The translations under genes and the position numbers were made by a program. Below are positions 1-64,000 of a stretch of DNA of 64,000 nt, one piece after another (position 1 is the stretch's first letter; each line of letters begins with the position of its first letter). The notes below the pieces were generated by a model. It did not search any database and was not told where the DNA came from. It worked only from the letters and a program-made list of their open reading frames with translations. The stretch spans positions 1,664,001 through 1,728,000 of the forward strand of contig OZ241981.1 in assembly GCA_965204345.1 (NCBI GenBank), in the 5' to 3' direction. The DNA is from Nitrosopumilus sp. (GTDB lineage: Archaea; Thermoproteota; Nitrososphaeria; Nitrososphaerales; Nitrosopumilaceae).

Positions 1-1
1 T

Positions 2-607
2 GATGGATTTATCTTTCTCTCAAAGCATGCTGCTGAATCCGGCGTTCTGGCTTTGACCTGTCATAGTACCGGAAACTTTTCTAGTGCAAAGTTTGGCGGA
101 AACGATAGGCAGGTTGCAGTTCCAAAACCTGACTTTCAAAAATCATATCTTCAAACTTTGAAAAAAAATCAATCACAATTTTCAGACTTTCAAGTTACTA
201 TAGAGGCAACACATCATGGGCCTACTGCACTGACAAAGCCTTCCATATTTGTAGAAATTGGCACTACTGAAAAACAATGGACTGATGTATCCCTTTGCAG
301 TTCTGTTGCCTCGCTTGTACATCAGGTAATGTCTCATCCCATCAAGGAACATCCTGTGGCAATCTGTTTTGGGGGTACTCACTATCCTACAAAGTTTACC
401 CGTGAACTGTTAGAGGGTGCCTACTCTCTTGGAACTGTAATTCCCAAACATGCCTTAGCTGATCTTGACGAGTCCTTGTTTTCTCATGTTCTTGAACAAA
501 ATAGCATGGCAAAAGCCGCTCTTTTAGACTGGAAGGGATTGGGATCACATAAACAAAAAGTACTTGAACTACTTGGCCGAACTGACCTTGAGGTAGTCAA
601 GCTTTGA
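2..607 (+). CDS. dtdA: D-aminoacyl-tRNA deacylase (archaeal DTD2/GEK1 type), 5'-truncated by window edge
   Basis: Frame open from window start (DGFIFLSKHAA...). Motifs TCHSTGNF, EATHHGPT, FVEIGT, GGTHYP. Confidence 0.9.
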   Translation, partial: DGFIFLSKHAAESGVLALTCHSTGNFSSAKFGGNDRQVAVPKPDFQKSYLQTLKKNQSQFSDFQVTIEATHHGPTALTKPSIFVEIGTTEKQWTDVSLCSSVASLVHQVMSHPIKEHPVAICFGGTHYPTKFTRELLEGAYSLGTVIPKHALADLDESLFSHVLEQNSMAKAALLDWKGLGSHKQKVLELLGRTDLEVVKL

Positions 608-903
608 ATCTGCAGCAAAAAATCTTCAAAAAATTACTTGAGGTGCCAAAGGGCCAACTTACAACATATGGCGAGTTGGCAAAATCTGTTGGGTTAAAAA
701 ATGGCCAGCGCGCAGTTGGCAAAATAATGAACAAGAACCCGTATCCTGTGATCATTCCATGTCATAGGGTTGTCATGTCTACTGGAAAAATTGGCGGTTA
801 TGCATATGGCGAACATGTTAAAACCAAGATGCTAAATGACGAGGGTATTCAAATACAGGATGGAAAAATTGTAAATTTAAAAGATATTCTTTACAGGTTT
901 TAA
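604..903 (+). CDS. ogt: Methylated-DNA--protein-cysteine methyltransferase (MGMT family)
   Basis: Active-site PCHRVV; TTYGELA...RAVG helix-turn-helix. Confidence 0.92.
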   Translation: MNLQQKIFKKLLEVPKGQLTTYGELAKSVGLKNGQRAVGKIMNKNPYPVIIPCHRVVMSTGKIGGYAYGEHVKTKMLNDEGIQIQDGKIVNLKDILYRF

Positions 904-1355
904 TCTTTTCTCTTTTCTCTGATTTCATCCATCAATGTTCTAAGGTGTGCCTTGTTTCTGACTGTGTTTCCGCCAACCTTTTTGTACAAAGCCCAGAATT
1001 CAGGATTGGTCAGATCCTTTCTGTCTTTTGCAATTTTCAGTAGCCGCCTCAACGATCGAACCTTGGCAACGTAAACCTCCTTTTTGCCGACCCTTGCGCC
1101 CTTTCTTCCCTGCTTGGAACCCTGTGTTGTACCCCTTTTGTTCCTTTGATCTTTCTTTTCTTGCGCCCTTCCTCTTGATGTTCCCGTAAATGATTTAATT
1201 TTGATTGTATTAGCTGTGATGAGACTTCGGATATTTTCCCTTGTAATTGCATCTGCAATATCATCTAGATGATCAGCATCAAACTTTATTCTATGAACTC
1301 CGACACCAGTAACTCTGGCTGCAAGTCTCTTCTTAGCTTTAAGATTTACTACCAT
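900..1355 (-). CDS. rpl19e: 50S ribosomal protein L19e
   Basis: NLKAKKRLAA...TRENIRSLI...GTSRGR...GSKQGRKGAR, typical of L19e; lies downstream of L32e. Confidence 0.95.
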   Translation of the reverse strand: MVVNLKAKKRLAARVTGVGVHRIKFDADHLDDIADAITRENIRSLITANTIKIKSFTGTSRGRAQEKKDQRNKRGTTQGSKQGRKGARVGKKEVYVAKVRSLRRLLKIAKDRKDLTNPEFWALYKKVGGNTVRNKAHLRTLMDEIREKRKD

Positions 1356-1743
1356 CTGCACTCACTCTTGCATTAAAAACCTTGAACTTTCGCTCAATTG
1401 CTTTAACAACGATCTCTTTTCTTTTTCTAGTCCCAACACTATGTCCAAATCTGACCCCGTCTTTTTTTGGATCTAGCTTTTCTAGATCATTTAAGTTGTA
1501 AACTAGGTTATCTGTAAATCCTGATGGGTGTAATCCTCTTGCGTCTTTGGGTCCGCCATACCCGACTTTGACAAGACCTGGACGGCCTCTGCTTTTTTGT
1601 TTTCTTTGATGGTGATCAATGCCCTTTGGTTTTCTCCAGTTAGTCTGAAGCCTAACATAGCGCCAGCTCTCCGGCCTGAGAAAATCCGGATTGTGTTCTT
1701 TTACCTCCTGTCTTTTTGCAATCTTTTCCTTATTGATCGGCAT
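1339..1743 (-). CDS. rpl32e: 50S ribosomal protein L32e
   Basis: FLRPESWRYVRL..WRKPKGID..GYG..RGLHPSG; start taken at MPINKE. Confidence 0.95.
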   Translation of the reverse strand: MPINKEKIAKRQEVKEHNPDFLRPESWRYVRLQTNWRKPKGIDHHQRKQKSRGRPGLVKVGYGGPKDARGLHPSGFTDNLVYNLNDLEKLDPKKDGVRFGHSVGTRKRKEIVVKAIERKFKVFNARVSADGSKS

Positions 1744-1891
1744 CAGTTTGACTCTTGAATTTTGGAATAAATACGTTCCTAGAAAGGAAAAAATTTCATA
1801 TGGGAAAAAGATAATAAGGAAACTCAAGGCGGATCGAATATCTCATGAACCTGCCTGGGATTGAAAAAATTATTTTTGGAGGCATAATCCT

Positions 1892-3496
1892 CTGACTGAA
1901 GTACTTGGTACTGCCCCAACTAAGAAATTCTCATCACAATTGGTTTCATTTGGAATCAATCCCTCCAAAGTCCACAGAAATCTAAGCGTAGGTGATATGA
2001 TTGCTCTTTCAGTTCAACGAAACGAGGGCGTGGTCAATTCAACAGGCTCTCTTTCAGTCAATACTGGCAAGTATACGGGCAGATCACCTGATGACCGATT
2101 TATCGTATATGATGGGAAAACTCATGATGCAGTTGATTGGGGAAAGATTAACCATCCGTTCCCAAGCGATAAATTTGAAAAGCTCTTTGAAAAAATGAAA
2201 AACTTTGTTGAGAACAAGGAACTTTTTGTTTTTGACGGCTTTGTAGGAGCCGATCCTGAGACCTGTCTGCCTATCAGGGTAATCAATGATCATGTATGGC
2301 AAAGCATGTTCTCAAGTAATCTGTTTATCCGGCCAACTGATGAGGAATTAGAAAGACACGAGCCTGAATTTACTATTTTATGCATTAATGATTTTGTGGC
2401 CGTGCCTGATGTTGATGGCACCAGAACTGATGTCTTTATTCTAATTGATCTAACTAGAAAGATTGTGCTGATTGGAGGAACTGAATATGCAGGCGAAATG
2501 AAAAAGTCCATGTTTGGCGTAATGAATTTTCTGTTGCCTGACCGTGGGATTTTTCCAATGCATTGCTCTGCAAATATTGGTGAAAATGGGGACACTGCTT
2601 TGTTTTTTGGCCTGTCTGGTACTGGAAAAACTACTCTTTCAGCAGATCCTAACAGAAAGCTAATCGGTGATGATGAGCATGGCTGGTCTGATAACGGGAC
2701 GTTTAATTTTGAAGGTGGCTGCTATGCAAAGTGCATTAATCTTAGCCAGGAGGCAGAGCCTGAAATATGGAATGCGATTAAACCTGGCGCACTTTTGGAA
2801 AATGTCGTGTTAAATGACAATATTCCGGATTATGATGATAACACGTTAACTGAAAATACTCGCGTTGGATACCCCTTGGATTTTATTCCCGGAGCAGTAA
2901 TTCCAAGCGTTGGTGGAAATCCTAGGGCAATTGTATTTCTGACTGCTGATGCCCTGGGAGTCCTGCCTCCTGTTTCTAGGCTGACTAAAGAAAGTGCAAA
3001 GTATCATTTCATGTCCGGCTATACTAGTAAATTGGCTGGAACTGAGAGGGGCATCAAAGAGCCAAAATCCGTATTTTCCCAATGCTTTGGGGCGCCATTT
3101 ATGCCCAGGCCTGCATCCGTTTATGCCAAGCTTTTGGGTGAGAAGATTAACAAGCATAACACCATAGTCTATCTTGTTAACACCGGATGGTCTGGAGGTC
3201 CTTACGGTGTAGGCAAACGAATCAAGATAAAATACAGCCGCGCCATGGTAACTGCCGCACTTTCAGGGGCACTTGATACTGTCAGATATAGGCATGATGA
3301 TTTGTTCAACCTGGATGTTCCAGTTGAAGTTCAGGGCGTGCCCTCTGACATCTTGGATCCGAAGAATACCTGGGCTGACAAGGATTCCTATGATCTTTCT
3401 GCCAAAAAATTGGCACAGATGTTTGTTGAGAACTTTGCGAAATTTGAAAATGTCTCACCTGAAATTGTTGCAGCAGGCCCGCACATCCTACGGTAA
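1892..3496 (+). CDS. pckA: Phosphoenolpyruvate carboxykinase (ATP)
   Basis: TGRSPDDRF, GTEYAGEMKK, MHCSAN, FGLSGTGKTTLS, LIGDDEHGW, NFEGGCYAK. Start is either CTG 1892 (after GGAGG) or TTG 1940. Confidence 0.95.
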   Translation: MTEVLGTAPTKKFSSQLVSFGINPSKVHRNLSVGDMIALSVQRNEGVVNSTGSLSVNTGKYTGRSPDDRFIVYDGKTHDAVDWGKINHPFPSDKFEKLFEKMKNFVENKELFVFDGFVGADPETCLPIRVINDHVWQSMFSSNLFIRPTDEELERHEPEFTILCINDFVAVPDVDGTRTDVFILIDLTRKIVLIGGTEYAGEMKKSMFGVMNFLLPDRGIFPMHCSANIGENGDTALFFGLSGTGKTTLSADPNRKLIGDDEHGWSDNGTFNFEGGCYAKCINLSQEAEPEIWNAIKPGALLENVVLNDNIPDYDDNTLTENTRVGYPLDFIPGAVIPSVGGNPRAIVFLTADALGVLPPVSRLTKESAKYHFMSGYTSKLAGTERGIKEPKSVFSQCFGAPFMPRPASVYAKLLGEKINKHNTIVYLVNTGWSGGPYGVGKRIKIKYSRAMVTAALSGALDTVRYRHDDLFNLDVPVEVQGVPSDILDPKNTWADKDSYDLSAKKLAQMFVENFAKFENVSPEIVAAGPHILR

Positions 3497-3497
3497 G

Positions 3498-5522
3498 CTA
3501 TCTTCTCCTAATCAAACCAAACATTGCTATTCCAATTAAAATCACGCCAATTATTCCAATCTGTCTTTCTGGAATGTCTGGTATGGCCATTGCATTTTGA
3601 TTTTCTGCCAGCGAATTAATCTCAATTGTATTGTATGCGCTTGATGTATTCCCGCTGACTTTGATTTTAGCATCTATCCAATACATCGAATTTTCATAAA
3701 TATCAATGGACGCTTTTTTGTCTGGGGTTGCAGTTGTAGTATGTGTGCTCCCATCTTTACTGTTTGTTACTGAAATTTTTGCAAAACTCCACTCCTCTGG
3801 ATGCCGAATGTCAAAATCTAATCTTTGGTTTTGCTGATTGATCGAAATTGAACCCTGTGTATACTGTATTATGAACGGAACTGTATAGCGTATGTCTTCG
3901 TGATTTATGACTAATCTACCCTCATGCTCGCCAAATTTTTCCTCACTCATATTCATCTTAAGATGCAGTGTGTCTCCCTCTAGGATATGTGCAAATTTGA
4001 CAAATTCAGGCACCTCAAAATCTACCTCCAAACTATCCCAAGATCCGCCAAGCAATTTTAGTTTGAGTTGCTGCTCTGCAATCTTTTTTTCTGATGATAC
4101 ATTGACTACAAAATTTGGCGGCATGATGACTAGCTTTGCATTATATGCACTGCCAATGTCTAGTCTGCCTGCACCCGTCTCGTGTACTGAGAATCCCTGC
4201 CCATAGGTATCAGTTACAGGCTCAACTGTGGTTAATAATAAAGACTTTATTTCATGATGGTGAAGTTCTGGGTTTTTCTGAAGTAACAATGCTGCTGCCC
4301 CGCTGACATGCGGGGCTGCATAGCTGGTTCCGCTGGTAAAGTTGTATCCTCCGTTATTTTGAGTCGTATTGATGTATGCCCCGGGTGCTACCATTTCAGG
4401 CTTGATGTAAAATGGAGATACCGGTCCTCTAGAACTAAAATGCGTCACAAAATCTGGGTTATAAAACAAATGCATGGCAGATTCGCTGTCTTTTGTGATT
4501 GATTCTCTAATCTCTAATCCCTCCTCCCTGTCCATGGACACTGCTGGAATTCTTGGCACATATTCTGACTCTATAAACTCATGAATTAATTCCCCCAAAA
4601 AAATCCCCTGCCTGTTATTGTAAACAATTAGCGCCTTTGCTCCAGCATCTGCTGCATTTTTTTCCTTAATTGAAAAATATAGTAGTTCTCCCTCTACATC
4701 GCTTCCTCGCTCTACGATTACTATTGCATCTTTTGCATCTATCCCTTCAAAGTCTTCAATTTTTCCATACCCTCCAAAAACAATCTTTCCCTGAATTGAA
4801 TCTTCCACTTTTGAGGATCCGACCATCGGAATTACGGTATATGGCTTTTCATCTACTTCTAAGGTTGCCACCAAACTTGAAGTCAGGTTATTGTATGTAG
4901 CTCCCACCGTTACTGATCCAAAGTTTCTTCCAGGGCTGCCAATTGTTTTTAATCCCGGTCCGTCATTTCCAGCCGCTGTAACTACAAAAATCTCTTTTTC
5001 TAGTGCCAAATTAACTGCACGATCAATCTTTGCATTTGTTTTGTTTACTCCCAAACTTATGTTAATTATGTCTGCCTTGTCCTCAATTGCCTTTTCAATT
5101 GCCATGATGATTAAATCTGATGATACCCCTTCCCCATCTTCTGAAACTTTGTAGGCTAGAATTTTTGCTTTTGGTGCTATGCCTGATATCTGCCCATCTG
5201 CTGCAATTACGCCTGCCACTTGGGTGCCGTGGCCATTTGTATCTAAGGGGGGCTGCCCTGTCTGTATAAAGTTGTACCCTCCTATCACTTTTCCGTCTTC
5301 ACCCCATCCAAACAGTTCTGGATGATTAAAATCAACCCCTGTATCTATTACTGCAATTCTTATTCCCTCACCATCGATTCCATCAATTCTGGGAATATCT
5401 GTACCTACAAACGGTATGCTTTTTTGCAGGTATGTGCCAACTTCATTTTCAGTCTGTAATGTCTGTGATAAAATAAAAATCCCCAGAATTACTATAATTG
5501 ATGAGAAAATTACTATTTTCAC
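3498..5522 (-). CDS. Membrane-anchored subtilisin-like S8 serine peptidase with PA domain
   Basis: Triad motifs VIDTGVD, HGTQVAG, GTSYAAPHVSG; PA insert (AIVIVERG...AGAKALIVYN); hydrophobic segments at both ends. Start uncertain (5522 or 5555). Confidence 0.9.
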   Translation of the reverse strand: MKIVIFSSIIVILGIFILSQTLQTENEVGTYLQKSIPFVGTDIPRIDGIDGEGIRIAVIDTGVDFNHPELFGWGEDGKVIGGYNFIQTGQPPLDTNGHGTQVAGVIAADGQISGIAPKAKILAYKVSEDGEGVSSDLIIMAIEKAIEDKADIINISLGVNKTNAKIDRAVNLALEKEIFVVTAAGNDGPGLKTIGSPGRNFGSVTVGATYNNLTSSLVATLEVDEKPYTVIPMVGSSKVEDSIQGKIVFGGYGKIEDFEGIDAKDAIVIVERGSDVEGELLYFSIKEKNAADAGAKALIVYNNRQGIFLGELIHEFIESEYVPRIPAVSMDREEGLEIRESITKDSESAMHLFYNPDFVTHFSSRGPVSPFYIKPEMVAPGAYINTTQNNGGYNFTSGTSYAAPHVSGAAALLLQKNPELHHHEIKSLLLTTVEPVTDTYGQGFSVHETGAGRLDIGSAYNAKLVIMPPNFVVNVSSEKKIAEQQLKLKLLGGSWDSLEVDFEVPEFVKFAHILEGDTLHLKMNMSEEKFGEHEGRLVINHEDIRYTVPFIIQYTQGSISINQQNQRLDFDIRHPEEWSFAKISVTNSKDGSTHTTTATPDKKASIDIYENSMYWIDAKIKVSGNTSSAYNTIEINSLAENQNAMAIPDIPERQIGIIGVILIGIAMFGLIRRR

Positions 5523-5599
5523 AAGTTTTACATCATTATAACAAGTAAAAATCAACTGCTTGCTAAACCAATAAATTGAATAAATATCTCATGTTTTGC

Positions 5600-6220
5600 A
5601 TGGGAAAACACACTCTTCCTGAAATGCCATATGCTTATGATGCATTAGAACCTCACATTGATGCTAAAACAATGGAGATTCATCACACAAAACATCATCA
5701 AACATACACTGACAAACTAAATGCAGCTCTTGAAACATGTCCATCTGAAATTCAGGATAAGGACATTGTTGATATCCTCTCTGATATCAACTCCGTACCA
5801 GATGACAAAAGGGGCGCAATTAATTTTAACGGTGGTGGTTATGACAACCATAGGTTATTCTGGAATAACATGAAACCAAATGGGGGCGGAGAACCCGGAG
5901 GATCTATTGCAGATGCAATCAATGATTCTTTTGGCAGCTTCTCTGACTTTAAAGAGAAATTCTCATCTACTACAGCTGTAATACAAGGCAGCGGTTGGGG
6001 ATGGCTGGTATACAATCCTTCTTCAGGAAAGGTTGAATACAAATCAATGCCAAACCAGACAAGTCCAAGAACCGAAGGACTAGTACCACTGCTTGGCTGT
6101 GATGTGTGGGAACACGCATACTATCTCAACTATCAAAACAAAAGACCTGCATACATTGAGGCATGGTGGAATGTTGTTAATTGGGACGAAGTAGAATCTA
6201 GATTCTCTAAAGCAAAATAA
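5600..6220 (+). CDS. sod: Fe/Mn superoxide dismutase
   Basis: LPEMPYAYDALEPHID, HHTKHHQTY, DVWEHAYY. Confidence 0.97.
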   Translation: MGKHTLPEMPYAYDALEPHIDAKTMEIHHTKHHQTYTDKLNAALETCPSEIQDKDIVDILSDINSVPDDKRGAINFNGGGYDNHRLFWNNMKPNGGGEPGGSIADAINDSFGSFSDFKEKFSSTTAVIQGSGWGWLVYNPSSGKVEYKSMPNQTSPRTEGLVPLLGCDVWEHAYYLNYQNKRPAYIEAWWNVVNWDEVESRFSKAK

Positions 6221-6308
6221 AGCTAAACCTTTATTTTTTTTCTTATTCTTTAGCCTATCTTCCAAATCTATGAAGAACTTATAACCATCTGGTAGGTGTT
6301 TGTTGTAC

Positions 6309-6746
6309 ATGAGTGAAGAACAAGCAGAACAACTAATGCAACAGATGCAAATGCTTGAAACGTATTTTTCTGACTTGTCCCAAAGAGAAGCAACTTTTAT
6401 GAATATCTTGAGGGAGGCAGCTGCCTCTATTGAATCCATTAAATCCCTTAGTCAAAACGCTGAATCTGAAACTCTAGTACCCATTGGCATGGGAACTTTT
6501 GTTCCAACAAAAATTTCTTCTACTTCCAAAATTGCTATGAATATTGGTGCAGGGATTGTCGTTGAAAAAGATTTTCCTGCGGCAATTAATTATCTTGAGG
6601 CAAGGATTAAAGAAATTGAAATTGCCCTACAAGATACCGTTGCAAAAAAACAGGATGCGGCAACACGGCTAGAGCAAGGAAAGACACAGATGAATCAAAT
6701 GATGCAGTCTATGCGACAACCACCACAGCCTCCGACTACGGGATAA
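6309..6746 (+). CDS. pfdA: Prefoldin alpha subunit
   Basis: Coiled coils flanking ETLVPIGMG..NIGAGIVVEK hairpins; directly upstream of ftsY. Confidence 0.9.
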   Translation: MSEEQAEQLMQQMQMLETYFSDLSQREATFMNILREAAASIESIKSLSQNAESETLVPIGMGTFVPTKISSTSKIAMNIGAGIVVEKDFPAAINYLEARIKEIEIALQDTVAKKQDAATRLEQGKTQMNQMMQSMRQPPQPPTTG

Positions 6747-6749
6747 GTT

Positions 6750-8237
6750 ATGTTTGATAAGCTTCGTAGTGCGTTTTCTAATGCAGCAAAAAGTCTTGGA
6801 GAAAAAGAGCTTAATGAAAAAGACATAGAAGACGTTCTTTTTGAACTAGAAATTGCGCTTTTAGAATCTGATGTTGCCCTTGAGGTGATTGATTCTATAA
6901 AATCTGATCTCAAAGACAAGCTAATTGGCTCTAGAGTTGATAAAAAAGAAATTGAAAGATTTGTTAGGGATGGTTTGATTTCCAGCGTTTCTGCGTTGTT
7001 TGATGCTGCGGGAAAAATAGATCTCTTTGAGAAGATTAATGAAAGAAAAGAGCAGGGACAGCCCTTTCTTATTTTGTTTGTTGGAATTAACGGCACTGGA
7101 AAAACTACATCACTAGCTAAAATTGCGTACATGCTCAAGGAAGCAAAATATTCTGTTGTTATTGCTGCTGCTGATACTTTTAGAGCTGGTGCAATTGAAC
7201 AATTGCGAGAACACACCAATCGTCTTAATTTGAAACTTGTTGCTCAAAACTATGAATCAGACCCTGCCGCTGTTGCACGAGATGCAGTTTTGTATGCAAA
7301 ATCTCACAAAACAGATTGTGTGTTAATTGATACTGCAGGACGAATGCAGACCAGCAAAAATTTGATGGAACAAATTGGCAAAATTACCAAAGTTGTAAAT
7401 CCTGACATGAAAATTTTTGTGGGTGATTCTTTAGCAGGTAACGATACTGTTAATCAAGCTCGTGAATTTTTTGAACATGTAAAATTTAATGCTTCAATTT
7501 TAACAAAGAGTGATGCTGACGCTAGAGGCGGAGCTGCATTATCTATTGTTAAGGTTACTTCTACTCCAGTTATTTATGTTGGAGTCGGACAGGAATATTC
7601 TGATCTTAGGCCATTTGACAAGGAACTCTTTCTAGAAACTGTGTTTGGCTCATTAGATACTGTAGATATTACAAAGTCTATAGATTCTGAACCAACATCG
7701 GAACCGACACCAACACCAGAACCGACACCAGAACCAGAACCGACACCAGAACCGACACCAGAACCAGAACCGACACCAGAACCAACACCAACACCAGAAC
7801 CAACACTGGAACCAACACCAGAACCAACACTGGAACCAACACCAGAACCAACACTGGAACCAACACCAGAACCAACACTGGAACCAACACCAGAACCGAC
7901 ACTGGAACCAACACCAGAACCAGAACCGACACCGGAACCAACACCAGAACCAGAACCAACACCAGAACCAACTTCTGATGATCCTTTTGATGGAATCAAA
8001 GATGATGACATTGCAATTTATTCTGACTTGTTTGATATTCCTCCGCCTGAAAATGATAAAGATGCAATGAGTATGGCTAGTAAAATTCGTCAATGGATTA
8101 AAGATGGAAGACCTGATCCTAGAGAATCAAAGAATGTCAGTAATACAGACAATGTGGTAGATAAGGAAGAAATAAAAAAACATGATAAAGAAGAACCCAA
8201 AAAGAAAAAAGGCAGGTTCGGGTTCCTTAAACGATGA
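6750..8237 (+). CDS. ftsY: SRP receptor FtsY with a Pro/Glu/Thr-repeat C-terminal extension
   Basis: [36 protein letters not shown] motifs. Confidence 0.95.
7688..7972 (+). repeat. Intragenic tandem repeat (6/12/24-bp units encoding [10 protein letters not shown]) in ftsY
   Basis: GAACCAACACCA / GAACCAACACTG units repeated over about 285 bp. Confidence 0.95.
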
Positions 8238-9148
8238 AACTAAAAACAAAAAATTTGCTCACTTTGGGAGAATTATCCTCAAAGGAATTTTTAGGACTAA
8301 TTGATGATTCCATCAAACTAAAAAAAGAACTCAAAAGGGGTGCAGGCAAACCTGTTCTAAAAAACAAAACACTGACAATGATCTTCCAGAAACCTTCTAC
8401 CCGAACACGAGTCAGTTTTGAGGTTGGAATGTATCAGTTGGGAGGACATACAGTCAATCTTTCGTCTAATGACATGCAGCTATCCCGTGGCGAATCAATA
8501 GAAGATACTGCAAAAACTCTTTCACGGTATTCTGATTGTATTATGGCGCGTGTATATGATCATGACTTACTTGAATCCTTCTCCAAGCATGCAAGCATTC
8601 CTGTGATAAATGGCCTTTCTGACACTTTTCATCCTTGCCAGATACTTGCAGATTTTATGACAATAAAAGAAAAAAAGAAAAGACTCAAGGGACTAAAGAT
8701 TGCATGGATTGGTGATGGCAACAACGTCTGCAATTCCATGATTTATGGCGCAGCCTTATCCGGAGCTGGCATGTCTGTTGCAACTCCAAGGGGATTTGAA
8801 CCCAACAAATCCGTCGTAAACCAAGCTAAAAAATCCACAAAAATAGAACTAACAACTGATCCATTCACAGCATCTAAAAACGCAGATATTGTTGTTACAG
8901 ATACGTTCTCATCAATTCACAACCTTGACAAAAAACGATTAAAAAAATTCTTGCCAAAGTACCAGGTAAATGAAAAATTAATCCAGTCTGCAAAAAAAGA
9001 TGCGATCTTTTTACACTGCCTTCCGGCAAAACGGGAACAAGAGGTTACCTCATCTGTAATTGATGGACCACAATCAGTTGTTTGGGATGAGGCAGAAAAT
9101 CGCCTACATACTCAGAAGGCTTTACTGATTGCTCTGATTTGCGCTTAA
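8234..9148 (+). CDS. argF: Ornithine carbamoyltransferase
   Basis: [36 protein letters not shown]. Confidence 0.96.
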
Positions 9149-9184
9149 CGTATATAAGAGCAGATTCAAACTCGGATTCTATAG

Positions 9185-9667
9185 ATGGCTTATTCGAAAA
9201 TATTGCGTAGACTAAGAGAAGAAAAGACCAATTATAGAAAACGTGGCACCATGCTGATGGGCAAGCGTGATTTTATAACTGTAAATATTACTAATGAAAA
9301 TACTCTAGTCCAAATATTAAAACCAGGCATGACTGGAGACAGGGTCGTAGCTTCTGCCCATTCTAGATCTTTACTTGACAAGGGATGGAAGGGTTCTAGA
9401 AAAAGCGTGCCTGCTGCCTATCTTACAGGCTATCTGGCTGGTAAGAAGGCATTGGGCCAAGGTACCAAGGATGCAATTTTGTACACTGGAACAAGACGAT
9501 ATACGCAAAGAATGGCAGCATCTCTGAAAGGAGTTATCGATGCAGGCCTTCAAGTTCCGGCTAATGAAGAAACATTTCCATCCGAGGATAGAATCAACGG
9601 GGAACACCTAACTGTTAAAAATGAAATTTTAAAAATAAAATCTTCCATTGACAATGAGGCCAAATAG
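9185..9667 (+). CDS. rpl18: 50S ribosomal protein L18
   Basis: RRLREEKTNYRKR, PAAYLTGYLAG; operon position. Confidence 0.93.
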   Translation: MAYSKILRRLREEKTNYRKRGTMLMGKRDFITVNITNENTLVQILKPGMTGDRVVASAHSRSLLDKGWKGSRKSVPAAYLTGYLAGKKALGQGTKDAILYTGTRRYTQRMAASLKGVIDAGLQVPANEETFPSEDRINGEHLTVKNEILKIKSSIDNEAK

Positions 9668-9669
9668 AA

Positions 9670-10392
9670 ATGAGTCAAGCAACACAATCCAAAGGCAGTT
9701 CCGGTCCGCGAGGCAAATCCGCTCCTGTATATGGACGGGGTCCTCCTGAAGGAACTAAGGGCAGTGGAGACCGTCCAAAGAGACCCCGACGAGAACCTGA
9801 AGAAGAGGTTTGGATTCCAAAAACTATTCTGGGACAAAAAGTTGTATCAGGGGAAATTTCATCCCTCGAAGAGATTATTGAATTAGGATTAAGGATTCAG
9901 GAATCTGGCATTATTAAGAAGCTACTGCCAGATTTAAAAAGCGAAGTTGTAGATGTTGGCATTATTCAGAAAATGACCTCTAATGGTCAGTCAACTAGGT
10001 TTAAAGCGATTGTTGCGGCAGGAAATGAAAATGGTTACCTGGGTATCGGTCAAGGAAAATCAAAACAAATGAGAATTGCTATTGAAAAGGCAACTAGTCA
10101 GGCCTATCTTAATGTTAATCCGATTAAAATGGGATGCGGCAGCTGGGAATGCAGGTGTGATCAAAAACATTCTGTTCCATTCAAAGTCAAGGGCAAAGGC
10201 GGAAGTGTTACAATCGAAATTATTCCTGCACCTCGTGGATTGGGCCTTGTAGCAGGCGGTAAAATTAAACGGTTGTTGGAGTTGGCAGGTCTCAAAGATG
10301 CATGGACTACTGCAAAGGGCTCTACCCCTACAATGAACTCGACCTCAAAAGCTATACTGGATTGTCTAAGACAGACATTCAGTCAGAGTTGA
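9670..10392 (+). CDS. rps5: 30S ribosomal protein S5
   Basis: WIPKTILG, GCGSWEC, PAPRGLGLVAG. Confidence 0.95.
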   Translation: MSQATQSKGSSGPRGKSAPVYGRGPPEGTKGSGDRPKRPRREPEEEVWIPKTILGQKVVSGEISSLEEIIELGLRIQESGIIKKLLPDLKSEVVDVGIIQKMTSNGQSTRFKAIVAAGNENGYLGIGQGKSKQMRIAIEKATSQAYLNVNPIKMGCGSWECRCDQKHSVPFKVKGKGGSVTIEIIPAPRGLGLVAGGKIKRLLELAGLKDAWTTAKGSTPTMNSTSKAILDCLRQTFSQS

Positions 10393-10398
10393 TGAAAA

Positions 10399-10866
10399 AT
10401 GGCAAATGCATATCTTGTTGTTAGAATAAAAGGTCAGGCTGATTGTCCTTACTGGGCAACCCATACCATGATGCTCTTGCAGTTGGATAAAAAATATCGT
10501 GCTACTATTCTCCCTGCCAAGGAGAATACCTTGGGAATGCTACGCAAAGTACAGCATTACGTGTCCTGGATTGAGCTTGACTCTTCTTTGGCCAAGGAAC
10601 TAATTGACAAAAAAGCAAGAAAATCCGGCTATCAAAAAATTACTCCTGACGATCTAAAGGCGCTTGGATTTGCAAGTTCTGATGAATTAGCAACAGCTTT
10701 GGCTGATGGCAAAGCAACCTTGTCAAAATTAAAACCGCTAAAACCTTGGTTTGCCTTGGCTCCTCCAATTCATGGCTTTAAACGAAGCACCAAGAAACTT
10801 TATGGACAGAAAGGCATCCTTGGGCAAAATAAGGAGCTTGATACTATTGTAAGGAGAATGATTTAA
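10399..10866 (+). CDS. rpl30: 50S ribosomal protein L30
   Basis: LVVRIKG, GMLRKVQHYVSW, LAPPIHGF; operon position. Confidence 0.93.
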   Translation: MANAYLVVRIKGQADCPYWATHTMMLLQLDKKYRATILPAKENTLGMLRKVQHYVSWIELDSSLAKELIDKKARKSGYQKITPDDLKALGFASSDELATALADGKATLSKLKPLKPWFALAPPIHGFKRSTKKLYGQKGILGQNKELDTIVRRMI

Positions 10867-10867
10867 C

Positions 10868-11293
10868 ATGGCAAGCAGGTTGCGAAAAACTAGACGACTT
10901 AGAGGCGGACGACACATGGGGTGGGGACAGGTAGGTCAACATCGTGCAAGTGGTCATAAGGGCGGTCTAGGAATTACCGGTATGAAGAAACATCACAGAA
11001 GCACTATGATGAAAGAAGATCCAGACCATTATGGTCATGATATCCCTAAAACACCTCACCCAAATATTATAAAAAAATGGGCCAGTCTCCGAGATCTAGA
11101 TGACTTGTTTACAAAGTTCGGTAAAGAAGAAGAAGGAAAGAGGATTGTAGACCTTCAAAGTGCAGGATACGACAAGCTCCTTGGCGGCGGAAAAATAACT
11201 AATGCATATTCCGTCAAGGTTCAGCAATTCACAGCATCTGCAGAAGAAAAACTAAAGGCTGTCGGGGGAGAGGTGTTATCTGATAATGGTTGA
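10868..11293 (+). CDS. rpl15: 50S ribosomal protein L15
   Basis: RKTRRLRG...GWG...HRASGHKGG; KLLGGG; SAEEKLKAVGG. Confidence 0.93.
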   Translation: MASRLRKTRRLRGGRHMGWGQVGQHRASGHKGGLGITGMKKHHRSTMMKEDPDHYGHDIPKTPHPNIIKKWASLRDLDDLFTKFGKEEEGKRIVDLQSAGYDKLLGGGKITNAYSVKVQQFTASAEEKLKAVGGEVLSDNG

Positions 11294-12719
11294 GGGTACA
11301 TTAACTACCACAATTCGAAAAATCGTTTTTAAAGCAGAGCCCTACCTGCCTCAGGTACCAAAACCTAAAAAGAAAATCGCCCTTCAGACCAGATTGCTTT
11401 GGTGTGGTATTGCGCTACTCATTTACATGATAATGGGTCAGACTCCGTTATTTGGGGCCAGCGCACCGGCATTTGACTTTCTTGCGTTTGCAAGGGTTAT
11501 CTTTGCGTCTCAACAGGGCACCCTAGTCGAATTAGGGATTGGGCCGATAGTCACGGCTGGACTTTTGATGCAGCTGTTGAGGGGCTCGGATATTCTCAAA
11601 TTTGATTTTAAGAAACCTGAGGAGAGAGGAATATTTCAAACTGCCACCAAGTTAGTGACCTATGTTGTTATTGTAGCTGAGTCTATTGTATATGCCATAG
11701 CAGTTTATGGTCCTGGCATTGCAGATCCGTACGTTCTATACGTGATGATCGGCCAGCTGATGGCCGCCTCAATTATGATCATGTTCCTAGATGAGCTAAT
11801 TCAGAAGGGCTGGGGTCTGGGAAGTGGGATCAGTCTTTTCATCATGGCCGGTGTAGCCCAGCAGATTCTTTGGAGTATGTTTAGCCCGCTGCCTGCCGGT
11901 GATGGCGGCATGATTGGCATTATTCCGTATATTGCACAGTCTTTGACCGGTGATGGGGATATTGCAAATACCCTCTTCCGTTCCAATCAATTGCCGAGTA
12001 TCTTTGGACTGTGTCTTACTGCAGGAATCTTGCTAATTCTTGTATTTACACAAGGCATGAAGATTGAAATCCCAATAGTCTCTACAAAATACAGAGGCTT
12101 TTCTGCCGTTTATCCAATCAAGCTGATGTATGTTTCTAACATCCCTGTAATCCTAGCTTCTGCATTAACTGCAAATGCCGTGTTTATATTCCAAATGATG
12201 TGGGCAAATCTGAACCCGCGGAATAATGATTTCTTTATGAATTTTATAGCTCAATTTGACCCGACAAGTCCTTCTACGCCTATTGGTGGACTTATTTACT
12301 TTATCACTCCGCCTAGGGGTCTAGATATAGCAGCTCAGGATCCGATGCGGGCAGTGGGATATGTGTTATTTATGATTGGTATTGTGGTCGTATTTGGCAG
12401 ATTGTGGGTTGAGCTTGGCGGTTTATCCCCAAAGAGTGCAGCTCAGAACCTGCTTGATGCAGATGTACAAATTCCCGGATTTAGAAGATCAAACAAACCA
12501 GTTGAGGCAATGCTAAACAAGTACATTCCATCTGTTACGATTATTGGCTCTATGATATTGGGCCTTCTTGCAGGAGTATCTGATGTTCTTGGAGTCTTTG
12601 GTTCTGGAATTGGCGTTTTGCTTATGGTTGATATTCTCATTAACTACTACACACAGCTAGTCAGGGAACAGGTTGAGGTTGCTATGCCGCGTTTAGGTGC
12701 TTTGCTTGGCAGAAAATAA
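11286..12719 (+). CDS. secY: Preprotein translocase subunit SecY
   Basis: Multi-TM; ELGIGPIVTAG, KGWGLGSGISLFI, YPIKLMYVSNIP, QIPGFRR. Confidence 0.97.
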   Translation: MVEGTLTTTIRKIVFKAEPYLPQVPKPKKKIALQTRLLWCGIALLIYMIMGQTPLFGASAPAFDFLAFARVIFASQQGTLVELGIGPIVTAGLLMQLLRGSDILKFDFKKPEERGIFQTATKLVTYVVIVAESIVYAIAVYGPGIADPYVLYVMIGQLMAASIMIMFLDELIQKGWGLGSGISLFIMAGVAQQILWSMFSPLPAGDGGMIGIIPYIAQSLTGDGDIANTLFRSNQLPSIFGLCLTAGILLILVFTQGMKIEIPIVSTKYRGFSAVYPIKLMYVSNIPVILASALTANAVFIFQMMWANLNPRNNDFFMNFIAQFDPTSPSTPIGGLIYFITPPRGLDIAAQDPMRAVGYVLFMIGIVVVFGRLWVELGGLSPKSAAQNLLDADVQIPGFRRSNKPVEAMLNKYIPSVTIIGSMILGLLAGVSDVLGVFGSGIGVLLMVDILINYYTQLVREQVEVAMPRLGALLGRK

Positions 12720-13284
12720 GAAAATTGTAATGATTGGTATTCCCGGGGTTGGAAAAACCACTCTGCTGTCTCAAATTGTCGAAATTCTAAAAAACCATGC
12801 AAAAAATGTCAGCATGATTAGTTATGGCACCCTGATGTTTGAGGTTGCAAAAGAAAACGGTCTTACAGACCGAGACGAGCTTCGAAAGTTACCCGTAGTG
12901 GAACAACAGCGTCTTCAGAAGGTTGCAGCAGAAAAAATCGCAGCCCATACTGAAGAAATTGTAATCATTGACACTCACGCCTTTATCAGTTCTCCTGAAG
13001 GCTACTATCCGGGATTGCCTGAGCATGTTCTGAAAATAATCCAGCCCACAAATTTTGTATCAGTATCTGCAAAACCCGAGGAAATCTACAACAGAAGGAT
13101 GAAGGATACCACCAGAAACCGAGATAAGATCACTCTGGCTAACATTAAAAAGGAATTAGATGTTCAATCAGGCATGATTTCTGCATGTTCTGTAATCACC
13201 GGTGCCCCTGTAAGGCTTGTTTTAAACGGTGAGGGAAAGGTTGATGAAGCGGCTGATAAAATCATAAGTGCAATAGGACTGTAA
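12706..13284 (+). CDS. adk: Adenylate kinase (archaeal)
   Basis: GIPGVGKTT, DRDELRKL, IIDTH, GYYPGLP; follows secY. Confidence 0.93.
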   Translation: MAENKKIVMIGIPGVGKTTLLSQIVEILKNHAKNVSMISYGTLMFEVAKENGLTDRDELRKLPVVEQQRLQKVAAEKIAAHTEEIVIIDTHAFISSPEGYYPGLPEHVLKIIQPTNFVSVSAKPEEIYNRRMKDTTRNRDKITLANIKKELDVQSGMISACSVITGAPVRLVLNGEGKVDEAADKIISAIGL

Positions 13285-13287
13285 AAA

Positions 13288-13911
13288 ATGGATTTTAATT
13301 TTATTCTGCTTTTCATTGATTCTATCCCCCTACAGTTTGATCTCTTTGGAGATGAGAGACAAGCCTTGGGCAGCGATGATCCCATCGTTAAGGGATTGGT
13401 TCTTTCAATGTTTGCAGTGTCTGGGTTTGGTATTTTACTAAACATCTTTAATTCGGCGGTAAGAAAAAAGATGGTTGACCAAGTCAAACTAAAGCGTATT
13501 ATGAAAGAGACTCGCGGATGGCAAAAGGAAAGAATGTCTGCAATGAGGGCAAAGGATCAAGCCAAGATTGCAGAGCTTGGAAAAAAGTCATCCTACATGA
13601 ACAAAATGTCAATGGAGATGATGCAGATGAACATGCGTCCAATGATGATTACTTTTATTCCCCTGATTTTGATATTCTATCTTGTGCTGCCGCAATTGTT
13701 TGCTTACACTGTTGCAATATCCCCAATACCTCTAAATGTAATTCCTGGAGAGCTGTTCCAACTGACGTGTACGGCAGAACAAGCAGCAGATCCTGATCAT
13801 GTTTGCACTGAAGAAAACGCATTATACCTTTGGGCCTGGTACTTTCTTTCATCTATTGCATTTAGTGGCATAATCATGAGAATCACAAAAACCTCGATGG
13901 ATCTCAGTTGA
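13288..13911 (+). CDS. DUF106 / EMC3-TMCO1 (Oxa1 superfamily) membrane insertase
   Basis: TM + coiled coil + MRPMMITFIP + WYFLSS; standard position after adk. Confidence 0.88.
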   Translation: MDFNFILLFIDSIPLQFDLFGDERQALGSDDPIVKGLVLSMFAVSGFGILLNIFNSAVRKKMVDQVKLKRIMKETRGWQKERMSAMRAKDQAKIAELGKKSSYMNKMSMEMMQMNMRPMMITFIPLILIFYLVLPQLFAYTVAISPIPLNVIPGELFQLTCTAEQAADPDHVCTEENALYLWAWYFLSSIAFSGIIMRITKTSMDLS

Positions 13912-14468
13912 CAAAGTCCATCATTGTCTCTGGTCCTCCTGCAGTGGGAAAGACTACTGTTGCCAAAGGACTGGCAGAAGAATTCCAGATGCAGTACCTT
14001 AGTGGCGGGGATGTTCTCAAGGAGGTGGCAAATGAACATGGGTTTGATTCCAAAGGCGATGACTGGTGGGATACCCCGGAGGGAATGAAGTTTCTTAATC
14101 AGCGTGAGGAAAATTCCGAGTTTGATAGGCAGCTAGACGAAAAACTAATTGCCCTTTTTAATCAAGGCGGAATGGTGATAACCAGCTATACCCTGCCATG
14201 GCTAATCCGGGATGGGATAAGAATCTGGTTGGAGGGCTCGCATGAAAGCAGCACTAAAAGAATGCAGACAAGGGACAACATGAGCCCTGAAGATGCATAT
14301 GAAATCACAAAAGAACGATTTGATAAGAACAAGGACCTCTACAAAAAATTATATGATTTTGATTTTGGCGAGGACAAGTCCGTATTTGATTTAATCATAA
14401 ATACAGATAATCTGACTGCACAGCAGGTAATTGATGTTGCAAAGGAGACTGTGAGAAAACTGCTATGA
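13908..14468 (+). CDS. cmk: Cytidylate kinase
   Basis: SGPPAVGKTT P-loop; FDLIINTD; standard position. Confidence 0.88.
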   Translation: MTKSIIVSGPPAVGKTTVAKGLAEEFQMQYLSGGDVLKEVANEHGFDSKGDDWWDTPEGMKFLNQREENSEFDRQLDEKLIALFNQGGMVITSYTLPWLIRDGIRIWLEGSHESSTKRMQTRDNMSPEDAYEITKERFDKNKDLYKKLYDFDFGEDKSVFDLIINTDNLTAQQVIDVAKETVRKLL

Positions 14469-15466
14469 CACTGCAGCAGCTTGAAAATCTGCTTGAGATT
14501 GATCAGGACATTACTGATGATGCCTATGGAACATATTATGACAAAAGAACAATCGAACAGCTGTTTAATTACGGAATTATTCTCTTGGACAAGCCTCCAG
14601 GTCCTACAAGTCATGAAACCGTTGCCTGGACCAAGCGGCTACTGAAACTACCAAAAATTGGTCATAGTGGAACATTGGATCCCCAGGTGTCCGGTGTCCT
14701 GCCTTTGGGATTGGGCGAGTCAACCAAAGCATTGGGTGTTCTGCTTTATGGCCCAAAAGAATACCATGCATTGGGACGCATACATTCCCTTCCTCCTAAA
14801 GAAAAACTATACGAAACTGTAAAAATGTTTACTGGTGAGATTTTTCAAAAACCCCCACAGCGCTCTGCTGTACTAAGGCAAACTAGAACCAGGACCATTT
14901 ATGAGTTTGAAGTCATAGAGCAAAAAGAAAGACTGCTCCTGACTAGAATCCTATGTGAAGCCGGAACTTACATTCGTAAGCTTTACTATGACATAGGGGA
15001 GGTTTTGGGTCCTGGCGCAACTATGATTGAACTTAGGCGAACTAGGGTGGATCAGTTCCATGAGTCTGACGGTTTGGTAACTCTGCATGAACTTGCAGAT
15101 GCATTTGCGCTGTGGGACGAGAAAAAAGATGACAGCAAGCTGATGAAAATGATCAAGCCAGTCGAACACGCTTTAAGTGAATTAAAATCCGTGGTAATAC
15201 GTGATTCTGCTGTAGATGCAATGTGTCATGGCGCACAGCTTGCAATTCCAGGCGTTTTAAAAATTTCTCCCAGCATGAAAAAGGGTGATATTGTTGGAAT
15301 TTATACACAAAAAGGAGAAGCAGTAGCTCTTGCCGAGTCAACAATGTCTGAGCAGGAAATTCGTGATGCAACAAAGGGATATGCCTTTGAGACAAAGAGA
15401 ATCATTATGGCTCCAAACACATATCCGAAAAAATGGAGAACAAAACCGACATCTCCAAAGGATTAA
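14465..15466 (+). CDS. cbf5: H/ACA RNA-guided pseudouridine synthase Cbf5
   Basis: LDKPPGPTSHE, GHSGTLDP, CEAGTYIRKL, PUA domain. Confidence 0.96.
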   Translation: MTLQQLENLLEIDQDITDDAYGTYYDKRTIEQLFNYGIILLDKPPGPTSHETVAWTKRLLKLPKIGHSGTLDPQVSGVLPLGLGESTKALGVLLYGPKEYHALGRIHSLPPKEKLYETVKMFTGEIFQKPPQRSAVLRQTRTRTIYEFEVIEQKERLLLTRILCEAGTYIRKLYYDIGEVLGPGATMIELRRTRVDQFHESDGLVTLHELADAFALWDEKKDDSKLMKMIKPVEHALSELKSVVIRDSAVDAMCHGAQLAIPGVLKISPSMKKGDIVGIYTQKGEAVALAESTMSEQEIRDATKGYAFETKRIIMAPNTYPKKWRTKPTSPKD

Positions 15467-15492
15467 AAAATAACAAAATTATTCTAAAAGAA

Positions 15493-15939
15493 TTGTTAGC
15501 ACAAAGCCTCGTAATTTTTATTGGAATTGGCGTAGTTGCAGGACTTGCATTTGGCGTATATTTGATTGATGTTAAAAATACCAGCCAGTTAGTTTTTGTT
15601 GATGGCTCTTCTATTTCCGTGGTTACTGAAAAATCTGATTTTAAAAAGGGTGAGACAATAAATATTCGCGTTGTAAATTCTGGAACCACCCCTATTGGTT
15701 TTTCTGACTCATCTTACGGCCTTCGAATTTCTGGCCTATCTGGAATCTTGATGTATGCTCCTGATTCTTCTGGGGTTCCTCCAATTTTGGATCCTGGGGA
15801 TGATGCTATTTTTTCATGGGATCAAATCAAAAATGACGGAGATGCGGCTCTTGAAGGCTTGTACAAAATTTCTGCCAAAGGCATGGATTCTACGGGCAAT
15901 AATGTGGAAAAATCCACCACTGTCACAATTTGGAAGTAA
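15493..15939 (+). CDS. Membrane-anchored hypothetical protein with Ig-like ectodomain
   Basis: N-terminal TM followed by a beta-rich domain (FSWDQ..DG...GLYKI). Confidence 0.7.
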   Translation: MLAQSLVIFIGIGVVAGLAFGVYLIDVKNTSQLVFVDGSSISVVTEKSDFKKGETINIRVVNSGTTPIGFSDSSYGLRISGLSGILMYAPDSSGVPPILDPGDDAIFSWDQIKNDGDAALEGLYKISAKGMDSTGNNVEKSTTVTIWK

Positions 15940-15999
15940 TTTTTGTTATTAACATAATTTATAATCAGATTTTCTCAAATATCGTTGTCGCAAGACTGT

Positions 16000-16100
16000 G
16001 CCGGGGTCGCCTAGCCTGGTAGGGCGCGCGCCTGGAAATAGTTAACCATAAAGCGCGTTCTCGCAAGGGAACGGGAGTTCAAATCTCCCTCCCGGCGCCA
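16000..16100 (+). tRNA. tRNA-Ser(GGA) with a 14-nt intron at 37/38 and encoded CCA
   Basis: Acceptor GCCGGGG/TCCCGGC, D-arm TAGCCTGGTAGGGC, anticodon stem CGCGC/GCGCG with CT-GGA-A, intron 16038-16051, long variable arm TTCTCGCAAGGGAA, T-arm GGGAGTTCAAATCTCCC, G discriminator plus CCA. Confidence 0.93.
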
Positions 16101-16147
16101 TTAAATTACTTTAAATTTATGCCATCGTAGGCATAAGCACTTCAAAC

Positions 16148-16181
16148 GACACTTGAGAATACATGACATAGAGTTTTCACT
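16148..16181 (+). repeat. Dispersed 34-bp motif (second copy at 36509-36542)
   Basis: GACACTTGAGAATACATGACATAGAGTTTTCACT vs GACACTTAAGAATACGTGACATAGAGTTTTCACT, 32/34. Confidence 0.85.
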
Positions 16182-16575
16182 GTTAAATTTACATGACACA
16201 GTTTTGCCTCAAAATCTAGCTCAGATACAGGTATTAAATTTACATGACATGGTTTTGAAGTTTGTAAATATACATTGAATCTATCATAATTGCCGCTTTA
16301 TTGGACAACGTATGATAAATTTCATTTCTTGACAGCAATTAAGATGTTATATTAAAGAGAACTTTGGGTGTTGACCTATATGTGATCTAATCGACTATGT
16401 CACAAGTCCTTGATCTTTTGCCAAACAAACATACAAGCCAGATACACGGTAAAGATTTGATAATATCATCTTATTTGCAAGTCTGATTTCTTTTCTGGGC
16501 TTTTCATTTTGAAGGCAAATCCAAATGACCAAACACTAGATCTGATGAACGAAAGTACAGTAATCATTAGTTTCT

Positions 16576-16661
16576 TTGTGTGTTTTACTCTATTTATTTA
16601 TCAAAATCAGTAATTTTATTCCTAAACTCCGTCGCTTTGATTCTTTCCTAGTTTATACACT
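16576..16661 (+). repeat. Dispersed ~85-bp non-coding segment (second copy at 61432-61516)
   Basis: Both begin TTGTGTGTTTTACTCTATTT and end TTCTTTCCTAGTTYATACACT. Confidence 0.8.
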
Positions 16662-16976
16662 ACACCAAACTCGAAATATTTTAGAATCTTTCATTTCAGA
16701 TTCCTAAAGATGTAACAGTGTATCTTGTAATACAGTCTTTACCTGACAGTGTCTGTGCATATCTCTGGTCTATTTTGGAATCTGATATGGAATCAAATTT
16801 GGATGAGGTATCTTTTATGACAGTTATCTTGTTTTGGTCAATGATCATGCATCTGCCTGGTGCAAACTTTTCAGCCATGTAAGATAAACTGCCACAAATA
16901 CAATTTAATGGATTTGGTATGTTTTGGTTATCTGATAACTGGAATTTGACAATTTATTGCCAAATACAACTACGGT

Positions 16977-18551
16977 TTACGGATCAGATATCCTTCCCAT
17001 AAACAAAATCGTACCGCTCTCATCATCTTGAATTATAAACAAAAACGGATGATCTGCAATAAATTGTGGAGGTGGAGGTGGTACACTTGTCATCGTCCCA
17101 ATGATACTTGTTACAGCAGCCGCTTCGGTTCCTTCCTCATTTACGTCTATAAACGTGTCCTGTGTTGCAGCACTCACGAATAGATTTCTTAGAGAAATAT
17201 CTGCAATTCCTCCAAGATCGGCCTTTTGTGAACTAAATGCATCTAACATTCCAAGACTCATTAGTGGCCCATTAAGAAAATATTTTTCAGTTATTTGGAA
17301 TTTTGGCATTGATACTTGAACTTGTTGTTTATGCAAGTTCTGCGTCCATTGTTTAATCTGTTCATGAGACATAGAGTCCTCAATCTGTTTTAGGCCATCT
17401 ATATCATCTGGCAAAATTACCAACATAGATATCATGTCGCCTTCGTATGACATTTTTAGTATCTGAGCATCATCTGATTTTGTATAGTTGAATACGCCTA
17501 GCATTCTCATAAAATCTGTATCTACAGAATCCTCGCTATTCTTCCAAAAGGTGGACTTTACGGTGTTCTCCTCAGGAAACTGTGTTGCCCATGTACCCTT
17601 AAAGTATATGGCGTTGTTGATTACCATTTTAGTAAGTTCGTTTACACTAGAAATATCAATTACTTCGTCAATCTTGCCGTTTGTGTTATCTGAGGCCCAC
17701 TGGTTATCTTTTTTACACCGTCACCTGGATCCAAAAAGTTTACCTTTTCTGCGGTGGAATGATATGTCTCTCGTGCCACAGAGGTATAGGAATCATATGG
17801 TTTAAACCAGTCTGCAATCCAAAGTGCGTTTGCCGTATTCAGTTCTATGTGCGGATCATCTCGGTTTATCGATGATATAAAATGTGACACAGAGTTGTGG
17901 CGTGCATCTCTGTCTGGTTCAAATCCAAAGACATCCTGCATTTCTTGTGCTGTGCTTTCTCTGGCACCCTCATACAATATTGAAAATGCCAGATACATGC
18001 TGACAGGTGAAAAGAATATGTTTTTAGGAGTGCCTGATATCTGCCTGTAAAAATCAATTGCAAACTTGTTGTTTGTAGCTGCAATACTGGTATCATCAGT
18101 TGCCTGCATCATTGTGGTACCAGTACCAGCATCATCAGTTGCCTGCATCATTGTGGTACCAGTACCAGTATCATCAGTTGCCTGCATCATTGTGGTGGAA
18201 CCATCATTCATAGCAACGGCATCATCGTCTGTTGAGGTGTTGTCGTTGTTGTTTGATATTGTTACGTTTTTGACATCATCTTTTTGAGATGTTTCTGGTG
18301 GGCATACCGTGGCATAGTCCCTATCTGCTAATTGCATGGCAGAATTACTAGTTACACAAACTGGCTTGTCTGCAGAAGTCACCATCAGAAGCTTGCCATC
18401 ATTGCACTGAATCATATCTATTGGTATGCCTGATTGGTATTGTTCCAATGGCGAGTCAGAGGATACAGCATATGCTGGCATCACCGCCACTATCATCATC
18501 GTCAATACGGTAACCAAAACCAAAAAATCCCGACATTGCAATTCCAGACAT
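16977..18551 (-). pseudogene. Secreted serpin (serine protease inhibitor) with two frameshifts
   Basis: NIFFSPVS, NAIYFKGTW, EEGTEAAAVT hinge, FIADHPFLF, LFMGRISDP. One base is missing near 17703 (adding it restores KKINQWASDNTNGKI); one extra base in the A6 run 18522-18527 disconnects ATG 18551. Confidence 0.88.
18092..18196 (-). repeat. 39-bp tandem repeat (~2.7 copies; TGTGTTMMQATDD) in the serpin linker
   Basis: ATCATCAGTTGCCTGCATCATTGTGGTACCAGTACCAG at 18092 and 18131, partial at 18170. Confidence 0.93.
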
Positions 18552-18611
18552 TGGATAACATGGATATGCCTTGTTATTAAAAATTATCAGCAGAGGTTCT
18601 GTCAAGTGTGG

Positions 18612-18773
18612 GGTTCTGGCAAATTCCGGTGTTCATGCCATAAATCATAGATTCAGGAATCTGTGGACTGTACTTTGAGATTTTTTGATGACTGGGTAAT
18701 TTTTTTAAGAAAATCATCTCTTGCAATTCGCTTTTAAATTCCAGTGATCAGATCATCAAAACTTGCCAGAATC
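18612..18773. mobile_element. Short IS6-like miniature element (~160 bp)
   Basis: Imperfect terminal inverted repeats GGTTCTGGCAAATT... / ...AACTTGCCAGAATC; last ~38 bp recur inside the 320-bp MITEs; a further end GGTTCTGTCAAGT at 18595. Confidence 0.6.
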
Positions 18774-18816
18774 CCTTTAGATATAGATTTTATACTGATT
18801 AATTCACATCAAGTTA

Positions 18817-19875
18817 TTGCACGATATTTTGGGGCCTTCTGAAATTTCATCATCTGAATGGCTGTCTCTAAATCAATTTCTCTACGAACTAAAGCAAGTC
18901 AATTCAACCTGTGTATCTGTCTATTACCCTTATGGAAAAGGCTCTGATGTTGTTTCTCTCTTGCAGGAAAGCAAAAGAGATGACGCCATTGAAAAAATAG
19001 AATTAAAAATTCAAAAAAGAATCCTTAAACTCAGAAAAAATCCCACGTCTGTCGGGCAATTTACTAGAACCTTGTGTATTTTCGGTTGGATGAACAATGG
19101 GAAAATTGTTCTCAAGGAGATTGGCACGTCAAAAAAACTTCCTTACATTTACATGAAAAGTAAAAAGCCATACATCAAGCCGTTTCGTGATGTGCTCAAG
19201 ACCAACTATGATGTGTTGGTAGTCACACTTGATCAAAAATCTGCAAAGATACAGAAGTTTCATGGAAGTCAAATATTACAAGAGACAAAACTCAAAATTG
19301 ATTTACAGGGAAGGCACAAAAAAGGAGGACAAAGCCAGGGTAGGTTTTTGAGGGCAAGGCAGACCAAAATTCATGTCTTCTTTAAAAAAATTGCAAACAA
19401 AGTCAGGGCTATGGATTCAAACTGTGAACTAATATTGCTGGGTGGGATTGGTCCTGCAAAAACAGAATTTTATGACGAGCTGAATTCAGAACTTGTAAAA
19501 AAATGCCGATTTGTAGAAAATCTGTCATTTTCAACCCCCATAAACAAAATACATGAAAAAATTATCCATCATTTGTATGAACACCGGAGAAAATATGTGA
19601 TAGAACTGATTGAAAAATATGAAAAACTGTTCAAGGACGGATTGACTGCAAGAAGGAATTCCGTAATTTACAAGGCCTTAGAAATTGGCGCCGTAGATAC
19701 GCTGATTGTTTCTGTAAACTATCATACAAATTCTCAATTTAAGACTATCATGAAAATGCTTGAATTGGCCAAAAACACATCATCTAAGATTGAGTTTGCT
19801 ATCTCTCCTAAGATAATTAAAAAGTTAGATATTGATAATGCTGTTTTGGCTATACTTCGATACAGGATAAAATAA
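18817..19875 (+). CDS. eRF1-like / Vms1-type peptidyl-tRNA hydrolase family protein
   Basis: RHKKGGQSQGRF (GGQ motif), eRF1 domain 2/3 features (LGGIGPAKTEF, ALEIGAVDTLIV); no NIKS motif seen. Confidence 0.75.
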   Translation: MHDILGPSEISSSEWLSLNQFLYELKQVNSTCVSVYYPYGKGSDVVSLLQESKRDDAIEKIELKIQKRILKLRKNPTSVGQFTRTLCIFGWMNNGKIVLKEIGTSKKLPYIYMKSKKPYIKPFRDVLKTNYDVLVVTLDQKSAKIQKFHGSQILQETKLKIDLQGRHKKGGQSQGRFLRARQTKIHVFFKKIANKVRAMDSNCELILLGGIGPAKTEFYDELNSELVKKCRFVENLSFSTPINKIHEKIIHHLYEHRRKYVIELIEKYEKLFKDGLTARRNSVIYKALEIGAVDTLIVSVNYHTNSQFKTIMKMLELAKNTSSKIEFAISPKIIKKLDIDNAVLAILRYRIK

Positions 19876-19895
19876 TTCTGCATTTAGGAGCTCTG

Positions 19896-21206
19896 CTATT
19901 GTATTTTTTCTACAATGTCTGTGAACTTCCACGTACCGCACATTGCATCCTTGCTTTCATTTTCCAACAGTCCTGATTTGTCTAGGTGATTTACAATATG
20001 CACTGCAAATGGGAGCGCCCCTGTGGCTCCTGGGGAATTGTAATTTAAAACATGAAATGACCCCTCATCATCATCTATTAGCATCACATCTGGTACAAAT
20101 TTTCCGTCTTCGGCAATAACTACTGATCGTATGCCTGCTGTTCCCTTTCTTGTAATTTTATCTGCATCGATTTTGGGCAAGAATTTTCTTACCCTGTTGA
20201 TCATGGCAGTTTTTGATATGGATGACTGGATTTCATTTATTGCCAATTCCTGAAACTGTCTGTCAAAAATTGCTTTTCTTGCACCAGAGCCCAGCATCTC
20301 TAAGGTTTTTGGAATGAATTCCTTGATGTTTTCTGACGTGCTATATCCATATGGGCTGAATACTGGAACCGCATTGGGTCCAATCTCGCAGCTGCTATCA
20401 GCTCTGATAATCCAGTGCGGATCCAAAAATGGATATTCTGGATGCTCTGGAACTGAATACACGCTTGATTTTGTAAGATTGTGGTACTCTGTTGGAACTT
20501 TCCAATACTCTCCTCTGAAATGCACATCTGTAAATTCCTCTGCAATGCCTAGTTCATGTGCAATATCTACGGCCTCTCCACCTGCCGTATTAATCAAAAA
20601 TTTTGCATGAATTTCATACTCGTGATTTAGTGTGATTATCCACCTGCCACTTTCTTTTTTTATTCCAGTTACCCTTGTATCCAGCAAAAATTTTGTACCG
20701 TTCTCTTTGCTATCCCTCATTAGCGCATTTGTAAATATTGCATAATCCGTTGAAGCATCCCTGTAAACACACAGTGCCGATTGACATTTTATTTCGGGCT
20801 CTATTTCTGCTACCTCCTCCTTATTCATCAGTCTGATGTCCTTGTCTTCAAGGCCGTTTTGTCTTCCCCATTTTAGATATTTTTCAAGCGTATTGCTGCC
20901 GTTTTCATCTAGTGCCACCTCGATTACTCCGTCTTTTTTGAACGGTATGTTTTTTATTTTTGCGTATTCCTCCCACATTTCATATCCGTGAAAAGCTGAT
21001 TTTGCAAATAGTTTTTTCTTTTTGGGATTGTACAAGTATGGCGCATGGACTTTTCCGGTATTTCTTCCACTGGTATGAAATGCAACACTATGAGCCTGTT
21101 CTATAACCGCTATTTTTTTTGATTTGTTTAGAAACGATAGAAAATATGATATCGATGTTCCAAGAATGCCCCCACCGATAATCACCATGTCAAAATCCTG
21201 TACCAA
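19896..21206 (-). CDS. FAD-dependent oxidoreductase, L-2-hydroxyglutarate oxidase-like
   Basis: IIGGGILG, HTSGRNTG.VH, FRGEY, GPNA, NSPGAT. Confidence 0.85.
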   Translation of the reverse strand: MVQDFDMVIIGGGILGTSISYFLSFLNKSKKIAVIEQAHSVAFHTSGRNTGKVHAPYLYNPKKKKLFAKSAFHGYEMWEEYAKIKNIPFKKDGVIEVALDENGSNTLEKYLKWGRQNGLEDKDIRLMNKEEVAEIEPEIKCQSALCVYRDASTDYAIFTNALMRDSKENGTKFLLDTRVTGIKKESGRWIITLNHEYEIHAKFLINTAGGEAVDIAHELGIAEEFTDVHFRGEYWKVPTEYHNLTKSSVYSVPEHPEYPFLDPHWIIRADSSCEIGPNAVPVFSPYGYSTSENIKEFIPKTLEMLGSGARKAIFDRQFQELAINEIQSSISKTAMINRVRKFLPKIDADKITRKGTAGIRSVVIAEDGKFVPDVMLIDDDEGSFHVLNYNSPGATGALPFAVHIVNHLDKSGLLENESKDAMCGTWKFTDIVEKIQ

Positions 21207-21293
21207 TAGCTCTCAATTTTATTTTGTCCTAGTTGATAATAAATTCAACATGCAACAATCAAGATTAATATCTGATAAAATTTTGATTTAGGT

Positions 21294-21578
21294 ATGCTGC
21301 CTGACAGGTGTTCAGTAATGGAAGAAGGCAAACCTTGTGTAAATCCCCCCGAATTTATTGTATCTGTTATCGCGGGATCTGATGAGTACATGGTCGGATT
21401 AACTTGCCAAAAGCACAAACAAATTGTTTCTGGCAAAGTTGGAATCTTGCAAAATGAAGGCAAGATGCACGATGGCAAAATTAACTTCCTTCCTGTAAAG
21501 GCAGTAGGAACTGACTGCATTCATGGCGATGCTGATGATGATTTTGTCCAAATTGATATGAACAGTTCAAAAAATTAA
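21294..21578 (+). CDS. Small Cys-containing hypothetical protein
   Basis: Clean ORF with RC..PC..CQKH..DCIH; TA-rich promoter upstream. Confidence 0.75.
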   Translation: MLPDRCSVMEEGKPCVNPPEFIVSVIAGSDEYMVGLTCQKHKQIVSGKVGILQNEGKMHDGKINFLPVKAVGTDCIHGDADDDFVQIDMNSSKN

Positions 21579-21851
21579 AGCAGCTTACTTGTCATTGCAT
21601 AGATTGACTATCTGATTTAGTTCAAACTGATAATGTCTTGCTTGTCGTAAAAAAATAACTGTGCAACAAGCAAGTTTGTTGCCTTGATGAAATTCAATGA
21701 ATAGACCCTGCACCATTTTTTTTATAAAGATGCATGATTAAGCAATTAATTTTTGAAAGAAAAAAAACGTGTATGATCATCTAGCCAAAAGTTTGCTTTA
21801 AAATTGAATTTTAAAAAAAACCTTGCCTGAAAAAGACAAGGAGAAAAAATA

Positions 21852-21938
21852 TTATTCCTCAGATTCTTTCTTCTTCTCTTTTTCAGATTGTAGTTTAGCT
21901 AATTCTAATTCTTTATTTGTATGCTTGAATTTTTTCAA
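21852..21938 (-). CDS. Putative 28-aa charged microprotein (not in ORF track)
   Basis: TTG-KKFKHTNKELELAKLQSEKEKKKESEE-stop; TTTTTATA box ~25-30 nt upstream; hairpin plus T-run downstream. Confidence 0.45.
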   Translation of the reverse strand: MKKFKHTNKELELAKLQSEKEKKKESEE

Positions 21939-22007
21939 TCTGACTTATAGATAACATTTAGATATAAAAACTCAACATTATGTTGATCTGTATCTCATGC
22001 GTGAAAA

Positions 22008-22976
22008 TCAGTATCCTACCGAATAAGTTGGGCTTTTTCCACTTATTCCAAGTTTCAAGTTTTTCACCACAATTTCTGCCATTTTGATTCTTGTCTCTTT
22101 TGTCGAGCTTCCAATGTGTGGCGCTAGTACCGTGTTTGAAAGTTTTGTTAGTGGGTGATTCTTTTTGATTGGCTCTGTTTCAAATACGTCCAAACCTGCA
22201 CCTGAAATCAATTTTTTCCTTAGTGCTGTTTCAAGATCCTTTTCATTAATTATTCTGCCTCTTGACGTGTTTATCAGAAACGAAGAGTCCTTCATCTTCT
22301 TGAAAACTTTCATGTCAAACATCTTGTCTGTCTCTTTTGTATGTGGCACATGGATTGAAATAAAGTCACTTTCCGTGATTAGTTTTTCAAACGACACGTA
22401 TCTTGCACCAAGTCTTCTCTCTCTGTCTTTTGAAACACGTCTTCTGTTGTGGTATGTTATTTTCATCTCAAATGCCTTTGCTCTTTTTGCAAGCGTGCTG
22501 CCGATTCTGCCTAAACCCAATATGCCCAGTGTTTTATTTTGCAAACCTGCTCCAACATAATCAAATGCCCCATAGATCTCCTTCCATTTTCCGTTGCGAA
22601 TAATTCTGTCTCCTTCTGAAACCCTCCTTGAAATATCCAATAGCAGTGAGAATGCCATGTCAGCTGTTGCATCCGTTAATACTTTTGGCGTATACCCGAT
22701 TCTGATCTTCTTTTCTTTGGCATACTCTGTATCTATATGATCAAAGCCGACACTGTATGTACTAATGACTCTGAGATTTTTTGCGTAATCCATTGTCTCT
22801 TTATTGATTCTGTCATATGGAAAGCAAATCAATCCGTCAATTTCTTTTATTTTTGATCGCAGTTTTGTTTGCGGAATTGGAATTTTTCCATCGTATACTT
22901 CAATATCGTACGTCTTTTTTAATTCTTTTAGTGCAAAATCGTGCAGCCTTCTTGTAAGGAAAACTTTCTTTTTCAT
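22008..22976 (-). CDS. D-isomer 2-hydroxyacid dehydrogenase (glyoxylate reductase / D-glycerate dehydrogenase)
   Basis: SVGFDHID, GILGLGRIG, INTSRG, AGLDVFETEP, PHIGSST. Confidence 0.92.
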   Translation of the reverse strand: MKKKVFLTRRLHDFALKELKKTYDIEVYDGKIPIPQTKLRSKIKEIDGLICFPYDRINKETMDYAKNLRVISTYSVGFDHIDTEYAKEKKIRIGYTPKVLTDATADMAFSLLLDISRRVSEGDRIIRNGKWKEIYGAFDYVGAGLQNKTLGILGLGRIGSTLAKRAKAFEMKITYHNRRRVSKDRERRLGARYVSFEKLITESDFISIHVPHTKETDKMFDMKVFKKMKDSSFLINTSRGRIINEKDLETALRKKLISGAGLDVFETEPIKKNHPLTKLSNTVLAPHIGSSTKETRIKMAEIVVKNLKLGISGKSPTYSVGY

Positions 22977-23028
22977 CAGTCTTGAGGTTTATCTCAAACC
23001 ATTTATACGATTTCTTTGTAGTTTCTTT

Positions 23029-23169
23029 ATGTCTTCTGAGGTTGAAGAGGAATTTGCCATCTGTGTAGAATGTGGAAATTCGATTGAAAAGTGCGTATGT
23101 GTATGTCCTTATTGTGGCGAACGTGATAAATGTGAATGTGCCTTATTTGATGCGGCAACAGGCGGATAA
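23029..23169 (+). CDS. 46-aa Cys-rich (zinc-binding) protein
   Basis: MSSEVEEEFAICVECGNSIEKCVCVCPYCGERDKCECALFDAATGG; TTTATA box ~25 nt upstream. Confidence 0.75.
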   Translation: MSSEVEEEFAICVECGNSIEKCVCVCPYCGERDKCECALFDAATGG

Positions 23170-23216
23170 AACATGCATCACATTCATATCAAAATTCAAA
23201 AAGTGAGTGAGAACCT

Positions 23217-25127
23217 GTGATTCCCGTGGATTTTACTTGGTTGATTGGAGGGCCTCAGGGCAGTGGGGTAGAATCTGGCGCAAACATATTCTCAAAAGTC
23301 TGTGCCGAGATGGGATACCATGTATTTGGCAAGAGGGAGTTTTATTCTAATATCAAGGGCGAACACAGTTATTTTACAGTAAGAATTACTGATAAAAAAA
23401 TCAATTCAAATGTAAATGGCGTTGATCTGATGGCCTCCTTTGATGCTGAAACTATTTTTCGTCATTTTGATGAAGTCATATCCGGCGGCGGCATCATTTA
23501 TGACTCTGACTTGGAAGATACAAAAACAGATTCTGTACACACTCTTGATGCCCCCTTCAAAGAAAGATTGCATGCAAAGCTAACCTCCAAAAACAAGCCG
23601 TTTACCATTGCAGGTGTCCTAGAAATTGCAAAAGAAAACGGGGCCGTATTGTTTCCCGTATCCTTTAGGTCCTTGCTTGAGACTCTTTCTGAGGAAACTG
23701 AAAATCCTCGCCTAAGGGGACTAGTAAGAATGTATAACGTAATTGGAGTGTCCCTGTCTTTGGGCCTAGTTAAGATGCCTCCTGATTCCTTGCAAAAGAC
23801 AATCGAGTCAATTTTTTCAAAAAAGCCTGCAATTGCAAAAATTAACCAAACTACTGCAAGCTATTCTTACAACTATGCTGCTGCAAAATTTGACAATTTT
23901 GACCATACGCTACCTGGAATTCAAAAGGAATCCCAAACCCTCTTGGTTCAGGGATTTCAAGGAACTGCATTAGGTAAAATGGCATGTGGATGCAGATTCC
24001 AGCCTTATTATCCGATTACTCCAGCATCTGACGAGTCTGTCTTTTTAGAATCAAATGAGCTCTTGGAAATAATTGATGACAGGCCTGGCTCTACTGCCGT
24101 AATTCAGACAGAGGATGAAATCTGTGCGATGGGCATGGCCATTGGAGGCGCGCTAACTGGAACCCGTTCTGCAACATGCACGTCTGGTCCAGGGTTTGCA
24201 CTGATGACTGAAATGCTGGGCTGGGCTGGGATAAACGAGGTTCCTGTTGTGATAACCAATTACCAAAGAAGTGGGCCATCCACCGGTCTTCCTACCCGCC
24301 ATGGGCAAGACGACCTGCTCTTCTCCGTATACGCAGGACATGGGGATTTTCCAAAAATTGTTTATGCCTCTGGGGACATTGAAGAGAGTTTCTATGATAC
24401 CGGCAACTGTTTTAACTATGCTGATATATTTCAGGTTCCTGTAATTCATCTGATGGACAAGTTTCATGCAAGCTCTGTAATTACATGCAAGCGATTTGAT
24501 CCACGAAAGATTTCTATCAATAGGGGCAAACTATTGAAGAAGATAGATGATGACTATAGACGGTTTGAATTTACCGATGATGGCATATCTCCCCGTTCTA
24601 GACTGGGTATTGACAATGGTATTTTCTGGAATACTGGCGATGAGTCTGATGAATCAGGCCATATTACAGAAGATCCAATCTTGCGTGTAAAAATGATGGA
24701 TAAGAGAATGTCCCGTCTTGATCTGATTCTAAAAGATATCTCCGATGATGAGCAGGCCAAATCCTTTGGCGTTTATGAGCATACTGTAATTTCATGGGGC
24801 TCGGCCAAAGGTCCCGTCCTTGATGCGCTAGAAATGCTCAAAAATGAAGGAATATCTGTTGGATTTATTCAGCTAAAGCTGATTCATCCCTTTCCTACTG
24901 ACTATGTGAACTTTTTGCTAAAAGATGCCAAGACAATTATTGATATTGAGGCCAATCATTCAGGACAGTTAGGGAAGTTGTTCAAACAAAATACTGGACG
25001 CGATGTTGATTACTTTATTTTAAAATATAATGGCAGGGCAATGACATCCACTGAGGTCTATGATTCACTCAAAAAAATCATTCAAAACAAAGCAAACAAA
25101 CGGGAGGTTTTAATGCATGGCGCTTAA
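23217..25127 (+). CDS. korA: 2-oxoacid:ferredoxin oxidoreductase alpha subunit (gamma-alpha fusion)
   Basis: [45 protein letters not shown]. Confidence 0.93.
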
Positions 25128-26079
25128 GCTGGCTGATTTTAAGACCAGTGTCCATAATGATTGGTGCCCCGGATGCGGGGATTTTGGGATTGTCAATGCA
25201 ATCCAGATGGCTTTAGCTGAGATGGGCATAGAGCGAGACAAGGCCGCGATGTTTTCTGGAATTGGATGCTCTGGCAAGACTTCTCATTATATCAACACAT
25301 ATGGCGTTCATACTCTGCATGGCAGAGTTTTGACTTTTGCCCAGGGGGCAAAAATTGCAAATCCTGAACTCACTGTAGTTGCAGTGGGCGGCGATGGTGA
25401 CGGTTTGGGCATTGGTGCCGGTCATTTTGTAGCTGCTGGCAGACGTAATGTGGATATGACTTACATTATTTTTGATAATGGCGTCTACGGTCTGACAAAA
25501 GGACAGGCCTCCCCCACCTTGAAGTTGGGAGAAAAAACAAAATCACTGCCTTCTCCAAATACAAATTCTAATGTCAATCCCATTGGGTTGGCAGTCGCAA
25601 GTGGCTTTACGTTTGTAGCCCGTGGATACTCTTATGACGTGAGACATCTCAAAGATCTGATAGTTCAGGCAGTTAACCACAAGGGTCTTTCGTTTCTTGA
25701 TGTTTTACAACCCTGCCCGACTTACAATGATCTTAATACCAGAGACTGGTATGCCGGGACTGATCTAGTTGATGAAGCACAAAAAAGGCATTCAAGAATT
25801 TACAAACTTGAGGATCATGGATATGAGCCCATGGTCCACTATGATTCAGAGGTTGAAATGAATGAAAAACTCTCTCAAGCTCTGATAAAGTCCCTTGAAT
25901 GGGGTAAGAAAATACCCACAGGCGTGTTTTACAAAAATGAGCTTGTTTCTCCTTACACCCAAAGACTAAAAGACAAAATCCCAAACTATTTGGAAAACTC
26001 TCCTGCAAAACAAAATATTTCAAAAAATGGCTATTCTAATACTGACATTTCAAAAATATTGGACTCCTTGGAGGTATAG
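25117..26079 (+). CDS. korB: 2-oxoacid:ferredoxin oxidoreductase beta subunit
   Basis: [25 protein letters not shown] motif, [15 protein letters not shown]. Confidence 0.93.
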
Positions 26080-26254
26080 GATGTATTGTGAAATATCCGG
26101 TTCAGGTTACAATTTCAAATTTGTTTGTGTGTTATTTTGGAATTAGTTTATCACTGCTTTTATCGTCAACGTGATTGGAAGAATTGCTTCTACTGACCAA
26201 GCAGTTTTAGATGCTGTTTGGGAAAACGCGCCGCATTTGGCTTCAAATCCTGAG

Positions 26255-26647
26255 TTATTCTTCTGCTATTGGGATCTCTACAATGCCTGATTCTAGAATG
26301 TATGCTCTGAAATTTTTGTTAATTCCCGAATAAATTACCCATGCAACCGGGTTGCCTTGCATGAATTTCTTGTCTGTATCTGATGGAAATGCGTCTGAAT
26401 TGGGGTGTGAATGGAAGATCCCAATTACCTCTGTCCCCTTTTCCTCGGCAATACTGTATCCCTCCATCAGCTGCTCGTCTGAAATTGTAAAGTTAACGGG
26501 TGACTCTTTTATGTTCTCTGCCAAAAACAAATCCGAAACTCTGTCTTCTCTTCCAAACAACAACGCACATGCCTCATTAGGTTTTTGATTTTCTGAATAC
26601 TCTGCCAAAATTTTTTTATCTGATAGCGATAGTGTTATTTTTTGCAA
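26255..26647 (-). CDS. JAMM/MPN+ (M67) metallopeptidase
   Basis: PNEACALL...FHSHPNSDAFPSDTD. Confidence 0.92.
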   Translation of the reverse strand: MQKITLSLSDKKILAEYSENQKPNEACALLFGREDRVSDLFLAENIKESPVNFTISDEQLMEGYSIAEEKGTEVIGIFHSHPNSDAFPSDTDKKFMQGNPVAWVIYSGINKNFRAYILESGIVEIPIAEE

Positions 26648-26649
26648 AT

Positions 26650-27750
26650 CTATTCGACATTAACTGTTCCCATCATCCAAGGATGAACTACACAGTAATA
26701 ATCAAAAGATCCTGGGTCATTAAATGCAGTTTCAAATGTTTCACCTGCCGGAAGTAACCCCGAATCAAATATGCCATCTGCCCCTGTCTCCTTAAGCCCA
26801 CTTGTTACAGTATGTGCCGCAGTATCGTCATTACTCCAAGAAACAAGGGTACCTGCATCAATGCTTACTTCAAACGGTAAATAGCATTCGTTTGTTTCCT
26901 CACATCCTGTTACGCTTGTTCCCTCTGGAATTGAAACCTTGGTCGGCTCTGATGGGGCCTCAATTACTATTGTTGCAACCATCCATGTATGTAAAATACA
27001 CAGGTATTCGTATTCTCCTGCTTCCATTGACGTTGTATCTAACGTGTAACTTTCTCCTGCATTAATCAAGCTAGAGTCAAATGTTTCTCCAATGTCTACT
27101 GCGCTTGTTACGGTGTGTGCAACAGCATCTACGTTTATCCACTCAATTGTATGTCCTTGCGGTATCACTGCCCTGTCTGGTTCATAGTCTGGGTTTCCTT
27201 CTTGATCTGATCCTTCCAAAATATCAATTGTAAATACTGGCCCAGCTGGCACAAGATCCTCCTCTGGTTCCTCAATGCCCACCTGTTGGGGAATCATGTA
27301 TGTGTCAGGAGCTGAGAAGACTCCAAATGATACCCACATGATAATTCCGGTTGCTGCAGCCATTGCCACAATTGATCCTATTGGCTTTACTATGGTTGGA
27401 TGCTTCATTGCCAAATATGCAATAATTATCGCTGGAAATGCAATTCCCATTAAAATTCCTGCAATTGTAACTGTAAAGTTTGATGTATTCATAGTCATGG
27501 CATACATGCCAAATCCCAGTGATATTGACAAAATTACCAGAGTCGTAGCCTTGGCCCTGTTGCTAGTTGAAACCCCTCCATCTAGAATGCCTGCTGCCAA
27601 GAAAATCAGTCCCACAAACATGGTCAGGCCTGTTAATGCGTGCATTCCGTCAATGAATGTGTGTGCGATACCTGCATAGGACAACGTAAGACCTGCCAAG
27701 CCTATAGCTGTAAGTCCCATTCCTGGCATCATGAGGTCCCAATTACTCAT
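26650..27750 (-). CDS. Membrane protein with two plastocyanin/cupredoxin domains
   Basis: About 5 TMs, then two HTVTS...YxCxxHxWM type-1 copper motifs. Confidence 0.9.
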   Translation of the reverse strand: MSNWDLMMPGMGLTAIGLAGLTLSYAGIAHTFIDGMHALTGLTMFVGLIFLAAGILDGGVSTSNRAKATTLVILSISLGFGMYAMTMNTSNFTVTIAGILMGIAFPAIIIAYLAMKHPTIVKPIGSIVAMAAATGIIMWVSFGVFSAPDTYMIPQQVGIEEPEEDLVPAGPVFTIDILEGSDQEGNPDYEPDRAVIPQGHTIEWINVDAVAHTVTSAVDIGETFDSSLINAGESYTLDTTSMEAGEYEYLCILHTWMVATIVIEAPSEPTKVSIPEGTSVTGCEETNECYLPFEVSIDAGTLVSWSNDDTAAHTVTSGLKETGADGIFDSGLLPAGETFETAFNDPGSFDYYCVVHPWMMGTVNVE

Positions 27751-27845
27751 TTAAGATAGCTGGTAGGACTGAGATACTTATTCCTTGCGAAATGTTGGGG
27801 ATCTAGACGAATAAATTAAATGGCTTTGGGATAGGATAGAGTAAG

Positions 27846-28733
27846 TTGGGATTTAATGAAATACTGGAGATATCAAAACCCAGAATTGTCGTTCTTTTAG
27901 TAATTACAGCAGTTACATCCATGTATGGAGCTAGCAGACTTGTTCCCGGTGTCCCTGAACTTGATTACTGGGCTTATCTGCACATTATCGTCGCAGGTGC
28001 ATTGGCCTCTGCTGGCTCTAGTGCTTTAAACCACTATTATGATAAGGACATTGATCCTAAGATGACGAGAACTAGTACCAGGCCTATTCCATCCGGACGC
28101 ATGTCTGCATCCGGCGTCCTCATATATGGTTTAGCTGTAAGCTGTGTTTCTGTAATCTATGGATATCTTGCACTAAATGCCGTATCTGCATTCTTTATTG
28201 CAGTTGGCATTTTTTCATACGTAGTTATTTACACTGTATGGCTAAAGCGAAAAAATACCTCAAACATTGTAATTGGCGGGATAGCCGGCAGCGCTGCATC
28301 TTGGGCCGGATGGGCAGCTGCAACAGGCAGCATGGATTTGCTGGGTTTTCTAGTTGGCTTTCTGGTTTTTGTTTGGACCCCCTCCCACTTTTGGTGCCTT
28401 GCCATGAAAATCAAAGACGAATATGCAGAAGCAAAAGTTCCCATGCTTCCCGTGGTAATTGGAATGCAAAAAACATCCAACTTTATCTTAGGCAACACCA
28501 TAATTTTGATTCCATACTCTCTGATACTTTCATTTATTCCTGATGGAATGGGACTTGTTTATACTGTGATTGCCGTTGTATCTGGAGGATTGATGCTCGT
28601 ATATCACTACAAACTAACTAAAACTCCGACTTCTGAATTTGCCTGGAAGGCATACAAGGTAACTGCCCCCTATCTTACGATAATTTTTGTTGCCATAGCA
28701 CTAGATGCCGCGTTTCACATTCCCTTGTTCTGA
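27846..28733 (+). CDS. ctaB: Protoheme IX farnesyltransferase (heme o synthase)
   Basis: KPRIV, DKDIDPKMTRTSTRPIPSG, WTPSHFW, EYAEAKVPMLP. Confidence 0.95.
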   Translation: MGFNEILEISKPRIVVLLVITAVTSMYGASRLVPGVPELDYWAYLHIIVAGALASAGSSALNHYYDKDIDPKMTRTSTRPIPSGRMSASGVLIYGLAVSCVSVIYGYLALNAVSAFFIAVGIFSYVVIYTVWLKRKNTSNIVIGGIAGSAASWAGWAAATGSMDLLGFLVGFLVFVWTPSHFWCLAMKIKDEYAEAKVPMLPVVIGMQKTSNFILGNTIILIPYSLILSFIPDGMGLVYTVIAVVSGGLMLVYHYKLTKTPTSEFAWKAYKVTAPYLTIIFVAIALDAAFHIPLF

Positions 28734-28736
28734 AAG

Positions 28737-29033
28737 TTACTTGTCTACGCCGGGGAAGCTAGCTTCGTAATCCTTTTCCATGGTTTTCTTTACCTGCTCT
28801 TCTATCTTGTCGACTGTCTTTTCAACTTCTGCCACTTCTATTCTGCGCTCATCCTTTGTAACCCATGAGACTTTGATCAGCCCTAAAATCTCCAAATCCA
28901 AAAGTATCTTGTTGAACCTGTCATCTGCAATAGCATGTCCGTCCTTTACTAAACTCTTGAAGAGCTCAACATCTGTTAAGCGATTTGCCTCTTTTATCTT
29001 CTCAAATACTGTGTTTCTTATTGGTATTGCCAT
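28737..29033 (-). CDS. Conserved hypothetical protein (winged-helix-like)
   Basis: FNKILLDLEILGLIKVSW; immediately downstream of cdc48. Confidence 0.78.
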   Translation of the reverse strand: MAIPIRNTVFEKIKEANRLTDVELFKSLVKDGHAIADDRFNKILLDLEILGLIKVSWVTKDERRIEVAEVEKTVDKIEEQVKKTMEKDYEASFPGVDK

Positions 29034-29035
29034 TT

Positions 29036-31204
29036 TTATCCGTAGAATGATTTATCCCCTGACTTTGGCACGACGTTAGATATACCTTCCTTTACGGTGC
29101 TATACCATTGATCCACCTCTTTTGTTATTGATGGTTTTACCTGTTTTAGGCTATTTGCAAAATCATGACTTGAGATTTTAGGGGAACTGTTCCTCATTGC
29201 TTCTACTGCTGCCTCCCTGCACAATGCCGCCAAATCCGCCCCGGAGTAGTTTTGTGTGGCTACTGCAATTTCCTGCAGTCTTACATCGGCTGCCAGTGGC
29301 ATCTTTTTTGTTAGAATTTTAATGATTTCGAGTCTTCCTTTTTCGTCTGGCGGGGATACATACAATACCAAATCCAGCCTGCCTGTTCTTAATAATGAGT
29401 TATCCAACACGTCTGGCCTGTTTGTAATTCCAATCACAACAACACGTGATGATACTCCCTCTTCGATCTCCGTTAACAGTTGGCTAAGAAGCGTTTCTCC
29501 TGCACCGCCCTCTCCTGATTTGGAGCGTGCCAGAGAATCCAGCTCATCAAATATTACTACACACGGTGATGAGGCTTTAGCTTTTCTAAATATCTCCCTG
29601 ATTGCCTTCTCAGATTCCCCCAGCCATTTTGAAAGTATCTCAGGCCCTCTAACCAGGATCATGTTTGCACCAGTCTCAGTGGCCAATGCCCGCCCAAGTA
29701 ATGTTTTTCCACATCCTGGAGGCCCATAAATCAAGGCTCCCTTTGGAGGCCTGATTCCCATTTTTGTAAACTTGCTTGGCTCTTTCATTGCCGTGATCAA
29801 GTTATCTGTCAGTGATTTTTTGATATCTTCTAGTCCTCCCACATCCTTCCACCAAACTTTTGGCCTCTCAACATAAAACTCCCTCATTGCCGTGGGTACC
29901 ACCTCGTGCATTGCATCGTAAAAATCAATTAGTTTTATCTGCATTGACTGCAGCACTTCTGATGGTATTTTTTCAGTTTCAAGATCTATCTCTGGCAGAT
30001 AACGCCTAATTGATTTTAGTGCTGCCTCCCTGCAAAGTGACTTGATGTCTGCACCCGTATATCCGTGCAATTCTGATGATAGATCCTTTAGATCAATATC
30101 CTCACTGATTGGCATTCCGCGGGTATGAATCTCAAGAATCTCCAATCGCTCATCCTCGTTTGGTACTGATATCTCAAATTCCCTATCAAACCTGCCTGGC
30201 CTCCTAAATGCTGGATCCACGCTGTCTGGCCTGTTTGTTGCGCCAAGCACAATGACATTTCCCCTGTCATTTAGCCCATCCATCAGTGCCAAGAGCTGGG
30301 CTACGACCCTTTTTTCCACATCCCCGTATGCCTCCTCCCTCTTTGGTGCTATGGCATCAATCTCATCTATGAATATTATGCTTGGGGAATTGTCCTTTGC
30401 CTCTTTGAAAATATCCCTTATCTTCGCTTCTGTTTCCCCATAATACTTGTTCATGATTTCCGGACCGTTGATAGGATACATGTTAGCTTCTGATTCGCTT
30501 GCCATTACTTTTGCAAGTAGTGTTTTTCCGCATCCTGGAGGCCCATAAAGTAAAATTCCGCTATGTGGCTCAATTCCCAACCTTGCAAACAGTTCTGGAT
30601 GCCTTAATGGAAGCTCCACAATCTCCCGCATTGCTTTGACTTCGCGTCTTAGTCCCCCAACCTCCTCATATGTCACCCTGACTTTTCTATCCACTGTTGT
30701 CTCTACTGAAATGTTGAGATTCGTTGTACGGTCTATCTTGACTACGCCCTTGGGAGTTGTTTTTGTAATCTTAAAGTCCATGGAATTTCCTAAAATCATC
30801 ACGGAAATCTCATCACCCTGTGTTATTGGCAGTCCCTTTAGCCTGTTTTTGACAAAATCTGTAAATTCTTTATCCACCGTGACTGTGTCATTTACCGGTA
30901 TTAGCGCAACTGACTTTGCCAGCTTTGATGCTACCTTTCTAATTTTAACAAAATCATTTAGTGACGCACCCACATTTTTTCTTGTCTGTCCATCCACCCT
31001 GATTATTTCTGGATGCTTCTCATCCTCATCGACTGGCCAAACAGCTGCGCAGCTTGATCTTGACCCTGTCACCTCTATAATGTCTCCTGGCGTGACTTTT
31101 AGAAAATCCATTGCATCCGGACCTATTCTGGCACGTTTCTTGCCTACGTCTCGTTGCTTTGCTTCCCCGATTCTCATTTGCAAAGGCTCTTCTTTGCGTA
31201 CCAA
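29036..31204 (-). CDS. cdc48: CDC48/VCP family AAA+ ATPase
   Basis: N-domain plus two GPPGCGKT AAA modules with SRH motifs. Confidence 0.96.
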   Translation of the reverse strand: MVRKEEPLQMRIGEAKQRDVGKKRARIGPDAMDFLKVTPGDIIEVTGSRSSCAAVWPVDEDEKHPEIIRVDGQTRKNVGASLNDFVKIRKVASKLAKSVALIPVNDTVTVDKEFTDFVKNRLKGLPITQGDEISVMILGNSMDFKITKTTPKGVVKIDRTTNLNISVETTVDRKVRVTYEEVGGLRREVKAMREIVELPLRHPELFARLGIEPHSGILLYGPPGCGKTLLAKVMASESEANMYPINGPEIMNKYYGETEAKIRDIFKEAKDNSPSIIFIDEIDAIAPKREEAYGDVEKRVVAQLLALMDGLNDRGNVIVLGATNRPDSVDPAFRRPGRFDREFEISVPNEDERLEILEIHTRGMPISEDIDLKDLSSELHGYTGADIKSLCREAALKSIRRYLPEIDLETEKIPSEVLQSMQIKLIDFYDAMHEVVPTAMREFYVERPKVWWKDVGGLEDIKKSLTDNLITAMKEPSKFTKMGIRPPKGALIYGPPGCGKTLLGRALATETGANMILVRGPEILSKWLGESEKAIREIFRKAKASSPCVVIFDELDSLARSKSGEGGAGETLLSQLLTEIEEGVSSRVVVIGITNRPDVLDNSLLRTGRLDLVLYVSPPDEKGRLEIIKILTKKMPLAADVRLQEIAVATQNYSGADLAALCREAAVEAMRNSSPKISSHDFANSLKQVKPSITKEVDQWYSTVKEGISNVVPKSGDKSFYG

Positions 31205-31212
31205 AAAACCAC

Positions 31213-31494
31213 CTATTTCATGTCAACAGACATTCTGCTCATGTTGAGCACCTCAAATTCACTAACACCCTCCGTTGATTTGATGGCATTCTCCAATGCA
31301 TCGCTTTGACCCTCCTTGTCTTCTAAGACAAATTCAGCCTTTAGAAATTCCAATCCAAAAGCTAGTGGCTCTCTGGCATGTCTTTTCATGGACATTCCCT
31401 CCGGCAGTGAGGATTTGATAGTTTCTACTAGTTTGTCCAAGTCAACCTCTGTTCCCTGCGGAAGGATTTTTGTAATGAATAGTAACTGCGTCAT
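31213..31494 (-). CDS. ef1b: Elongation factor 1-beta
   Basis: EPLAFGL..LK motif; adjacent to the DUF1610 Zn-ribbon gene. Confidence 0.9.
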
Positions 31495-31497
31495 TTT

Positions 31498-31680
31498 CTA
31501 TGGTCCCTGTGAATTACATGAGGAACAGGTATAGGTTCTTGCTGCCTCCCTGCAACTTTGACATCTCCAAATCAGGTCATCACCACAGCTGGGGCAGTTA
31601 AACTTTACACATTTATCATTAGGCATAATATGTCTGTGACAGCCACTACATGTCGGTAAGGAAATAGTAGATGATGACAT
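31498..31680 (-). CDS. DUF1610-type zinc-ribbon protein
   Basis: CSGC..FNCPSCG..IWRCQSCR..YTCSSC..GP. Confidence 0.9.
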   Translation of the reverse strand: MSSSTISLPTCSGCHRHIMPNDKCVKFNCPSCGDDLIWRCQSCREAARTYTCSSCNSQGP

Positions 31681-31731
31681 GACACGATTTCCTGTAAACA
31701 TCATTTATACCTTCCTTGAAATAAAGGCAGT

Positions 31732-32868
31732 TCAACCAAGCAGTTTTTTTATCTCTCCGCCGATTAAGGCTTGAGCTGTTTTGATTGATCCCCTCAGACC
31801 CAATAGTTTTATAATTGAACCCGTGTGAAAGTCAAAATCGTCTTTTTCTGAAATCTCTTTGGTGATTTCCGGCGTAACTGAATCAAACAACTTGTTAATT
31901 GTATTGTTGTCTGTTCTTTCCAAGACCTTCCTTGCCAGCAATTGTTTTTCAAATTCCTTGCCGAATCTTTTCGTCCATCTTTTCTGATATTCCTCAAGGT
32001 CTTCGTCTCTGCCTGTTCTTAGAAACTCTGAGATTGCCTGTCCTGCATACACTCCTCCCATTCCGCTAGTAAAAATTCCTCCTGCCGTTGTGGGTTTTGC
32101 CTGTCCTGCCGCATCCCCAATGATTACAGTTTTGCCTTCAACAAATTTTTTGATGGGACCCTTAATCCAGATTGGAGCAAAAATCTTCCTAATCGTTGAA
32201 AATTCCCCTCTTTCTTTGAGAATATCCTCCATTGTCTGTGCAACATTGATTCCGCGTCCTGCAACACCCACTTTGCCCTTGCCCTCATCAGATGGGATTA
32301 CCCATGCAAAGAATCCCGGATATTTTTGCTGATCAAAAATCACTTCCACCCTTCCCTTTTTTATCCAGCCTGCATAAATCTCGTATTGGGCTGATGACAA
32401 AATGCCCGTTCTATCCTTGTGTATGAGTGATGAGACTCCCCTGGCATCAACAAAAATTTTACAGTCTATTTTTTCTTCACTGGTTCTAATCCCAGTATCA
32501 GTCAATTCCTGAAAGCTTGTTCTAACTTTGATTGTGGCTCCGTTTTTTTGAGCTTGAAAGGCAATTTGTTTGTCTAGCTCCCTTCTGCTAATTTCTATGA
32601 CTTTTTGATTTTTGGAATCCAGGGTAAAGCTGTTGCCGTTTGGTGATGTTATTTCTGCACATTCTATCATGTGATCAAAGGTTTTTCTAAATGGTATTAC
32701 CCCGAGTTCCTCTAATCCTGACATGCTTACCAGTCCTCCGCAGTGTTCTGGGGTTCCTATCTCATAGTCTTCTTCAATGACAAGCACTGAAAAACCCCTA
32801 GAGGCAATTTCCCTGGCACACAATAGCCCTGCAACACTGCCTCCTGCAATTACTACATCAATGCTCAC
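31732..32868 (-). CDS. Geranylgeranyl reductase-family FAD oxidoreductase
   Basis: IAGGSVAG, HCGG, FAWVIP, GDAAGQAKPTTAGGI. Confidence 0.88.
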   Translation of the reverse strand: MSIDVVIAGGSVAGLLCAREIASRGFSVLVIEEDYEIGTPEHCGGLVSMSGLEELGVIPFRKTFDHMIECAEITSPNGNSFTLDSKNQKVIEISRRELDKQIAFQAQKNGATIKVRTSFQELTDTGIRTSEEKIDCKIFVDARGVSSLIHKDRTGILSSAQYEIYAGWIKKGRVEVIFDQQKYPGFFAWVIPSDEGKGKVGVAGRGINVAQTMEDILKERGEFSTIRKIFAPIWIKGPIKKFVEGKTVIIGDAAGQAKPTTAGGIFTSGMGGVYAGQAISEFLRTGRDEDLEEYQKRWTKRFGKEFEKQLLARKVLERTDNNTINKLFDSVTPEITKEISEKDDFDFHTGSIIKLLGLRGSIKTAQALIGGEIKKLLG

Positions 32869-32945
32869 AGATTTTGCTTATTGTTCAATTATTTAATTCA
32901 AAAGAATTTGTCCTAATCATACATATTTAGCCCATACAGTATACC

Positions 32946-33778
32946 ATGGTTATCAAATCACGTTCACTTTTTGAAATTTAAAGAATCAGCCAAATCAGAA
33001 AAAGTACTAAAAAATCAGTGATCATCTAAGGCGTTTTTGCAACTATTACAAAATTTTAGATTCAGACGAGTTGTTGAACTCTGATACCTAAAGGTGCATA
33101 TGATGATTGAATATATGTAATTTATCTCAAAGAACATGATTAGTATTAACTCTGTTCCAATCTACATGACTGGTGTAAGGCATTTTTGCATAATGAACCG
33201 TTTGATGATTCATTGGGATATTGTGAACAAAATGTCCTTGAGAAGACAGAGAGAGCCGGTACATATTTTGGAGGACTGGACATATTCAAAAGATGTTGGA
33301 ATCTGCCTCATCCAAATACCATAGTGGATTAGCTTACTTACTGGCATCAACTAAAAAGGATGCGAATCGAAGTTTTAGATTGTGAATTAACTCTCAAACC
33401 TCTTGGGTTGATATGCAGAATTCTTGCCAGACTATTCCACTTTATCCTGATTTAAGGGACAAACATTGGGCATTTCTTACTCCTAAAGCCTTGCAATCAT
33501 TGAACGAATACTTTGATAAAAGAAAACGTGATCATAAAGTATTTGATCGCAAAACACCTCTATTTAGAATTGTCTATCAGTTAGGAACTGTAAAATCAAA
33601 ACAACTTCACTCAGCAGAAGCAAAAACTGCCGTTTATTGGTTAGTCAACAAAGCTAGTATAGAAATAACTTGTGTTAAAAGACATTTTGATATTTATATG
33701 GATCATGGATTCCGAAAACGGTTTAATAATGAGATATTTGTTATTATGTTGAAAAAGAACTTGATGAATTTAATTTAA
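32946..33778 (+). pseudogene. Degenerate tyrosine integrase
   Basis: Fragments across frames: MVIKSRSL..KESAKSEK; LAST..GMRI (catalytic Arg box); HWAFLTP..PLFR; DHGFRKRFN (HxxR). Many stops and frameshifts; no C-terminal Tyr box seen. Confidence 0.8.
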
Positions 33779-34095
33779 TATGGAGTGGTATACCAATACA
33801 GCAATCTCAAAAACAGGCACAGTAATTTTAGACTAGATTCTGAACTTAATTTCAGGTTATTTTAGATCCAAAATATTCATTCAATCTAAAAGATTTAAAA
33901 TTATTAGCTAGGAAACAAATTTAAAAATAAATGGATTTTAGTAAACTCATTTGGCTAATGCTGATAAACGGTCATGAAAAAACTCGATTTTATTATCTAA
34001 AAAATTCCCCTAACAATATACGAAAAATGAAACTATTTTAAGAAAAATATTGGAAAAACACAAGGTGCTCTCAAAAGACCATGTTATCTCTTGTG

Positions 34096-34259
34096 ATGTT
34101 AATATATTAACATATATAACAGTTATAACTGTTAATAAATTAACATATTTGTAGGTTTGAAAAGACTGAAAATTTTAAATTTTTTTGAAATTTATTTTTT
34201 CAAAAATATGTTAATATATTAACATATATAACAGTTATAACTGTTAATAAATTAACATA
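34096..34259. promoter_or_regulatory. Two identical 52-bp AT-rich multi-palindromic direct repeats (34096-34147, 34208-34259)
   Basis: ATGTTAATATATTAACATATATAACAGTTATAACTGTTAATAAATTAACATA twice; the second ends 3 bp before ATG 34263 and contains TTATAA at -28. Confidence 0.85.
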
Positions 34260-34262
34260 ATT

Positions 34263-35384
34263 ATGAGAACTGATTCAAATTTGAAAAGATCTGAATACCC
34301 TCAAGCATCAATGAGAAGATTGTCGTTAAGACCCCTCTTTCCAACAAAAAACGATATTGGACTTTTTGTTGGACGAGAAAAAGAAATGAATGTAATAGAA
34401 TCTTGTATGCGAAATCGGCTAAATTTGCTTTTGGTTGGAGAAAGAGGAACAGGTAAAACCTCGTTGCTAAATTATACTTATTACAAAACAATAAAAATTG
34501 ATAATGTTGTTGGAGTACTAGTAAACATTCTACCCAAATCTATTTCAGACACATCTAGTTTTCTTAATTTAGTCTTAGATTCCACTTTGGATGAAATAAG
34601 ACATAAGCACTTTGCAGAACAATTTTTTAGCGAATTTGATACTAGACGAACAAATGATGTCTTTATTGCATTTAATTCAATAATCACTATCTTAAAACAA
34701 CATAATGTTGAAGTTGTATTTTTAATTGATGGATTTGATCATCGTGTTGAACTTTGTTACAGAATAATGAGTTCATTACGTGAAGTTTTTTGGCAAACAG
34801 AATTTCCTGTAATTATGACAGGTGATTCAAATAAAATTAATGAATATAGAAGACCTCCATTAGATGCATTTTTTGATAAAAAACTAGAGCCGCAGCCTTT
34901 AAGCTCTGATGAAATAATGAAATTGTTTGAATTAAGACTCGGAAAAAAATATCTAGATAAAACCTCTGCAAATACACTGGCTGAAAGAACCGAATCTAGT
35001 ATAATCGATAAAATTTTGTTAGTGAAAGAATTTTTTGAAAAAAACCCAAAAACTAGAAAAATACTTTTATCTAAACTAGAACCAAAATCTGAAAAAAATA
35101 TGTCTATGGATACTTTAAATCAAAAAACCATTCTCAAAGTGTTTGAATCTTCTTTAGTGCATTTGTCTCCTGCAAAAAAAGAAATTTTACGGTATATTCG
35201 TATTAATGGACCCAGTTCAGCATCAGATAAGGAATTCCAGAAATATATGGGCGTATCTCGTTCCAGATTAACTCAAATGTTATTGTCATTAAGTAAAAAT
35301 GAAATACTGATGAAAAGCAAGGATGCTAAAAAAAGGAAAACTCTATTTGGAATATCTGATGAAATAAAAAGTAGATTTACATGA
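34263..35384 (+). CDS. P-loop/AAA ATPase with C-terminal winged helix-turn-helix
   Basis: FVGREKE, Walker A GERGTGKTS, Walker B FLIDGFD; C-terminal LSPAKKEILRYI..GVSRSRLTQMLLSL wHTH; very AT-rich. Confidence 0.85.
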   Translation: MRTDSNLKRSEYPQASMRRLSLRPLFPTKNDIGLFVGREKEMNVIESCMRNRLNLLLVGERGTGKTSLLNYTYYKTIKIDNVVGVLVNILPKSISDTSSFLNLVLDSTLDEIRHKHFAEQFFSEFDTRRTNDVFIAFNSIITILKQHNVEVVFLIDGFDHRVELCYRIMSSLREVFWQTEFPVIMTGDSNKINEYRRPPLDAFFDKKLEPQPLSSDEIMKLFELRLGKKYLDKTSANTLAERTESSIIDKILLVKEFFEKNPKTRKILLSKLEPKSEKNMSMDTLNQKTILKVFESSLVHLSPAKKEILRYIRINGPSSASDKEFQKYMGVSRSRLTQMLLSLSKNEILMKSKDAKKRKTLFGISDEIKSRFT

Positions 35385-36445
35385 CTAAAAATACCCTATT
35401 GCATGAATTATTGGAAAATGATGCCTTTAAACATACTACTATCCCAATCAATGAACTCCCATATCTTTATGAACCATTTGAAAAAATTTCTAACAAAAAG
35501 ATAGAAACAAAAATAATTAGTAGCATCCAAAAAAATCATGTAATAATCATAAAATCTGATGGTGGTACGGGTAAAACATGTGCTGTAAATTATTCTCTAT
35601 TGCAATTACAGGATGATATTTTTCCAATAGTGCTTAGTCCATTTATGGAAGAAGTTGATGAGGTCTGTAACTCAACAAAAGAATTTACTAGATTTGTTTT
35701 GAATCAAACATTACATGCAGTCAAAAATTTTTCAAATTTGTCAAAAGATACTGAAAAAAAGGTACGTGATGCACTCGCAATTGAAACATCTTTTATAGAA
35801 TCAAAAAAATATAGTATTGGAGGTTCTTTTAGAGCTGCCTTTTCAATTCTTCCATTTATTGCAAAAGTCGAAGCAGGAGTAAAAGCGGATTTAGAAAACT
35901 ATGCCTCTAAAGCAATAAAATCAAAAATATTCAACACTCAACGAATTGAAGCAATACGCGGGTTATGTGAAACAATTGAAGCTCATAATCTAAAACCTGT
36001 TTTCTATATTGATGATACTGACAAATTTTTGAAGAGAGAAGATCTAGATTTATCTAAATTAGTTCCTAAGTTTTTTGGGCAAATTTTGTTAGGACTTATT
36101 AAATTAGACAGACCTCTAATTTTAGCTGCTCATGCATATTATACAAAATCTGCTTCTTACAGAGATGCAGAAAGTAACTATGTTGATCAAGTAATAATCT
36201 TGCCTGAATTAAATAAGACCGGAATAATTTCTTTGATAAATACCAGAATTAAGGCAGTTGATAGTTCTAAAAACATAAAAAATGTTTTTGAAGATAATGC
36301 AATAAAGTCATTAATCAAATATTACAATTCGAAAAAAATTATTAGAAACCTAATGCTTATCTGTCAAGAAAGTATTGATCTTGCTGATTCTCAAGGAACA
36401 AAAGTCAGTAAAAGCATGGTTGATTCGTTTATAGTTGGAAAATAA
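35381..36445 (+). CDS. Second P-loop ATPase, translationally coupled (ATGA overlap)
   Basis: Walker A SDGGTGKT, Walker B FYIDDTDK, IRNLMLIC lid-like segment. Confidence 0.82.
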   Translation: MTKNTLLHELLENDAFKHTTIPINELPYLYEPFEKISNKKIETKIISSIQKNHVIIIKSDGGTGKTCAVNYSLLQLQDDIFPIVLSPFMEEVDEVCNSTKEFTRFVLNQTLHAVKNFSNLSKDTEKKVRDALAIETSFIESKKYSIGGSFRAAFSILPFIAKVEAGVKADLENYASKAIKSKIFNTQRIEAIRGLCETIEAHNLKPVFYIDDTDKFLKREDLDLSKLVPKFFGQILLGLIKLDRPLILAAHAYYTKSASYRDAESNYVDQVIILPELNKTGIISLINTRIKAVDSSKNIKNVFEDNAIKSLIKYYNSKKIIRNLMLICQESIDLADSQGTKVSKSMVDSFIVGK

Positions 36446-36508
36446 AATTAAAACTATTATCAATAAAACATACACTGTTCAATCCTAGTGTCACTTGCCT
36501 GTCTTAAA

Positions 36509-36542
36509 GACACTTAAGAATACGTGACATAGAGTTTTCACT
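36509..36542 (+). repeat. Dispersed 34-bp motif (copy of 16148-16181) at the right edge of the ATPase island
   Basis: 32/34 identity to 16148-16181. Confidence 0.85.
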
Positions 36543-36672
36543 TAAACCGGAGATAAATGACTGGGTTGACAAGATAAACACTCCAGAACATGCCAAGGTA
36601 GGATAAAATTAGTTCGATTTTCCTCACTCTTTAATTCAAAAGTTTTTCACTAAGCCCGCTTTTGATAGTTGT

Positions 36673-37026
36673 ATGGGTGATATCAAGCAAGTTATTGTTG
36701 TTAGGACTGATCTTGAGATGGGCAAGGGCAAAATTGCCGCTCAGGTGGGACATGCATGTGTTCTTGGGGCAGAGCATGTTAGAAGATCCCATCCCAAATG
36801 GCATAGTGAGTGGTGGGGAGGACAAGAAAAGGTGGTAGTCAAGGTTCCTGGCATCAAGGACTTGCAAGAGATAAAAAAGCACGCAATTGACTTGAATCTT
36901 CCATGGTCTGAGGTATCTGATGCTGGTCATACCCAGCTGGCTCCTGGCACAGTAACCTGTATCTCTATTGGGCCTGCCCCAGAAGACCTGATTGACAAGA
37001 TTACCGGAGATCTAAAATTACTGTAA
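36673..37026 (+). CDS. pth2: Peptidyl-tRNA hydrolase Pth2
   Basis: KQVIVVRTDLEMGKGKIAAQVGHA, DAGHTQ, IGPAP, DKITGDLKLL. Confidence 0.97.
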   Translation: MGDIKQVIVVRTDLEMGKGKIAAQVGHACVLGAEHVRRSHPKWHSEWWGGQEKVVVKVPGIKDLQEIKKHAIDLNLPWSEVSDAGHTQLAPGTVTCISIGPAPEDLIDKITGDLKLL

Positions 37027-37042
37027 TGTGCATTATTTTTTG

Positions 37043-37362
37043 TGGTCTGTTGCGTTCATGAGGATAGACACGAATCTGTTTGATCGCACAAGTTTTAATC
37101 AAGACCTACAAACGACACTGGTAAATTCCAGTGATCAGATCATCGAAACTTACCAGAATTGTCCGTTGCATTTACCGTGTTCATCTTAAAATCATCAAGA
37201 TTTGCTTTGATGTGGTTGTTTTCTCTAGTTCCTTGATCAATATCGGAGAAATAATCTCAATACACTAAATGAACATCAGTTTGAAAATCAGAAAACGCCC
37301 TAAGATTCAACAATGTCCCAAATTTATCTCTCGTGCCTATCCCTCATAAACGCAACAGAATC
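37043..37362 (+). mobile_element. IS6-like MITE, copy 1 (~320 bp)
   Basis: ~32-bp TIRs (TCTGTTGCGTTCATGAGG..CACGA / TCGTG..CCTCATAAACGCAACAGAATC); ~95% identical to the reverse complement of 47379-47699; no transposase ORF. Confidence 0.9.
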
Positions 37363-37369
37363 GCCATAC

Positions 37370-39556
37370 TTGAATTTAAAACTTACATTACCGATCATTG
37401 TTTTTGCACTAGTACTTTTATTCGTGTATCCCTTAGAGTCTATATCCCAAACTGATGAGAATGAACAGTTTACAGTGCCAGACAATCTTATCCCAGATGA
37501 CAGTACATTAGGTCCTGTTGCAAACGTGGATGTACCATCCAAGTTTGATGGCGGCTTTTATGACAAAATCCTGGGTCTCATATCTGAGGTACCTCAGGAT
37601 GGTGACTATGGGGTACATGACGGCACGCGATACTATGATGTCCTAATTATAGTGGCCAGAGGCGATGGGGACGATGGCATAGATGCAGATGAGACAGCAC
37701 GCGAGAACAAGTATGCAATTGCAGAGAAACTTGATCTTCTTGGCGCACGCAACATAGCATCTGCAGAGTCACTCTCATTTGTAACTGCATCTATCCCAGT
37801 TGCAGATGTTCCGGGGCTCTCACTTTATGACGAGATATATGCCATGGGAGATGGTGAAATTCCCGTGACTCTGGAGATTGATACGGTTAGGGGAACCGTA
37901 CATGCAACTCCAAACGAGATTAATACTGCAACTGATACCAATCTTGATGGCAGTGGAGTTGTTGTGGCAATCATTGACAGAGGCATCAACCACGATATTG
38001 CATTTAACGACAGAATCATTGACCGTGTAGAGTGCGATGATACGTGTGAGCCTGCAACTGCTGCCAGTGTGATCGGCGTTAATAGTAATAATGATCTTTC
38101 TACTGCTTTTGCATCCCATGGTACGCATATAGCCCAAGTCCTTGCCGCATCAGGACTCCCAGCTCATAACGGCATTGCGCCCGGTGTGGAACTTTTGGAT
38201 GCCTCAATTACTAGGCATACTGTTGATAACGATAAGAATCGTACTTTCGTTAATGCAAACAGAAATGACGTGGCACATGCCCTTGACTGGTCTCTCAAAA
38301 AAGGAGCCGACATGGCAGTCATGAGTTTTGGTTTTGGAATCTGCAATGGAGATTATGGAAAGACAACCAACCTCATCACAAATGAGGCAGTTGACAAGGG
38401 AATGGTTCTAGTATCATCTGCAGGAAACAGGGGCATAATTTATGGAGCGCCAAACCAGCCAGTTTATCAGTCTATAACTCATCCCGGATGCGGACACAAT
38501 GAAATTACCGTAGGCGGAATAAATGATCGTGGTGAAACAATATCAAAGGCAAGCTTTGCAAGCAGGGGTCCAGCACCCGGAACAGTCATGCTAAAGCCCG
38601 AGATAGTTGCACCTGCACAGCGTCTTCAGACACTGGACAATGTTGCAGAAGATGACAATTTTAGTCCTCGGTCCGGAACCAGCCTTGCTGCTCCCCAGGT
38701 AAGTGCAACTGCTGCCCTGTTGCTACAGGCAAAACCTGATCTGACTCCAGTTGAGATAAAGACCATACTTCTTCTTGGGGCTGACTGGCAGGGTCCAATC
38801 CCTTGCACGTCTGTACAATATGAAACAAACAATCCCAACGACAACTGTTCTTATGCCAGACAGCCATCTAACACTGTTGAGAGAAACAATTCTGAATCCC
38901 TTCAAATACTAAACAATGTGGGCTTTGGCATACTAAACACTGGAGAGTCACTTAGGTATGTTCACAGTGAATCATCATCATCATCTCATGTAATGTCAGA
39001 TCATCTCAAGTCAGATACGCATACAAAGCAGTATGAGTTTACAGTACAGGACACATCAAAACCAGTCAAAGTGATACTGTCATGGCTAGTTCATCCCCAT
39101 GGCAGTATAACCGGACAGTTGGGTCATACTGATACAGCAGTTCCTATTGCGAACCTAGATTTTACAATAACTACTCCAAATAATGCTACAATACGGGCAA
39201 CATCAGACCATCAGACAAACGAGTTTGCAGTGTTTGCCCCCACTCGCACCGGAACATACACCATAACACTTAGCGGCTCAGACATTGGTGACATAAACAA
39301 GTCGGTACAAAACTTTGCGCTGGCAAGTACCAACCCTCTTACACTTGTAGGTGACAGTATACTAGATAGAAAAATAGAGAGACACATCTCTACACAAACC
39401 AGAATTACAGATATCGCAGAAGATATTAAACAGTTAGAGCAAAAATTACAGGATAAAAAAGACAAGATAGAAGAACTAGACTCGTTACTTTCTGAGATTT
39501 ATCTACAAATTATAGAGTTGGCCCCTGTTGGTTACGAACTTCCATTCAAGGATTGA
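37370..39556 (+). CDS. Secreted S8 subtilase with C-terminal beta domain and coiled-coil tail
   Basis: Signal peptide from TTG 37370 (the ORF-track start lies inside the MITE); IIDRGI, SHGTHIA, SAGN, GTSLAAPQV. Confidence 0.88.
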   Translation: MNLKLTLPIIVFALVLLFVYPLESISQTDENEQFTVPDNLIPDDSTLGPVANVDVPSKFDGGFYDKILGLISEVPQDGDYGVHDGTRYYDVLIIVARGDGDDGIDADETARENKYAIAEKLDLLGARNIASAESLSFVTASIPVADVPGLSLYDEIYAMGDGEIPVTLEIDTVRGTVHATPNEINTATDTNLDGSGVVVAIIDRGINHDIAFNDRIIDRVECDDTCEPATAASVIGVNSNNDLSTAFASHGTHIAQVLAASGLPAHNGIAPGVELLDASITRHTVDNDKNRTFVNANRNDVAHALDWSLKKGADMAVMSFGFGICNGDYGKTTNLITNEAVDKGMVLVSSAGNRGIIYGAPNQPVYQSITHPGCGHNEITVGGINDRGETISKASFASRGPAPGTVMLKPEIVAPAQRLQTLDNVAEDDNFSPRSGTSLAAPQVSATAALLLQAKPDLTPVEIKTILLLGADWQGPIPCTSVQYETNNPNDNCSYARQPSNTVERNNSESLQILNNVGFGILNTGESLRYVHSESSSSSHVMSDHLKSDTHTKQYEFTVQDTSKPVKVILSWLVHPHGSITGQLGHTDTAVPIANLDFTITTPNNATIRATSDHQTNEFAVFAPTRTGTYTITLSGSDIGDINKSVQNFALASTNPLTLVGDSILDRKIERHISTQTRITDIAEDIKQLEQKLQDKKDKIEELDSLLSEIYLQIIELAPVGYELPFKD

Positions 39557-40437
39557 ATTTTTTATTTAATGTGTGCATCAAGATAACAAATGTCTGATGC
39601 ATCCAAACGACTGCATCCTGTGATTAATAGTTTGCAAAAATCAAAAATATACCATAAATTAAACTCTTAGCAAATAAATTATTAGATTAGTTATTGATAT
39701 CTGCTGTCAACAGGTTACAGCTGTCTAATAGTCCAAAGTAAAACTATCAAGGACATTGCAAGCTCCATACCTCACTAGAGTCAGATTACATATGAGAATC
39801 TTTTTGCAAGGAACACTCCGCAGCTGGCTGAATCAAGAGGGATGCTTGTCACCCACATCGCAGATTCGCTTGAAGAGATTGCAATTGACTAAAATGACCT
39901 GCCCATAGTGTTTTAATCAGCACTTTGGAAAGTCATTTTTGCTTCCCATAGATGTCATTTTGGGCTGGACCCTGACTAATGAAAAAAGGCAAAGGGCATT
40001 TAGCAAGCTAGGGGGGGGACACAATTGTCGTAAAAATCAAGGAACAGAAATTGGATTTAAAATACACAAAGGATTGATCTTGTCAGGTTTTCTCAGACAG
40101 TTGCTGGAAAATTTTTCCAACAGATCTATTAGTGATAAAGAGAACGTTGGGTTGGTGTCTGAGAACAACAAACAGAGGTGTGTTTGTGGTCAGACTTACC
40201 AGATGAGCTTCAAAAAGATATAGAATTTGACGGATAGTTTGAAAAACCACAACATTCAAAAAAAGAGATCAAAGAGTGTTCCAATAAAATTGCAGCACAG
40301 CCTAATGTGCATAAGAGATAGGATTCACTTGAAAAATTGATTCCTTTTGAGAATGTCCCCTGTTATGACTGCCACTGGGATTTGTGTCACAGGTGTATTG
40401 CCAATCTGGTTTATGTGGCGGCGGGTCATCTCTCTAT

Positions 40438-40544
40438 CAGGTTATACAGGCATTACCAAGTCCATTTACTGGCACTCAAATATATCTAATCTTTTTTCTT
40501 CTATCCACAGGTTATACAGGCATTACAAAGTCCATTTAATGGCA
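40438..40544. repeat. Two 37-bp direct repeats separated by 33 bp
   Basis: CAGGTTATACAGGCATTACMAAGTCCATTTAMTGGCA at 40438 and 40508, 35/37. Confidence 0.85.
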
Positions 40545-40569
40545 ATAGCAGACTTGTTTGTCCCAGCAA

Positions 40570-43500
40570 CTATGCAAATCCAAACAGGGATCTAAAAAAG
40601 TCTGTAATTACATCAAAGAAACCCTTTTGATCCTCGGAGATTCTCTGCGAATCTGCAGGCACACACTCTCCGCCTACCATCTGCGTTCCTGAGCTGCATG
40701 ATGACCCTTGATCATTACCAGTACCTGTGCCGGTTTGGGATGGTTCTGAATCGGTCACAGTCGTTGTCGACTTTATCTCTGTTTCTGCGGTTGGTTCTCC
40801 TGAGTCTGTCTTTTCACTCAAATCCGGTACCGGAGGTTCTGGCTTCATCCCTGTTTCTGCGGATGGTTCTGGGTCCATCTTTTTCATTCCTTCTTCTTCC
40901 TTCTCCTCCTCCCCCTCATTCAAACCTGGCACTTGTGGTTCTGGGTCCATTAGATTCTGGACTGCTCCAACCTGGGTATTGTTTGCAGGTATGCTTTGTT
41001 CTGGGGAATACTTGCCACTGCTTCCTCCACCACCGCCACCACCGCCACCACCGCCACCACCACTGCGGCTACTAGAAGGTGTGGATGGTGTAGGTTCTAC
41101 AGAAACCATAGAGAATGAGCCAAATGAGCTAAAGTGCGTGGTCCAGATGATCATATCAGGGCCGGCACGAACAAAACATGATTCCAATGTGGTGTCAGCA
41201 CCAATATTGTCATTGGCAGTATCCTGATTGACAGGAACAAACGGACATACAACCAGTGATCGTGATATCACATTGCCATCAGCATCGTTTCCTGAGAAGA
41301 AGGCACCCTCATGGCCTGCCTGGTCAGGCAAGAGTAACCTGACTGCCTGATCAAATGTTAATCTAGTGTTACCATCACCGACCGAGAATGCCAGTCCTAT
41401 CTCATCATTTGAGGTTGGAGGATCAACCGCAGTACCGGTAGTAGTAACAAGGGTTGGAACGGCAATGGTGCCACTCCAATCATCAGATGAGCCAGTTACA
41501 ACGACACTAGCTGGATAAGTGACAGTGACAGTTTGGGAATCAGAGACCTCAGAGGTGACCTCAGTTGTAGAATCAGAAATTCTCACACTCTTTGTTCCGC
41601 TTGCAGCATCATCAGCAAACGTTGGGGTGGCATTAAAGTCAAGCAGCTGGCCATCAGTGGCAATAATTGTGTCAGGTAATGTATCAGATACCACATTAAG
41701 GGTGATCAGATTTGAGGATGGCTCATATGTCACTACGCCACCATCGCCTCCAGAGGGAATATCGGCCTCAATTTCATCTCCTGTGGTGCTGATGGTGATG
41801 GTAACTGAATTAGATGCCTCATTGGGGTTGCCTGCAAGGTCTGCTGCCATACCTGCACCTATTGATACGGTTACTGTTCCGTCAGATGAGCCGCGAGCCA
41901 CATTAAAGGTGTAGACACTGCCTTCTCCGCCAATGTTGGATGCTGTCGGGGTACCACCGTTTACAGTACCAGTTACTGTAATGTCATCTAGATCAAAGTT
42001 CTCAATCTCCTCATCAAATGTTGTTGTAAACGTTACGGGGTCATCGCCAGTAATAGTACCATTGGCAGGCGTGATAGATACGGATGGGTTTACCATGTCC
42101 ACTGTAATAGTATGTACAGCACCCGTGTTGCCCCCTGCCACCACACCATCAGGTATGCTTACTGTAAGCTGACCCTCTCCAGTGATCCCGTGTATGACTG
42201 TAAAGTCGTATTGTGCACCACTGGTTCCATTAAAGTCAGTTATCAGGATATCTGGTGCCTGTGTCCTGCCAATTTCCACAACGACGGAATTTTCCCCTCC
42301 AAGATCAAGACTAATCTCAGAGTTAGATACCTGGGTTCCGTCAATTGCCACAACGATGTCAGACCGCTCAAATCCTGTGACATTGCCGCTAAATGTCGCA
42401 GTAAATGGGATGGCCTCAGAGTTGGTAGGATCAGATGTATCAGTACTCAGGGATACGGATGGGACAGTGGTGTCTATTCTAACGGTAACTGAATTAGATG
42501 CGGTGTTGGGGTTGCCTACAACATCTGCTGCCACTCCTGTTGCAACTGATACAGTTACGGTTCCATCAGATGATATACTTGCAACATCAAAGATGTATGT
42601 GCGGGCATCAACTGTCTCAAAGCCGGTTGCTTCAAGGATGCCGCCGTTGGCATCGCCTGCCACTGTAATGTCATCTACGATAAAGTCCCTAACGTCCTCG
42701 TCAAATTCTACTGTAAATGGTACCGTATCAAGTCCGGTGCTGCTGCCTGCAGACGAACTTACAGAGACAGTTGGGGCAAGGGTGTCTATGGTAACTGTAA
42801 CTGAATTTGACGCGGTGTTGGGGTTGTCTGCTGCATCTGTTAGCGCGTTTGCATCTATGGTTACGGTCACTGTTCCGTCTGTGGAGCCGCGTGCCACATC
42901 AAAGGTGTGGACACTGCCTGCTCCGCCAAGGTTGGATGCTATGGGACTGCCGTTATTTGCTGTACCCGTTACTGTAATGGCACCTAGACCAAAGTCGACA
43001 TCCTTGTTGAATGTTACCGTAAATGGTACCGTAGTTAGGTTGGTGCTCTCACCTGCAGTTGTAGTTACAGAGACGGTTAGGGGAATGGTGTCGGGATTGT
43101 CTGGAGGGTCTGTTGGATCTACATCTCTGACAGTAACTATCTGTGTAAGAGTTGCGGTATTTCCTGAATCATCAGTGGCAGTCCATACCACACTGTGTGT
43201 TCCAACGGCAAATGATGCAGTATCACTGGCAGTTACAGCAACAACGTCTGAATCCACTATATCAGTTGCAGCTGGCGCGCTTATTGATACGGGTGTAAGT
43301 TCTGCTGTGGCATCCACAGTTATTGGTGCAGGCTGTACTATTGTGGGAGGAGTGGTATCCTCCAGAGTTACAGTGCTAGTTGTTGTAGAGATATTTCCAG
43401 ATTCGTCAGTGGCAGTCCATACGATTATGGTATCACCCAGAGGAAACGATGCAGTTGCGTTGCTAGTTATGGTAAAAGGAAAGATATCTGTTACTGTGGG

Positions 43501-46500
43501 GTCTGCCAGCTGTATTGCAGTTAATGATGAGGTAGCCTCTGCTGTAACATTTTCAGGCTTTTGTATTACCGGTGGTGTTGTGTCTTGTACGGTTATCGTC
43601 TGTGCTGCAGTATCTGCGTTTCCTGCAGCATCTGTGGCAGTCCATGTAACTGTTGTGGAGCCAAGTGGGAAATTGTCTGGTGGTACGTCGTGAGTTATGT
43701 CAGGGCTTGGATCTGCATTGTCTGTAGCTGATGCCGTACCAGTATCAACAGGTGTACGAATGCCGGTAGCCTCTACAGTGAGATCAGCAGGAGCTGTAAT
43801 TACAGGTCTTGTGGTATCTGGAGGGTCAGGATTGTCGTCGCCGTCGTCACTAGTTATAAAAACATGAAACAACCCACTACCAAATATGCCAGATGTCGCA
43901 ATTATGCGAACAGGATAAGTGCCAACGGTGGCGTTATGCGGAGAGATGGTAATGTCTGCCGTACCACTACCAGTACGGGATATGCTGACAAAATCTGGGG
44001 CTTGTTCGAAATGCCACGAAATTGGTCTATTGTTGGGATGCGTTGCAGACACGCTTACAGTACGGGTCTCTCCGTTACGCAAAGTGATATCATCAATGGA
44101 TTCTATTACCGGAAATATACTTGGGATGAAGTTTGTGGTGGATGTGGGGCGTGACTGTGAATCACTTCCACCAAAGCCAAAATCAGAACCAACATAGGTT
44201 ACTGTAATTGGTGTATCATATGGAATGCCTGATGTCCTCAAAAACCTTGTGTCAGGGCTCCTCAAAATATTAGTGACCGAGGTGACTGTTCCATCAGACA
44301 GACTAAAATCACTTGATGTAAAATTAGTATAAAATTCTACAGGGAACTGTAGAATAATGGTGAAGGTAGTTGTCAATTCGGATGTAAATGTTAATGGTAG
44401 TGGTGAGATGTTAAAATTATCAATCTCTACGAATTCATTGTCTCTGTTTGAGTCTGCCACAAATCGCAGTAATGTCTGTGATTGATCACGTAGGTTAAGT
44501 GTCAGGGCTTCAGAGTGCCAGTTGTCGGTATTATTCCCATTGATACGAGTATATCGTTCCAGTGTTCTCCAGCTGAAATCTTCCAGATACTGCACATACA
44601 GACCTTCATCTGAGTTAATTCTCCTATCAACAAATCTATCAAAGGACACTACAAGTGGGTTTCCTGTGTCTATTGGCTGGTTAAGTCTAATAACACACTG
44701 GAAATCACAGTCTCTAGATGTTGCCACCGTATTGCCGCTAGCAGAACCTGGAATGGTTTTGTGGGCATTTTTTATCTCCCACACGCCATTGCCAGATTGG
44801 CTCCAATTATCAAGCGTGTTAAAACTGTCAGTCATTATGTTTGATGACGGGGGTGGATCGTTTGGGATTGCAAAGATCATGTGGTGAAGTATCATAATGT
44901 CATGTGAAGAATCATTGTCTGTACCTTCCCATGCAGTATAGAAATCTCCAAAACTACGGTATGGTCTATTCTTAAATACATCAATAATTTCATCATCGCC
45001 TAATTGCAGGTTATCTAAGTTAGTACCGTTACTGCTTTGTTCTAAATTGTCAAATATTTCATCAACGTTATGATCTTTGATATCCCATAGCGCTCCGGCT
45101 ACCTGTCCTTGAACTAATTGTCCAACAAGATGAACGTTATCTACTGGGAAAAAAGCTAAAAATCTATCATCATCAGGGAAGGACTCTAACCTGTCTTGCT
45201 CCAAATCAATACTACTAAAAGTGTCACGTTGGAAATTTGACGAATTGGTAACTAAATGAGGAACAAAATTAGCCCAACCTTCTGTCCATGCACATCTAGG
45301 ATTAGTTGGGAGATGAAGATAATGACCTCTCTCACCGACATCATCAAAATCGCCATCATTGTTTATATCAGTGTAACAAGGCTGACGCAGGAGTGGAAAT
45401 ACACCTTGTATATCCATAATATGGTGGCCAAATTCATGTAATATGATAAGTTTGCTTAAAGCCTGATCACTGGCAGAAGATCTCTCACCGTCAAGCCACA
45501 TAATGTTGGCTGATCGTAAATATGCAGCACCGTTACTGGCACTGTCTGGAAAAACACTAGCACCACTATCAGGCTCCCACTTTACAGTAAGCCTCTCAGG
45601 AGAAATACCGTGATGACTAAATAAATCACGACCATCAGAGATCGCATTGATTATACCGGCAGCTCTTGCATTACTGCCATTCAATACAAAATCAAACATT
45701 CTTGTATCCTGACTAAAGTTCAAAACTCTGGTAGATGATTCTGTATAAACACGTTGAGATAAACCTTCCACAACTAAATCACTTGCGCCCTTGGAACTAA
45801 CTCTGATAACTAGATCAACATTTGATGCATCAGAAGGATCATCATTTTGGATAGAATCTATGTGATATCCTCCCATGTTGGATGTAAATGTGCAGGCCCT
45901 GCTATTGTCAGTTGTAAACAATACGGTCTCTGTACCGTCAGATTCAGGATAATCATAGGCACAGACTTCTATCCCATTGATGGGTTCTGTGTTGTTGGAA
46001 AAATAAATTGGAGCAGATACAGAGCCTGTAATGGAAAAGGTGTTGGAAGAAGAGTCTTCTGCTGTTGCTGCTGCACCATCAGACGTCTCCTGAGTTGTAT
46101 CTACGGGGAATGCTGGGGCAGCAGCGGTATCTGTGGAGGAGCCGGTTGCCGCTGCTGTTACTGCACCATCAGATGTGTCATGAGGGCCAGTGTAATCTGC
46201 CTCGTATCTTTCCATTGCATCATCTACTTCCGCCTGCGTGAAATTAGAGTGACTCAAAATACTTTTTACATCATCCAATGGAAGAGATTTATCAACAAGC
46301 CATCCAATTAAATCATCATTAACTTTGCCAATATCATTGACAGCTATCTCGCCCAAAAGTTGCAGATGGTTGGCATATATTTCAGCTACTCTTTCCTCCG
46401 TCAAAATCTCATTAACTATCTCATCTTTGGGTCCTGGTTTATTGCCAAGTCTGCTATCTTTTTGAGGTGCAAAAGATTCAGGACTAGATGCACTAGCTAA

Positions 46501-47337
46501 AATGTCGTGATCCAAAAACGTGTATCCCTCATCCATATACTCATTTTCGGGCATAGAATGCTCATCAGATATTGCAAGGTAGACACCGCCACTGGATTCT
46601 AAAGGATCAAAGCGCAATGCATCAATTTCAATAAATCCCTCCTCTAGAATTTCTATAGTAACCATCACGGTATAAGCCCTGTCCGGCACGGGATCATCTA
46701 CTACATATCCGACATTATTATCAAATGACTCAAAGCTGGTTGGATCATCAGAGCCCGCATTTGTTGTGGCATCATCATGAAACAAAACTTTGTCATCGGG
46801 ATTGGTAAATACTTTTAGTGTGAATGGTTCCATGTATGGTTCAAAATTTATATTGTCAGTATAGACACCGGTAAAATTTACCAAGGCAGTCTGACCCACC
46901 TTGGGCAATTCTGAGAGTTCTAAAGAATAACTGTGTATAAGAATTCCCGACGATGATAACATTGAAGATTCTTTGTAATCAGCAATAATCTGCTTTTCTT
47001 TGTCAGTAAATACATGCGTGTCTGTCTGGCTTGTGATCTTTTTATTTAAGGACTCGTGAGCTTTTTGGGATGTTTCTGGTGTATATGCCGTCATGGTATA
47101 GCTGCTGCTGCCCCTGTCTACTAATTTCATCGCAGAATCACCAGTTAGGCAAACTGGCTTGCCTGCAAGAGTCACCATCAGAATCTTGCCGTCATTGCAC
47201 TGAATCATGTCCATTGGTATGCCTGCATGATGCTGGTCCAGTGGCGAGTCCGGGATTGCAGCATGTGTTGGCATCATCACTGCCACCATCATCACGGTAA
47301 CCAAAACCAAAAGTTTCGACACTGCGATTCCGGCCAT
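40570..47337 (-). CDS. Giant secreted/surface protein: Zn metalloprotease + MAM-like + HYR x3 + Ig-like x4 + C-terminal anchor region
   Basis: Signal peptide; ILHEFGHH...AWTEGWANF; DTTPPVI..P..TVEAT (HYR); FTVTF..V..F...DITV (bacterial Ig-like); poly-Gly linker; amphipathic GFFDVITDFFRSLFG tail. Confidence 0.85.
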   Translation of the reverse strand: MAGIAVSKLLVLVTVMMVAVMMPTHAAIPDSPLDQHHAGIPMDMIQCNDGKILMVTLAGKPVCLTGDSAMKLVDRGSSSYTMTAYTPETSQKAHESLNKKITSQTDTHVFTDKEKQIIADYKESSMLSSSGILIHSYSLELSELPKVGQTALVNFTGVYTDNINFEPYMEPFTLKVFTNPDDKVLFHDDATTNAGSDDPTSFESFDNNVGYVVDDPVPDRAYTVMVTIEILEEGFIEIDALRFDPLESSGGVYLAISDEHSMPENEYMDEGYTFLDHDILASASSPESFAPQKDSRLGNKPGPKDEIVNEILTEERVAEIYANHLQLLGEIAVNDIGKVNDDLIGWLVDKSLPLDDVKSILSHSNFTQAEVDDAMERYEADYTGPHDTSDGAVTAAATGSSTDTAAAPAFPVDTTQETSDGAAATAEDSSSNTFSITGSVSAPIYFSNNTEPINGIEVCAYDYPESDGTETVLFTTDNSRACTFTSNMGGYHIDSIQNDDPSDASNVDLVIRVSSKGASDLVVEGLSQRVYTESSTRVLNFSQDTRMFDFVLNGSNARAAGIINAISDGRDLFSHHGISPERLTVKWEPDSGASVFPDSASNGAAYLRSANIMWLDGERSSASDQALSKLIILHEFGHHIMDIQGVFPLLRQPCYTDINNDGDFDDVGERGHYLHLPTNPRCAWTEGWANFVPHLVTNSSNFQRDTFSSIDLEQDRLESFPDDDRFLAFFPVDNVHLVGQLVQGQVAGALWDIKDHNVDEIFDNLEQSSNGTNLDNLQLGDDEIIDVFKNRPYRSFGDFYTAWEGTDNDSSHDIMILHHMIFAIPNDPPPSSNIMTDSFNTLDNWSQSGNGVWEIKNAHKTIPGSASGNTVATSRDCDFQCVIRLNQPIDTGNPLVVSFDRFVDRRINSDEGLYVQYLEDFSWRTLERYTRINGNNTDNWHSEALTLNLRDQSQTLLRFVADSNRDNEFVEIDNFNISPLPLTFTSELTTTFTIILQFPVEFYTNFTSSDFSLSDGTVTSVTNILRSPDTRFLRTSGIPYDTPITVTYVGSDFGFGGSDSQSRPTSTTNFIPSIFPVIESIDDITLRNGETRTVSVSATHPNNRPISWHFEQAPDFVSISRTGSGTADITISPHNATVGTYPVRIIATSGIFGSGLFHVFITSDDGDDNPDPPDTTRPVITAPADLTVEATGIRTPVDTGTASATDNADPSPDITHDVPPDNFPLGSTTVTWTATDAAGNADTAAQTITVQDTTPPVIQKPENVTAEATSSLTAIQLADPTVTDIFPFTITSNATASFPLGDTIIVWTATDESGNISTTTSTVTLEDTTPPTIVQPAPITVDATAELTPVSISAPAATDIVDSDVVAVTASDTASFAVGTHSVVWTATDDSGNTATLTQIVTVRDVDPTDPPDNPDTIPLTVSVTTTAGESTNLTTVPFTVTFNKDVDFGLGAITVTGTANNGSPIASNLGGAGSVHTFDVARGSTDGTVTVTIDANALTDAADNPNTASNSVTVTIDTLAPTVSVSSSAGSSTGLDTVPFTVEFDEDVRDFIVDDITVAGDANGGILEATGFETVDARTYIFDVASISSDGTVTVSVATGVAADVVGNPNTASNSVTVRIDTTVPSVSLSTDTSDPTNSEAIPFTATFSGNVTGFERSDIVVAIDGTQVSNSEISLDLGGENSVVVEIGRTQAPDILITDFNGTSGAQYDFTVIHGITGEGQLTVSIPDGVVAGGNTGAVHTITVDMVNPSVSITPANGTITGDDPVTFTTTFDEEIENFDLDDITVTGTVNGGTPTASNIGGEGSVYTFNVARGSSDGTVTVSIGAGMAADLAGNPNEASNSVTITISTTGDEIEADIPSGGDGGVVTYEPSSNLITLNVVSDTLPDTIIATDGQLLDFNATPTFADDAASGTKSVRISDSTTEVTSEVSDSQTVTVTYPASVVVTGSSDDWSGTIAVPTLVTTTGTAVDPPTSNDEIGLAFSVGDGNTRLTFDQAVRLLLPDQAGHEGAFFSGNDADGNVISRSLVVCPFVPVNQDTANDNIGADTTLESCFVRAGPDMIIWTTHFSSFGSFSMVSVEPTPSTPSSSRSGGGGGGGGGGGGGSSGKYSPEQSIPANNTQVGAVQNLMDPEPQVPGLNEGEEEKEEEGMKKMDPEPSAETGMKPEPPVPDLSEKTDSGEPTAETEIKSTTTVTDSEPSQTGTGTGNDQGSSCSSGTQMVGGECVPADSQRISEDQKGFFDVITDFFRSLFGFA

Positions 47338-47378
47338 AAATAGTGGTGGGTATGCTTTATTATTAATGATAACAACGC

Positions 47379-47699
47379 GGTTCTGTTGCGTTCATGAGGG
47401 ATAGGCACGAGAGATAAATTTAGGATATTGTTGAATCTTGAGGCGTTTTCTGATTTTCAAACTGATGTTCATTTAGTGTAGTGAGATTATTTCTCCGATA
47501 TTGATCAAGGAACTAGAGGAAACAACCACAACAAAGCAAATCTTGATGATTTTAAGATGAACACGGTAAATGCAACGGACAATTCTGGTAAGTTTCGATG
47601 ATCTGATCACTGGAATTTACCAGTGCCGTTTGTAGGTCTTGATTAAAACTTGTGCGATCAAACAGATTCGTGTATATCCCTCATGAACGCAACAAAATC
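47379..47699 (-). mobile_element. IS6-like MITE, copy 2 (inverted)
   Basis: TIRs GGTTCTGTTGCGTTCATGAGGGATAGGCACGA and (rc) GATTTTGTTGCGTTCATGAGGGATATACACGA, 28/32; GGTTCTGTTGC matches the IS257/IS431-type IS6 terminus. Confidence 0.9.
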
Positions 47700-47743
47700 G
47701 TTTTTTGGAATAAGATATAACAAGGTTCCTTATTTTTTCCTGT

Positions 47744-49345
47744 ATGAAGACTAAAGGCGTCATTGTAACCATCTTTTTTGGATTTATTCTGCTCTCTTCT
47801 ACTGTGCTTATCACTCTGCCTGGCATTGTTCCTGAAGATGAATCTGCCGAAGTTACAATTACTGGAACTCCCGCTGATAACTTTCCTGATGCGCAACGTG
47901 GACAATTTTGTGGCTCTAGTGATGCAAAATCCACAAAGTATGTTCAAGAATTTTCAATTCCCACAATGTGCACAAACCCATTAGCTATAGTGACTGATTA
48001 TGATGGAAATGTCTGGTTTACTGAAACTAATACTGGCAACTTGGCAAAATTTGATCCTACTACTGAATCTTTTACCGAATACCAGAATCCCTCGTGGCCT
48101 GACGGTGGACGTTCCATGATGTGGGGTATTGACTATGCCCCTGATGGCAATGTCTGGTTTACTGATGAATCCTATGATTCAGTATGGAAGTTCTCCACAA
48201 TTGATGAGACTTATGACAGATTGGCATATCCTTCTGAAGGAGACTCTTTGCCTCAGAAATTAAAAATTGATGGCTCTCAAATTATTATAAATGATTTTAC
48301 TGGAAACAAGCTCACCTTTTTAGATCCCAGTCAGTCCGGCGAGGATATCAACTATCTTAGCATTCCCTCCCCAGTAGATGATTCTGTAACCGGTGACTTT
48401 GCAATAGATGCAGATGATAATGTCTGGTTTACTAATTGGCTCTTTCAACAGGGCGGTGTCCTGGTAAAATTTGATCAGATTGGCTATCGTGATTCTGTCG
48501 TAAGTTCTAATGAACAATTCCTTCCATTGCTTGATTTCATTGAAATCCATGAGCTGCCTGTGGAATTAAACACCCCTAATGGTGCCATAGTTGATGATGA
48601 CGGGTTTGTCTGGTTGGCCGATACCACATCGTCTTCCTTCTTTAGTTTTGATCCCGTGGCTGAACAGTTTACCCACTATGTTACCTCTGATCCTGTATTG
48701 AGTACATATGGAAACCAAACAGGAGTTGTAAAATCCCCAATCTCTAGGCCCTATTGGATTGAGTCTGATGGACAGGGACGCATTATTTTCAACGAACAGA
48801 CTGCAAACAACATCTCCGTAATGGACCCAAAATCCCAATCACTTGTTGAATATCACGTTCCCTCAAAAAATCCATACTGGGGTGACTGTGATCCTGGGAC
48901 CGGCATTATGCTAGCTGACTGTGGCGTTGCCCAAATCTTTGATTTTGCAGTTGATGGCGAAAAAATTTGGTTTACAGAGTGGGTTGAGAATAATATTGGT
49001 GTTGTTGATACTTCTGTGCCATTGCCAATGGAAATTCAATTGGAATCTGACGAACTGACTTTGGCATCCGGGGATTCTGCACACTTTAACTTTATTGTAT
49101 CCCCATTATCTAATGATAATGATGATGATCTGGATGTAACATTGATTTTATCCCCCGCACACAAGTTCTTACAGGTAGCCCTTGATCATGATAGCGTTGA
49201 ATCCTTCCGGCTTGACTCCAATACCCCTGTTCATATCTCAATAACTGCATCTGAGAATGCCGAGCCTGGCACCTACAAGATTCTTCTTGGCGCACAATCC
49301 CCGGACATTGCAATCAGCAAGTATGTAACAGTGACAATAGAGTGA
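47744..49345 (+). CDS. Membrane-anchored beta-propeller, virginiamycin B lyase-like
   Basis: Repeated DGNVWFT blades; N-terminal TM. Confidence 0.83.
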   Translation: MKTKGVIVTIFFGFILLSSTVLITLPGIVPEDESAEVTITGTPADNFPDAQRGQFCGSSDAKSTKYVQEFSIPTMCTNPLAIVTDYDGNVWFTETNTGNLAKFDPTTESFTEYQNPSWPDGGRSMMWGIDYAPDGNVWFTDESYDSVWKFSTIDETYDRLAYPSEGDSLPQKLKIDGSQIIINDFTGNKLTFLDPSQSGEDINYLSIPSPVDDSVTGDFAIDADDNVWFTNWLFQQGGVLVKFDQIGYRDSVVSSNEQFLPLLDFIEIHELPVELNTPNGAIVDDDGFVWLADTTSSSFFSFDPVAEQFTHYVTSDPVLSTYGNQTGVVKSPISRPYWIESDGQGRIIFNEQTANNISVMDPKSQSLVEYHVPSKNPYWGDCDPGTGIMLADCGVAQIFDFAVDGEKIWFTEWVENNIGVVDTSVPLPMEIQLESDELTLASGDSAHFNFIVSPLSNDNDDDLDVTLILSPAHKFLQVALDHDSVESFRLDSNTPVHISITASENAEPGTYKILLGAQSPDIAISKYVTVTIE

Positions 49346-50541
49346 TACCTCCTTTAGATCTTGAAATTGGGATTTCCGTATACAGTACTGCCTTTACTGG
49401 AATTGGGGGAAAGATAAGAGCTGATCCTGAAGATTTTCAAGTTAGTGAGCTAATTTCTACAAAGGCAAAAAATTCCATAGGTGATCAGGATGGGTATGCA
49501 GTTTACAAATTAAAAAAGAAAAATATTGACACCAGTCATGCCCTCTCTGACATTCTCCGAAGAAAAGGCACACGCCTTAAATCCCTTGGATTAAAAGACG
49601 CATCTGCTGTAACTGAGCAGTTTGTCTGTTCTGGTAACAAGGGAAGGGCAGTTGAAAATTTTTCAACTGAGAAATACACGCTTGAGAAAATCGGCTTTGT
49701 AAAAAAACCCCTCTCAAAAAAAGACATGATTGGAAATCATTTCAAACTAAGAATCTCTGAATCCCAAAACGGCCTCTCTGACTTTAAAGAACATGATAAA
49801 ATTCTAAATTTTTATGGCTATCAAAGATTTGGCTCCAAACGACCTGTCACACACCTGATTGGCAAGGCCATCTTGCAAAGGGACTTTCAAAAAGCAGTTG
49901 ACCTGATTTTATCTTTTACCTCCGTATATGATTCAAAAGAAAATACAGAGATTCGTGAGAAACTTGCCGATGAGGCAAATTATGAGCAGCTCCTTGATAA
50001 AATTCCTGTCCAAATGGACATTGAGAGAATCATTCTCAAAAAAATGATTGAGCATGGAGAGCCGGTACGTGCAATTCGAAACATCCCTGTATCCTTGAGA
50101 CGATTTTATGTTCAGGCATACCAGTCCTTTATTTTTAATCAGTCCCTCAGTTCTGCTTTCTCTGAGGGCGAAAATCTCTTTGAGGCACAGTCAGGCGATG
50201 TCTGTTTTGATCACGCCGGAATTATTGGCAAATATGTAAAAGGATTGGATCAAAACTTGGCATTGCCTTTTGTTGGTTACTCGTACTATAAAAAAACTAG
50301 ATTTGACTTTCAGATCTCAAAGGTATTGGATCTTGAGGAAATTTCCCCTAAAGACTTTTTCATTAAAGAAATGCAAGAAGTCAGCAATGAGGGAGGCTTT
50401 AGACAAGCAGCCATTGATTGTACAAACTATTCTACTTGTGATGATGACATGATAGAGTTTTCATTATCTAGGGGCTCCTTTGCAACTGTCTTGCTAAGAG
50501 AAGTAATGAAACCAAACAATCCCATGGCTGCCGGCTTTTGA
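49342..50541 (+). CDS. truD: tRNA pseudouridine(13) synthase TruD
   Basis: PEDFQVSE, GLKDASAVTEQ, NFYGYQRFG, FSLSRGSFAT. Confidence 0.95.
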   Translation: MIPPLDLEIGISVYSTAFTGIGGKIRADPEDFQVSELISTKAKNSIGDQDGYAVYKLKKKNIDTSHALSDILRRKGTRLKSLGLKDASAVTEQFVCSGNKGRAVENFSTEKYTLEKIGFVKKPLSKKDMIGNHFKLRISESQNGLSDFKEHDKILNFYGYQRFGSKRPVTHLIGKAILQRDFQKAVDLILSFTSVYDSKENTEIREKLADEANYEQLLDKIPVQMDIERIILKKMIEHGEPVRAIRNIPVSLRRFYVQAYQSFIFNQSLSSAFSEGENLFEAQSGDVCFDHAGIIGKYVKGLDQNLALPFVGYSYYKKTRFDFQISKVLDLEEISPKDFFIKEMQEVSNEGGFRQAAIDCTNYSTCDDDMIEFSLSRGSFATVLLREVMKPNNPMAAGF

Positions 50542-50608
50542 GATCCATTTTTTAGGATTATTTTTAGATGTCTTTAAGTTGGTGTATTTTTAAGAAATTA
50601 CCAATCAT

Positions 50609-50839
50609 ATGGAAAAAGCTTACGTGCTGATCAGTTGTGAAATTGGGGAAGAACAGTCCCTGTACTCCCAACTAAAAGAGATTTCTGGGGTAAAAACATG
50701 CCTGATAACTTATGGAAGTTATGATATTGTTGCCGAGTTTGTTGCTGATAATAGTGCTCAAATCAATGAGATAATTGCCACTAGAATTAGAAAACTCCGA
50801 AAAATTAGAAGCACGATTACCCTGCGAGTTACCGACTAG
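50609..50839 (+). CDS. Lrp/AsnC ligand-binding domain protein
   Basis: AYVLI..E.G, YGSYDIVA, IRKL..IRSTITL. Confidence 0.88.
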   Translation: MEKAYVLISCEIGEEQSLYSQLKEISGVKTCLITYGSYDIVAEFVADNSAQINEIIATRIRKLRKIRSTITLRVTD

Positions 50840-51041
50840 TTCTTAATTTTAACACTATACAGCCTGCACCAGCTGATATTCCTCCCATGATGGCAACTTG
50901 TATGCCATAGACAATCCAGTCCGGATTTGAGTACATAAATGATGATTCGGGTCCCACTATTGACTGTCCTTGAAGATGAAAAATTATGCCAAAAATCATG
51001 ATGATCAATCCAATAACAACTAGCATTATCCCTATTTTCAT
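50829..51041 (-). CDS. Small two-TM membrane protein
   Basis: TM-LQGQSIVGPESSFMYSNPDW-TM. Confidence 0.75.
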   Translation of the reverse strand: MKIGIMLVVIGLIIMIFGIIFHLQGQSIVGPESSFMYSNPDWIVYGIQVAIMGGISAGAGCIVLKLRTSR

Positions 51042-51144
51042 GAATTTTGATTTGATTCCTACTAAAAAAGGGTAAACAGAATTGATAATTTGACCAAATG
51101 ATTTCTGGATTTGCTCTTTAATTATTTCCCTTTGAAATCATAAA

Positions 51145-51831
51145 GTGTCCAATTGGAATAATTATCAAGAGTCTTCTGTTCGCAGTCATATGGGGCTGTT
51201 TTTATTTGGTGCTGCAGCCTCGCTTGCAGTCGTTTTATTTTTGACCTTCCATCCCCAAATCGAATCCATCAATGAAGAATCCCCAATTCTAATCAACCTC
51301 ATGTTTCTTCCTGCCATGGCAGTCGGGTTTCTTTACGGTGTCCGAATAACCGAACGAGCAGTAAGGCCATCTGAGATTCGAAGCCCAATTAAAAGATCCA
51401 TCATCAAAATCTTTCTGTTCTTTTTTGTTATAGGCGGAATGTTCAGCTCCGTTAACTTTGCCATTAATGGCGGCAGCATAATGCCTGACATTGAAATCTT
51501 AGATGACGGACTTTTGGCATGGATAAACCACTTTATTACTGCAAATGGAGGTGCAACCTTTCTAATTATAACCAGTATTACATTGATGGCAGCAGCTACA
51601 AAAAGAATTGTCGGTATGAATTCTGGATTTCTTAACAGGGTGGTAACATTTGTTGGCACTTTTGTCTTCTTTACGATGCTTGCCCTGAGTTTTACAAAAT
51701 CTGATCCTACTTCGTCTGGCGTTTTACTGTATACCTTTTATCAGGCAGGCATTGTAGGCGGTGCATTTTATGCAATGAATAGACTTACTAAAAATCAGAA
51801 TATGCTAGAAGATTATACTAATGGGTTTTGA
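51145..51831 (+). CDS. Multi-TM hypothetical membrane protein
   Basis: About 6 hydrophobic segments; clean ORF. Confidence 0.78.
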   Translation: MSNWNNYQESSVRSHMGLFLFGAAASLAVVLFLTFHPQIESINEESPILINLMFLPAMAVGFLYGVRITERAVRPSEIRSPIKRSIIKIFLFFFVIGGMFSSVNFAINGGSIMPDIEILDDGLLAWINHFITANGGATFLIITSITLMAAATKRIVGMNSGFLNRVVTFVGTFVFFTMLALSFTKSDPTSSGVLLYTFYQAGIVGGAFYAMNRLTKNQNMLEDYTNGF

Positions 51832-51833
51832 TA

Positions 51834-52082
51834 CTATTGATCCAAATCTACGTAGATTCCTGAAATTTTGTTGTTGATTCTATCCCAGTATTTTTCACAG
51901 CCATCTGTTTTGAAATCATTCTTTTTACATTCATCAAAGTGAGCCGTATTGTCCCTTGAAATATTATCTGAAAATAATACATCATCTGCCATAAATAATG
52001 CTATGATGCCTATTGCCGCCAGACTTCCTGCAACTAAAATCATCGAATAGCCTACCTGTGCATGATTACGAGATTCCTTCAT
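51834..52082 (-). CDS. Small membrane-anchored hypothetical protein
   Basis: One TM plus a Cys pair. Confidence 0.7.
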   Translation of the reverse strand: MKESRNHAQVGYSMILVAGSLAAIGIIALFMADDVLFSDNISRDNTAHFDECKKNDFKTDGCEKYWDRINNKISGIYVDLDQ

Positions 52083-52202
52083 TTACGGAAAATCCATAAC
52101 CCTTGAATTTAATCTTTTCAAGCTGTTCATTTGCGATCAATTTTGTGATCCTGGGATATTTTTTGGGAAAAGATGAAAAGAAGGTAGTGTAAAATACATT
52201 TA

Positions 52203-52703
52203 TTGAGCATTCAAATTCTTCAGTACGAGTTCCTTGGGCCTATTCCTCTTGATGAATGGGGACCTCCTATGGAGAAGCTGGTTTATCTGATTTTTTCACG
52301 TGATAAGGACATCTTTAACATTCTATATGTTGGAGACTGTGAAAAAACTGAAGACAGGGATTTTTTTGCTCAGCACCAGCGCTACAAGTGCTGGACTGAA
52401 AATTCCGGGTCCAAACAGTCATTGCATTTGGCTATCTTGCCTTTGTTTGAATCAACTAGTGAACAAAGGCAAAATATACTCAATAAAATCATGAATCAAT
52501 ACAAGCCTGTTTGTAATTCCTCAGATATACCCAAAGCTGAGCCTAGTTACACTGTTAGAAAATCTGAAAATGTATCTGAAGAGCCTAAAAAAATTTCTTG
52601 CCCCTGTTGCGGCTCTGAAATGAAACCTGAAAAAATTCTTGAAAAATCCACGCTGTTTAGGTGTACCGGCTGCGGACTCAGTGACACCAAGCTTAACTCT
52701 TGA
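52203..52703 (+). CDS. Hypothetical protein with GIY-YIG-like N-terminus and C-terminal Zn ribbon
   Basis: LVYLI...ILYVGD..YKPVCN; CPCCG...CTGCG. Confidence 0.72.
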   Translation: MSIQILQYEFLGPIPLDEWGPPMEKLVYLIFSRDKDIFNILYVGDCEKTEDRDFFAQHQRYKCWTENSGSKQSLHLAILPLFESTSEQRQNILNKIMNQYKPVCNSSDIPKAEPSYTVRKSENVSEEPKKISCPCCGSEMKPEKILEKSTLFRCTGCGLSDTKLNS

Positions 52704-52926
52704 TTTTATTTCGCACATCAAATAACTGCAAGGTTAGCAAGTCTATGGCTTTTTTCAGATGCTGAAATTCGTTTATTGAATGCATCTGGCCTTTTACTAG
52801 TGCCCTTTGAATTTTTATTGAGTTTTTCTGATGTTTATCTGCTGCAACAATTTCCATGGCGTTGAGCTTTGATAGCAAGTTATCCAAATCTTTTATCATT
52901 TCATCAGACGGCTTGTGCCTCTCCAT
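52693..52926 (-). CDS. Small helical hypothetical protein
   Basis: Clean ORF with coiled-coil character. Confidence 0.72.
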   Translation of the reverse strand: MERHKPSDEMIKDLDNLLSKLNAMEIVAADKHQKNSIKIQRALVKGQMHSINEFQHLKKAIDLLTLQLFDVRNKIKS

Positions 52927-52958
52927 GATTATATGAAATAATTTTGCTATATGAATTG

Positions 52959-53111
52959 TTACAACAAGTCTTCATCAATTTCTTGAATTGGATCTAAATA
53001 TTGTGGACACGTACATGTGGGAATTTTGCATTTGCCTGCTTTTATGATTGAACTGCTATTTTCATTTGGCATGTGTGCCTCATCTGTATGATGGCATCTT
53101 TTGCAATTCAT
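52959..53111 (-). CDS. 50-aa Cys/His metal-binding microprotein (not in ORF track)
   Basis: MNCKRCHHTDEAH...KCKIPTCTCPQY..; TTAAAT box ~25 nt upstream. Confidence 0.7.
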   Translation of the reverse strand: MNCKRCHHTDEAHMPNENSSSIIKAGKCKIPTCTCPQYLDPIQEIDEDLL

Positions 53112-53148
53112 GTCTGAGAATATTTTTCCTTGTAATTTAAGCCAAGAA

Positions 53149-54183
53149 TCATGGAATTAAAACTGCTCTTGCCTCGATTTCAGAGTTTTTTAGTTTTCTG
53201 AGCGCCTCATTTGCACTCTCCAATGGAAATGTTTGTGAAATCACCTCGATATCCTTTTCATTACATATCTTGATGACCTGCTCCATATCTTTTGTTGAGC
53301 CTATCAACGTGCCTCTGATTGTTTTTTCTTCAAATGCCATAAATGCCGGATTTTCACCTACTGTTGCAATTACAATTAATCCTCCCTTTTTTACTGATTT
53401 TATTGCAGTATCTGTGACCATGTCTGCCGGTGCAAATACTATTGCCGCATCCAACATTCCGTGTTTTTCTTTTACCGTATCTAGCAGTTTCTGCTGATTC
53501 TCTGAAAATACCACTGTATCTGCTGCTCCAAGCCTTTTTGCAACTTTCAAATGATTCTCTGATCTTGAAAATGCCACCACATTACAGTTTTCTACTTTTG
53601 CAAACTGTATTGCCATATGGCCGATCCCGCCGATTCCAAAAATTCCTATTTTTTTATTTGGTGCCGGCTCTGATGCCCTTACTGCCTTGTATGCCGTAAT
53701 CCCTGCACAAAATAACGGTGCTGCATATTCTGGCTTCATATTTTCTGGAATTTTGGTTGCAAAGTCTTCAACTACTGTAATGTATTCAGTATATCCCCCC
53801 TTGAAGGATTCTCCTGTTATTATTGATGATTCGCAAAGGTACTCTTTTCCTTCTTTGCAATACTGACAGTTTTTGCATGCCTCTAAGAGGGGTGTAATTC
53901 CTGCCCTGTCTCCAACCTTGAATTTTGTAACTTTGTCTCCTACCTGAACTATCTTTCCAACTACCTCATGACCAGGAACCGTCGGTAATGTTGGCGGGAT
54001 TCCTATATTTTTCCAATCTCCTTCAATCCCGTGCAATTGTGAATGACATACGCCGCATGCCTCAATTTCTATTAAAACCTCATTTTCCCGTTTGATTTCA
54101 TGCTTGTTGATTTGAGTCAATTTCAATGGTTCTGTCTCGATTTTGCCACATTCTGAAAGTACCATTGCACGCATTTTTTCCAT
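53149..54183 (-). CDS. Zinc-dependent alcohol dehydrogenase (MDR)
   Basis: CGVCHSQ, PGHEVVG, CKNCQYCKEGKEYLC, APLFCAGITAY, GIGGIG. Confidence 0.93.
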   Translation of the reverse strand: MEKMRAMVLSECGKIETEPLKLTQINKHEIKRENEVLIEIEACGVCHSQLHGIEGDWKNIGIPPTLPTVPGHEVVGKIVQVGDKVTKFKVGDRAGITPLLEACKNCQYCKEGKEYLCESSIITGESFKGGYTEYITVVEDFATKIPENMKPEYAAPLFCAGITAYKAVRASEPAPNKKIGIFGIGGIGHMAIQFAKVENCNVVAFSRSENHLKVAKRLGAADTVVFSENQQKLLDTVKEKHGMLDAAIVFAPADMVTDTAIKSVKKGGLIVIATVGENPAFMAFEEKTIRGTLIGSTKDMEQVIKICNEKDIEVISQTFPLESANEALRKLKNSEIEARAVLIP

Positions 54184-54205
54184 GTTTCCTACTGTTTGTT
54201 ACTTG

Positions 54206-54233
54206 ATTTAGCCCATATTTTACTATAATCCAT
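54206..54233. repeat. 28-bp island-edge motif (second copy at 61384-61411; 12-bp match at 32925)
   Basis: ATTTAGCCCATATTTTACTATAATCCAT vs ATTTAGCTTATATTTTACTATAATCCAT, 26/28. Confidence 0.8.
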
Positions 54234-54435
54234 ATTTCACAATGGATTTTTTACATTTTTTGCATATCATGGTAATGTCACCAATAAGTTATCCAATTAA
54301 TGCTTTTTGGATGAAGATGAAATTTCTTTAATAAAAGTTAATTTGATTTATCAGATTGAAGAACAGATGACAGGCCGAGTTTGAAGATGTGTATGTAAAA
54401 CATAATATTATAAACATCAAAATTAGATTACATTT

Positions 54436-55075
54436 GTGGATGATCTTGAAAGTAAACCCACTAAAGAATTATCTGATGTAGAAACACAAAAACTGGAAAA
54501 AGAGATTACAGATATGCAAATAAAGGTACTTTCTGCTGATAATGACGAGTATTGGAAGATATACGGAGAATTAATTGCAAACCCTCAAGCTAGAAAACTA
54601 ATGCAGTTATTTGCAAGAAAAGAGATGATTCTAAATGATGCTGTAAAAATAATGGATGGTGATTATAGTAATTTGAAGCGTCATGTTACAAAAATTGCTT
54701 GCCGTGGGCCATTTACAAATTATAAAAAAACGTTCACATAAAAAAACAAAAAAAGAATATAATTTTTTCAAAGGCTCTCGGGCAATACTTTTCTTTCCTG
54801 ATGATACACAACAATATCTAAAAGAGAAAGGAATCTTAAAAAAACTATTACATACAAGTGCCAAAGTTTCACTAGTATCCATACTTGCTGCAACAGTTTG
54901 GTTTCAAACTAGAATTACTAAAAACTCTCAAGATGTCTCTTTTGATTATGGCCAAATACTAGACGTTCCATTTTATAGTGAATCCATGTTTTTCCCAATG
55001 CTAATAATAATTGTAGCCTTGGTTATTAATTCAATATATGAAAAGAAAAAAAGAGATAGGTCAATTAAGACCTAA
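54436..55075 (+). pseudogene. Membrane-anchored winged-helix (ArsR-like) regulator, +1 frameshift
   Basis: IKVLSAD..GELIANPQARKL..NLKRHVTK joins LLAVGHLQIIKK if one A is removed from the run at 54690-54694; two C-terminal TMs. Confidence 0.75.
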
Positions 55076-56210
55076 GTTGGTTTTTAGATGATGGTATGGT
55101 GTTGCAAAACTATAATCTCCACTGTTTGATGTGTGCATTCCATACAATTTCACATTAGAACCAAGTGTGGTAACCGGTGCTCCACTATCACCATCAACTG
55201 AATCATAGGTAATGGCCATTCTTTGAAATCCAGGAATCCAGCCAGCATATGTACCGTACTGAATACTTTGACTTCCAACACCTGACATTTTCAGCCATGT
55301 TCCAACCTCTGGATTATCAGTTGTAGCATATGATGTAATGGAGATGCTTTGATTTGGGGATTGGTATACCTTGTATACTGTTGCCAAATCCGAAGTTGTT
55401 ACCCTTACAAATGCACAATCACATTCACCAGATGATTCGGATGTTATGGTATCAACTGTGCCAACGACTCTGGTTGGATATTGTTTTACTGTGGCACCAA
55501 GATAATTTACACCGTGTGCTACCGTGACAAATCCTCTATCACCATCTGTCTGAACAGCAGAAAATCCCAGTGTTTGTTTCAGATCCTTGTTTGATTGCTA
55601 TGCCACCAATACCATATCTACAATCAGCCTCTCTTTGAGAGCAATTGATTTGATGTGAATTTGTTTGCATATATTCTATATCAAATGGTATGCCCTCTAT
55701 GTTGCCAAAAGTAGGTTTGATCGTATCTGTTTCTCCACTAGCACCTCCAGATCCAGATTCATTATCTACTACTACGATGTTGATTGTCTTTTTTAACTGA
55801 TCAACAAAGTATGCAGTATCTTCATCTATGTAGTGTCTTGAATTGGGATTTTGTATCTCTGCCAAGATTTGCTGGCCTTGTGATTCAAGTACTGCCAGCT
55901 GTGCATCATCAATGGCTACTGCATCAATTTCTTGTTGCTGTAACAGATCCATTTGTAACTGCATCTCATCAATTCTTATTGTAAGATGTTGAATCTGTAT
56001 AGGATCTGCATCTTGATGTATCATCTCGTCTAGTTGGGTTTGAAGTTCTCGCTGTTTTTCATCTAGTTTCAGAAATTCCTGAAATCTTCTCTCGCTATCT
56101 GTTAGATCTTCAACTACAGATTCTTGGGCATATACTAATGCAGATGTGCCCATAAGAACTACAGCAAAGAGTGCTACAGATAATGATTTTATGAAGTTGT
56201 TTTCACTCAT
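55061..56210 (-). pseudogene. Secreted S1 (chymotrypsin/alpha-lytic-like) protease, frameshifted
   Basis: Signal plus coiled-coil prodomain; after a shift near 55575: TLGFSA..GFVTVAHG, CDCAFV, GDSGAP triad. Confidence 0.82.
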
Positions 56211-56229
56211 TAATCCATACAATAATAAA

Positions 56230-56424
56230 TTAGATAATAAATAATTCTTGTAATGTACTACCAGCTAATCTGACTACATCTTTGTCGGCTGGCGTATTGC
56301 CAAGAGATGATTTTCTTAAATCATCTAATTTATCTTCAATATTTTTTGTCCTGTTTAGACAATGCTCTTCTTGCCATAACCCAAATTTATTATTACATTC
56401 TTTGCACTTACGTTACTGATTGCC
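56230..56424 (-). pseudogene. Possible transposase N-terminal Zn-finger remnant
   Basis: GNQ*RKCKECNNKF; 20-bp exact inverted match (56301-56320) to 18704-18723 inside the IS6-like mini element. Confidence 0.4.
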
Positions 56425-56578
56425 AACATTAGGAATTTCTTAAAGGGCTTGAAACTGCAGAAATAATGTTTATTGACAATAAAAAATTGACTCGTATCGT
56501 AAATTGGCTGAAAAAGAAGCATGCCGTAACTCAATAAAGCTGCTTAAATAACGAAAGCACATAGGGGTTAGTAATAAC

Positions 56579-57394
56579 ATGAAAAACATAACAAATAAAA
56601 CAAAAACAATTCTGTTTACAACCCTGATTGCCGCAATGATTCTGTCATTTAGCGGTATAAGAGTTGCAAAAGCAAAGCAGGCAAACGATGAAAAATACAC
56701 GCCTGAGAACATAAAAAACGCCATGCGAAAAGCAGATAATTATATTACCGAAAACTCGTATGTTTTAAGTTTTGATAAAAAATCCGCAAAGACAACAATG
56801 TCTGATCACGAAATCAAAATCATCAAGGATTTTGTTAAAATGCAAAATGATTACGTAGACAAGGTAAAGAAAAACCCAAACATAAAACATTCTTTTGATT
56901 CAGAAACAGAAAATAAATTCTCTGAATTAAAGAAGCAAATCAAAGAAAGTAAGAATAAGATCAAATATACAGATTACATATCTGATTGGATTCTTCCTGA
57001 GGCATTTGCATGGACTGATGTTTGTGGCGGTTCTTTTGATAACCCACATCCCGAATATATCAGAAAAGAAATCTACTCAATTAGCAGTAAAAGCGCTGCC
57101 ATATCCACAGTAGAAAATTGGGGATATGTGAGGGTTCCAGAATATGCATCAAATCCTTCTGAATGGTTTAACTCCAACTCTCTAGATTATGGAAAAGAAA
57201 TCAGTGCATACAATTGTAATTTCGGAGCATTTAGAGATCAGATTGTTTTAGATAATGATGGTAGATGGGATTTTAACAAGCAAATTAAAGAACCAAATCC
57301 TTCATTTCTAGATTATTATTCTCCTGTATGGTGGTGGATTTGGTACACAGGTGTTTGGCACGATGCCGAAATAGGCGAACCTACACAGTGGTAA
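56579..57394 (+). CDS. Secreted hypothetical protein (signal, Lys-rich helical region, Trp/Tyr/Cys-rich C-domain)
   Basis: KTKTILFTTLIAAMILSFSG signal; clean ORF; T-rich terminator downstream. Confidence 0.8.
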   Translation: MKNITNKTKTILFTTLIAAMILSFSGIRVAKAKQANDEKYTPENIKNAMRKADNYITENSYVLSFDKKSAKTTMSDHEIKIIKDFVKMQNDYVDKVKKNPNIKHSFDSETENKFSELKKQIKESKNKIKYTDYISDWILPEAFAWTDVCGGSFDNPHPEYIRKEIYSISSKSAAISTVENWGYVRVPEYASNPSEWFNSNSLDYGKEISAYNCNFGAFRDQIVLDNDGRWDFNKQIKEPNPSFLDYYSPVWWWIWYTGVWHDAEIGEPTQW

Positions 57395-57428
57395 TCAATT
57401 CAAAATTTTTTTCTTTTTTTGATGAATA

Positions 57429-57620
57429 ATGACTAACTTTCTTTGGTATTTTTTACCAATACTATTTGGATTTGTAGGTCATGCAATGATTTCAAATTCT
57501 TTTGCATATGATGACAAAGATGTTGTCAGAAAAAGCTTCAAACTGGCAATTGGGTCGTCTTGTGTTTGGGGAATTCTAACAATCAGTTATCTTGTTGCAA
57601 TTGGAACAGGAACAGACTGA
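57429..57620 (+). CDS. 63-aa two-TM membrane protein
   Basis: LWYFLPILFGFVG...AIGSSCVWGILTISYLVAIG. Confidence 0.6.
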   Translation: MTNFLWYFLPILFGFVGHAMISNSFAYDDKDVVRKSFKLAIGSSCVWGILTISYLVAIGTGTD

Positions 57621-58196
57621 TGAGTGTTTTGCCTCAGGCAGATTTTGATTAGCTGATCACCGTAGCCTGACGGCAAAGTAGAAGACCAGCTGGGTATTTG
57701 TGGTTTGGAATAAGACTATTATCCCAAATTACCATCCAAGTAGCAAAGTCCAATACATGGCAACAAAAATTTAGCAACAAGAAGACAGTATGAAAACTAT
57801 GAGAGTCAGAATCTGCGTGGAACAGAAAAGTGTCTGTTCTGAATGTGACCATTCACTTACAAACCACAGTCACCGCAGACAGAAACTCACAAATTGTTAA
57901 CGGAAAATGCAAGCCATGCCAATGTGATGGAACACTATCCATTGAGCAGTAATTATTTTCTTGCAGAAATGCCATTGCTTAATGAAGCATTTTTAAGATT
58001 GGGTACGGGTTTGAATGTGTCGATTTTTAAGAGCCTTGGGCTTGTATTGGCTATTTTATCTGGCAATTATCCAAAGGCAGCCAAGCTTATCATCTCTTTA
58101 TGACAAGTTCTATGGCTAGGGCATGGCCTGTCCTCAGTAATACGCCGACCTTGCCTTTACACTAAGATTTATTTGCAAAATTGGAAAACATCCCAT

Positions 58197-58430
58197 ATGA
58201 CTAAAATTTCTGATGAAGATCGTGAAAGAGTAAAACTATTAGAACTTGTTACTAGTTCTAGAAATGAATTCAAAAACCTCTCTTTAGAACAATTGGCACG
58301 GTTGGAATTACTAATTCAAAAAAAGGATTACAGTCATGATAAAAAAGCAAACAAATCCAAGGAAAAATTACTCAAAAAAATCAATGTCAGGATTTATGAA
58401 TTAACCGAAGGACGAGGCATCTGGGGTTGA
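58197..58430 (+). CDS. Conserved small basic hypothetical protein
   Basis: Clean ORF MTKISDEDRER...YELTEGRGIWG. Confidence 0.75.
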   Translation: MTKISDEDRERVKLLELVTSSRNEFKNLSLEQLARLELLIQKKDYSHDKKANKSKEKLLKKINVRIYELTEGRGIWG

Positions 58431-58465
58431 TTAGATACTAATACCCAAATGATCTGATTTAGATA

Positions 58466-60493
58466 TTGGCTGAAAATCACCTTGCTAATGAGAGCAGCCC
58501 ATACTTGCTTCAGCATGCCAACAACCCCGTTGACTGGTATGGGTGGAATGATGGTGCACTAAAGAAGGCAAGGGATGAAAACAAGCCCATCTTTTTGAGT
58601 GTTGGGTATAGCTCCTGCCACTGGTGCCATGTTATGGCTCATGAATCATTTGAAAATGAGGATGTTGCTGAATTTATGAATGACAACTTTGTTAACATAA
58701 AAGTTGATCGGGAGGAGCGTCCTGACATAGATGATATCTATCAAAAAGTCTGTCAGATGGCAACTGGTCAGGGAGGCTGGCCTCTGAGTGTCTTTCTTAC
58801 TCCTGATCAAAAGCCATTTTACGTTGGAACCTATTTTCCTGTTTTGGATTCTTATGGCCGTCGGGGATTTGGAAGTATTTGCAGGCAACTGGCCCAAGCA
58901 TGGAAAGAAAAACCAGACGATATTGAAAAATCTGCCGGACAATTTCTTGGTGCGCTGCACAAGACAGAGACGATTCAAACTAGTTCCGCATTGGAACGAA
59001 CCATCCTTGATGAGGCTGTTGTGAATCTATTTCAGTTAGGGGATGCAACCTATGGCGGATTTGGCTCTGCCCCTAAATTCCCAAATGCCGCAAATATTTC
59101 ATTTTTGTTCAGATATGCCAAGCTCTCAGGGCTGGGCAAATTCAATGAATTTGCGCTCAAAACTCTCAAAAAAATGGCCAAGGGAGGCATCTTTGATCAA
59201 ATTGGAGGCGGCTTTTCTAGGTACTCTACAGATGCCAAATGGCTGGTACCTCACTTTGAAAAAATGCTTTATGATAATGCACTGATGGCTGTAAATTATG
59301 CTGAGGCATATCAAATAACAAAGGATTCATTTTATCTTGACATCTTGCAAAGGACGCTTGATTTTGTTTTGCGTGAGATGACTCTGCCTGAAGGCGGCTT
59401 TTACTCTGCCTATGATGCTGATTCTGAGGGCGTGGAGGGCAAGTTCTATGTCTGGAAAAAAAGTGAAATCAAAGAGGTGCTTGGAGATGACGCTGATCTA
59501 TTCTGCCTTTACTATGACGTAACTGATGGGGGCAATTGGGAAGGAAGTAATATTTTATGCAACAATCTCAGCCTTTCTACTGTCGCTTTTAACTTTGGTA
59601 TTTCTGAACAGGATGCCAAAACGGTTCTAAATTCATGCGCTAAAAAATTACTCAAAGTTCGCTCAAAGAGAATTCCTCCTGGTTTGGATGACAAAGTACT
59701 GGTTTCTTGGAATTCATTGATGATAACTGCATTTGCAAAAGGATATAGAGTAACCGGTGATATCAGGTATCTAAACGCTGCCAAAGACTGCATTTCCTTT
59801 ATTGAAAGAAACCTCCTTGATGATGAAAAATTGCTACGAACTTACAAAAATGGGCATGCAAAGATTGATGGATATCTTGAGGACTATTCTTATTTTACAA
59901 ATGCATTATTAGACGTATTTGAAATTGAGTCTGATCCTAAATATCTTAAATTGGCATTAAAGCTTAGTCATCATTTACTAGATCATTTTTGGGATTCAGA
60001 GCATAGCAGTTTCTTTATGACCTCAGATGAGCATGAGGAATTAATCATACGCCCAAAAAGCAACTATGATTTGTCATTGCCTTCTGGAAACTCCGTCTCT
60101 GCATTTGTGATGCTCAGATTATACCATCTTTCACAAGAACAAACTTTTTTGGATATTTCTACCAAAATCATGGAATCTCAGGCGCAAATGGCCGCAGAAA
60201 ATCCGTTTGGATTTGGGTATTTGCTAAATACAATCTCCATACATGTCCAAAAACCCGTGGAAATCACCATCATTAATGCAGAAAATTCCAAACTGTGCCA
60301 ATCCTTGCTTTTGGATTACCATCCAAACTCTATGATAGTTACAATCAAAAATTCATCCCATCTGGATGAGCTTTTAGAATATCCTTTCTTTAAAGGCAAA
60401 ACTTTTGAAGACAAAACGTCTGTCTTTGTTTGTAGGGATTTTACGTGCTCTTTGCCTTTACACACGCTTGATGAGATAAACTCACATCTTTAG
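58466..60493 (+). CDS. Thioredoxin-domain YyaL/SPATA20 (DUF255) protein
   Basis: [40 protein letters not shown]. Confidence 0.93.
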
Positions 60494-60810
60494 ATTTTTT
60501 TTAAATCTACTTCTATGATGTTTCCAACTTGCGGCCTGCCCATCTTTTCATATCTTGATTTTGGCATTCCGATTGTTATCTGTGTTTGCTGATATGTCTT
60601 GACATTGACTGCTGGCTGCGCTGCCAAAATAGCTTCTAATAGCGGCATGACTTGCTCTTTGGTCTCAGCATCAAGCTTGTTTGAAACATTTTCAATAATC
60701 ATCTGCTTTTGTGAGATTGGCTCAGTTGAAATGTTTTCAATTAATGTCAATTGCAACATCTGACCATTGTCAATTATCTGCGTGATTTTAAACTCGTTTG
60801 TATCTGACAT
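60490..60810 (-). CDS. Hypothetical protein
   Basis: Clean ORF ending [10 protein letters not shown]. Confidence 0.72.
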
Positions 60811-60841
60811 TATACGGTTTGATTTTTCTCATGATTTATCT

Positions 60842-60934
60842 TTAACGAATTGCAAAATAGAGTGCTATTACTGCTGTGGCTACTGCTGAAGACACTCCTA
60901 ACCCGAAAATGATCTTGCTTCCATCCACATTCAT
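60842..60934 (-). CDS. 30-aa single-TM microprotein (not in ORF track)
   Basis: MNVDGSKIIFGLGVSSAVATAVIALYFAIR; TTTAAT box ~25 nt upstream. Confidence 0.55.
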   Translation of the reverse strand: MNVDGSKIIFGLGVSSAVATAVIALYFAIR

Positions 60935-60983
60935 GCTGTTTCTCTGTAATTCTTGAAATTAAACTGTACTGATTCTCTGAAAA

Positions 60984-61328
60984 TTATTTTTGTGGTTCTT
61001 CTTCTGGACCTGTCTTCTTTGGCTCTGCTTCCCTGCTGTCTTCTGCTCTGGGCGGGCTGATTATTGCCTTTTTGATTAGTGCCGCTTTTTCTTTTATTAT
61101 CTGATTAAATTCACTCATATCCTCCAAGCTTGGTGTCTGTTGTTGGTTTTGGCATGCCTGCAAAAACCCCGAATACACACATCCCGTGATTATTCCAAAC
61201 GCTGTATCCGGAACTGATTCTATCTCCGGCACAAAATTCTCTGCTATCTGCTTGTAGGATTCTGACTCGTTAATGTAGTAATCTATCAAACTATCTATGA
61301 ATTCCTTATTTTCTTTAGAGATCCCCAT
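60984..61328 (-). CDS. Conserved hypothetical protein
   Basis: Clean ORF (DTAFGIITGCVYSGF); TATA box upstream. Confidence 0.78.
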   Translation of the reverse strand: MGISKENKEFIDSLIDYYINESESYKQIAENFVPEIESVPDTAFGIITGCVYSGFLQACQNQQQTPSLEDMSEFNQIIKEKAALIKKAIISPPRAEDSREAEPKKTGPEEEPQK

Positions 61329-61383
61329 ATCACTTTTTGCTTGTTTTCTAGTTTATTTAATTGTCTTTGATGGTTAATCGTTT

Positions 61384-61411
61384 ATTTAGCTTATATTTTA
61401 CTATAATCCAT
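61384..61411. repeat. 28-bp island-edge motif (copy of 54206-54233)
   Basis: 26/28 identity; partial dyad with a 6-bp centre. Confidence 0.8.
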
Positions 61412-61515
61412 TTTATTCATTTGATAATTGATTGTGTGTTTTACTCTATTTGTTTTATCAAAATCACTAATTTGTACTTAAATTCATTACTTTAATTCTT
61501 TCCTAGTTCATACAC

Positions 61516-61587
61516 TTCAAAGGGTTTGTGCTACAAACACTGTGAGCTTGCAGTCTCAAGTGTTGTTCAAAGGGTTTGTGCTACAAA
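61516..61587. repeat. Two perfect 22-bp direct repeats separated by 28 bp
   Basis: TTCAAAGGGTTTGTGCTACAAA at 61516 and 61566; internal dyad TTTGT-GCT-ACAAA. Confidence 0.9.
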
Positions 61588-62929
61588 GATACGCATGCTT
61601 ATATGATGTTTCACACTCCTTTTCAGGCATTATAAACAAGTATATCTGAAATTTCAGAACTGGTATCATTTTTTTATAGAATAATTTGGCATATTTTTTA
61701 TGAAGGAGCTGGTAGCAATGATCAGTCATTGTGTCATTATGGCAGAATTTCGAATTAAAAAAAGGCTCAAAATATGAAATCCGTGCCGAGACCCAAGGGG
61801 GCACAAAGGTATGAATGAGTTTGACAACCTAATCATAAAATCCGTGAAAAAGACAATCAGAAAAGATTTTGGCGATGTTGGAAACATGGTATTTCTGGAA
61901 ATAAATCTCAAAGAATTTGCTTGGGAAGTTTGTTTGAAAAACACCCAATCGTTATACTTTGGATTCTATTTTTTTACATCTATGCATAAATTAACACAGA
62001 TATCTGAAAACAAGTCAGGTTTTCCTGCAACATATCTACAGAAATTTCGCTAGTCGTTGTATAGTCTTTGATTCCTTTGCTTTTCTTACAAAACTAGAGG
62101 GTTTTGCTATCAATTCATCTGAATATGACGGATGCTTGTTCTCTCTGGGTATAACTTTTCTAGGTTTCCAAGGATTTCTAAAAAAAGGTGATGCCCTGAT
62201 GGCAATCTGTTACTGTATATCCCACTTTTTGTGTTTTTTTAATTCATTTACCACAAAAGCTGTAGAAATAAACCGCTTTGGTTTATGGACTTTGTATGAT
62301 GTTCACTTGATTGTGATTTCTGATCAGCGGTGTTGCTCATTGCAAATCTTCCAAATATCTGGTCATCTCAAAATTTGATTTTTTTTCTGCTTGTACAAGT
62401 ATTAAATCCGAAAATAATGAAAAAACTCTATCATTTACCAAACGTCCGTTTTTTCCTAAAAATTTTAAAACAAATTTGATTGTCTGACCATTCCAAGTGT
62501 TCCCCTCATAACTAATTTATCTGGATGCGACCCCTGTCTTTGATAATCTTTTTTGAGTTTTTTAAACCACCCTTCAATCTCTGGACTTTCCTTGGTCTGT
62601 TTTTATTTTTTGATACATAACATAAATGTCAGATGCGTTATTTGCAAAATTTTTGAGTTTTTCTAGGTTTCTTAGGGCATACTGCTAGATGACCTAACGC
62701 TTATGCGGATGCGGCGCTTTGAGGATTGTGCTTTTCTCAGAGTTATTTGAGCCTACTATGACATTTGGTTTTCCAAAATTTGTCTGATATTCCTCGTTAA
62801 AACACCCAAAATTTTTTATTTTTATAAAATCCGGCACAAGGGTCATTTTGTCTTCTCTGCCATACTGTTCGGATCTGATTACACTGTTAACTAGATCATC
62901 TCATAATTAAAAAGAGGGTGCCAGATATG

Positions 62930-64000
62930 TCATCCACACGTGCAGGTGGTGAAACTGATTTTTACATCGTCAATTTGTATGTCCTCGTTGAAGCTATCCT
63001 GCTGGGTTACAAACCGCAAATTAAAATCAGACACTCCAATGTATTCTGACAAGTCAAATGATTCTTCGTGCCATGTGCCGTCATTGCCTTTACTGTTTGC
63101 AGACCAGTCGTATATGGTGTCCCATGTCCTGCCATTATACAGCTCTACTTTGAGATACTCGTCTTCACCTAGTGCCGAGTCAACGAATCTCCAAAATGAC
63201 AGGGATGCCGAAGGGTGTGACAGATCCATTGGATCATCTGGGATGAATGTGCCATTCCTGATGCCCTCTACCCTTGTTTTGATTTCTTGTGGCATGTCTA
63301 TTGGATTATCTAGGGCGATTGTACAGGAGTTCACACATTCATCAGCGTGCAGTACCGGATTGGTTGAGTTATGGCCAGGTGCTGGTGAGACAAAATGCTT
63401 TTTTGGTGTGGATATTATCCAGTCGTCTTGGCCAGTTTGAGTCCAGTCGTCCAGTCCGTCTTCAAAGTTATCTGAAAATATGGGCGGGATTTCGGATGGT
63501 GGACGAGGAGGGTCGTTAAGCTCATATTTTACATTTATGCCCCATTCGTTGAGTGTCCCAACATCCCCTATTTCATAGTCCCCTACTGAGAGAACCCAGT
63601 CGCCTTTAATGTAGGATTTTTCAAGCACATCAAATAATGGAGCAGTATATGTCTGTCTGATGTACTCAGCACTGTAGTCACTGTCGTCACTGTTCTCATG
63701 AAGGATAATCTCTGTTCCGTTTGGAGATGTAAGAACTAGTTTAAGATCATTAATGTGGGTATGTGTAATGTCTACTGATACAGATAAATCAGCTAGCTCT
63801 CCGTTTGTCGGGATGGTTATGGTACTAGTCGTATTCTGATTTCTCGTATTGTCCGGTATTGCAAAAGTGGAGAATGCTGTTGACTGGTATGTAGAGTATG
63901 GAGAACACGGGTCTGTAGGACATTGTACTAGAAAGTATTCGACACCCATCTCGACATCGTTGAGATTAGGTGCAGTAGAATTACCCACGTTATTTGGAGT
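62930..64000 (-). CDS. C-terminal part of a secreted protein with a proprotein-convertase P-domain and a MAM-like domain (5' end outside window)
   Basis: VSVDITHTHINDLKLVLTSPNGT..GDWVLSVGD..GTLNEWGI (P-domain); FSDNFEDG..LSFWRFVD..IQIDDVKI; frame open to window edge. Confidence 0.85.
   Translation of the reverse strand, partial: TPNNVGNSTAPNLNDVEMGVEYFLVQCPTDPCSPYSTYQSTAFSTFAIPDNTRNQNTTSTITIPTNGELADLSVSVDITHTHINDLKLVLTSPNGTEIILHENSDDSDYSAEYIRQTYTAPLFDVLEKSYIKGDWVLSVGDYEIGDVGTLNEWGINVKYELNDPPRPPSEIPPIFSDNFEDGLDDWTQTGQDDWIISTPKKHFVSPAPGHNSTNPVLHADECVNSCTIALDNPIDMPQEIKTRVEGIRNGTFIPDDPMDLSHPSASLSFWRFVDSALGEDEYLKVELYNGRTWDTIYDWSANSKGNDGTWHEESFDLSEYIGVSDFNLRFVTQQDSFNEDIQIDDVKISFTTCTCG

Follow-up and report, generated by a model that had tools for sequence, protein, structure and literature searches.

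The described systems closest to the locus analyzed here are operons of paired STAND or Orc/Cdc6 ATPases that carry effectors. According to its published description, nSTAND2 is a mobile two-gene operon whose products are both NTPases of the STAND/Orc-Cdc6 clade, one of them eroded, and are predicted to form a hetero-multimer (Kaur et al. 2021; PMC8195603). Each nSTAND2 protein has a wHTH; the inactive protein is encoded second, as a rule in fusion with TPRs and a HEPN (or GT4) domain, and 15 table rows for the system are from Proteobacteria and Deltaproteobacteria (PMC8195603). The other closely related systems are pairs of Orc/CDC6 proteins that occur with a KAP NTPase, in which NACHT, pentapeptide or TIR domains are frequently attached to the active copy (Rakesh et al. 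2024; PMC10853773).

Our locus shares features with both. Like nSTAND2 as described, it is an operon of two STAND-type NTPases, one of which is eroded, and as in the pairs of Rakesh et al., one Orc/CDC6 protein has an intact Walker A and a disrupted Walker B motif (PMC10853773). Unlike in the published nSTAND2 operons, the eroded copy comes first, only this copy has a wHTH, and there is no effector, be it TPR, HEPN or GT4; the hosts of our cassette are mainly Actinomycetota and its operator is conserved. Accessions of the homologous pair from R. fascians are absent from 13 supplementary files of the nSTAND2 study (PMC8195603). From the pairs of Rakesh et al., going by their published description, the locus seems to be set apart by having neither a KAP gene nor a third gene (PMC10853773).

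The features of the locus are given below in coordinates of the window, by which we mean the whole 64-kb stretch of DNA that was analyzed.

32892..32904, + strand: left 13-bp direct repeat in the promoter region of a geranylgeranyl-reductase-like gene; candidate att site or target duplication
32940..33790, + strand: decayed, multiply interrupted reading frame, fragments of which are seen in the sequence
34096..34147, no strand: upstream (auxiliary) operator unit; 29-bp four-box core at 34107-34135, center 34121, plus one outer box per side
34148..34207, no strand: AT-rich spacer of 60 bp, 15% GC, no significant fold
34208..34259, no strand: promoter-proximal operator unit; core 34219-34247, center 34233
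34263..35384, + strand: ORF1 (gene 1), 373 aa; AAA+ of the Orc1/Cdc6 clade with a C-terminal MarR/TrmB-like wHTH; predicted autorepressor
35381..36445, + strand: ORF2 (gene 2), 354 aa; AAA+ ATPase of the Orc1/Cdc6 clade, coupled to ORF1 by ATGA
36630..36642, + strand: right 13-bp direct repeat, upstream of pth2

Two ATPases and an unnamed family

The structure model of ORF1 (pLDDT 88.5) has Cdc6/Orc1 as its top fold match (2qby_A, Z 17.1, 306 residues aligned, rmsd 10.1 across domains). It also matches TnsC (Z 15.1), MuB (Z 14.8) and the MalT NOD (Z 14.8, rmsd 4.1, 227 aligned), and scores below Cdc6/Orc1 against SSO1545 (Z 13.2) and PAB2304 (Z 14.2). The protein ends with the wHTH and nothing lies beyond it. 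Walker A is intact, Walker B reads D156-G157 and the sensor-2 Arg is replaced by Ile (I248). Arg173 is invariant. Among 161 gene-1 sequences the Walker A Lys is kept in 70% and the second Walker B acid in 42%. In profile searches the family of archaeal STAND-like ATPases, ATPase_2 (PF01637), reaches 31.4 bits over the N-terminal half only (gathering score 33.2), TIGR02928 gives 13.4 bits where the family cut-off is 181.3, and PADLOC-DB 2.0 returns only weak HTH or P-loop matches (best E 6e-4). ORF1 resembles archaeal Orc1/Cdc6 in its initiator-clade AAA+ fold and C-terminal wHTH, but it differs from them in missing the Walker B Glu and the sensor-2 Arg and in lying far below the TIGR02928 cut-off.

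ORF2 has intact Walker A, Walker B and sensor-2 motifs and a large insert before Walker B, and is devoid of a wHTH or any extra domain. All 56 gene-2 sequences (100%) keep the Walker A Lys, the sensor-2 Arg and the two acids of Walker B. As in eukaryotic ORC, the pair combines a predicted active subunit with an eroded one. Cdc6/Orc1 is again the best fold match (Z 16.9; TnsC 13.9, MuB 13.6). RdrA ranks lower (Z 11.7), a rank that is compatible with kinship. TIGR02928 does not match ORF2, and neither does any PADLOC-DB 2.0 HMM at E 1. We rejected an identity as KAP NTPase on Pfam evidence: at a threshold of E 0.001, none of the families that the 56 gene-2 proteins match is PF07693 (KAP). Some clusters that look like ORF2 in a feature-based comparison are labelled KAP, which we regard as a lead only. 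No longer fused form of gene 2 was seen among 7998 scored candidates (654-2000-aa relatives), which is weak evidence. One protein (P0164) is a fusion of gene 1 and gene 2 and may be a frameshift read-through. Three runs of complex prediction for ORF1 with ORF2, for which controls were not folded, scored 0.52, 0.25 and 0.05, with a median below the 0.32 mark. We count them neither for nor against a heteromer.

The description of gene 1 in the earlier note, as an ATPase with a C-terminal wHTH and Orc1/Cdc6-like architecture, is borne out by these domain and fold matches, and gene 2 is indeed a different, ATGA-coupled ATPase with no effector domain. The note's picture is to be corrected in that most of the family comes from Actinobacteria and not from archaea. 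The note could not assign the pair to a named system, and neither can we: none matched in the profile, PADLOC and PHROGs searches, where PHROGs gave nothing specific, and searches of PDB sequences with ORF1 and ORF2 gave P-loop-level matches only. Narrow phrase searches of an open-access library found no description of the pair. Within the searched literature and databases, this two-gene cassette family of several hundred members appears to be unnamed so far.

The family is large, with 474 clusters at E≤1e-30. Homologous pairs do co-occur. Gene 2 or its pieces lie directly 3' of gene 1 in 76 of 82 gene-1 copies; it is intact in 61, broken in 12, cut by a contig end in 3, and absent or a stub in 6. 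The loci were gathered via gene 1, a search blind to gene 2 on its own, and the excess of broken gene-2 copies, several of which are from long-read MAGs, is biased. Like ORF1 and ORF2, which overlap by ATGA, 46 of the 61 intact homologous pairs overlap by ATGA or GTGA. The pairwise identities of gene 1 and gene 2 co-vary across 46 loci (Pearson 0.94, Spearman 0.59). No third gene is conserved among 1160 called neighboring genes, and near the loci there is no conserved transposase gene and no conserved gene for replication, such as one for a helicase or a primase; IS and integrase genes are sporadic there.

An operator over the promoter

The two 52-bp units upstream of ORF1 had been reported as identical and 112 bp apart, and they are identical at every position. 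They form the only exact repeat of at least 50 bp in the window, bar a Pro/Thr coding repeat at 7.7-7.9 kb, and the 60-bp spacer between them is unique. The three dyads that the earlier note saw in each unit are confirmed: two are perfect, with 9-bp arms (34096-34113 and 34117-34134), and the third (34130-34145) has one mismatch. An 18-mer dyad has four matches at ≤3 mismatches, where 0.02 are expected. However, the unit is best read not as three palindromes but as one dyad with a four-box 29-bp core, here extended to six boxes. The whole 52 bp form a single large dyad (42 of 49 positions symmetric), which is predicted to fold into a 21-bp hairpin (z -5.4; none of 200 shuffles equally stable).

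The promoter-proximal core reads TTAAC-atat-ATAAC-a-GTTAT-aact-GTTAA. In a leaderless archaeal gene the TATA box is expected at about -28 to -23 from the start. A TATA-like TTATAA (34235-34240) lies inside the promoter-proximal unit at -28 to -23 from the ORF1 ATG, and from this position we infer that it is the TATA box of a leaderless ORF1, which agrees with the earlier claim that the second unit covers this box. A sigma-70 promoter scan of the window found 15 hits where 17.6 are expected by chance; such a chance-level result is to be expected, since the host is archaeal.

The core of the operator across the family is CTAAC-N4-CTTAC-W-GTAAG-N4-GTTAG. We scored the dyad model-free, on box-pair complementarity, in 72 non-redundant promoters. 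At least 8 of 10 box pairs are complementary in 48 of them, a level that random windows reach in 5.7% of cases and shuffles in 1.4%. A matrix built from bacterial promoters only ranks the two window copies first in the 64 kb (17.7 vs 13.1 for the next site). A second bacteria-only matrix scores them at 17.9, which none of 300 shuffles of the AT-rich intergenic DNA reached, and the next site at 10.7. Bacterial loci mostly have a single operator, which overlaps the gene's -10 box, and the gene is leaderless: TANNNT stands 4-10 nt ahead of the start in 38 of 41 bacterial loci (61 of 357 other genes), and Shine-Dalgarno-like words occur in one of 41 (120 of 357). The operator center lies 13-19 nt ahead of the start in 37 of the 41 loci and 30 nt ahead in the window. 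Because the operator covers the -10 box in bacteria and the TATA-like box here, autoregulation, which the earlier note had suggested, is well supported by sequence comparison, with ORF1 as the predicted autorepressor.

The earlier note had also asked for palindromes upstream of homologous pairs. A site at the promoter is indeed present in most homologues, but the twin arrangement is found in a minority. Two such loci (L028 and L006) have twins whose boxes differ between copies. One Solirubrobacterales clade uses a different operator spacing. In five loci (L026, L032, L038, L017 and L073) a lineage-matched second operator follows 10-19 bp past the gene-2 stop; gene-2 ends score at least 8 for the operator in 6 of 61 loci, one of these being an unrelated site, vs 0 of 669 control gene ends, and 55 of the 61 have no operator downstream of gene 2. 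Apart from auxiliary copies that hug the cassette, there is no other strong operator in the 64-kb window or in about 8 kb around the bacterial loci.

The boxes may also vary with the recognition helix. Where the residue that aligns with ORF1 position 334 is Gln (22 loci), the boxes are always of the GC type, and 41 of the 49 classified loci without this Gln have AC-type boxes. We rejected covariation of helix and operator as a result, for with phylogeny taken into account (the tree shows 4 changes and 1 well-supported independent pair) it falls short of significance, and the association is suggestive only.

What the cassette may do

It is most likely that the cassette represses itself, and instead of an origin of replication it may be a defense or selfish module of an undescribed kind. 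The reading we prefer, to which we give about an even chance, is a horizontally acquired, self-contained two-gene conflict module that resembles toxin-antitoxin systems, has no separate effector and uses ORF2 as its output. ORF1, oligomerized through its AAA+ domain, would bind the four-box dyad with several wHTHs and, by sitting on the -10 box of bacterial loci or the TATA box here, keep the leaderless operon repressed. This step is well supported by conservation. Extra operators, either 60-112 bp upstream or just past gene 2, could tighten repression through looping or larger assemblies. Eroded ORF1 and co-translated, intact ORF2 would then form an ORC-like heteromer in which ORF2 is held in check. 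ORF2 might be set free when ORF1 is lost or when foreign DNA or a signal from an invader arrives. The output would then be either an assembly of ORF2 on DNA that is driven by ATP or its turnover of ATP as such, leading to growth arrest or a block of the incoming element while repression is lifted.

The conflict module is supported by the conservation of the pair and the co-variation of its identities, by the missing third gene, by the catalytic asymmetry, and by gene 1 persisting alone in six loci. Further support comes from the operator statistics, from the intact pair on a low-GC island, and from one locus (L036) in which an NYN RNase (PF01936; PADLOC HEC-09, E 1e-39) occupies the gene-2 slot with a start context as in its sister locus L019; this replacement is, however, a single event. 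Defense genes beside a minority of loci also speak for it: type I RM (L011), a methyltransferase (L004), CBASS (L059 and L077), Wadjet II (L075), a type IV REase (L055) and PDC-S04, PDC-S35 and PDC-S39 (L049, L023 and L058), but these form a raw list without a background rate and most flanking genes are metabolic or housekeeping. We also count against the conflict module that neither protein has an effector domain or a PADLOC match, and that about a third of the promoters have no strong dyad in this geometry.

In some type II and type IV toxin-antitoxin operons, for example AbiE, the autorepressor is a wHTH protein. Comparative evidence shows the same layout here, with coupled genes, the DNA-binding gene first and a palindromic operator over its own promoter, as well as scattered insertion and a regulator that is kept when the second gene is lost. 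Unlike in toxin-antitoxin systems, the two partners are each an AAA+ ATPase roughly 340 aa long, and neither has a known toxin fold. A more specific and only tentative version is a miniature prokaryotic ORC that acts as an effector-free immune or addiction switch. An eroded Cdc6-like subunit with a wHTH and an active subunit without one would join in a heteromer and shut off their own promoter, the freed ATPase would be toxic or block invaders, and the cassette would have crossed between bacteria and archaea with its operator re-registered from -10 to TATA box. If ORF2 is the output, this would be a conflict system made of two Orc/Cdc6-type ATPases alone, with no enzyme effector. It would also provide an uncomplicated model of heteromers that combine active and eroded AAA+ subunits, ORC being one. 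To judge from the archaeal copy, a single operator and its repressor seem able to serve promoters of bacteria and archaea alike, and with a precise predicted binding site the family of several hundred cassettes is now directly testable.

One could also argue that the pair is a MalT-like, ATP-switched transcription regulator of two subunits, in which a cue perceived by ORF2 leads it to remodel the repressor ORF1, and which controls distant host genes as well. The clear operator and autoregulation, the mostly housekeeping neighbors, the lack of an effector domain and the MalT NOD among the fold matches would all fit. But within the scanned DNA strong operators occur only at the cassette, no target gene is conserved, and neither protein has a sensor domain such as the C-terminal repeats of MalT-type STAND regulators; patchy insertion and frequent decay would be odd for a useful global regulator. 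We consider it unlikely. Quite unlikely, too, is a selfish cassette, be it a non-autonomous mobile one, with TnsC/MuB/IstB-like ATPases, end sites and a recombinase acting in trans, or an addiction module that stabilizes an island. Both proteins belong to the AAA+ clade of TnsC, MuB and IstB and match the first two in fold, and ORF2 ends at the lid as ShCAST TnsC and MuB do. The second operators past gene 2 in five loci, insertion sites that differ between loci, two different copies side by side in L071, integrases flanking L033, L069 and L078, and the 13-bp terminal repeat point the same way. Against mobility speak the many loci without a downstream site and the lack of a conserved transposase, in whose place there is a predicted sequence-specific wHTH partner, as well as the near-absence of gene 1 from plasmids (one plasmid; 2 of 72,556 records) and its absence from 50,697 phage records.

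The earlier note had raised the possibility that the pair and its array served as initiator and origin for the former element. In an integrative element of this kind, an ORC-like heteromer would bind the two arrays, and the AT-rich DNA between them would unwind. Two sites around a 15% GC spacer beside a Cdc6-like gene do recall archaeal origins, the island is bounded, and Cdc6/Orc1 are the best fold matches of both proteins. We nevertheless find this idea highly improbable, because one operator suffices in most homologues and because plasmids and phages hardly ever carry the family. Moreover, the site is a four-box dyad that covers a promoter, ORF2 has no wHTH, ORF1 misses residues that initiators keep and is far from the TIGR02928 cut-off, no replication gene is conserved nearby, and the hosts are mostly bacteria, which have a different replisome. 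It is also very unlikely that the twin units arose by recent neutral copying or by faulty assembly, with only a single operator that matters. The identity of the twins extends to spacer positions that vary among homologues, which would fit a recent copy, as would the differing twins of L028 and L006. An artifact is made unlikely by the differing flanks, the unique spacer and the second operators that recur in some bacterial homologues of other lineages. In any case, this explanation touches the twinning only and not the system.

The island in the archaeal genome

The locus is a 3.75-kb island of 29% GC, bounded by the 13-bp direct repeat, in which the pair is intact. GC3 of the two genes is 0.19 and 0.18, compared to 0.37-0.42 in four host genes. 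No nuclease or methylase gene accompanies the pair in the island, as the earlier note had stated. Rfam has no match in 31000-40500, and the window is free of tRNA genes. The decayed frame at 32940-33790 resembles, we assume, a thaumarchaeal tyrosine integrase; Pfam, NCBIfam, PHROGs, PDB sequences, phages, plasmids and a 4-sequence integrase HMM gave no integrase support. An inverted match of 14 bp between 33819-33832 and the 3' end of pth2 was set aside as likely due to chance, on a rough estimate. The 13-bp repeat is the longest common substring of the island borders, a length reached by 2 of 400 shuffles of regions picked after the repeat had been seen. Without the island, the two divergent host genes would stand 66 bp apart.

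The gene pair, its twin repeats and the low-GC island

The feature, twin repeat units in front of a gene pair, is real. Both identical 52-bp units reported in the earlier note were found, separated by a spacer of 60 bp, and the ATGA coupling of the two genes was confirmed. Gene 1 (ORF1) encodes an Orc1/Cdc6-like AAA+ protein with a C-terminal wHTH, gene 2 (ORF2) a similar protein without the wHTH.

Features of the island
32892-32904 and 36630-36642: 13-bp direct repeat at the island borders
~32940-33790: decayed, multiply interrupted frame
34096-34147: 52-bp unit, upstream copy, exact repeat of the second
34208-34259: 52-bp unit, promoter-side copy, exact repeat of the first
34263-35384: ORF1, gene 1
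35381-36445: ORF2, gene 2, overlapping ORF1 by ATGA

The three dyads described for each unit are all present, the third with one mismatch. A unit is better read as one large dyad than as three separate palindromes: it is centered on 34121 or 34233, is symmetric at 42 of 49 positions and is predicted to form a 21-bp hairpin (z -5.4).

The window's gene content is archaeal (ribosomal proteins, Cdc48, PTH2, a geranylgeranyl-reductase-like gene) and may be that of a Nitrosopumilus-like archaeon. GC content is 29% across 32892-36642 versus 40% for the whole window, and GC3 is 0.19 in ORF1 and 0.18 in ORF2 versus 0.37-0.42 in four host genes. A 13-bp border repeat was reached in 2 of 400 shuffles, for regions picked after the repeat was known. 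Without the island, the reductase gene and pth2 would be divergent neighbours separated by a 66-bp promoter region. The decayed frame is the only other content of the island besides the pair and the repeats; we take it to resemble a thaumarchaeal tyrosine integrase, and database searches gave no match confirming this identity.

Elsewhere in the window, distant intergenic regions share a 23-bp exact repeat (18735-18757 and 37122-37144) and a 20-bp one (16576-16595 and 61432-61451), perhaps left over from a small dispersed element. Coding tandem repeats form the Pro/Thr/Glu linker of an FtsY-like gene (7650-8000) and part of a secreted-looking protein (18090-18200). Right of pth2 lie large secreted-looking proteins (37313-39556 and 40570-47337): a 747-aa ORF, presumably subtilase-like by its motifs, and a repeat-rich surface protein of 2255 aa.

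The probable operator of gene 1

Palindromes also stand upstream of homologues, where they take the form of a four-box dyad. After dereplication, at least eight of ten box pairs are complementary in 48 of 72 upstream regions, compared with 5.7% of 2803 random windows and 1.4% of shuffles; the box geometry was chosen after the data had been viewed, and both controls use the identical geometry. With a matrix from all 72 regions, 59 score above both controls in a leave-one-out test, and 34107-34135 and 34219-34247 are the top-ranked sites in the window. The 41 best-registered sites give the consensus CTAAC-nAAA-CTTAC-n-GTAAG-TTTn-GTTAG. Their matrix scores 17.9 for the twin copies and 10.7 for the next site in the window; shuffling the AT-rich intergenic region 300 times never yielded a score of 17.9. 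Two findings count against an operator: one Solirubrobacterales clade has a different spacing, and 24 of the 72 regions have fewer than eight complementary pairs.

At 38 of the 41 operator loci, TANNNT lies 4-10 nt 5' of the start, compared with 61 of 357 control genes. One locus has a Shine-Dalgarno-like word, against 120 of 357 controls, and at 37 the dyad center falls 13-19 nt 5' of the start. These values place the bacterial operator over the -10 box of a gene that is probably leaderless. The window dyad has its center 30 nt 5' of the ATG and covers a TTATAA (-28 to -23); its four-box core is flanked by one more box on either side, with the 9-bp pitch maintained.

At most loci there is a single site. 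A second operator is found 60-62 bp upstream at L006, its relatives L008 and L010, and L028; it is improbable that the twinning of the 52-bp units, a matter of the duplication alone, is neutral or artefactual. Another five loci (L026, L032, L038, L017, L073) have a second operator 10-19 bp 3' of the gene-2 stop. Gene-2 3' ends score at least 8 at six of 61 loci versus none of 669 control gene ends, and one of the six sites, at L003, is unrelated. At L003, a sequence (~10146-10172) about 110 bp 3' of gene 2 may resemble a Xer dif site.

GC-type boxes stand at every one of the 22 loci whose recognition helix has Gln where ORF1 has residue 334. Of the other loci, 49 were classified and two were not; 41 of the 49 have AC-type boxes. 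On the tree, this covariation comes down to four changes, which is not significant.

Protein folds, catalytic residues and distribution

In Pfam and NCBIfam, both ORFs stay below every curated cut-off. The closest fold matches of the ORF1 model (pLDDT 88.5, 140 sequences) are to Cdc6/Orc1 (Z 17.1), then to TnsC, MalT and MuB. The ORF2 model is weaker (pLDDT 71, only 7 sequences, an insert left unresolved); Cdc6/Orc1 is again its top match (Z 16.9, rmsd 3.3, 246 aligned), Foldseek puts HslU first, and the chain stops at the lid. The two families are homologous across the AAA+ module (probability 98.6).

Gene 1 looks catalytically eroded and gene 2 intact, because of the conservation of their catalytic residues. 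Among 161 gene-1 sequences, the Walker A position is Lys in 70% and Arg in 17%, the second Walker B acid is kept in 42% and the sensor-2 Arg in 90% (Ile in ORF1 of the window); Arg173 and Trp177 are invariant. All 56 gene-2 sequences retain the Walker A Lys, the two Walker B acids and the sensor-2 Arg.

A gene-1 profile from 15 proteins picks up 474 clusters at E≤1e-30, rising to 789 at 1e-10. The first-ranking atlas clusters have 231 (ORF1) and 232 (ORF2) members, both commonest in Actinomycetota, and the nearest relatives are 41-51% identical. For P0002 and P0017, which are among these, the longest contig listed has 5862 bases in each case. A genome scan with the pattern [LM]xPP[AVL]DAFF[DE], which ORF1 itself does not fit, confirmed 118 loci; the best 80 of these and the plasmid locus L001 supplied the 82 gene-1 copies analysed. 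Where a lineage is stated, the kept loci are bacterial, from Actinomycetota in nearly every case plus three Ca. Multivorans genomes. Homologous pairs do co-occur, a point raised by the earlier note: gene 2 is intact, broken or cut by a contig end behind 76 of 82 copies (61, 12 and 3), and the other 6 have a stub or no gene 2, in a search anchored on gene 1 that leaves gene-2 losses not comparable with gene-1 losses. The genes overlap by ATGA or GTGA in 46 of 61 intact pairs, and their divergences track each other (Pearson 0.94, 46 loci). A simple custom gene finder yielded no conserved third gene among 1160 genes around the loci.

The Ca. Multivorans copies (L006, L008, L010) group with Acidimicrobiia copies (SH-aLRT 96), which suggests that the cassette has crossed between phyla; two of these three copies have a broken gene 2. 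At L071 (7557-11530), two cassettes of different lineages adjoin each other, an IS66 and a ThiF-like gene; the first has an internally deleted gene 2. A third AAA-type gene with a weak match to the gene-1 profile stands beside the pair at L030 (3716-4921) and L029 (1-1293) and is not conserved at other loci. Protein P0164, which has lost the wing, is a gene-1/gene-2 fusion of 687 aa that may be due to a frameshift. Five gene-1 proteins have unrelated C-terminal additions (P0083, P0085, P0112, P0130, P0155), DUF2188 in P0155 and by eye an EAL-like one in P0130.

Possible functions of the cassette

The coupled pair, the conserved promoter dyad and the catalytic asymmetry are established by sequence comparison. 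ORF1 very probably represses its own operon through the boxes, and this predicted binding site is directly testable. Because ORF1 and ORF2 are co-translated, co-diverging and homologous, we infer with moderate confidence that they act together as an ORC-like heteromer. Hypothetically, and about as likely as not, the cassette is a switch serving defence or of a toxin-antitoxin-like kind, with ORF2 as its output. By analogy, the cassette appears to work like an autoregulated two-gene conflict module.

One could also argue that the cassette is a trans-acting regulator, which is unlikely. It is also unlikely to be a selfish or mobile element: gene 1 occurs on a single plasmid (2 of 72,556 plasmid records) and in none of 50,697 phage records. 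Some thaumarchaeal elements carry Cdc6/Orc1 homologues, according to PMC6563490. It is very improbable that the pair and its sites are an initiator plus origin.

As the earlier note held, the pair cannot be assigned to a named system. PADLOC 2.0 and PHROGs gave nothing meaningful for either ORF, narrow literature searches found no description of the pair, and the available passages of PMC6563490 and bioRxiv 10.64898/2026.10.19.760177 contain no such ATPase pair. The two-gene nSTAND2 system of PMC8195603 also has one eroded NTPase, but this is usually fused to TPR plus HEPN or GT4, a fusion that defines that system and that the cassette lacks. In PMC10853773, an Orc/CDC6 gene is paired with a copy whose Walker B is disrupted and accompanied by a KAP NTPase; no KAP gene is found at the cassette. 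Membership of a named family is not established by these comparisons. As far as published descriptions can be compared, we regard the cassette as a new form of paired Orc/Cdc6-STAND ATPase operon that lacks an effector and is under operator control, its function being hypothetical.

Among 197 nearest-neighbour proteins compared with Pfam, the annotated ones are mostly metabolic or housekeeping. A PADLOC scan covered 268 of ~366 further candidate proteins within ~6 kb (E 1e-8 and 1e-20). Clear defence genes lie near the cassette at roughly a dozen of 71 loci, a count without background control; other loci are flanked by toxin-antitoxin, IS or integrase genes.

Some of the defence genes near the cassette in the PADLOC scan
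L011: type I RM
L004: methyltransferase
L059, L077: CBASS
L075: Wadjet II
L055: type IV REase
L023, L049, L058: PDC candidates

Gene 2 is reduced to a 5' stub at L022 (by tblastn) and at L004 and L020 (read by eye). At L079, gene 1 is followed by a short ORF and a HicA gene. The gene-2 slot of L036 (8998-9663) holds a HEC-09-like NYN RNase whose 11-nt overlap and start sequence match those of gene 2 at the sister locus L019.

What the first reader, a model, noticed from the sequence alone, without database searches (positions are those of the whole stretch)
37035..47707. Transposase-free composite transposon made of two inverted IS6-like MITEs carrying two secreted proteases
Seen: 37043-37362 and 47379-47699 are ~95% identical in inverted orientation (about 16 differences by eye), each with its own ~32-bp TIRs. 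The same end of each faces outward, and the outer flanks are ATTTTTTG and GTTTTTTG (7/8 direct repeat). The cargo is a subtilase and a 6.8-kb metalloprotease/adhesin, both transcribed inward from just inside the MITEs. Established: IS6 elements have GG(T/C)(T/A)CTGTTGC-type ends and make 8-bp duplications. Inference: a 10.7-kb unit mobilised in trans between pth2 and the lyase-truD genes; inverted copies could also flip the cargo. I am not aware of MITE-bounded cargo units described in thaumarchaea.
Basis: partly seen in the sequence, partly recalled or inferred. Interest (0 to 1): 0.85.

Follow-up and report, generated by a model that had tools for sequence, protein, structure and literature searches.

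The report
MITE-flanked protease cassette in a thaumarchaeon
A 10.7-kb block carrying two secreted-protease genes, bracketed by two inverted copies of a small non-autonomous mobile element, sits between two housekeeping genes that are adjacent in all related archaea examined, which points to a passenger-carrying transposon of a kind little documented in archaea.

Summary
Window 37043-37362 and 47379-47699 are inverted copies of a 321-bp element (305/321 identical, 16 differences). Each has ~32-nt terminal inverted repeats, and the same end faces outward in both.

The outer flanks are ATTTTTTG and GTTTTTTG (7/8). Each copy's own two flanks match only 1/8 and 0/8.

In 22 of 22 same-genus genomes where pth2 was found, pth2 is followed directly by the lyase-like gene. 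The 10,657-bp block is therefore an insertion.

The genome holds 7 copies of this MITE. It also holds one intact cognate transposase (381 aa, IS6-like), inside a 6.26-kb element with identical ends and a perfect 8-bp duplication. Another MITE copy also has a perfect 8-bp duplication.

No transposase lies in the block. Its cargo is an S8 subtilase and a 2255-aa HEXXH/HYR surface protein. Both are diverged paralogs (about 88-89% nt) of a family expanded within this genome.

Best reading (0.65): a transposase-free composite transposon inserted as one unit, now probably fixed.

Caveats:
- Canonical IS6/IS26 chemistry does not deliver inverted composites.
- The duplicated 8-mer is T-rich.
- Only one copy of the unit exists.
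- MITE R sits exactly where a second MITE family sits in paralogous loci.

Novelty: a new variant of a known kind.

The parts
36673..37026 (+). pth2 (peptidyl-tRNA hydrolase), the left flanking gene
   Evidence: PF01981, 141 bits. It lies next to the lyase-like gene in 22/22 congeners.
37035..37042 (.). Left copy of the putative 8-bp target duplication, ATTTTTTG
   Evidence: Keeping a single copy restores a 16-nt spacer before GAATAAGATATAAC, as seen in relatives.
37043..37362 (+). MITE1-L, 320 bp, A end outward. Its outer terminus is TGGTC (consensus GGTTC).
   Evidence: It is 96.6% identical in the core to R and at most 93.2% identical to the 5 other copies.
37370..39556 (+). S8 subtilase, 728 aa, with a TTG start, a hydrophobic N-terminus and D/H/S motifs. 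Its paralogs' conserved promoter is replaced by MITE L.
   Evidence: PF00082, 123 bits. Translation. 9 of 9 paralogs carry a TATA-like box that is missing here.
39557..40569 (.). Spacer between the two convergent genes. It holds no family hit and no TIR-like remnant.
   Evidence: Pfam gave nothing on 2 small ORFs that start here. A TIR search with up to 6 substitutions found nothing. Parts of it are paralogous to the 3' flanks of other large genes.
40570..47337 (-). 2255-aa secreted or surface protein. It has a WING-49 N-terminus, a domain with an invariant HEFGH motif, HYR and Big_12 repeats and a low-complexity C-terminus.
   Evidence: H195/E196/H199 are invariant in 8/8 aligned homologues. 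The top 16 Foldseek hits are M4 zinc proteases, best E 4.7e-4, but TM is only 0.22-0.39 and the model's mean pLDDT is 57.7.
47338..47378 (-). Native promoter region of the large gene (41 nt, AT-rich box), retained and shared with paralogs
47379..47699 (-). MITE1-R, 321 bp, A end outward. Its outer terminus is GATTT. Its inner B end is a perfect consensus.
47700..47707 (.). Right copy of the putative 8-bp target duplication, GTTTTTTG. It abuts the conserved lyase promoter motif.
47744..49345 (+). Vgb-lyase-like beta-propeller gene, the right flanking gene
   Evidence: PF24684, 68 bits. It lies downstream of pth2 in 22/22 congeners.

Best explanation
The block 37043-47699 (10,657 bp) is a non-autonomous composite transposon. 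Two inverted copies of a 321-bp MITE bracket two passenger genes. The MITE is a deletion derivative of an IS6-like element of this genome.

A transposase supplied in trans is proposed to have acted on the two outward-facing ends. The only intact cognate copy is the 381-aa Zn-finger DDE protein at G000:C1:1027507-1028652. It would have inserted the whole block into an 8-bp target, (A/G)TTTTTTG, which lies 8 nt after the pth2 stop and abuts the lyase-gene promoter motif, and duplicated that target.

The passengers are a copy of a subtilase plus HEXXH/HYR surface-protein module that this genome has amplified many times. MITE L displaced the subtilase's own promoter, so that gene must now be transcribed from MITE sequence or by read-through.

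Shown: the insertion, the MITE pair and its orientation, the flank pattern, the family's 8-bp duplications, and the cognate transposase.

Inferred: that the block moved as one unit, that this transposase did it, and that the unit is now immobile because both outer termini are mutated.
For: - Empty site in 22/22 same-genus genomes with pth2.
- Outer flanks match 7/8. L's own flanks match 1/8 and R's own flanks 0/8.
- Removing one repeat copy gives a 16-nt stop-to-promoter spacer, as in two relatives with the same T-run-GGAATAAG context (L046, L034).
- The family makes 8-bp duplications. They are perfect at the 6.26-kb element (GACTGTTA) and at the MITE at C1:1436992 (GTACAAAG). They are 7/8 at a 17.2-kb element and 6/8 at another MITE.
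- MITE ends match the transposon's ends at 24/26. They also share 64/81 nt (A end) and 43/51 nt (B end) with it.
- No transposase or other Pfam family was found in the 4 small ORFs tested in the block, and there was no PF13610 hit there.
- L and R are each other's closest copies.
- Independent contigs from 4 runs of 4 studies bridge pth2 into an A end in 4/4 runs. They bridge an A end into the lyase gene in 3/4 runs with at least 31 nt. So two outward A ends at this site are not an assembly artefact.
Against: - The duplicated 8-mer is T-rich, and other family members also sit next to T-runs (GAATTTTG, GCATTTTG, GATTTTTC), so the match is weaker evidence than 7/8 suggests.
- The 7/8 depends on reading L's terminus as TGGTC.
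- 4 of 10 family members show no or poor duplication: the copies at 187k and 1199k, the 1.12-kb IS, and the 18.7-kb element at 5/8.
- Only one copy of the unit exists, with no donor, so mobility is not demonstrated.
- Reviewed IS6/IS26 compound transposons work only with direct repeats, and inverted ones would stall as cointegrates (PMC7986276).
- MITE R's inner end lies at the very nucleotide (0-2 nt) where a different MITE family ends in 4 of 8 paralogous loci. A simple 'MITE inserted near a gene' story does not explain this.
- No empty-site or alternative-site allele was seen. The data were contigs only, and 4 joints were not listed.
Confidence: 0.65

Rival explanations
1. Stepwise assembly at the site. 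A solo MITE1 first inserted and made the 8-bp repeat. The cargo and a second MITE were then added by an end-targeted transposase reaction (like the IS26 conservative reaction) or by homologous recombination between MITE copies. A later flip of one MITE gave the inverted arrangement.
For: MITE R's inner end coincides within 0-2 nt with the end of MITE2 in 4 of 8 paralogous loci. This suggests precise end-for-end exchanges happen in this genome. One MITE1 copy (567k) is a hybrid with a MITE2-like terminus. Canonical IS6 chemistry disfavours inverted composites (PMC7986276). Paralog modules are arranged MITE2-gene-MITE2-gene in direct orientation, like pseudo-compound arrays.
Against: These routes give direct, not inverted, copies, so at least one extra event is needed. 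No intermediate, whether a solo MITE at this site or a direct-repeat version, was seen in 22 relatives or in contigs of 4 runs. L and R are both complete elements.
Confidence: 0.15
2. The flank match is chance. The block arrived by a route unrelated to the MITE ends, such as illegitimate recombination or segmental duplication of a paralog module. The MITEs were merely passengers or breakpoints.
For: The 8-mer is T-rich and lies in an AT-rich spacer. The region is a hot spot of 14-kb segmental duplications of the same gene module. 4 of 10 family members lack clear duplications.
Against: The boundaries of the insertion coincide exactly with the two outward TIR termini. Only 0.155% of the main contig's (C1) 8-mers would match this well. 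With both T6G copies kept, the ancestral spacer would be 24-25 nt with a tandem motif seen in none of 22 relatives. Homology to paralogs stops at the inner MITE ends, not beyond the outer ones.
Confidence: 0.1
3. Intramolecular replicative transposition of one MITE 'in trans', the IS26-type reaction that makes an inverted second copy and inverts the DNA in between.
For: It yields two inverted copies that are each other's closest relatives, as seen here. The reaction is described for the family (PMC7986276).
Against: This model predicts that L's inner flank is the reverse complement of R's outer flank, or that L's outer flank is the reverse complement of R's inner flank. Neither pair is related: GCCATACT against CAAAAAAC, and ATTTTTTG against GCGTTGTT. 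It also cannot place 10 kb of non-native DNA into a conserved ~50-nt spacer.
Confidence: 0.03
4. Assembly artefact: repeats caused the cargo to be placed wrongly between pth2 and the lyase gene.
For: Public contigs break inside the MITEs, so no single listed contig spans a whole MITE.
Against: Contigs from 4 studies independently show A ends pointing outward on both sides of the site, which a solo MITE cannot give. They also show copy-specific B ends joined to the subtilase and to the large gene with 0 differences. The contig holding the window is 2.04 Mb.
Confidence: 0.03

Closest known systems
MITE-flanked mobilised units in bacteria. Class 1 integrons and blaPER-1 flanked by MITE pairs in Acinetobacter (Gillings 2009, Domingues 2011, Zong 2014), as cited in the review PMC10969869 (passages read; the original papers were not read).
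   Same: Two copies of a non-autonomous TIR element bracket passenger genes and are thought to be moved in trans as one unit. No transposase lies inside.
   Different: This case is archaeal. The MITEs derive from an IS6-like element with 8-bp duplications. The cargo is a host-interaction protease/adhesin module rather than resistance genes. Only one copy of the unit is known.
IS6/IS26 pseudo-compound transposons such as Tn610, Tn4003 and Tn2680 (review PMC7986276, passages read)
   Same: The transposase domain is related (PF13610). Duplications are 8 bp, ends are of the GG....G type, and passenger DNA lies between two element copies.
   Different: Those have full IS copies in direct repeat and move through cointegrates resolved by recombination. 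Here the copies are MITEs, they are inverted, and the direct repeat flanks the whole unit.
IS with passenger genes (tIS) and TIR-bounded cassettes without a transposase. The review notes a single tIS in the IS6 family, ISDsp3 (PMC7986276). 'Mobile insertion cassettes' of Bacillus are recalled; only search listings were seen.
   Same: The same genome holds a 6.26-kb IS6-like element carrying a methylase and a ResIII gene. It also holds two 17-19-kb TIR-bounded elements, of which the one examined (17.2 kb) carries a single giant gene.
   Different: The unit under study is bounded by two complete MITEs rather than by a single pair of ends.
Protease expansion in sponge-associated ammonia-oxidising archaea (PMC6790972, passages read)
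   Same: That paper reports 11 S08A subtilisin-like genes and a 2027-aa exported metalloprotease with hyaline (HYR) repeats. It also reports enrichment of transposases and restriction-modification systems. The cargo here has the same make-up, and the holders found were labelled sponge metagenome, metagenome or 'organism A'.
   Different: In the passages read, that paper does not link the expansion to MITEs or transposons. The M72 assignment was not reproduced here, as Pfam gave no hit.

Membership tests
IS6 / IS6-like insertion sequences (parent of the MITE) | DDE transposase with the IS240/IS6-type catalytic domain | tested here: met
   PF13610 scores 34.2 bits against a cut-off of 27 for the 381-aa protein. 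533 homologues were found at E<=1e-5, and all 120 listed carry PF13610.
IS6 / IS6-like insertion sequences (parent of the MITE) | Reaches NCBIfam's IS6 equivalog score | tested here: not met
   NF033587 scores 79.6 bits against a cut-off of 125. It is still the best of 7 families. Harmer and Hall argue that archaeal 'IS6' elements should be split from the family (PMC6807381).
IS6 / IS6-like insertion sequences (parent of the MITE) | 8-bp direct target duplication | tested here: met
   8/8 at two elements, 7/8 at two further pairs (three with the unit under study), 6/8 at one. The 8-bp rule comes from PMC7986276.
IS6 / IS6-like insertion sequences (parent of the MITE) | Termini begin GG with G at position 7 | tested here: met
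   The consensus is GGTTCTGTTGC. The rule, stated for bacterial members, is from the abstract of PMC6807381.
IS6 / IS6-like insertion sequences (parent of the MITE) | Length 700-890 bp with a short transposase | tested here: not met
   The intact copy is 6,259 bp with a 381-aa transposase that has N-terminal zinc-binding motifs. The 1.12-kb copy has a truncated gene.
IS6 / IS6-like insertion sequences (parent of the MITE) | Compound structures only with direct repeats; cointegrate pathway | tested here: not met
   L and R are inverted. The pathway itself is not testable with these tools.
MITE | Small, with TIRs, no transposase, several copies, ends shared with an autonomous element, target duplication | tested here: met
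   The element is 321 bp with ~32-nt TIRs and 7 copies at 87-97% identity. Its ends are shared with the 6.26-kb element. One copy has a perfect 8-bp duplication.
Composite transposon | One duplication around the whole unit, none around each flanking element | tested here: met
   7/8 for the outer pair, against 1/8 and 0/8. The caveat is the T-rich 8-mer.
Composite transposon | Unoccupied site in relatives | tested here: met
   22/22 congeners
Composite transposon | Same unit at more than one site, or movement observed | tested here: not met
   There is no second copy. The best paralog is 85-90% identical at nucleotide level and has a different arrangement. No variant allele was seen in contigs of 4 runs.
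Peptidase S8 (subtilase) | S8 domain with Asp/His/Ser motifs | tested here: met
   PF00082 scores 123 bits. The motifs IIDRG, HGTH and SGTS are in the translation.
Zinc metalloprotease (M72 as reported for sponge archaea, or thermolysin-like) | HEXXH zinc site within a recognised protease fold or profile | tested here: inconclusive
   HEFGH is invariant in 8/8 homologues. There was no Pfam, NCBIfam or PDB sequence hit. Foldseek's top 16 hits are all M4 proteases, but TM is 0.22-0.39 on a model with pLDDT 57.7.

The most novel reading that the evidence does not exclude
One thaumarchaeal IS6-like zinc-finger transposase runs a whole hierarchy of elements in this genome. These are its own 6.3-kb transposon carrying a restriction-modification system, 321-bp and ~165-bp MITEs, 17-19-kb TIR-bounded cassettes (the one examined carries a single giant surface-protein gene), and the MITE-flanked composite. 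On this reading the system is the engine that multiplied the protease and adhesin genes of a host-associated archaeon. It would also mean that archaeal 'IS6' enzymes perform simple two-ended insertion of long DNA rather than IS26-type cointegration.
Probability: 0.3. Interest if true: 0.8.

Novelty: new variant of a known kind. Interest (0 to 1): 0.62.

Why it matters
A 2019 survey of integrated mobile elements in 20 thaumarchaeal genomes stated that composite DNA transposons with passenger genes had not been detected in archaea, thaumarchaea included (PMC6563490, passage read). In that paper's main text the word MITE has 0 occurrences. A full-text search for 'miniature inverted' plus 'Thaumarchaeota' found one unrelated paper.

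This locus, together with the 6.26-kb element that carries restriction-modification genes in the same genome, would fill that gap.

It also bears on mechanism. No experiments exist for archaeal IS6-like elements (PMC6807381). An inverted pair with one outer duplication is a natural product that IS26-type cointegration does not predict, so it gives a concrete hypothesis to test.

Finally, it links the known expansion of secreted proteases and HYR proteins in sponge-associated ammonia oxidisers (PMC6790972) to a specific means of gene movement.

Tried and rejected
- Inversion by recombination between L and R. This predicts reverse-complement relations between flanks, and none were found.
- IS26-type intramolecular transposition in trans. 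The predicted inverted duplication is absent.
- Empty site for the 6.26-kb element. Its flanking gene was found in only 1 of 25 other genomes, so there was no test. No frame spans its junction.
- Empty site for the 71-kb TIR pair (C1:431364/502302, flanks 7/8). Left-flank genes were not seen within 1.5 kb of the right-flank gene in 15 relatives' loci. This is inconclusive.
- Exact scan of 185,579 species genomes for the 22-nt TIR core gave 0 hits, with the own genome possibly left out. A BLAST of the MITE against 150 other genomes of the genus gave only 41-54-nt internal matches, in 3 genomes.
- Target duplications of the second MITE family were not evident in 17 near-full copies.
- Pfam (E up to 10) and PDB sequence searches of the HEXXH region found nothing.
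- Rfam and tRNA scans of the locus found nothing.
- Earlier notes of this scan held nothing.
- Public runs offered contigs only. No listed joint skips 37043-47700 (4 joints were not shown). Contigs drop rare variants, so absence of an empty allele is not shown. Cargo inversion and expression could not be tested.
They may already list related transposases.
Full report
**The observation**

The window holds two inverted copies of a 321-bp element, at 37043-37362 (L) and 47379-47699 (R). The repeat finder reports the pair.

A global alignment gives 305 of 321 columns identical, with 15 mismatches and one gap.

Each copy has its own terminal inverted repeats of about 32 nt (pair I2). In both copies the end I call A faces outward and the end I call B faces the cargo.

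The 8 bases outside L are ATTTTTTG and those outside R are GTTTTTTG. The TIR core occurs 3 times in the window and never in 100 shuffles.

**It is an insertion**

I searched pth2 in 24 other genomes of the genus and found it in 22. In all 22, the gene downstream of pth2 is the lyase-like gene that lies right of R in the window.

In 20 of them the spacer is about 45-60 nt and ends in a conserved promoter-like motif, GGAATAAGATATAAC. In the two most distant ones it is longer and GC-rich.

None of the 22 has a MITE, a subtilase or the large gene there.

Keeping one copy of the 8-mer gives G000 a 16-nt stretch between the stop codon and GAATAAG. That is the same length as in two relatives (L034 and L046), and L046 and L051 share the T-run-GG context. 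Keeping both copies would give a tandem T6G motif that none of the 22 shows.

**The element family**

The genome (2.12 Mb, 9 contigs) has 7 full-length copies of this MITE at 87-97% identity. L and R are each other's nearest copies, at 96.6% against at most 93.2% to any other.

A search for the 26-nt terminus found 24 ends. Pairing them gave the following:
- A 6,259-bp element (C1:1027168-1033426) with identical termini and a perfect 8-bp duplication, GACTGTTA.
- A MITE at C1:1436992 with a perfect duplication, GTACAAAG.
- A 17.2-kb element with 7/8.
- A nested 71-kb pair with 7/8.
- A MITE with 6/8.
- An 18.7-kb element with 5/8.
- Three members with none.

For the window, L's own two flanks match 1/8, R's match 0/8 and the outer pair 7/8.

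The 6.26-kb element encodes the following:
- The only intact cognate transposase, 381 aa. PF13610 scores 34 bits against a cut-off of 27. NCBIfam IS6 scores 79.6 bits, below its cut-off of 125. It has N-terminal zinc-binding motifs.
- A 98-aa Cys-rich ORF.
- A DNA methylase and a ResIII helicase/nuclease.

A 1.12-kb copy has lost the first 165 codons of the transposase.

The MITE shares 64 of 81 nt at its A end and 43 of 51 nt at its B end with this element.

The transposase has 533 homologues at E<=1e-5. The few that carry names come from ammonia-oxidising archaea.

The MITE itself was not found in 150 other genomes of the genus, where only 41-54-nt internal matches appeared, in 3 genomes. 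Its TIR core was not found by exact scan in species-representative genomes.

**The cargo**

Nothing in the block resembles a transposase. There is no tRNA or known RNA family there.

The first gene is an S8 subtilase (PF00082, 123 bits) with a hydrophobic N-terminus and the three catalytic motifs.

The second gene is a 2255-aa protein with the following features:
- A WING-49 N-terminus.
- A region containing HEFGH.
- HYR and Big_12 repeats.
- A low-complexity tail.

The HEFGH histidines and glutamate are invariant in 8 of 8 aligned homologues. No profile or PDB sequence matches that region.

A model of it is of low confidence (mean pLDDT 57.7). Its 16 best Foldseek matches are all thermolysin-like M4 zinc proteases, but with TM-scores of only 0.22-0.39. 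I therefore call it a probable zinc protease/adhesin.

A paper on a sponge-associated ammonia oxidiser describes the same pair of features. It reports 11 S08A subtilisin genes and a 2027-aa exported metalloprotease with hyaline repeats (PMC6790972, passages read). Runs holding this locus were labelled sponge metagenome, metagenome or a coded organism.

**The cargo is home-grown**

The subtilase has at least 9 paralogs in this genome (64-84% amino-acid, 78-89% nucleotide identity). Relatives in other genomes of the genus reach at most 56%.

The large gene has several full paralogs.

The closest copy of the whole pair is at C1:161.7-171 kb, at 85-90% nucleotide identity. There the two genes are in tandem, not convergent.

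Three 14-kb modules of the same genes, 91-97% identical, lie just right of the window and beyond.

Cargo GC is 43.9%, against 37-38% in the flanks.

**Where the MITEs meet the cargo**

Similarity to paralogs starts within a few bases of each inner MITE end.

All 9 subtilase paralogs have a TATA-like box about 24-32 nt before the start codon. In the window that stretch is MITE L sequence, which ends 7 nt before the TTG start. So the native promoter is gone and is not found on the other side of L. This fits a MITE that had inserted at a donor locus and then carried the gene away.

The large gene keeps 41 nt of its own promoter.

Unexpectedly, a second MITE family is involved. It is about 165 bp with ends GGTTCTGG... 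(52 BLAST hits; 17 near-full copies). In 4 of 8 paralogous loci it ends at the same position, within 0-2 nt, as MITE R's inner end. In 2 more loci it ends within about 20 nt. I have no firm explanation. A precise end-for-end exchange between related elements is one possibility, and it feeds the main rival.

**Independent sequence support**

Contigs of four public runs from four studies were laid on the locus.
- In 4 of 4 runs, a 579-585-nt contig with no differences bridges pth2 into the first 49-55 nt of L.
- In 3 of 4 runs, a contig bridges 42-56 nt of R's outer end into the lyase gene. The fourth reaches only 24 nt.
- Inner junctions are bridged in 3 runs for R and in 1 run for L.

Both outer pieces are A-end sequence, which a single MITE could not give. 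No listed joint skips the block. These are contigs, which hide rare alleles, and 4 joints were not shown.

**Mechanism and its problem**

The simplest account is a single insertion of the whole block by a transposase acting on the two outer ends, with an 8-bp staggered cut.

The reviewed behaviour of IS6/IS26 differs. Functional compound transposons always have direct repeats, because they pass through cointegrates that are resolved by recombination. Inverted ones would stall (PMC7986276).

The intramolecular 'trans' reaction, which does make inverted copies, predicts inverted flank relations that are absent here.

[quoted passage not shown] A different, two-ended chemistry is therefore possible but unproven.

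Four of the 16 L/R differences fall in the first five bases of the outer termini, TGGTC and GATTT against the consensus GGTTC. I infer from this that the unit is no longer mobile. That agrees with its presence in all four runs.

**Comparison and novelty**

MITE pairs that mobilise integrons are known in Acinetobacter (review PMC10969869). The principle is therefore known.

New here are the host domain and phylum, the IS6-like parent, the inverted arrangement with one outer duplication, and the type of cargo.

A 2019 survey stated that composite DNA transposons with passenger genes had not been detected in archaea (PMC6563490). Its main text never uses the word MITE. One full-text search for MITEs in Thaumarchaeota returned only an unrelated paper. 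These searches cover open-access papers and preprints only, and supplements were closed.

**Verdict**

My confidence that the block inserted as one composite unit is 0.65. I rate it a new variant of a known kind and of moderate to high interest.

Noticed in passing
G000:C1:1027168-1033426 (locus L083): A 6,259-bp IS6-like element with identical 26-nt termini and a perfect 8-bp duplication (GACTGTTA). It carries a 381-aa transposase, a 98-aa Cys-rich ORF, an N6/N4 DNA methylase and a ResIII protein. This is a passenger-carrying transposon with a restriction-modification system.
   Followed up: partly
G000:C1:467422-484655 and 582156-600865 (loci L084, L085): Two copies of a 17-19-kb element bounded by the same TIRs. 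They are 97.9% identical over the first 5.4 kb, and homology starts 9 nt before the TIR. Flanks match 7/8 and 5/8. The first copy carries one 5,325-aa ORF; the second was not checked.
   Followed up: partly
window 18612-18774 (minus strand) and about 50 other places in the genome: A second MITE family of about 165 bp with ends GGTTCTGG...CCAGAACC. It shares a ~25-40-nt internal motif with the 321-bp MITE. It lies directly upstream of the promoters of several paralogs of the large gene, ending where MITE R ends.
   Followed up: partly
window 61511-64000, continuing to G000:C1:1739053; also C1:1759422-1774142 and 1840443-1854616: Three copies of a ~14-kb module (large HEXXH/HYR gene, MITE2, subtilase), 91-97% identical, one of them inverted. 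Homology ends inside the upstream MITE2.
   Followed up: partly
G000:C1:431364 and 502302: An A end and a B end 71 kb apart with flanks GGAAAAAC and GGTAAAAC (7/8), enclosing the 17.2-kb element and many giant repeat genes. Relatives gave no clear empty site.
   Followed up: partly
G000:C1:567.5 kb: One 321-bp MITE copy has its A terminus replaced by sequence typical of the second MITE family, so it is a hybrid element.
   Followed up: no
G000:C1:1436992-1439987 and 2013632-2019513: Two MITE copies lie next to the same ~2.7-kb sequence. At the second site that sequence flanks the MITE on both sides in inverted orientation.
   Followed up: no
window 37313-37369: An ATG inside MITE L is in frame with the subtilase and would add 19 codons before the TTG start. 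Whether it is used is unknown.
   Followed up: no
loci L054-L060 (other families of the order): In 4 of 7 loci from other families, pth2 is followed directly by truD. The lyase-like gene between them therefore appears specific to this genus.
   Followed up: no
window 34263-36445: A pair of genes with weak AAA/STAND ATPase and DEAD-helicase matches, all below Pfam cut-offs, lies just upstream of pth2.
   Followed up: no
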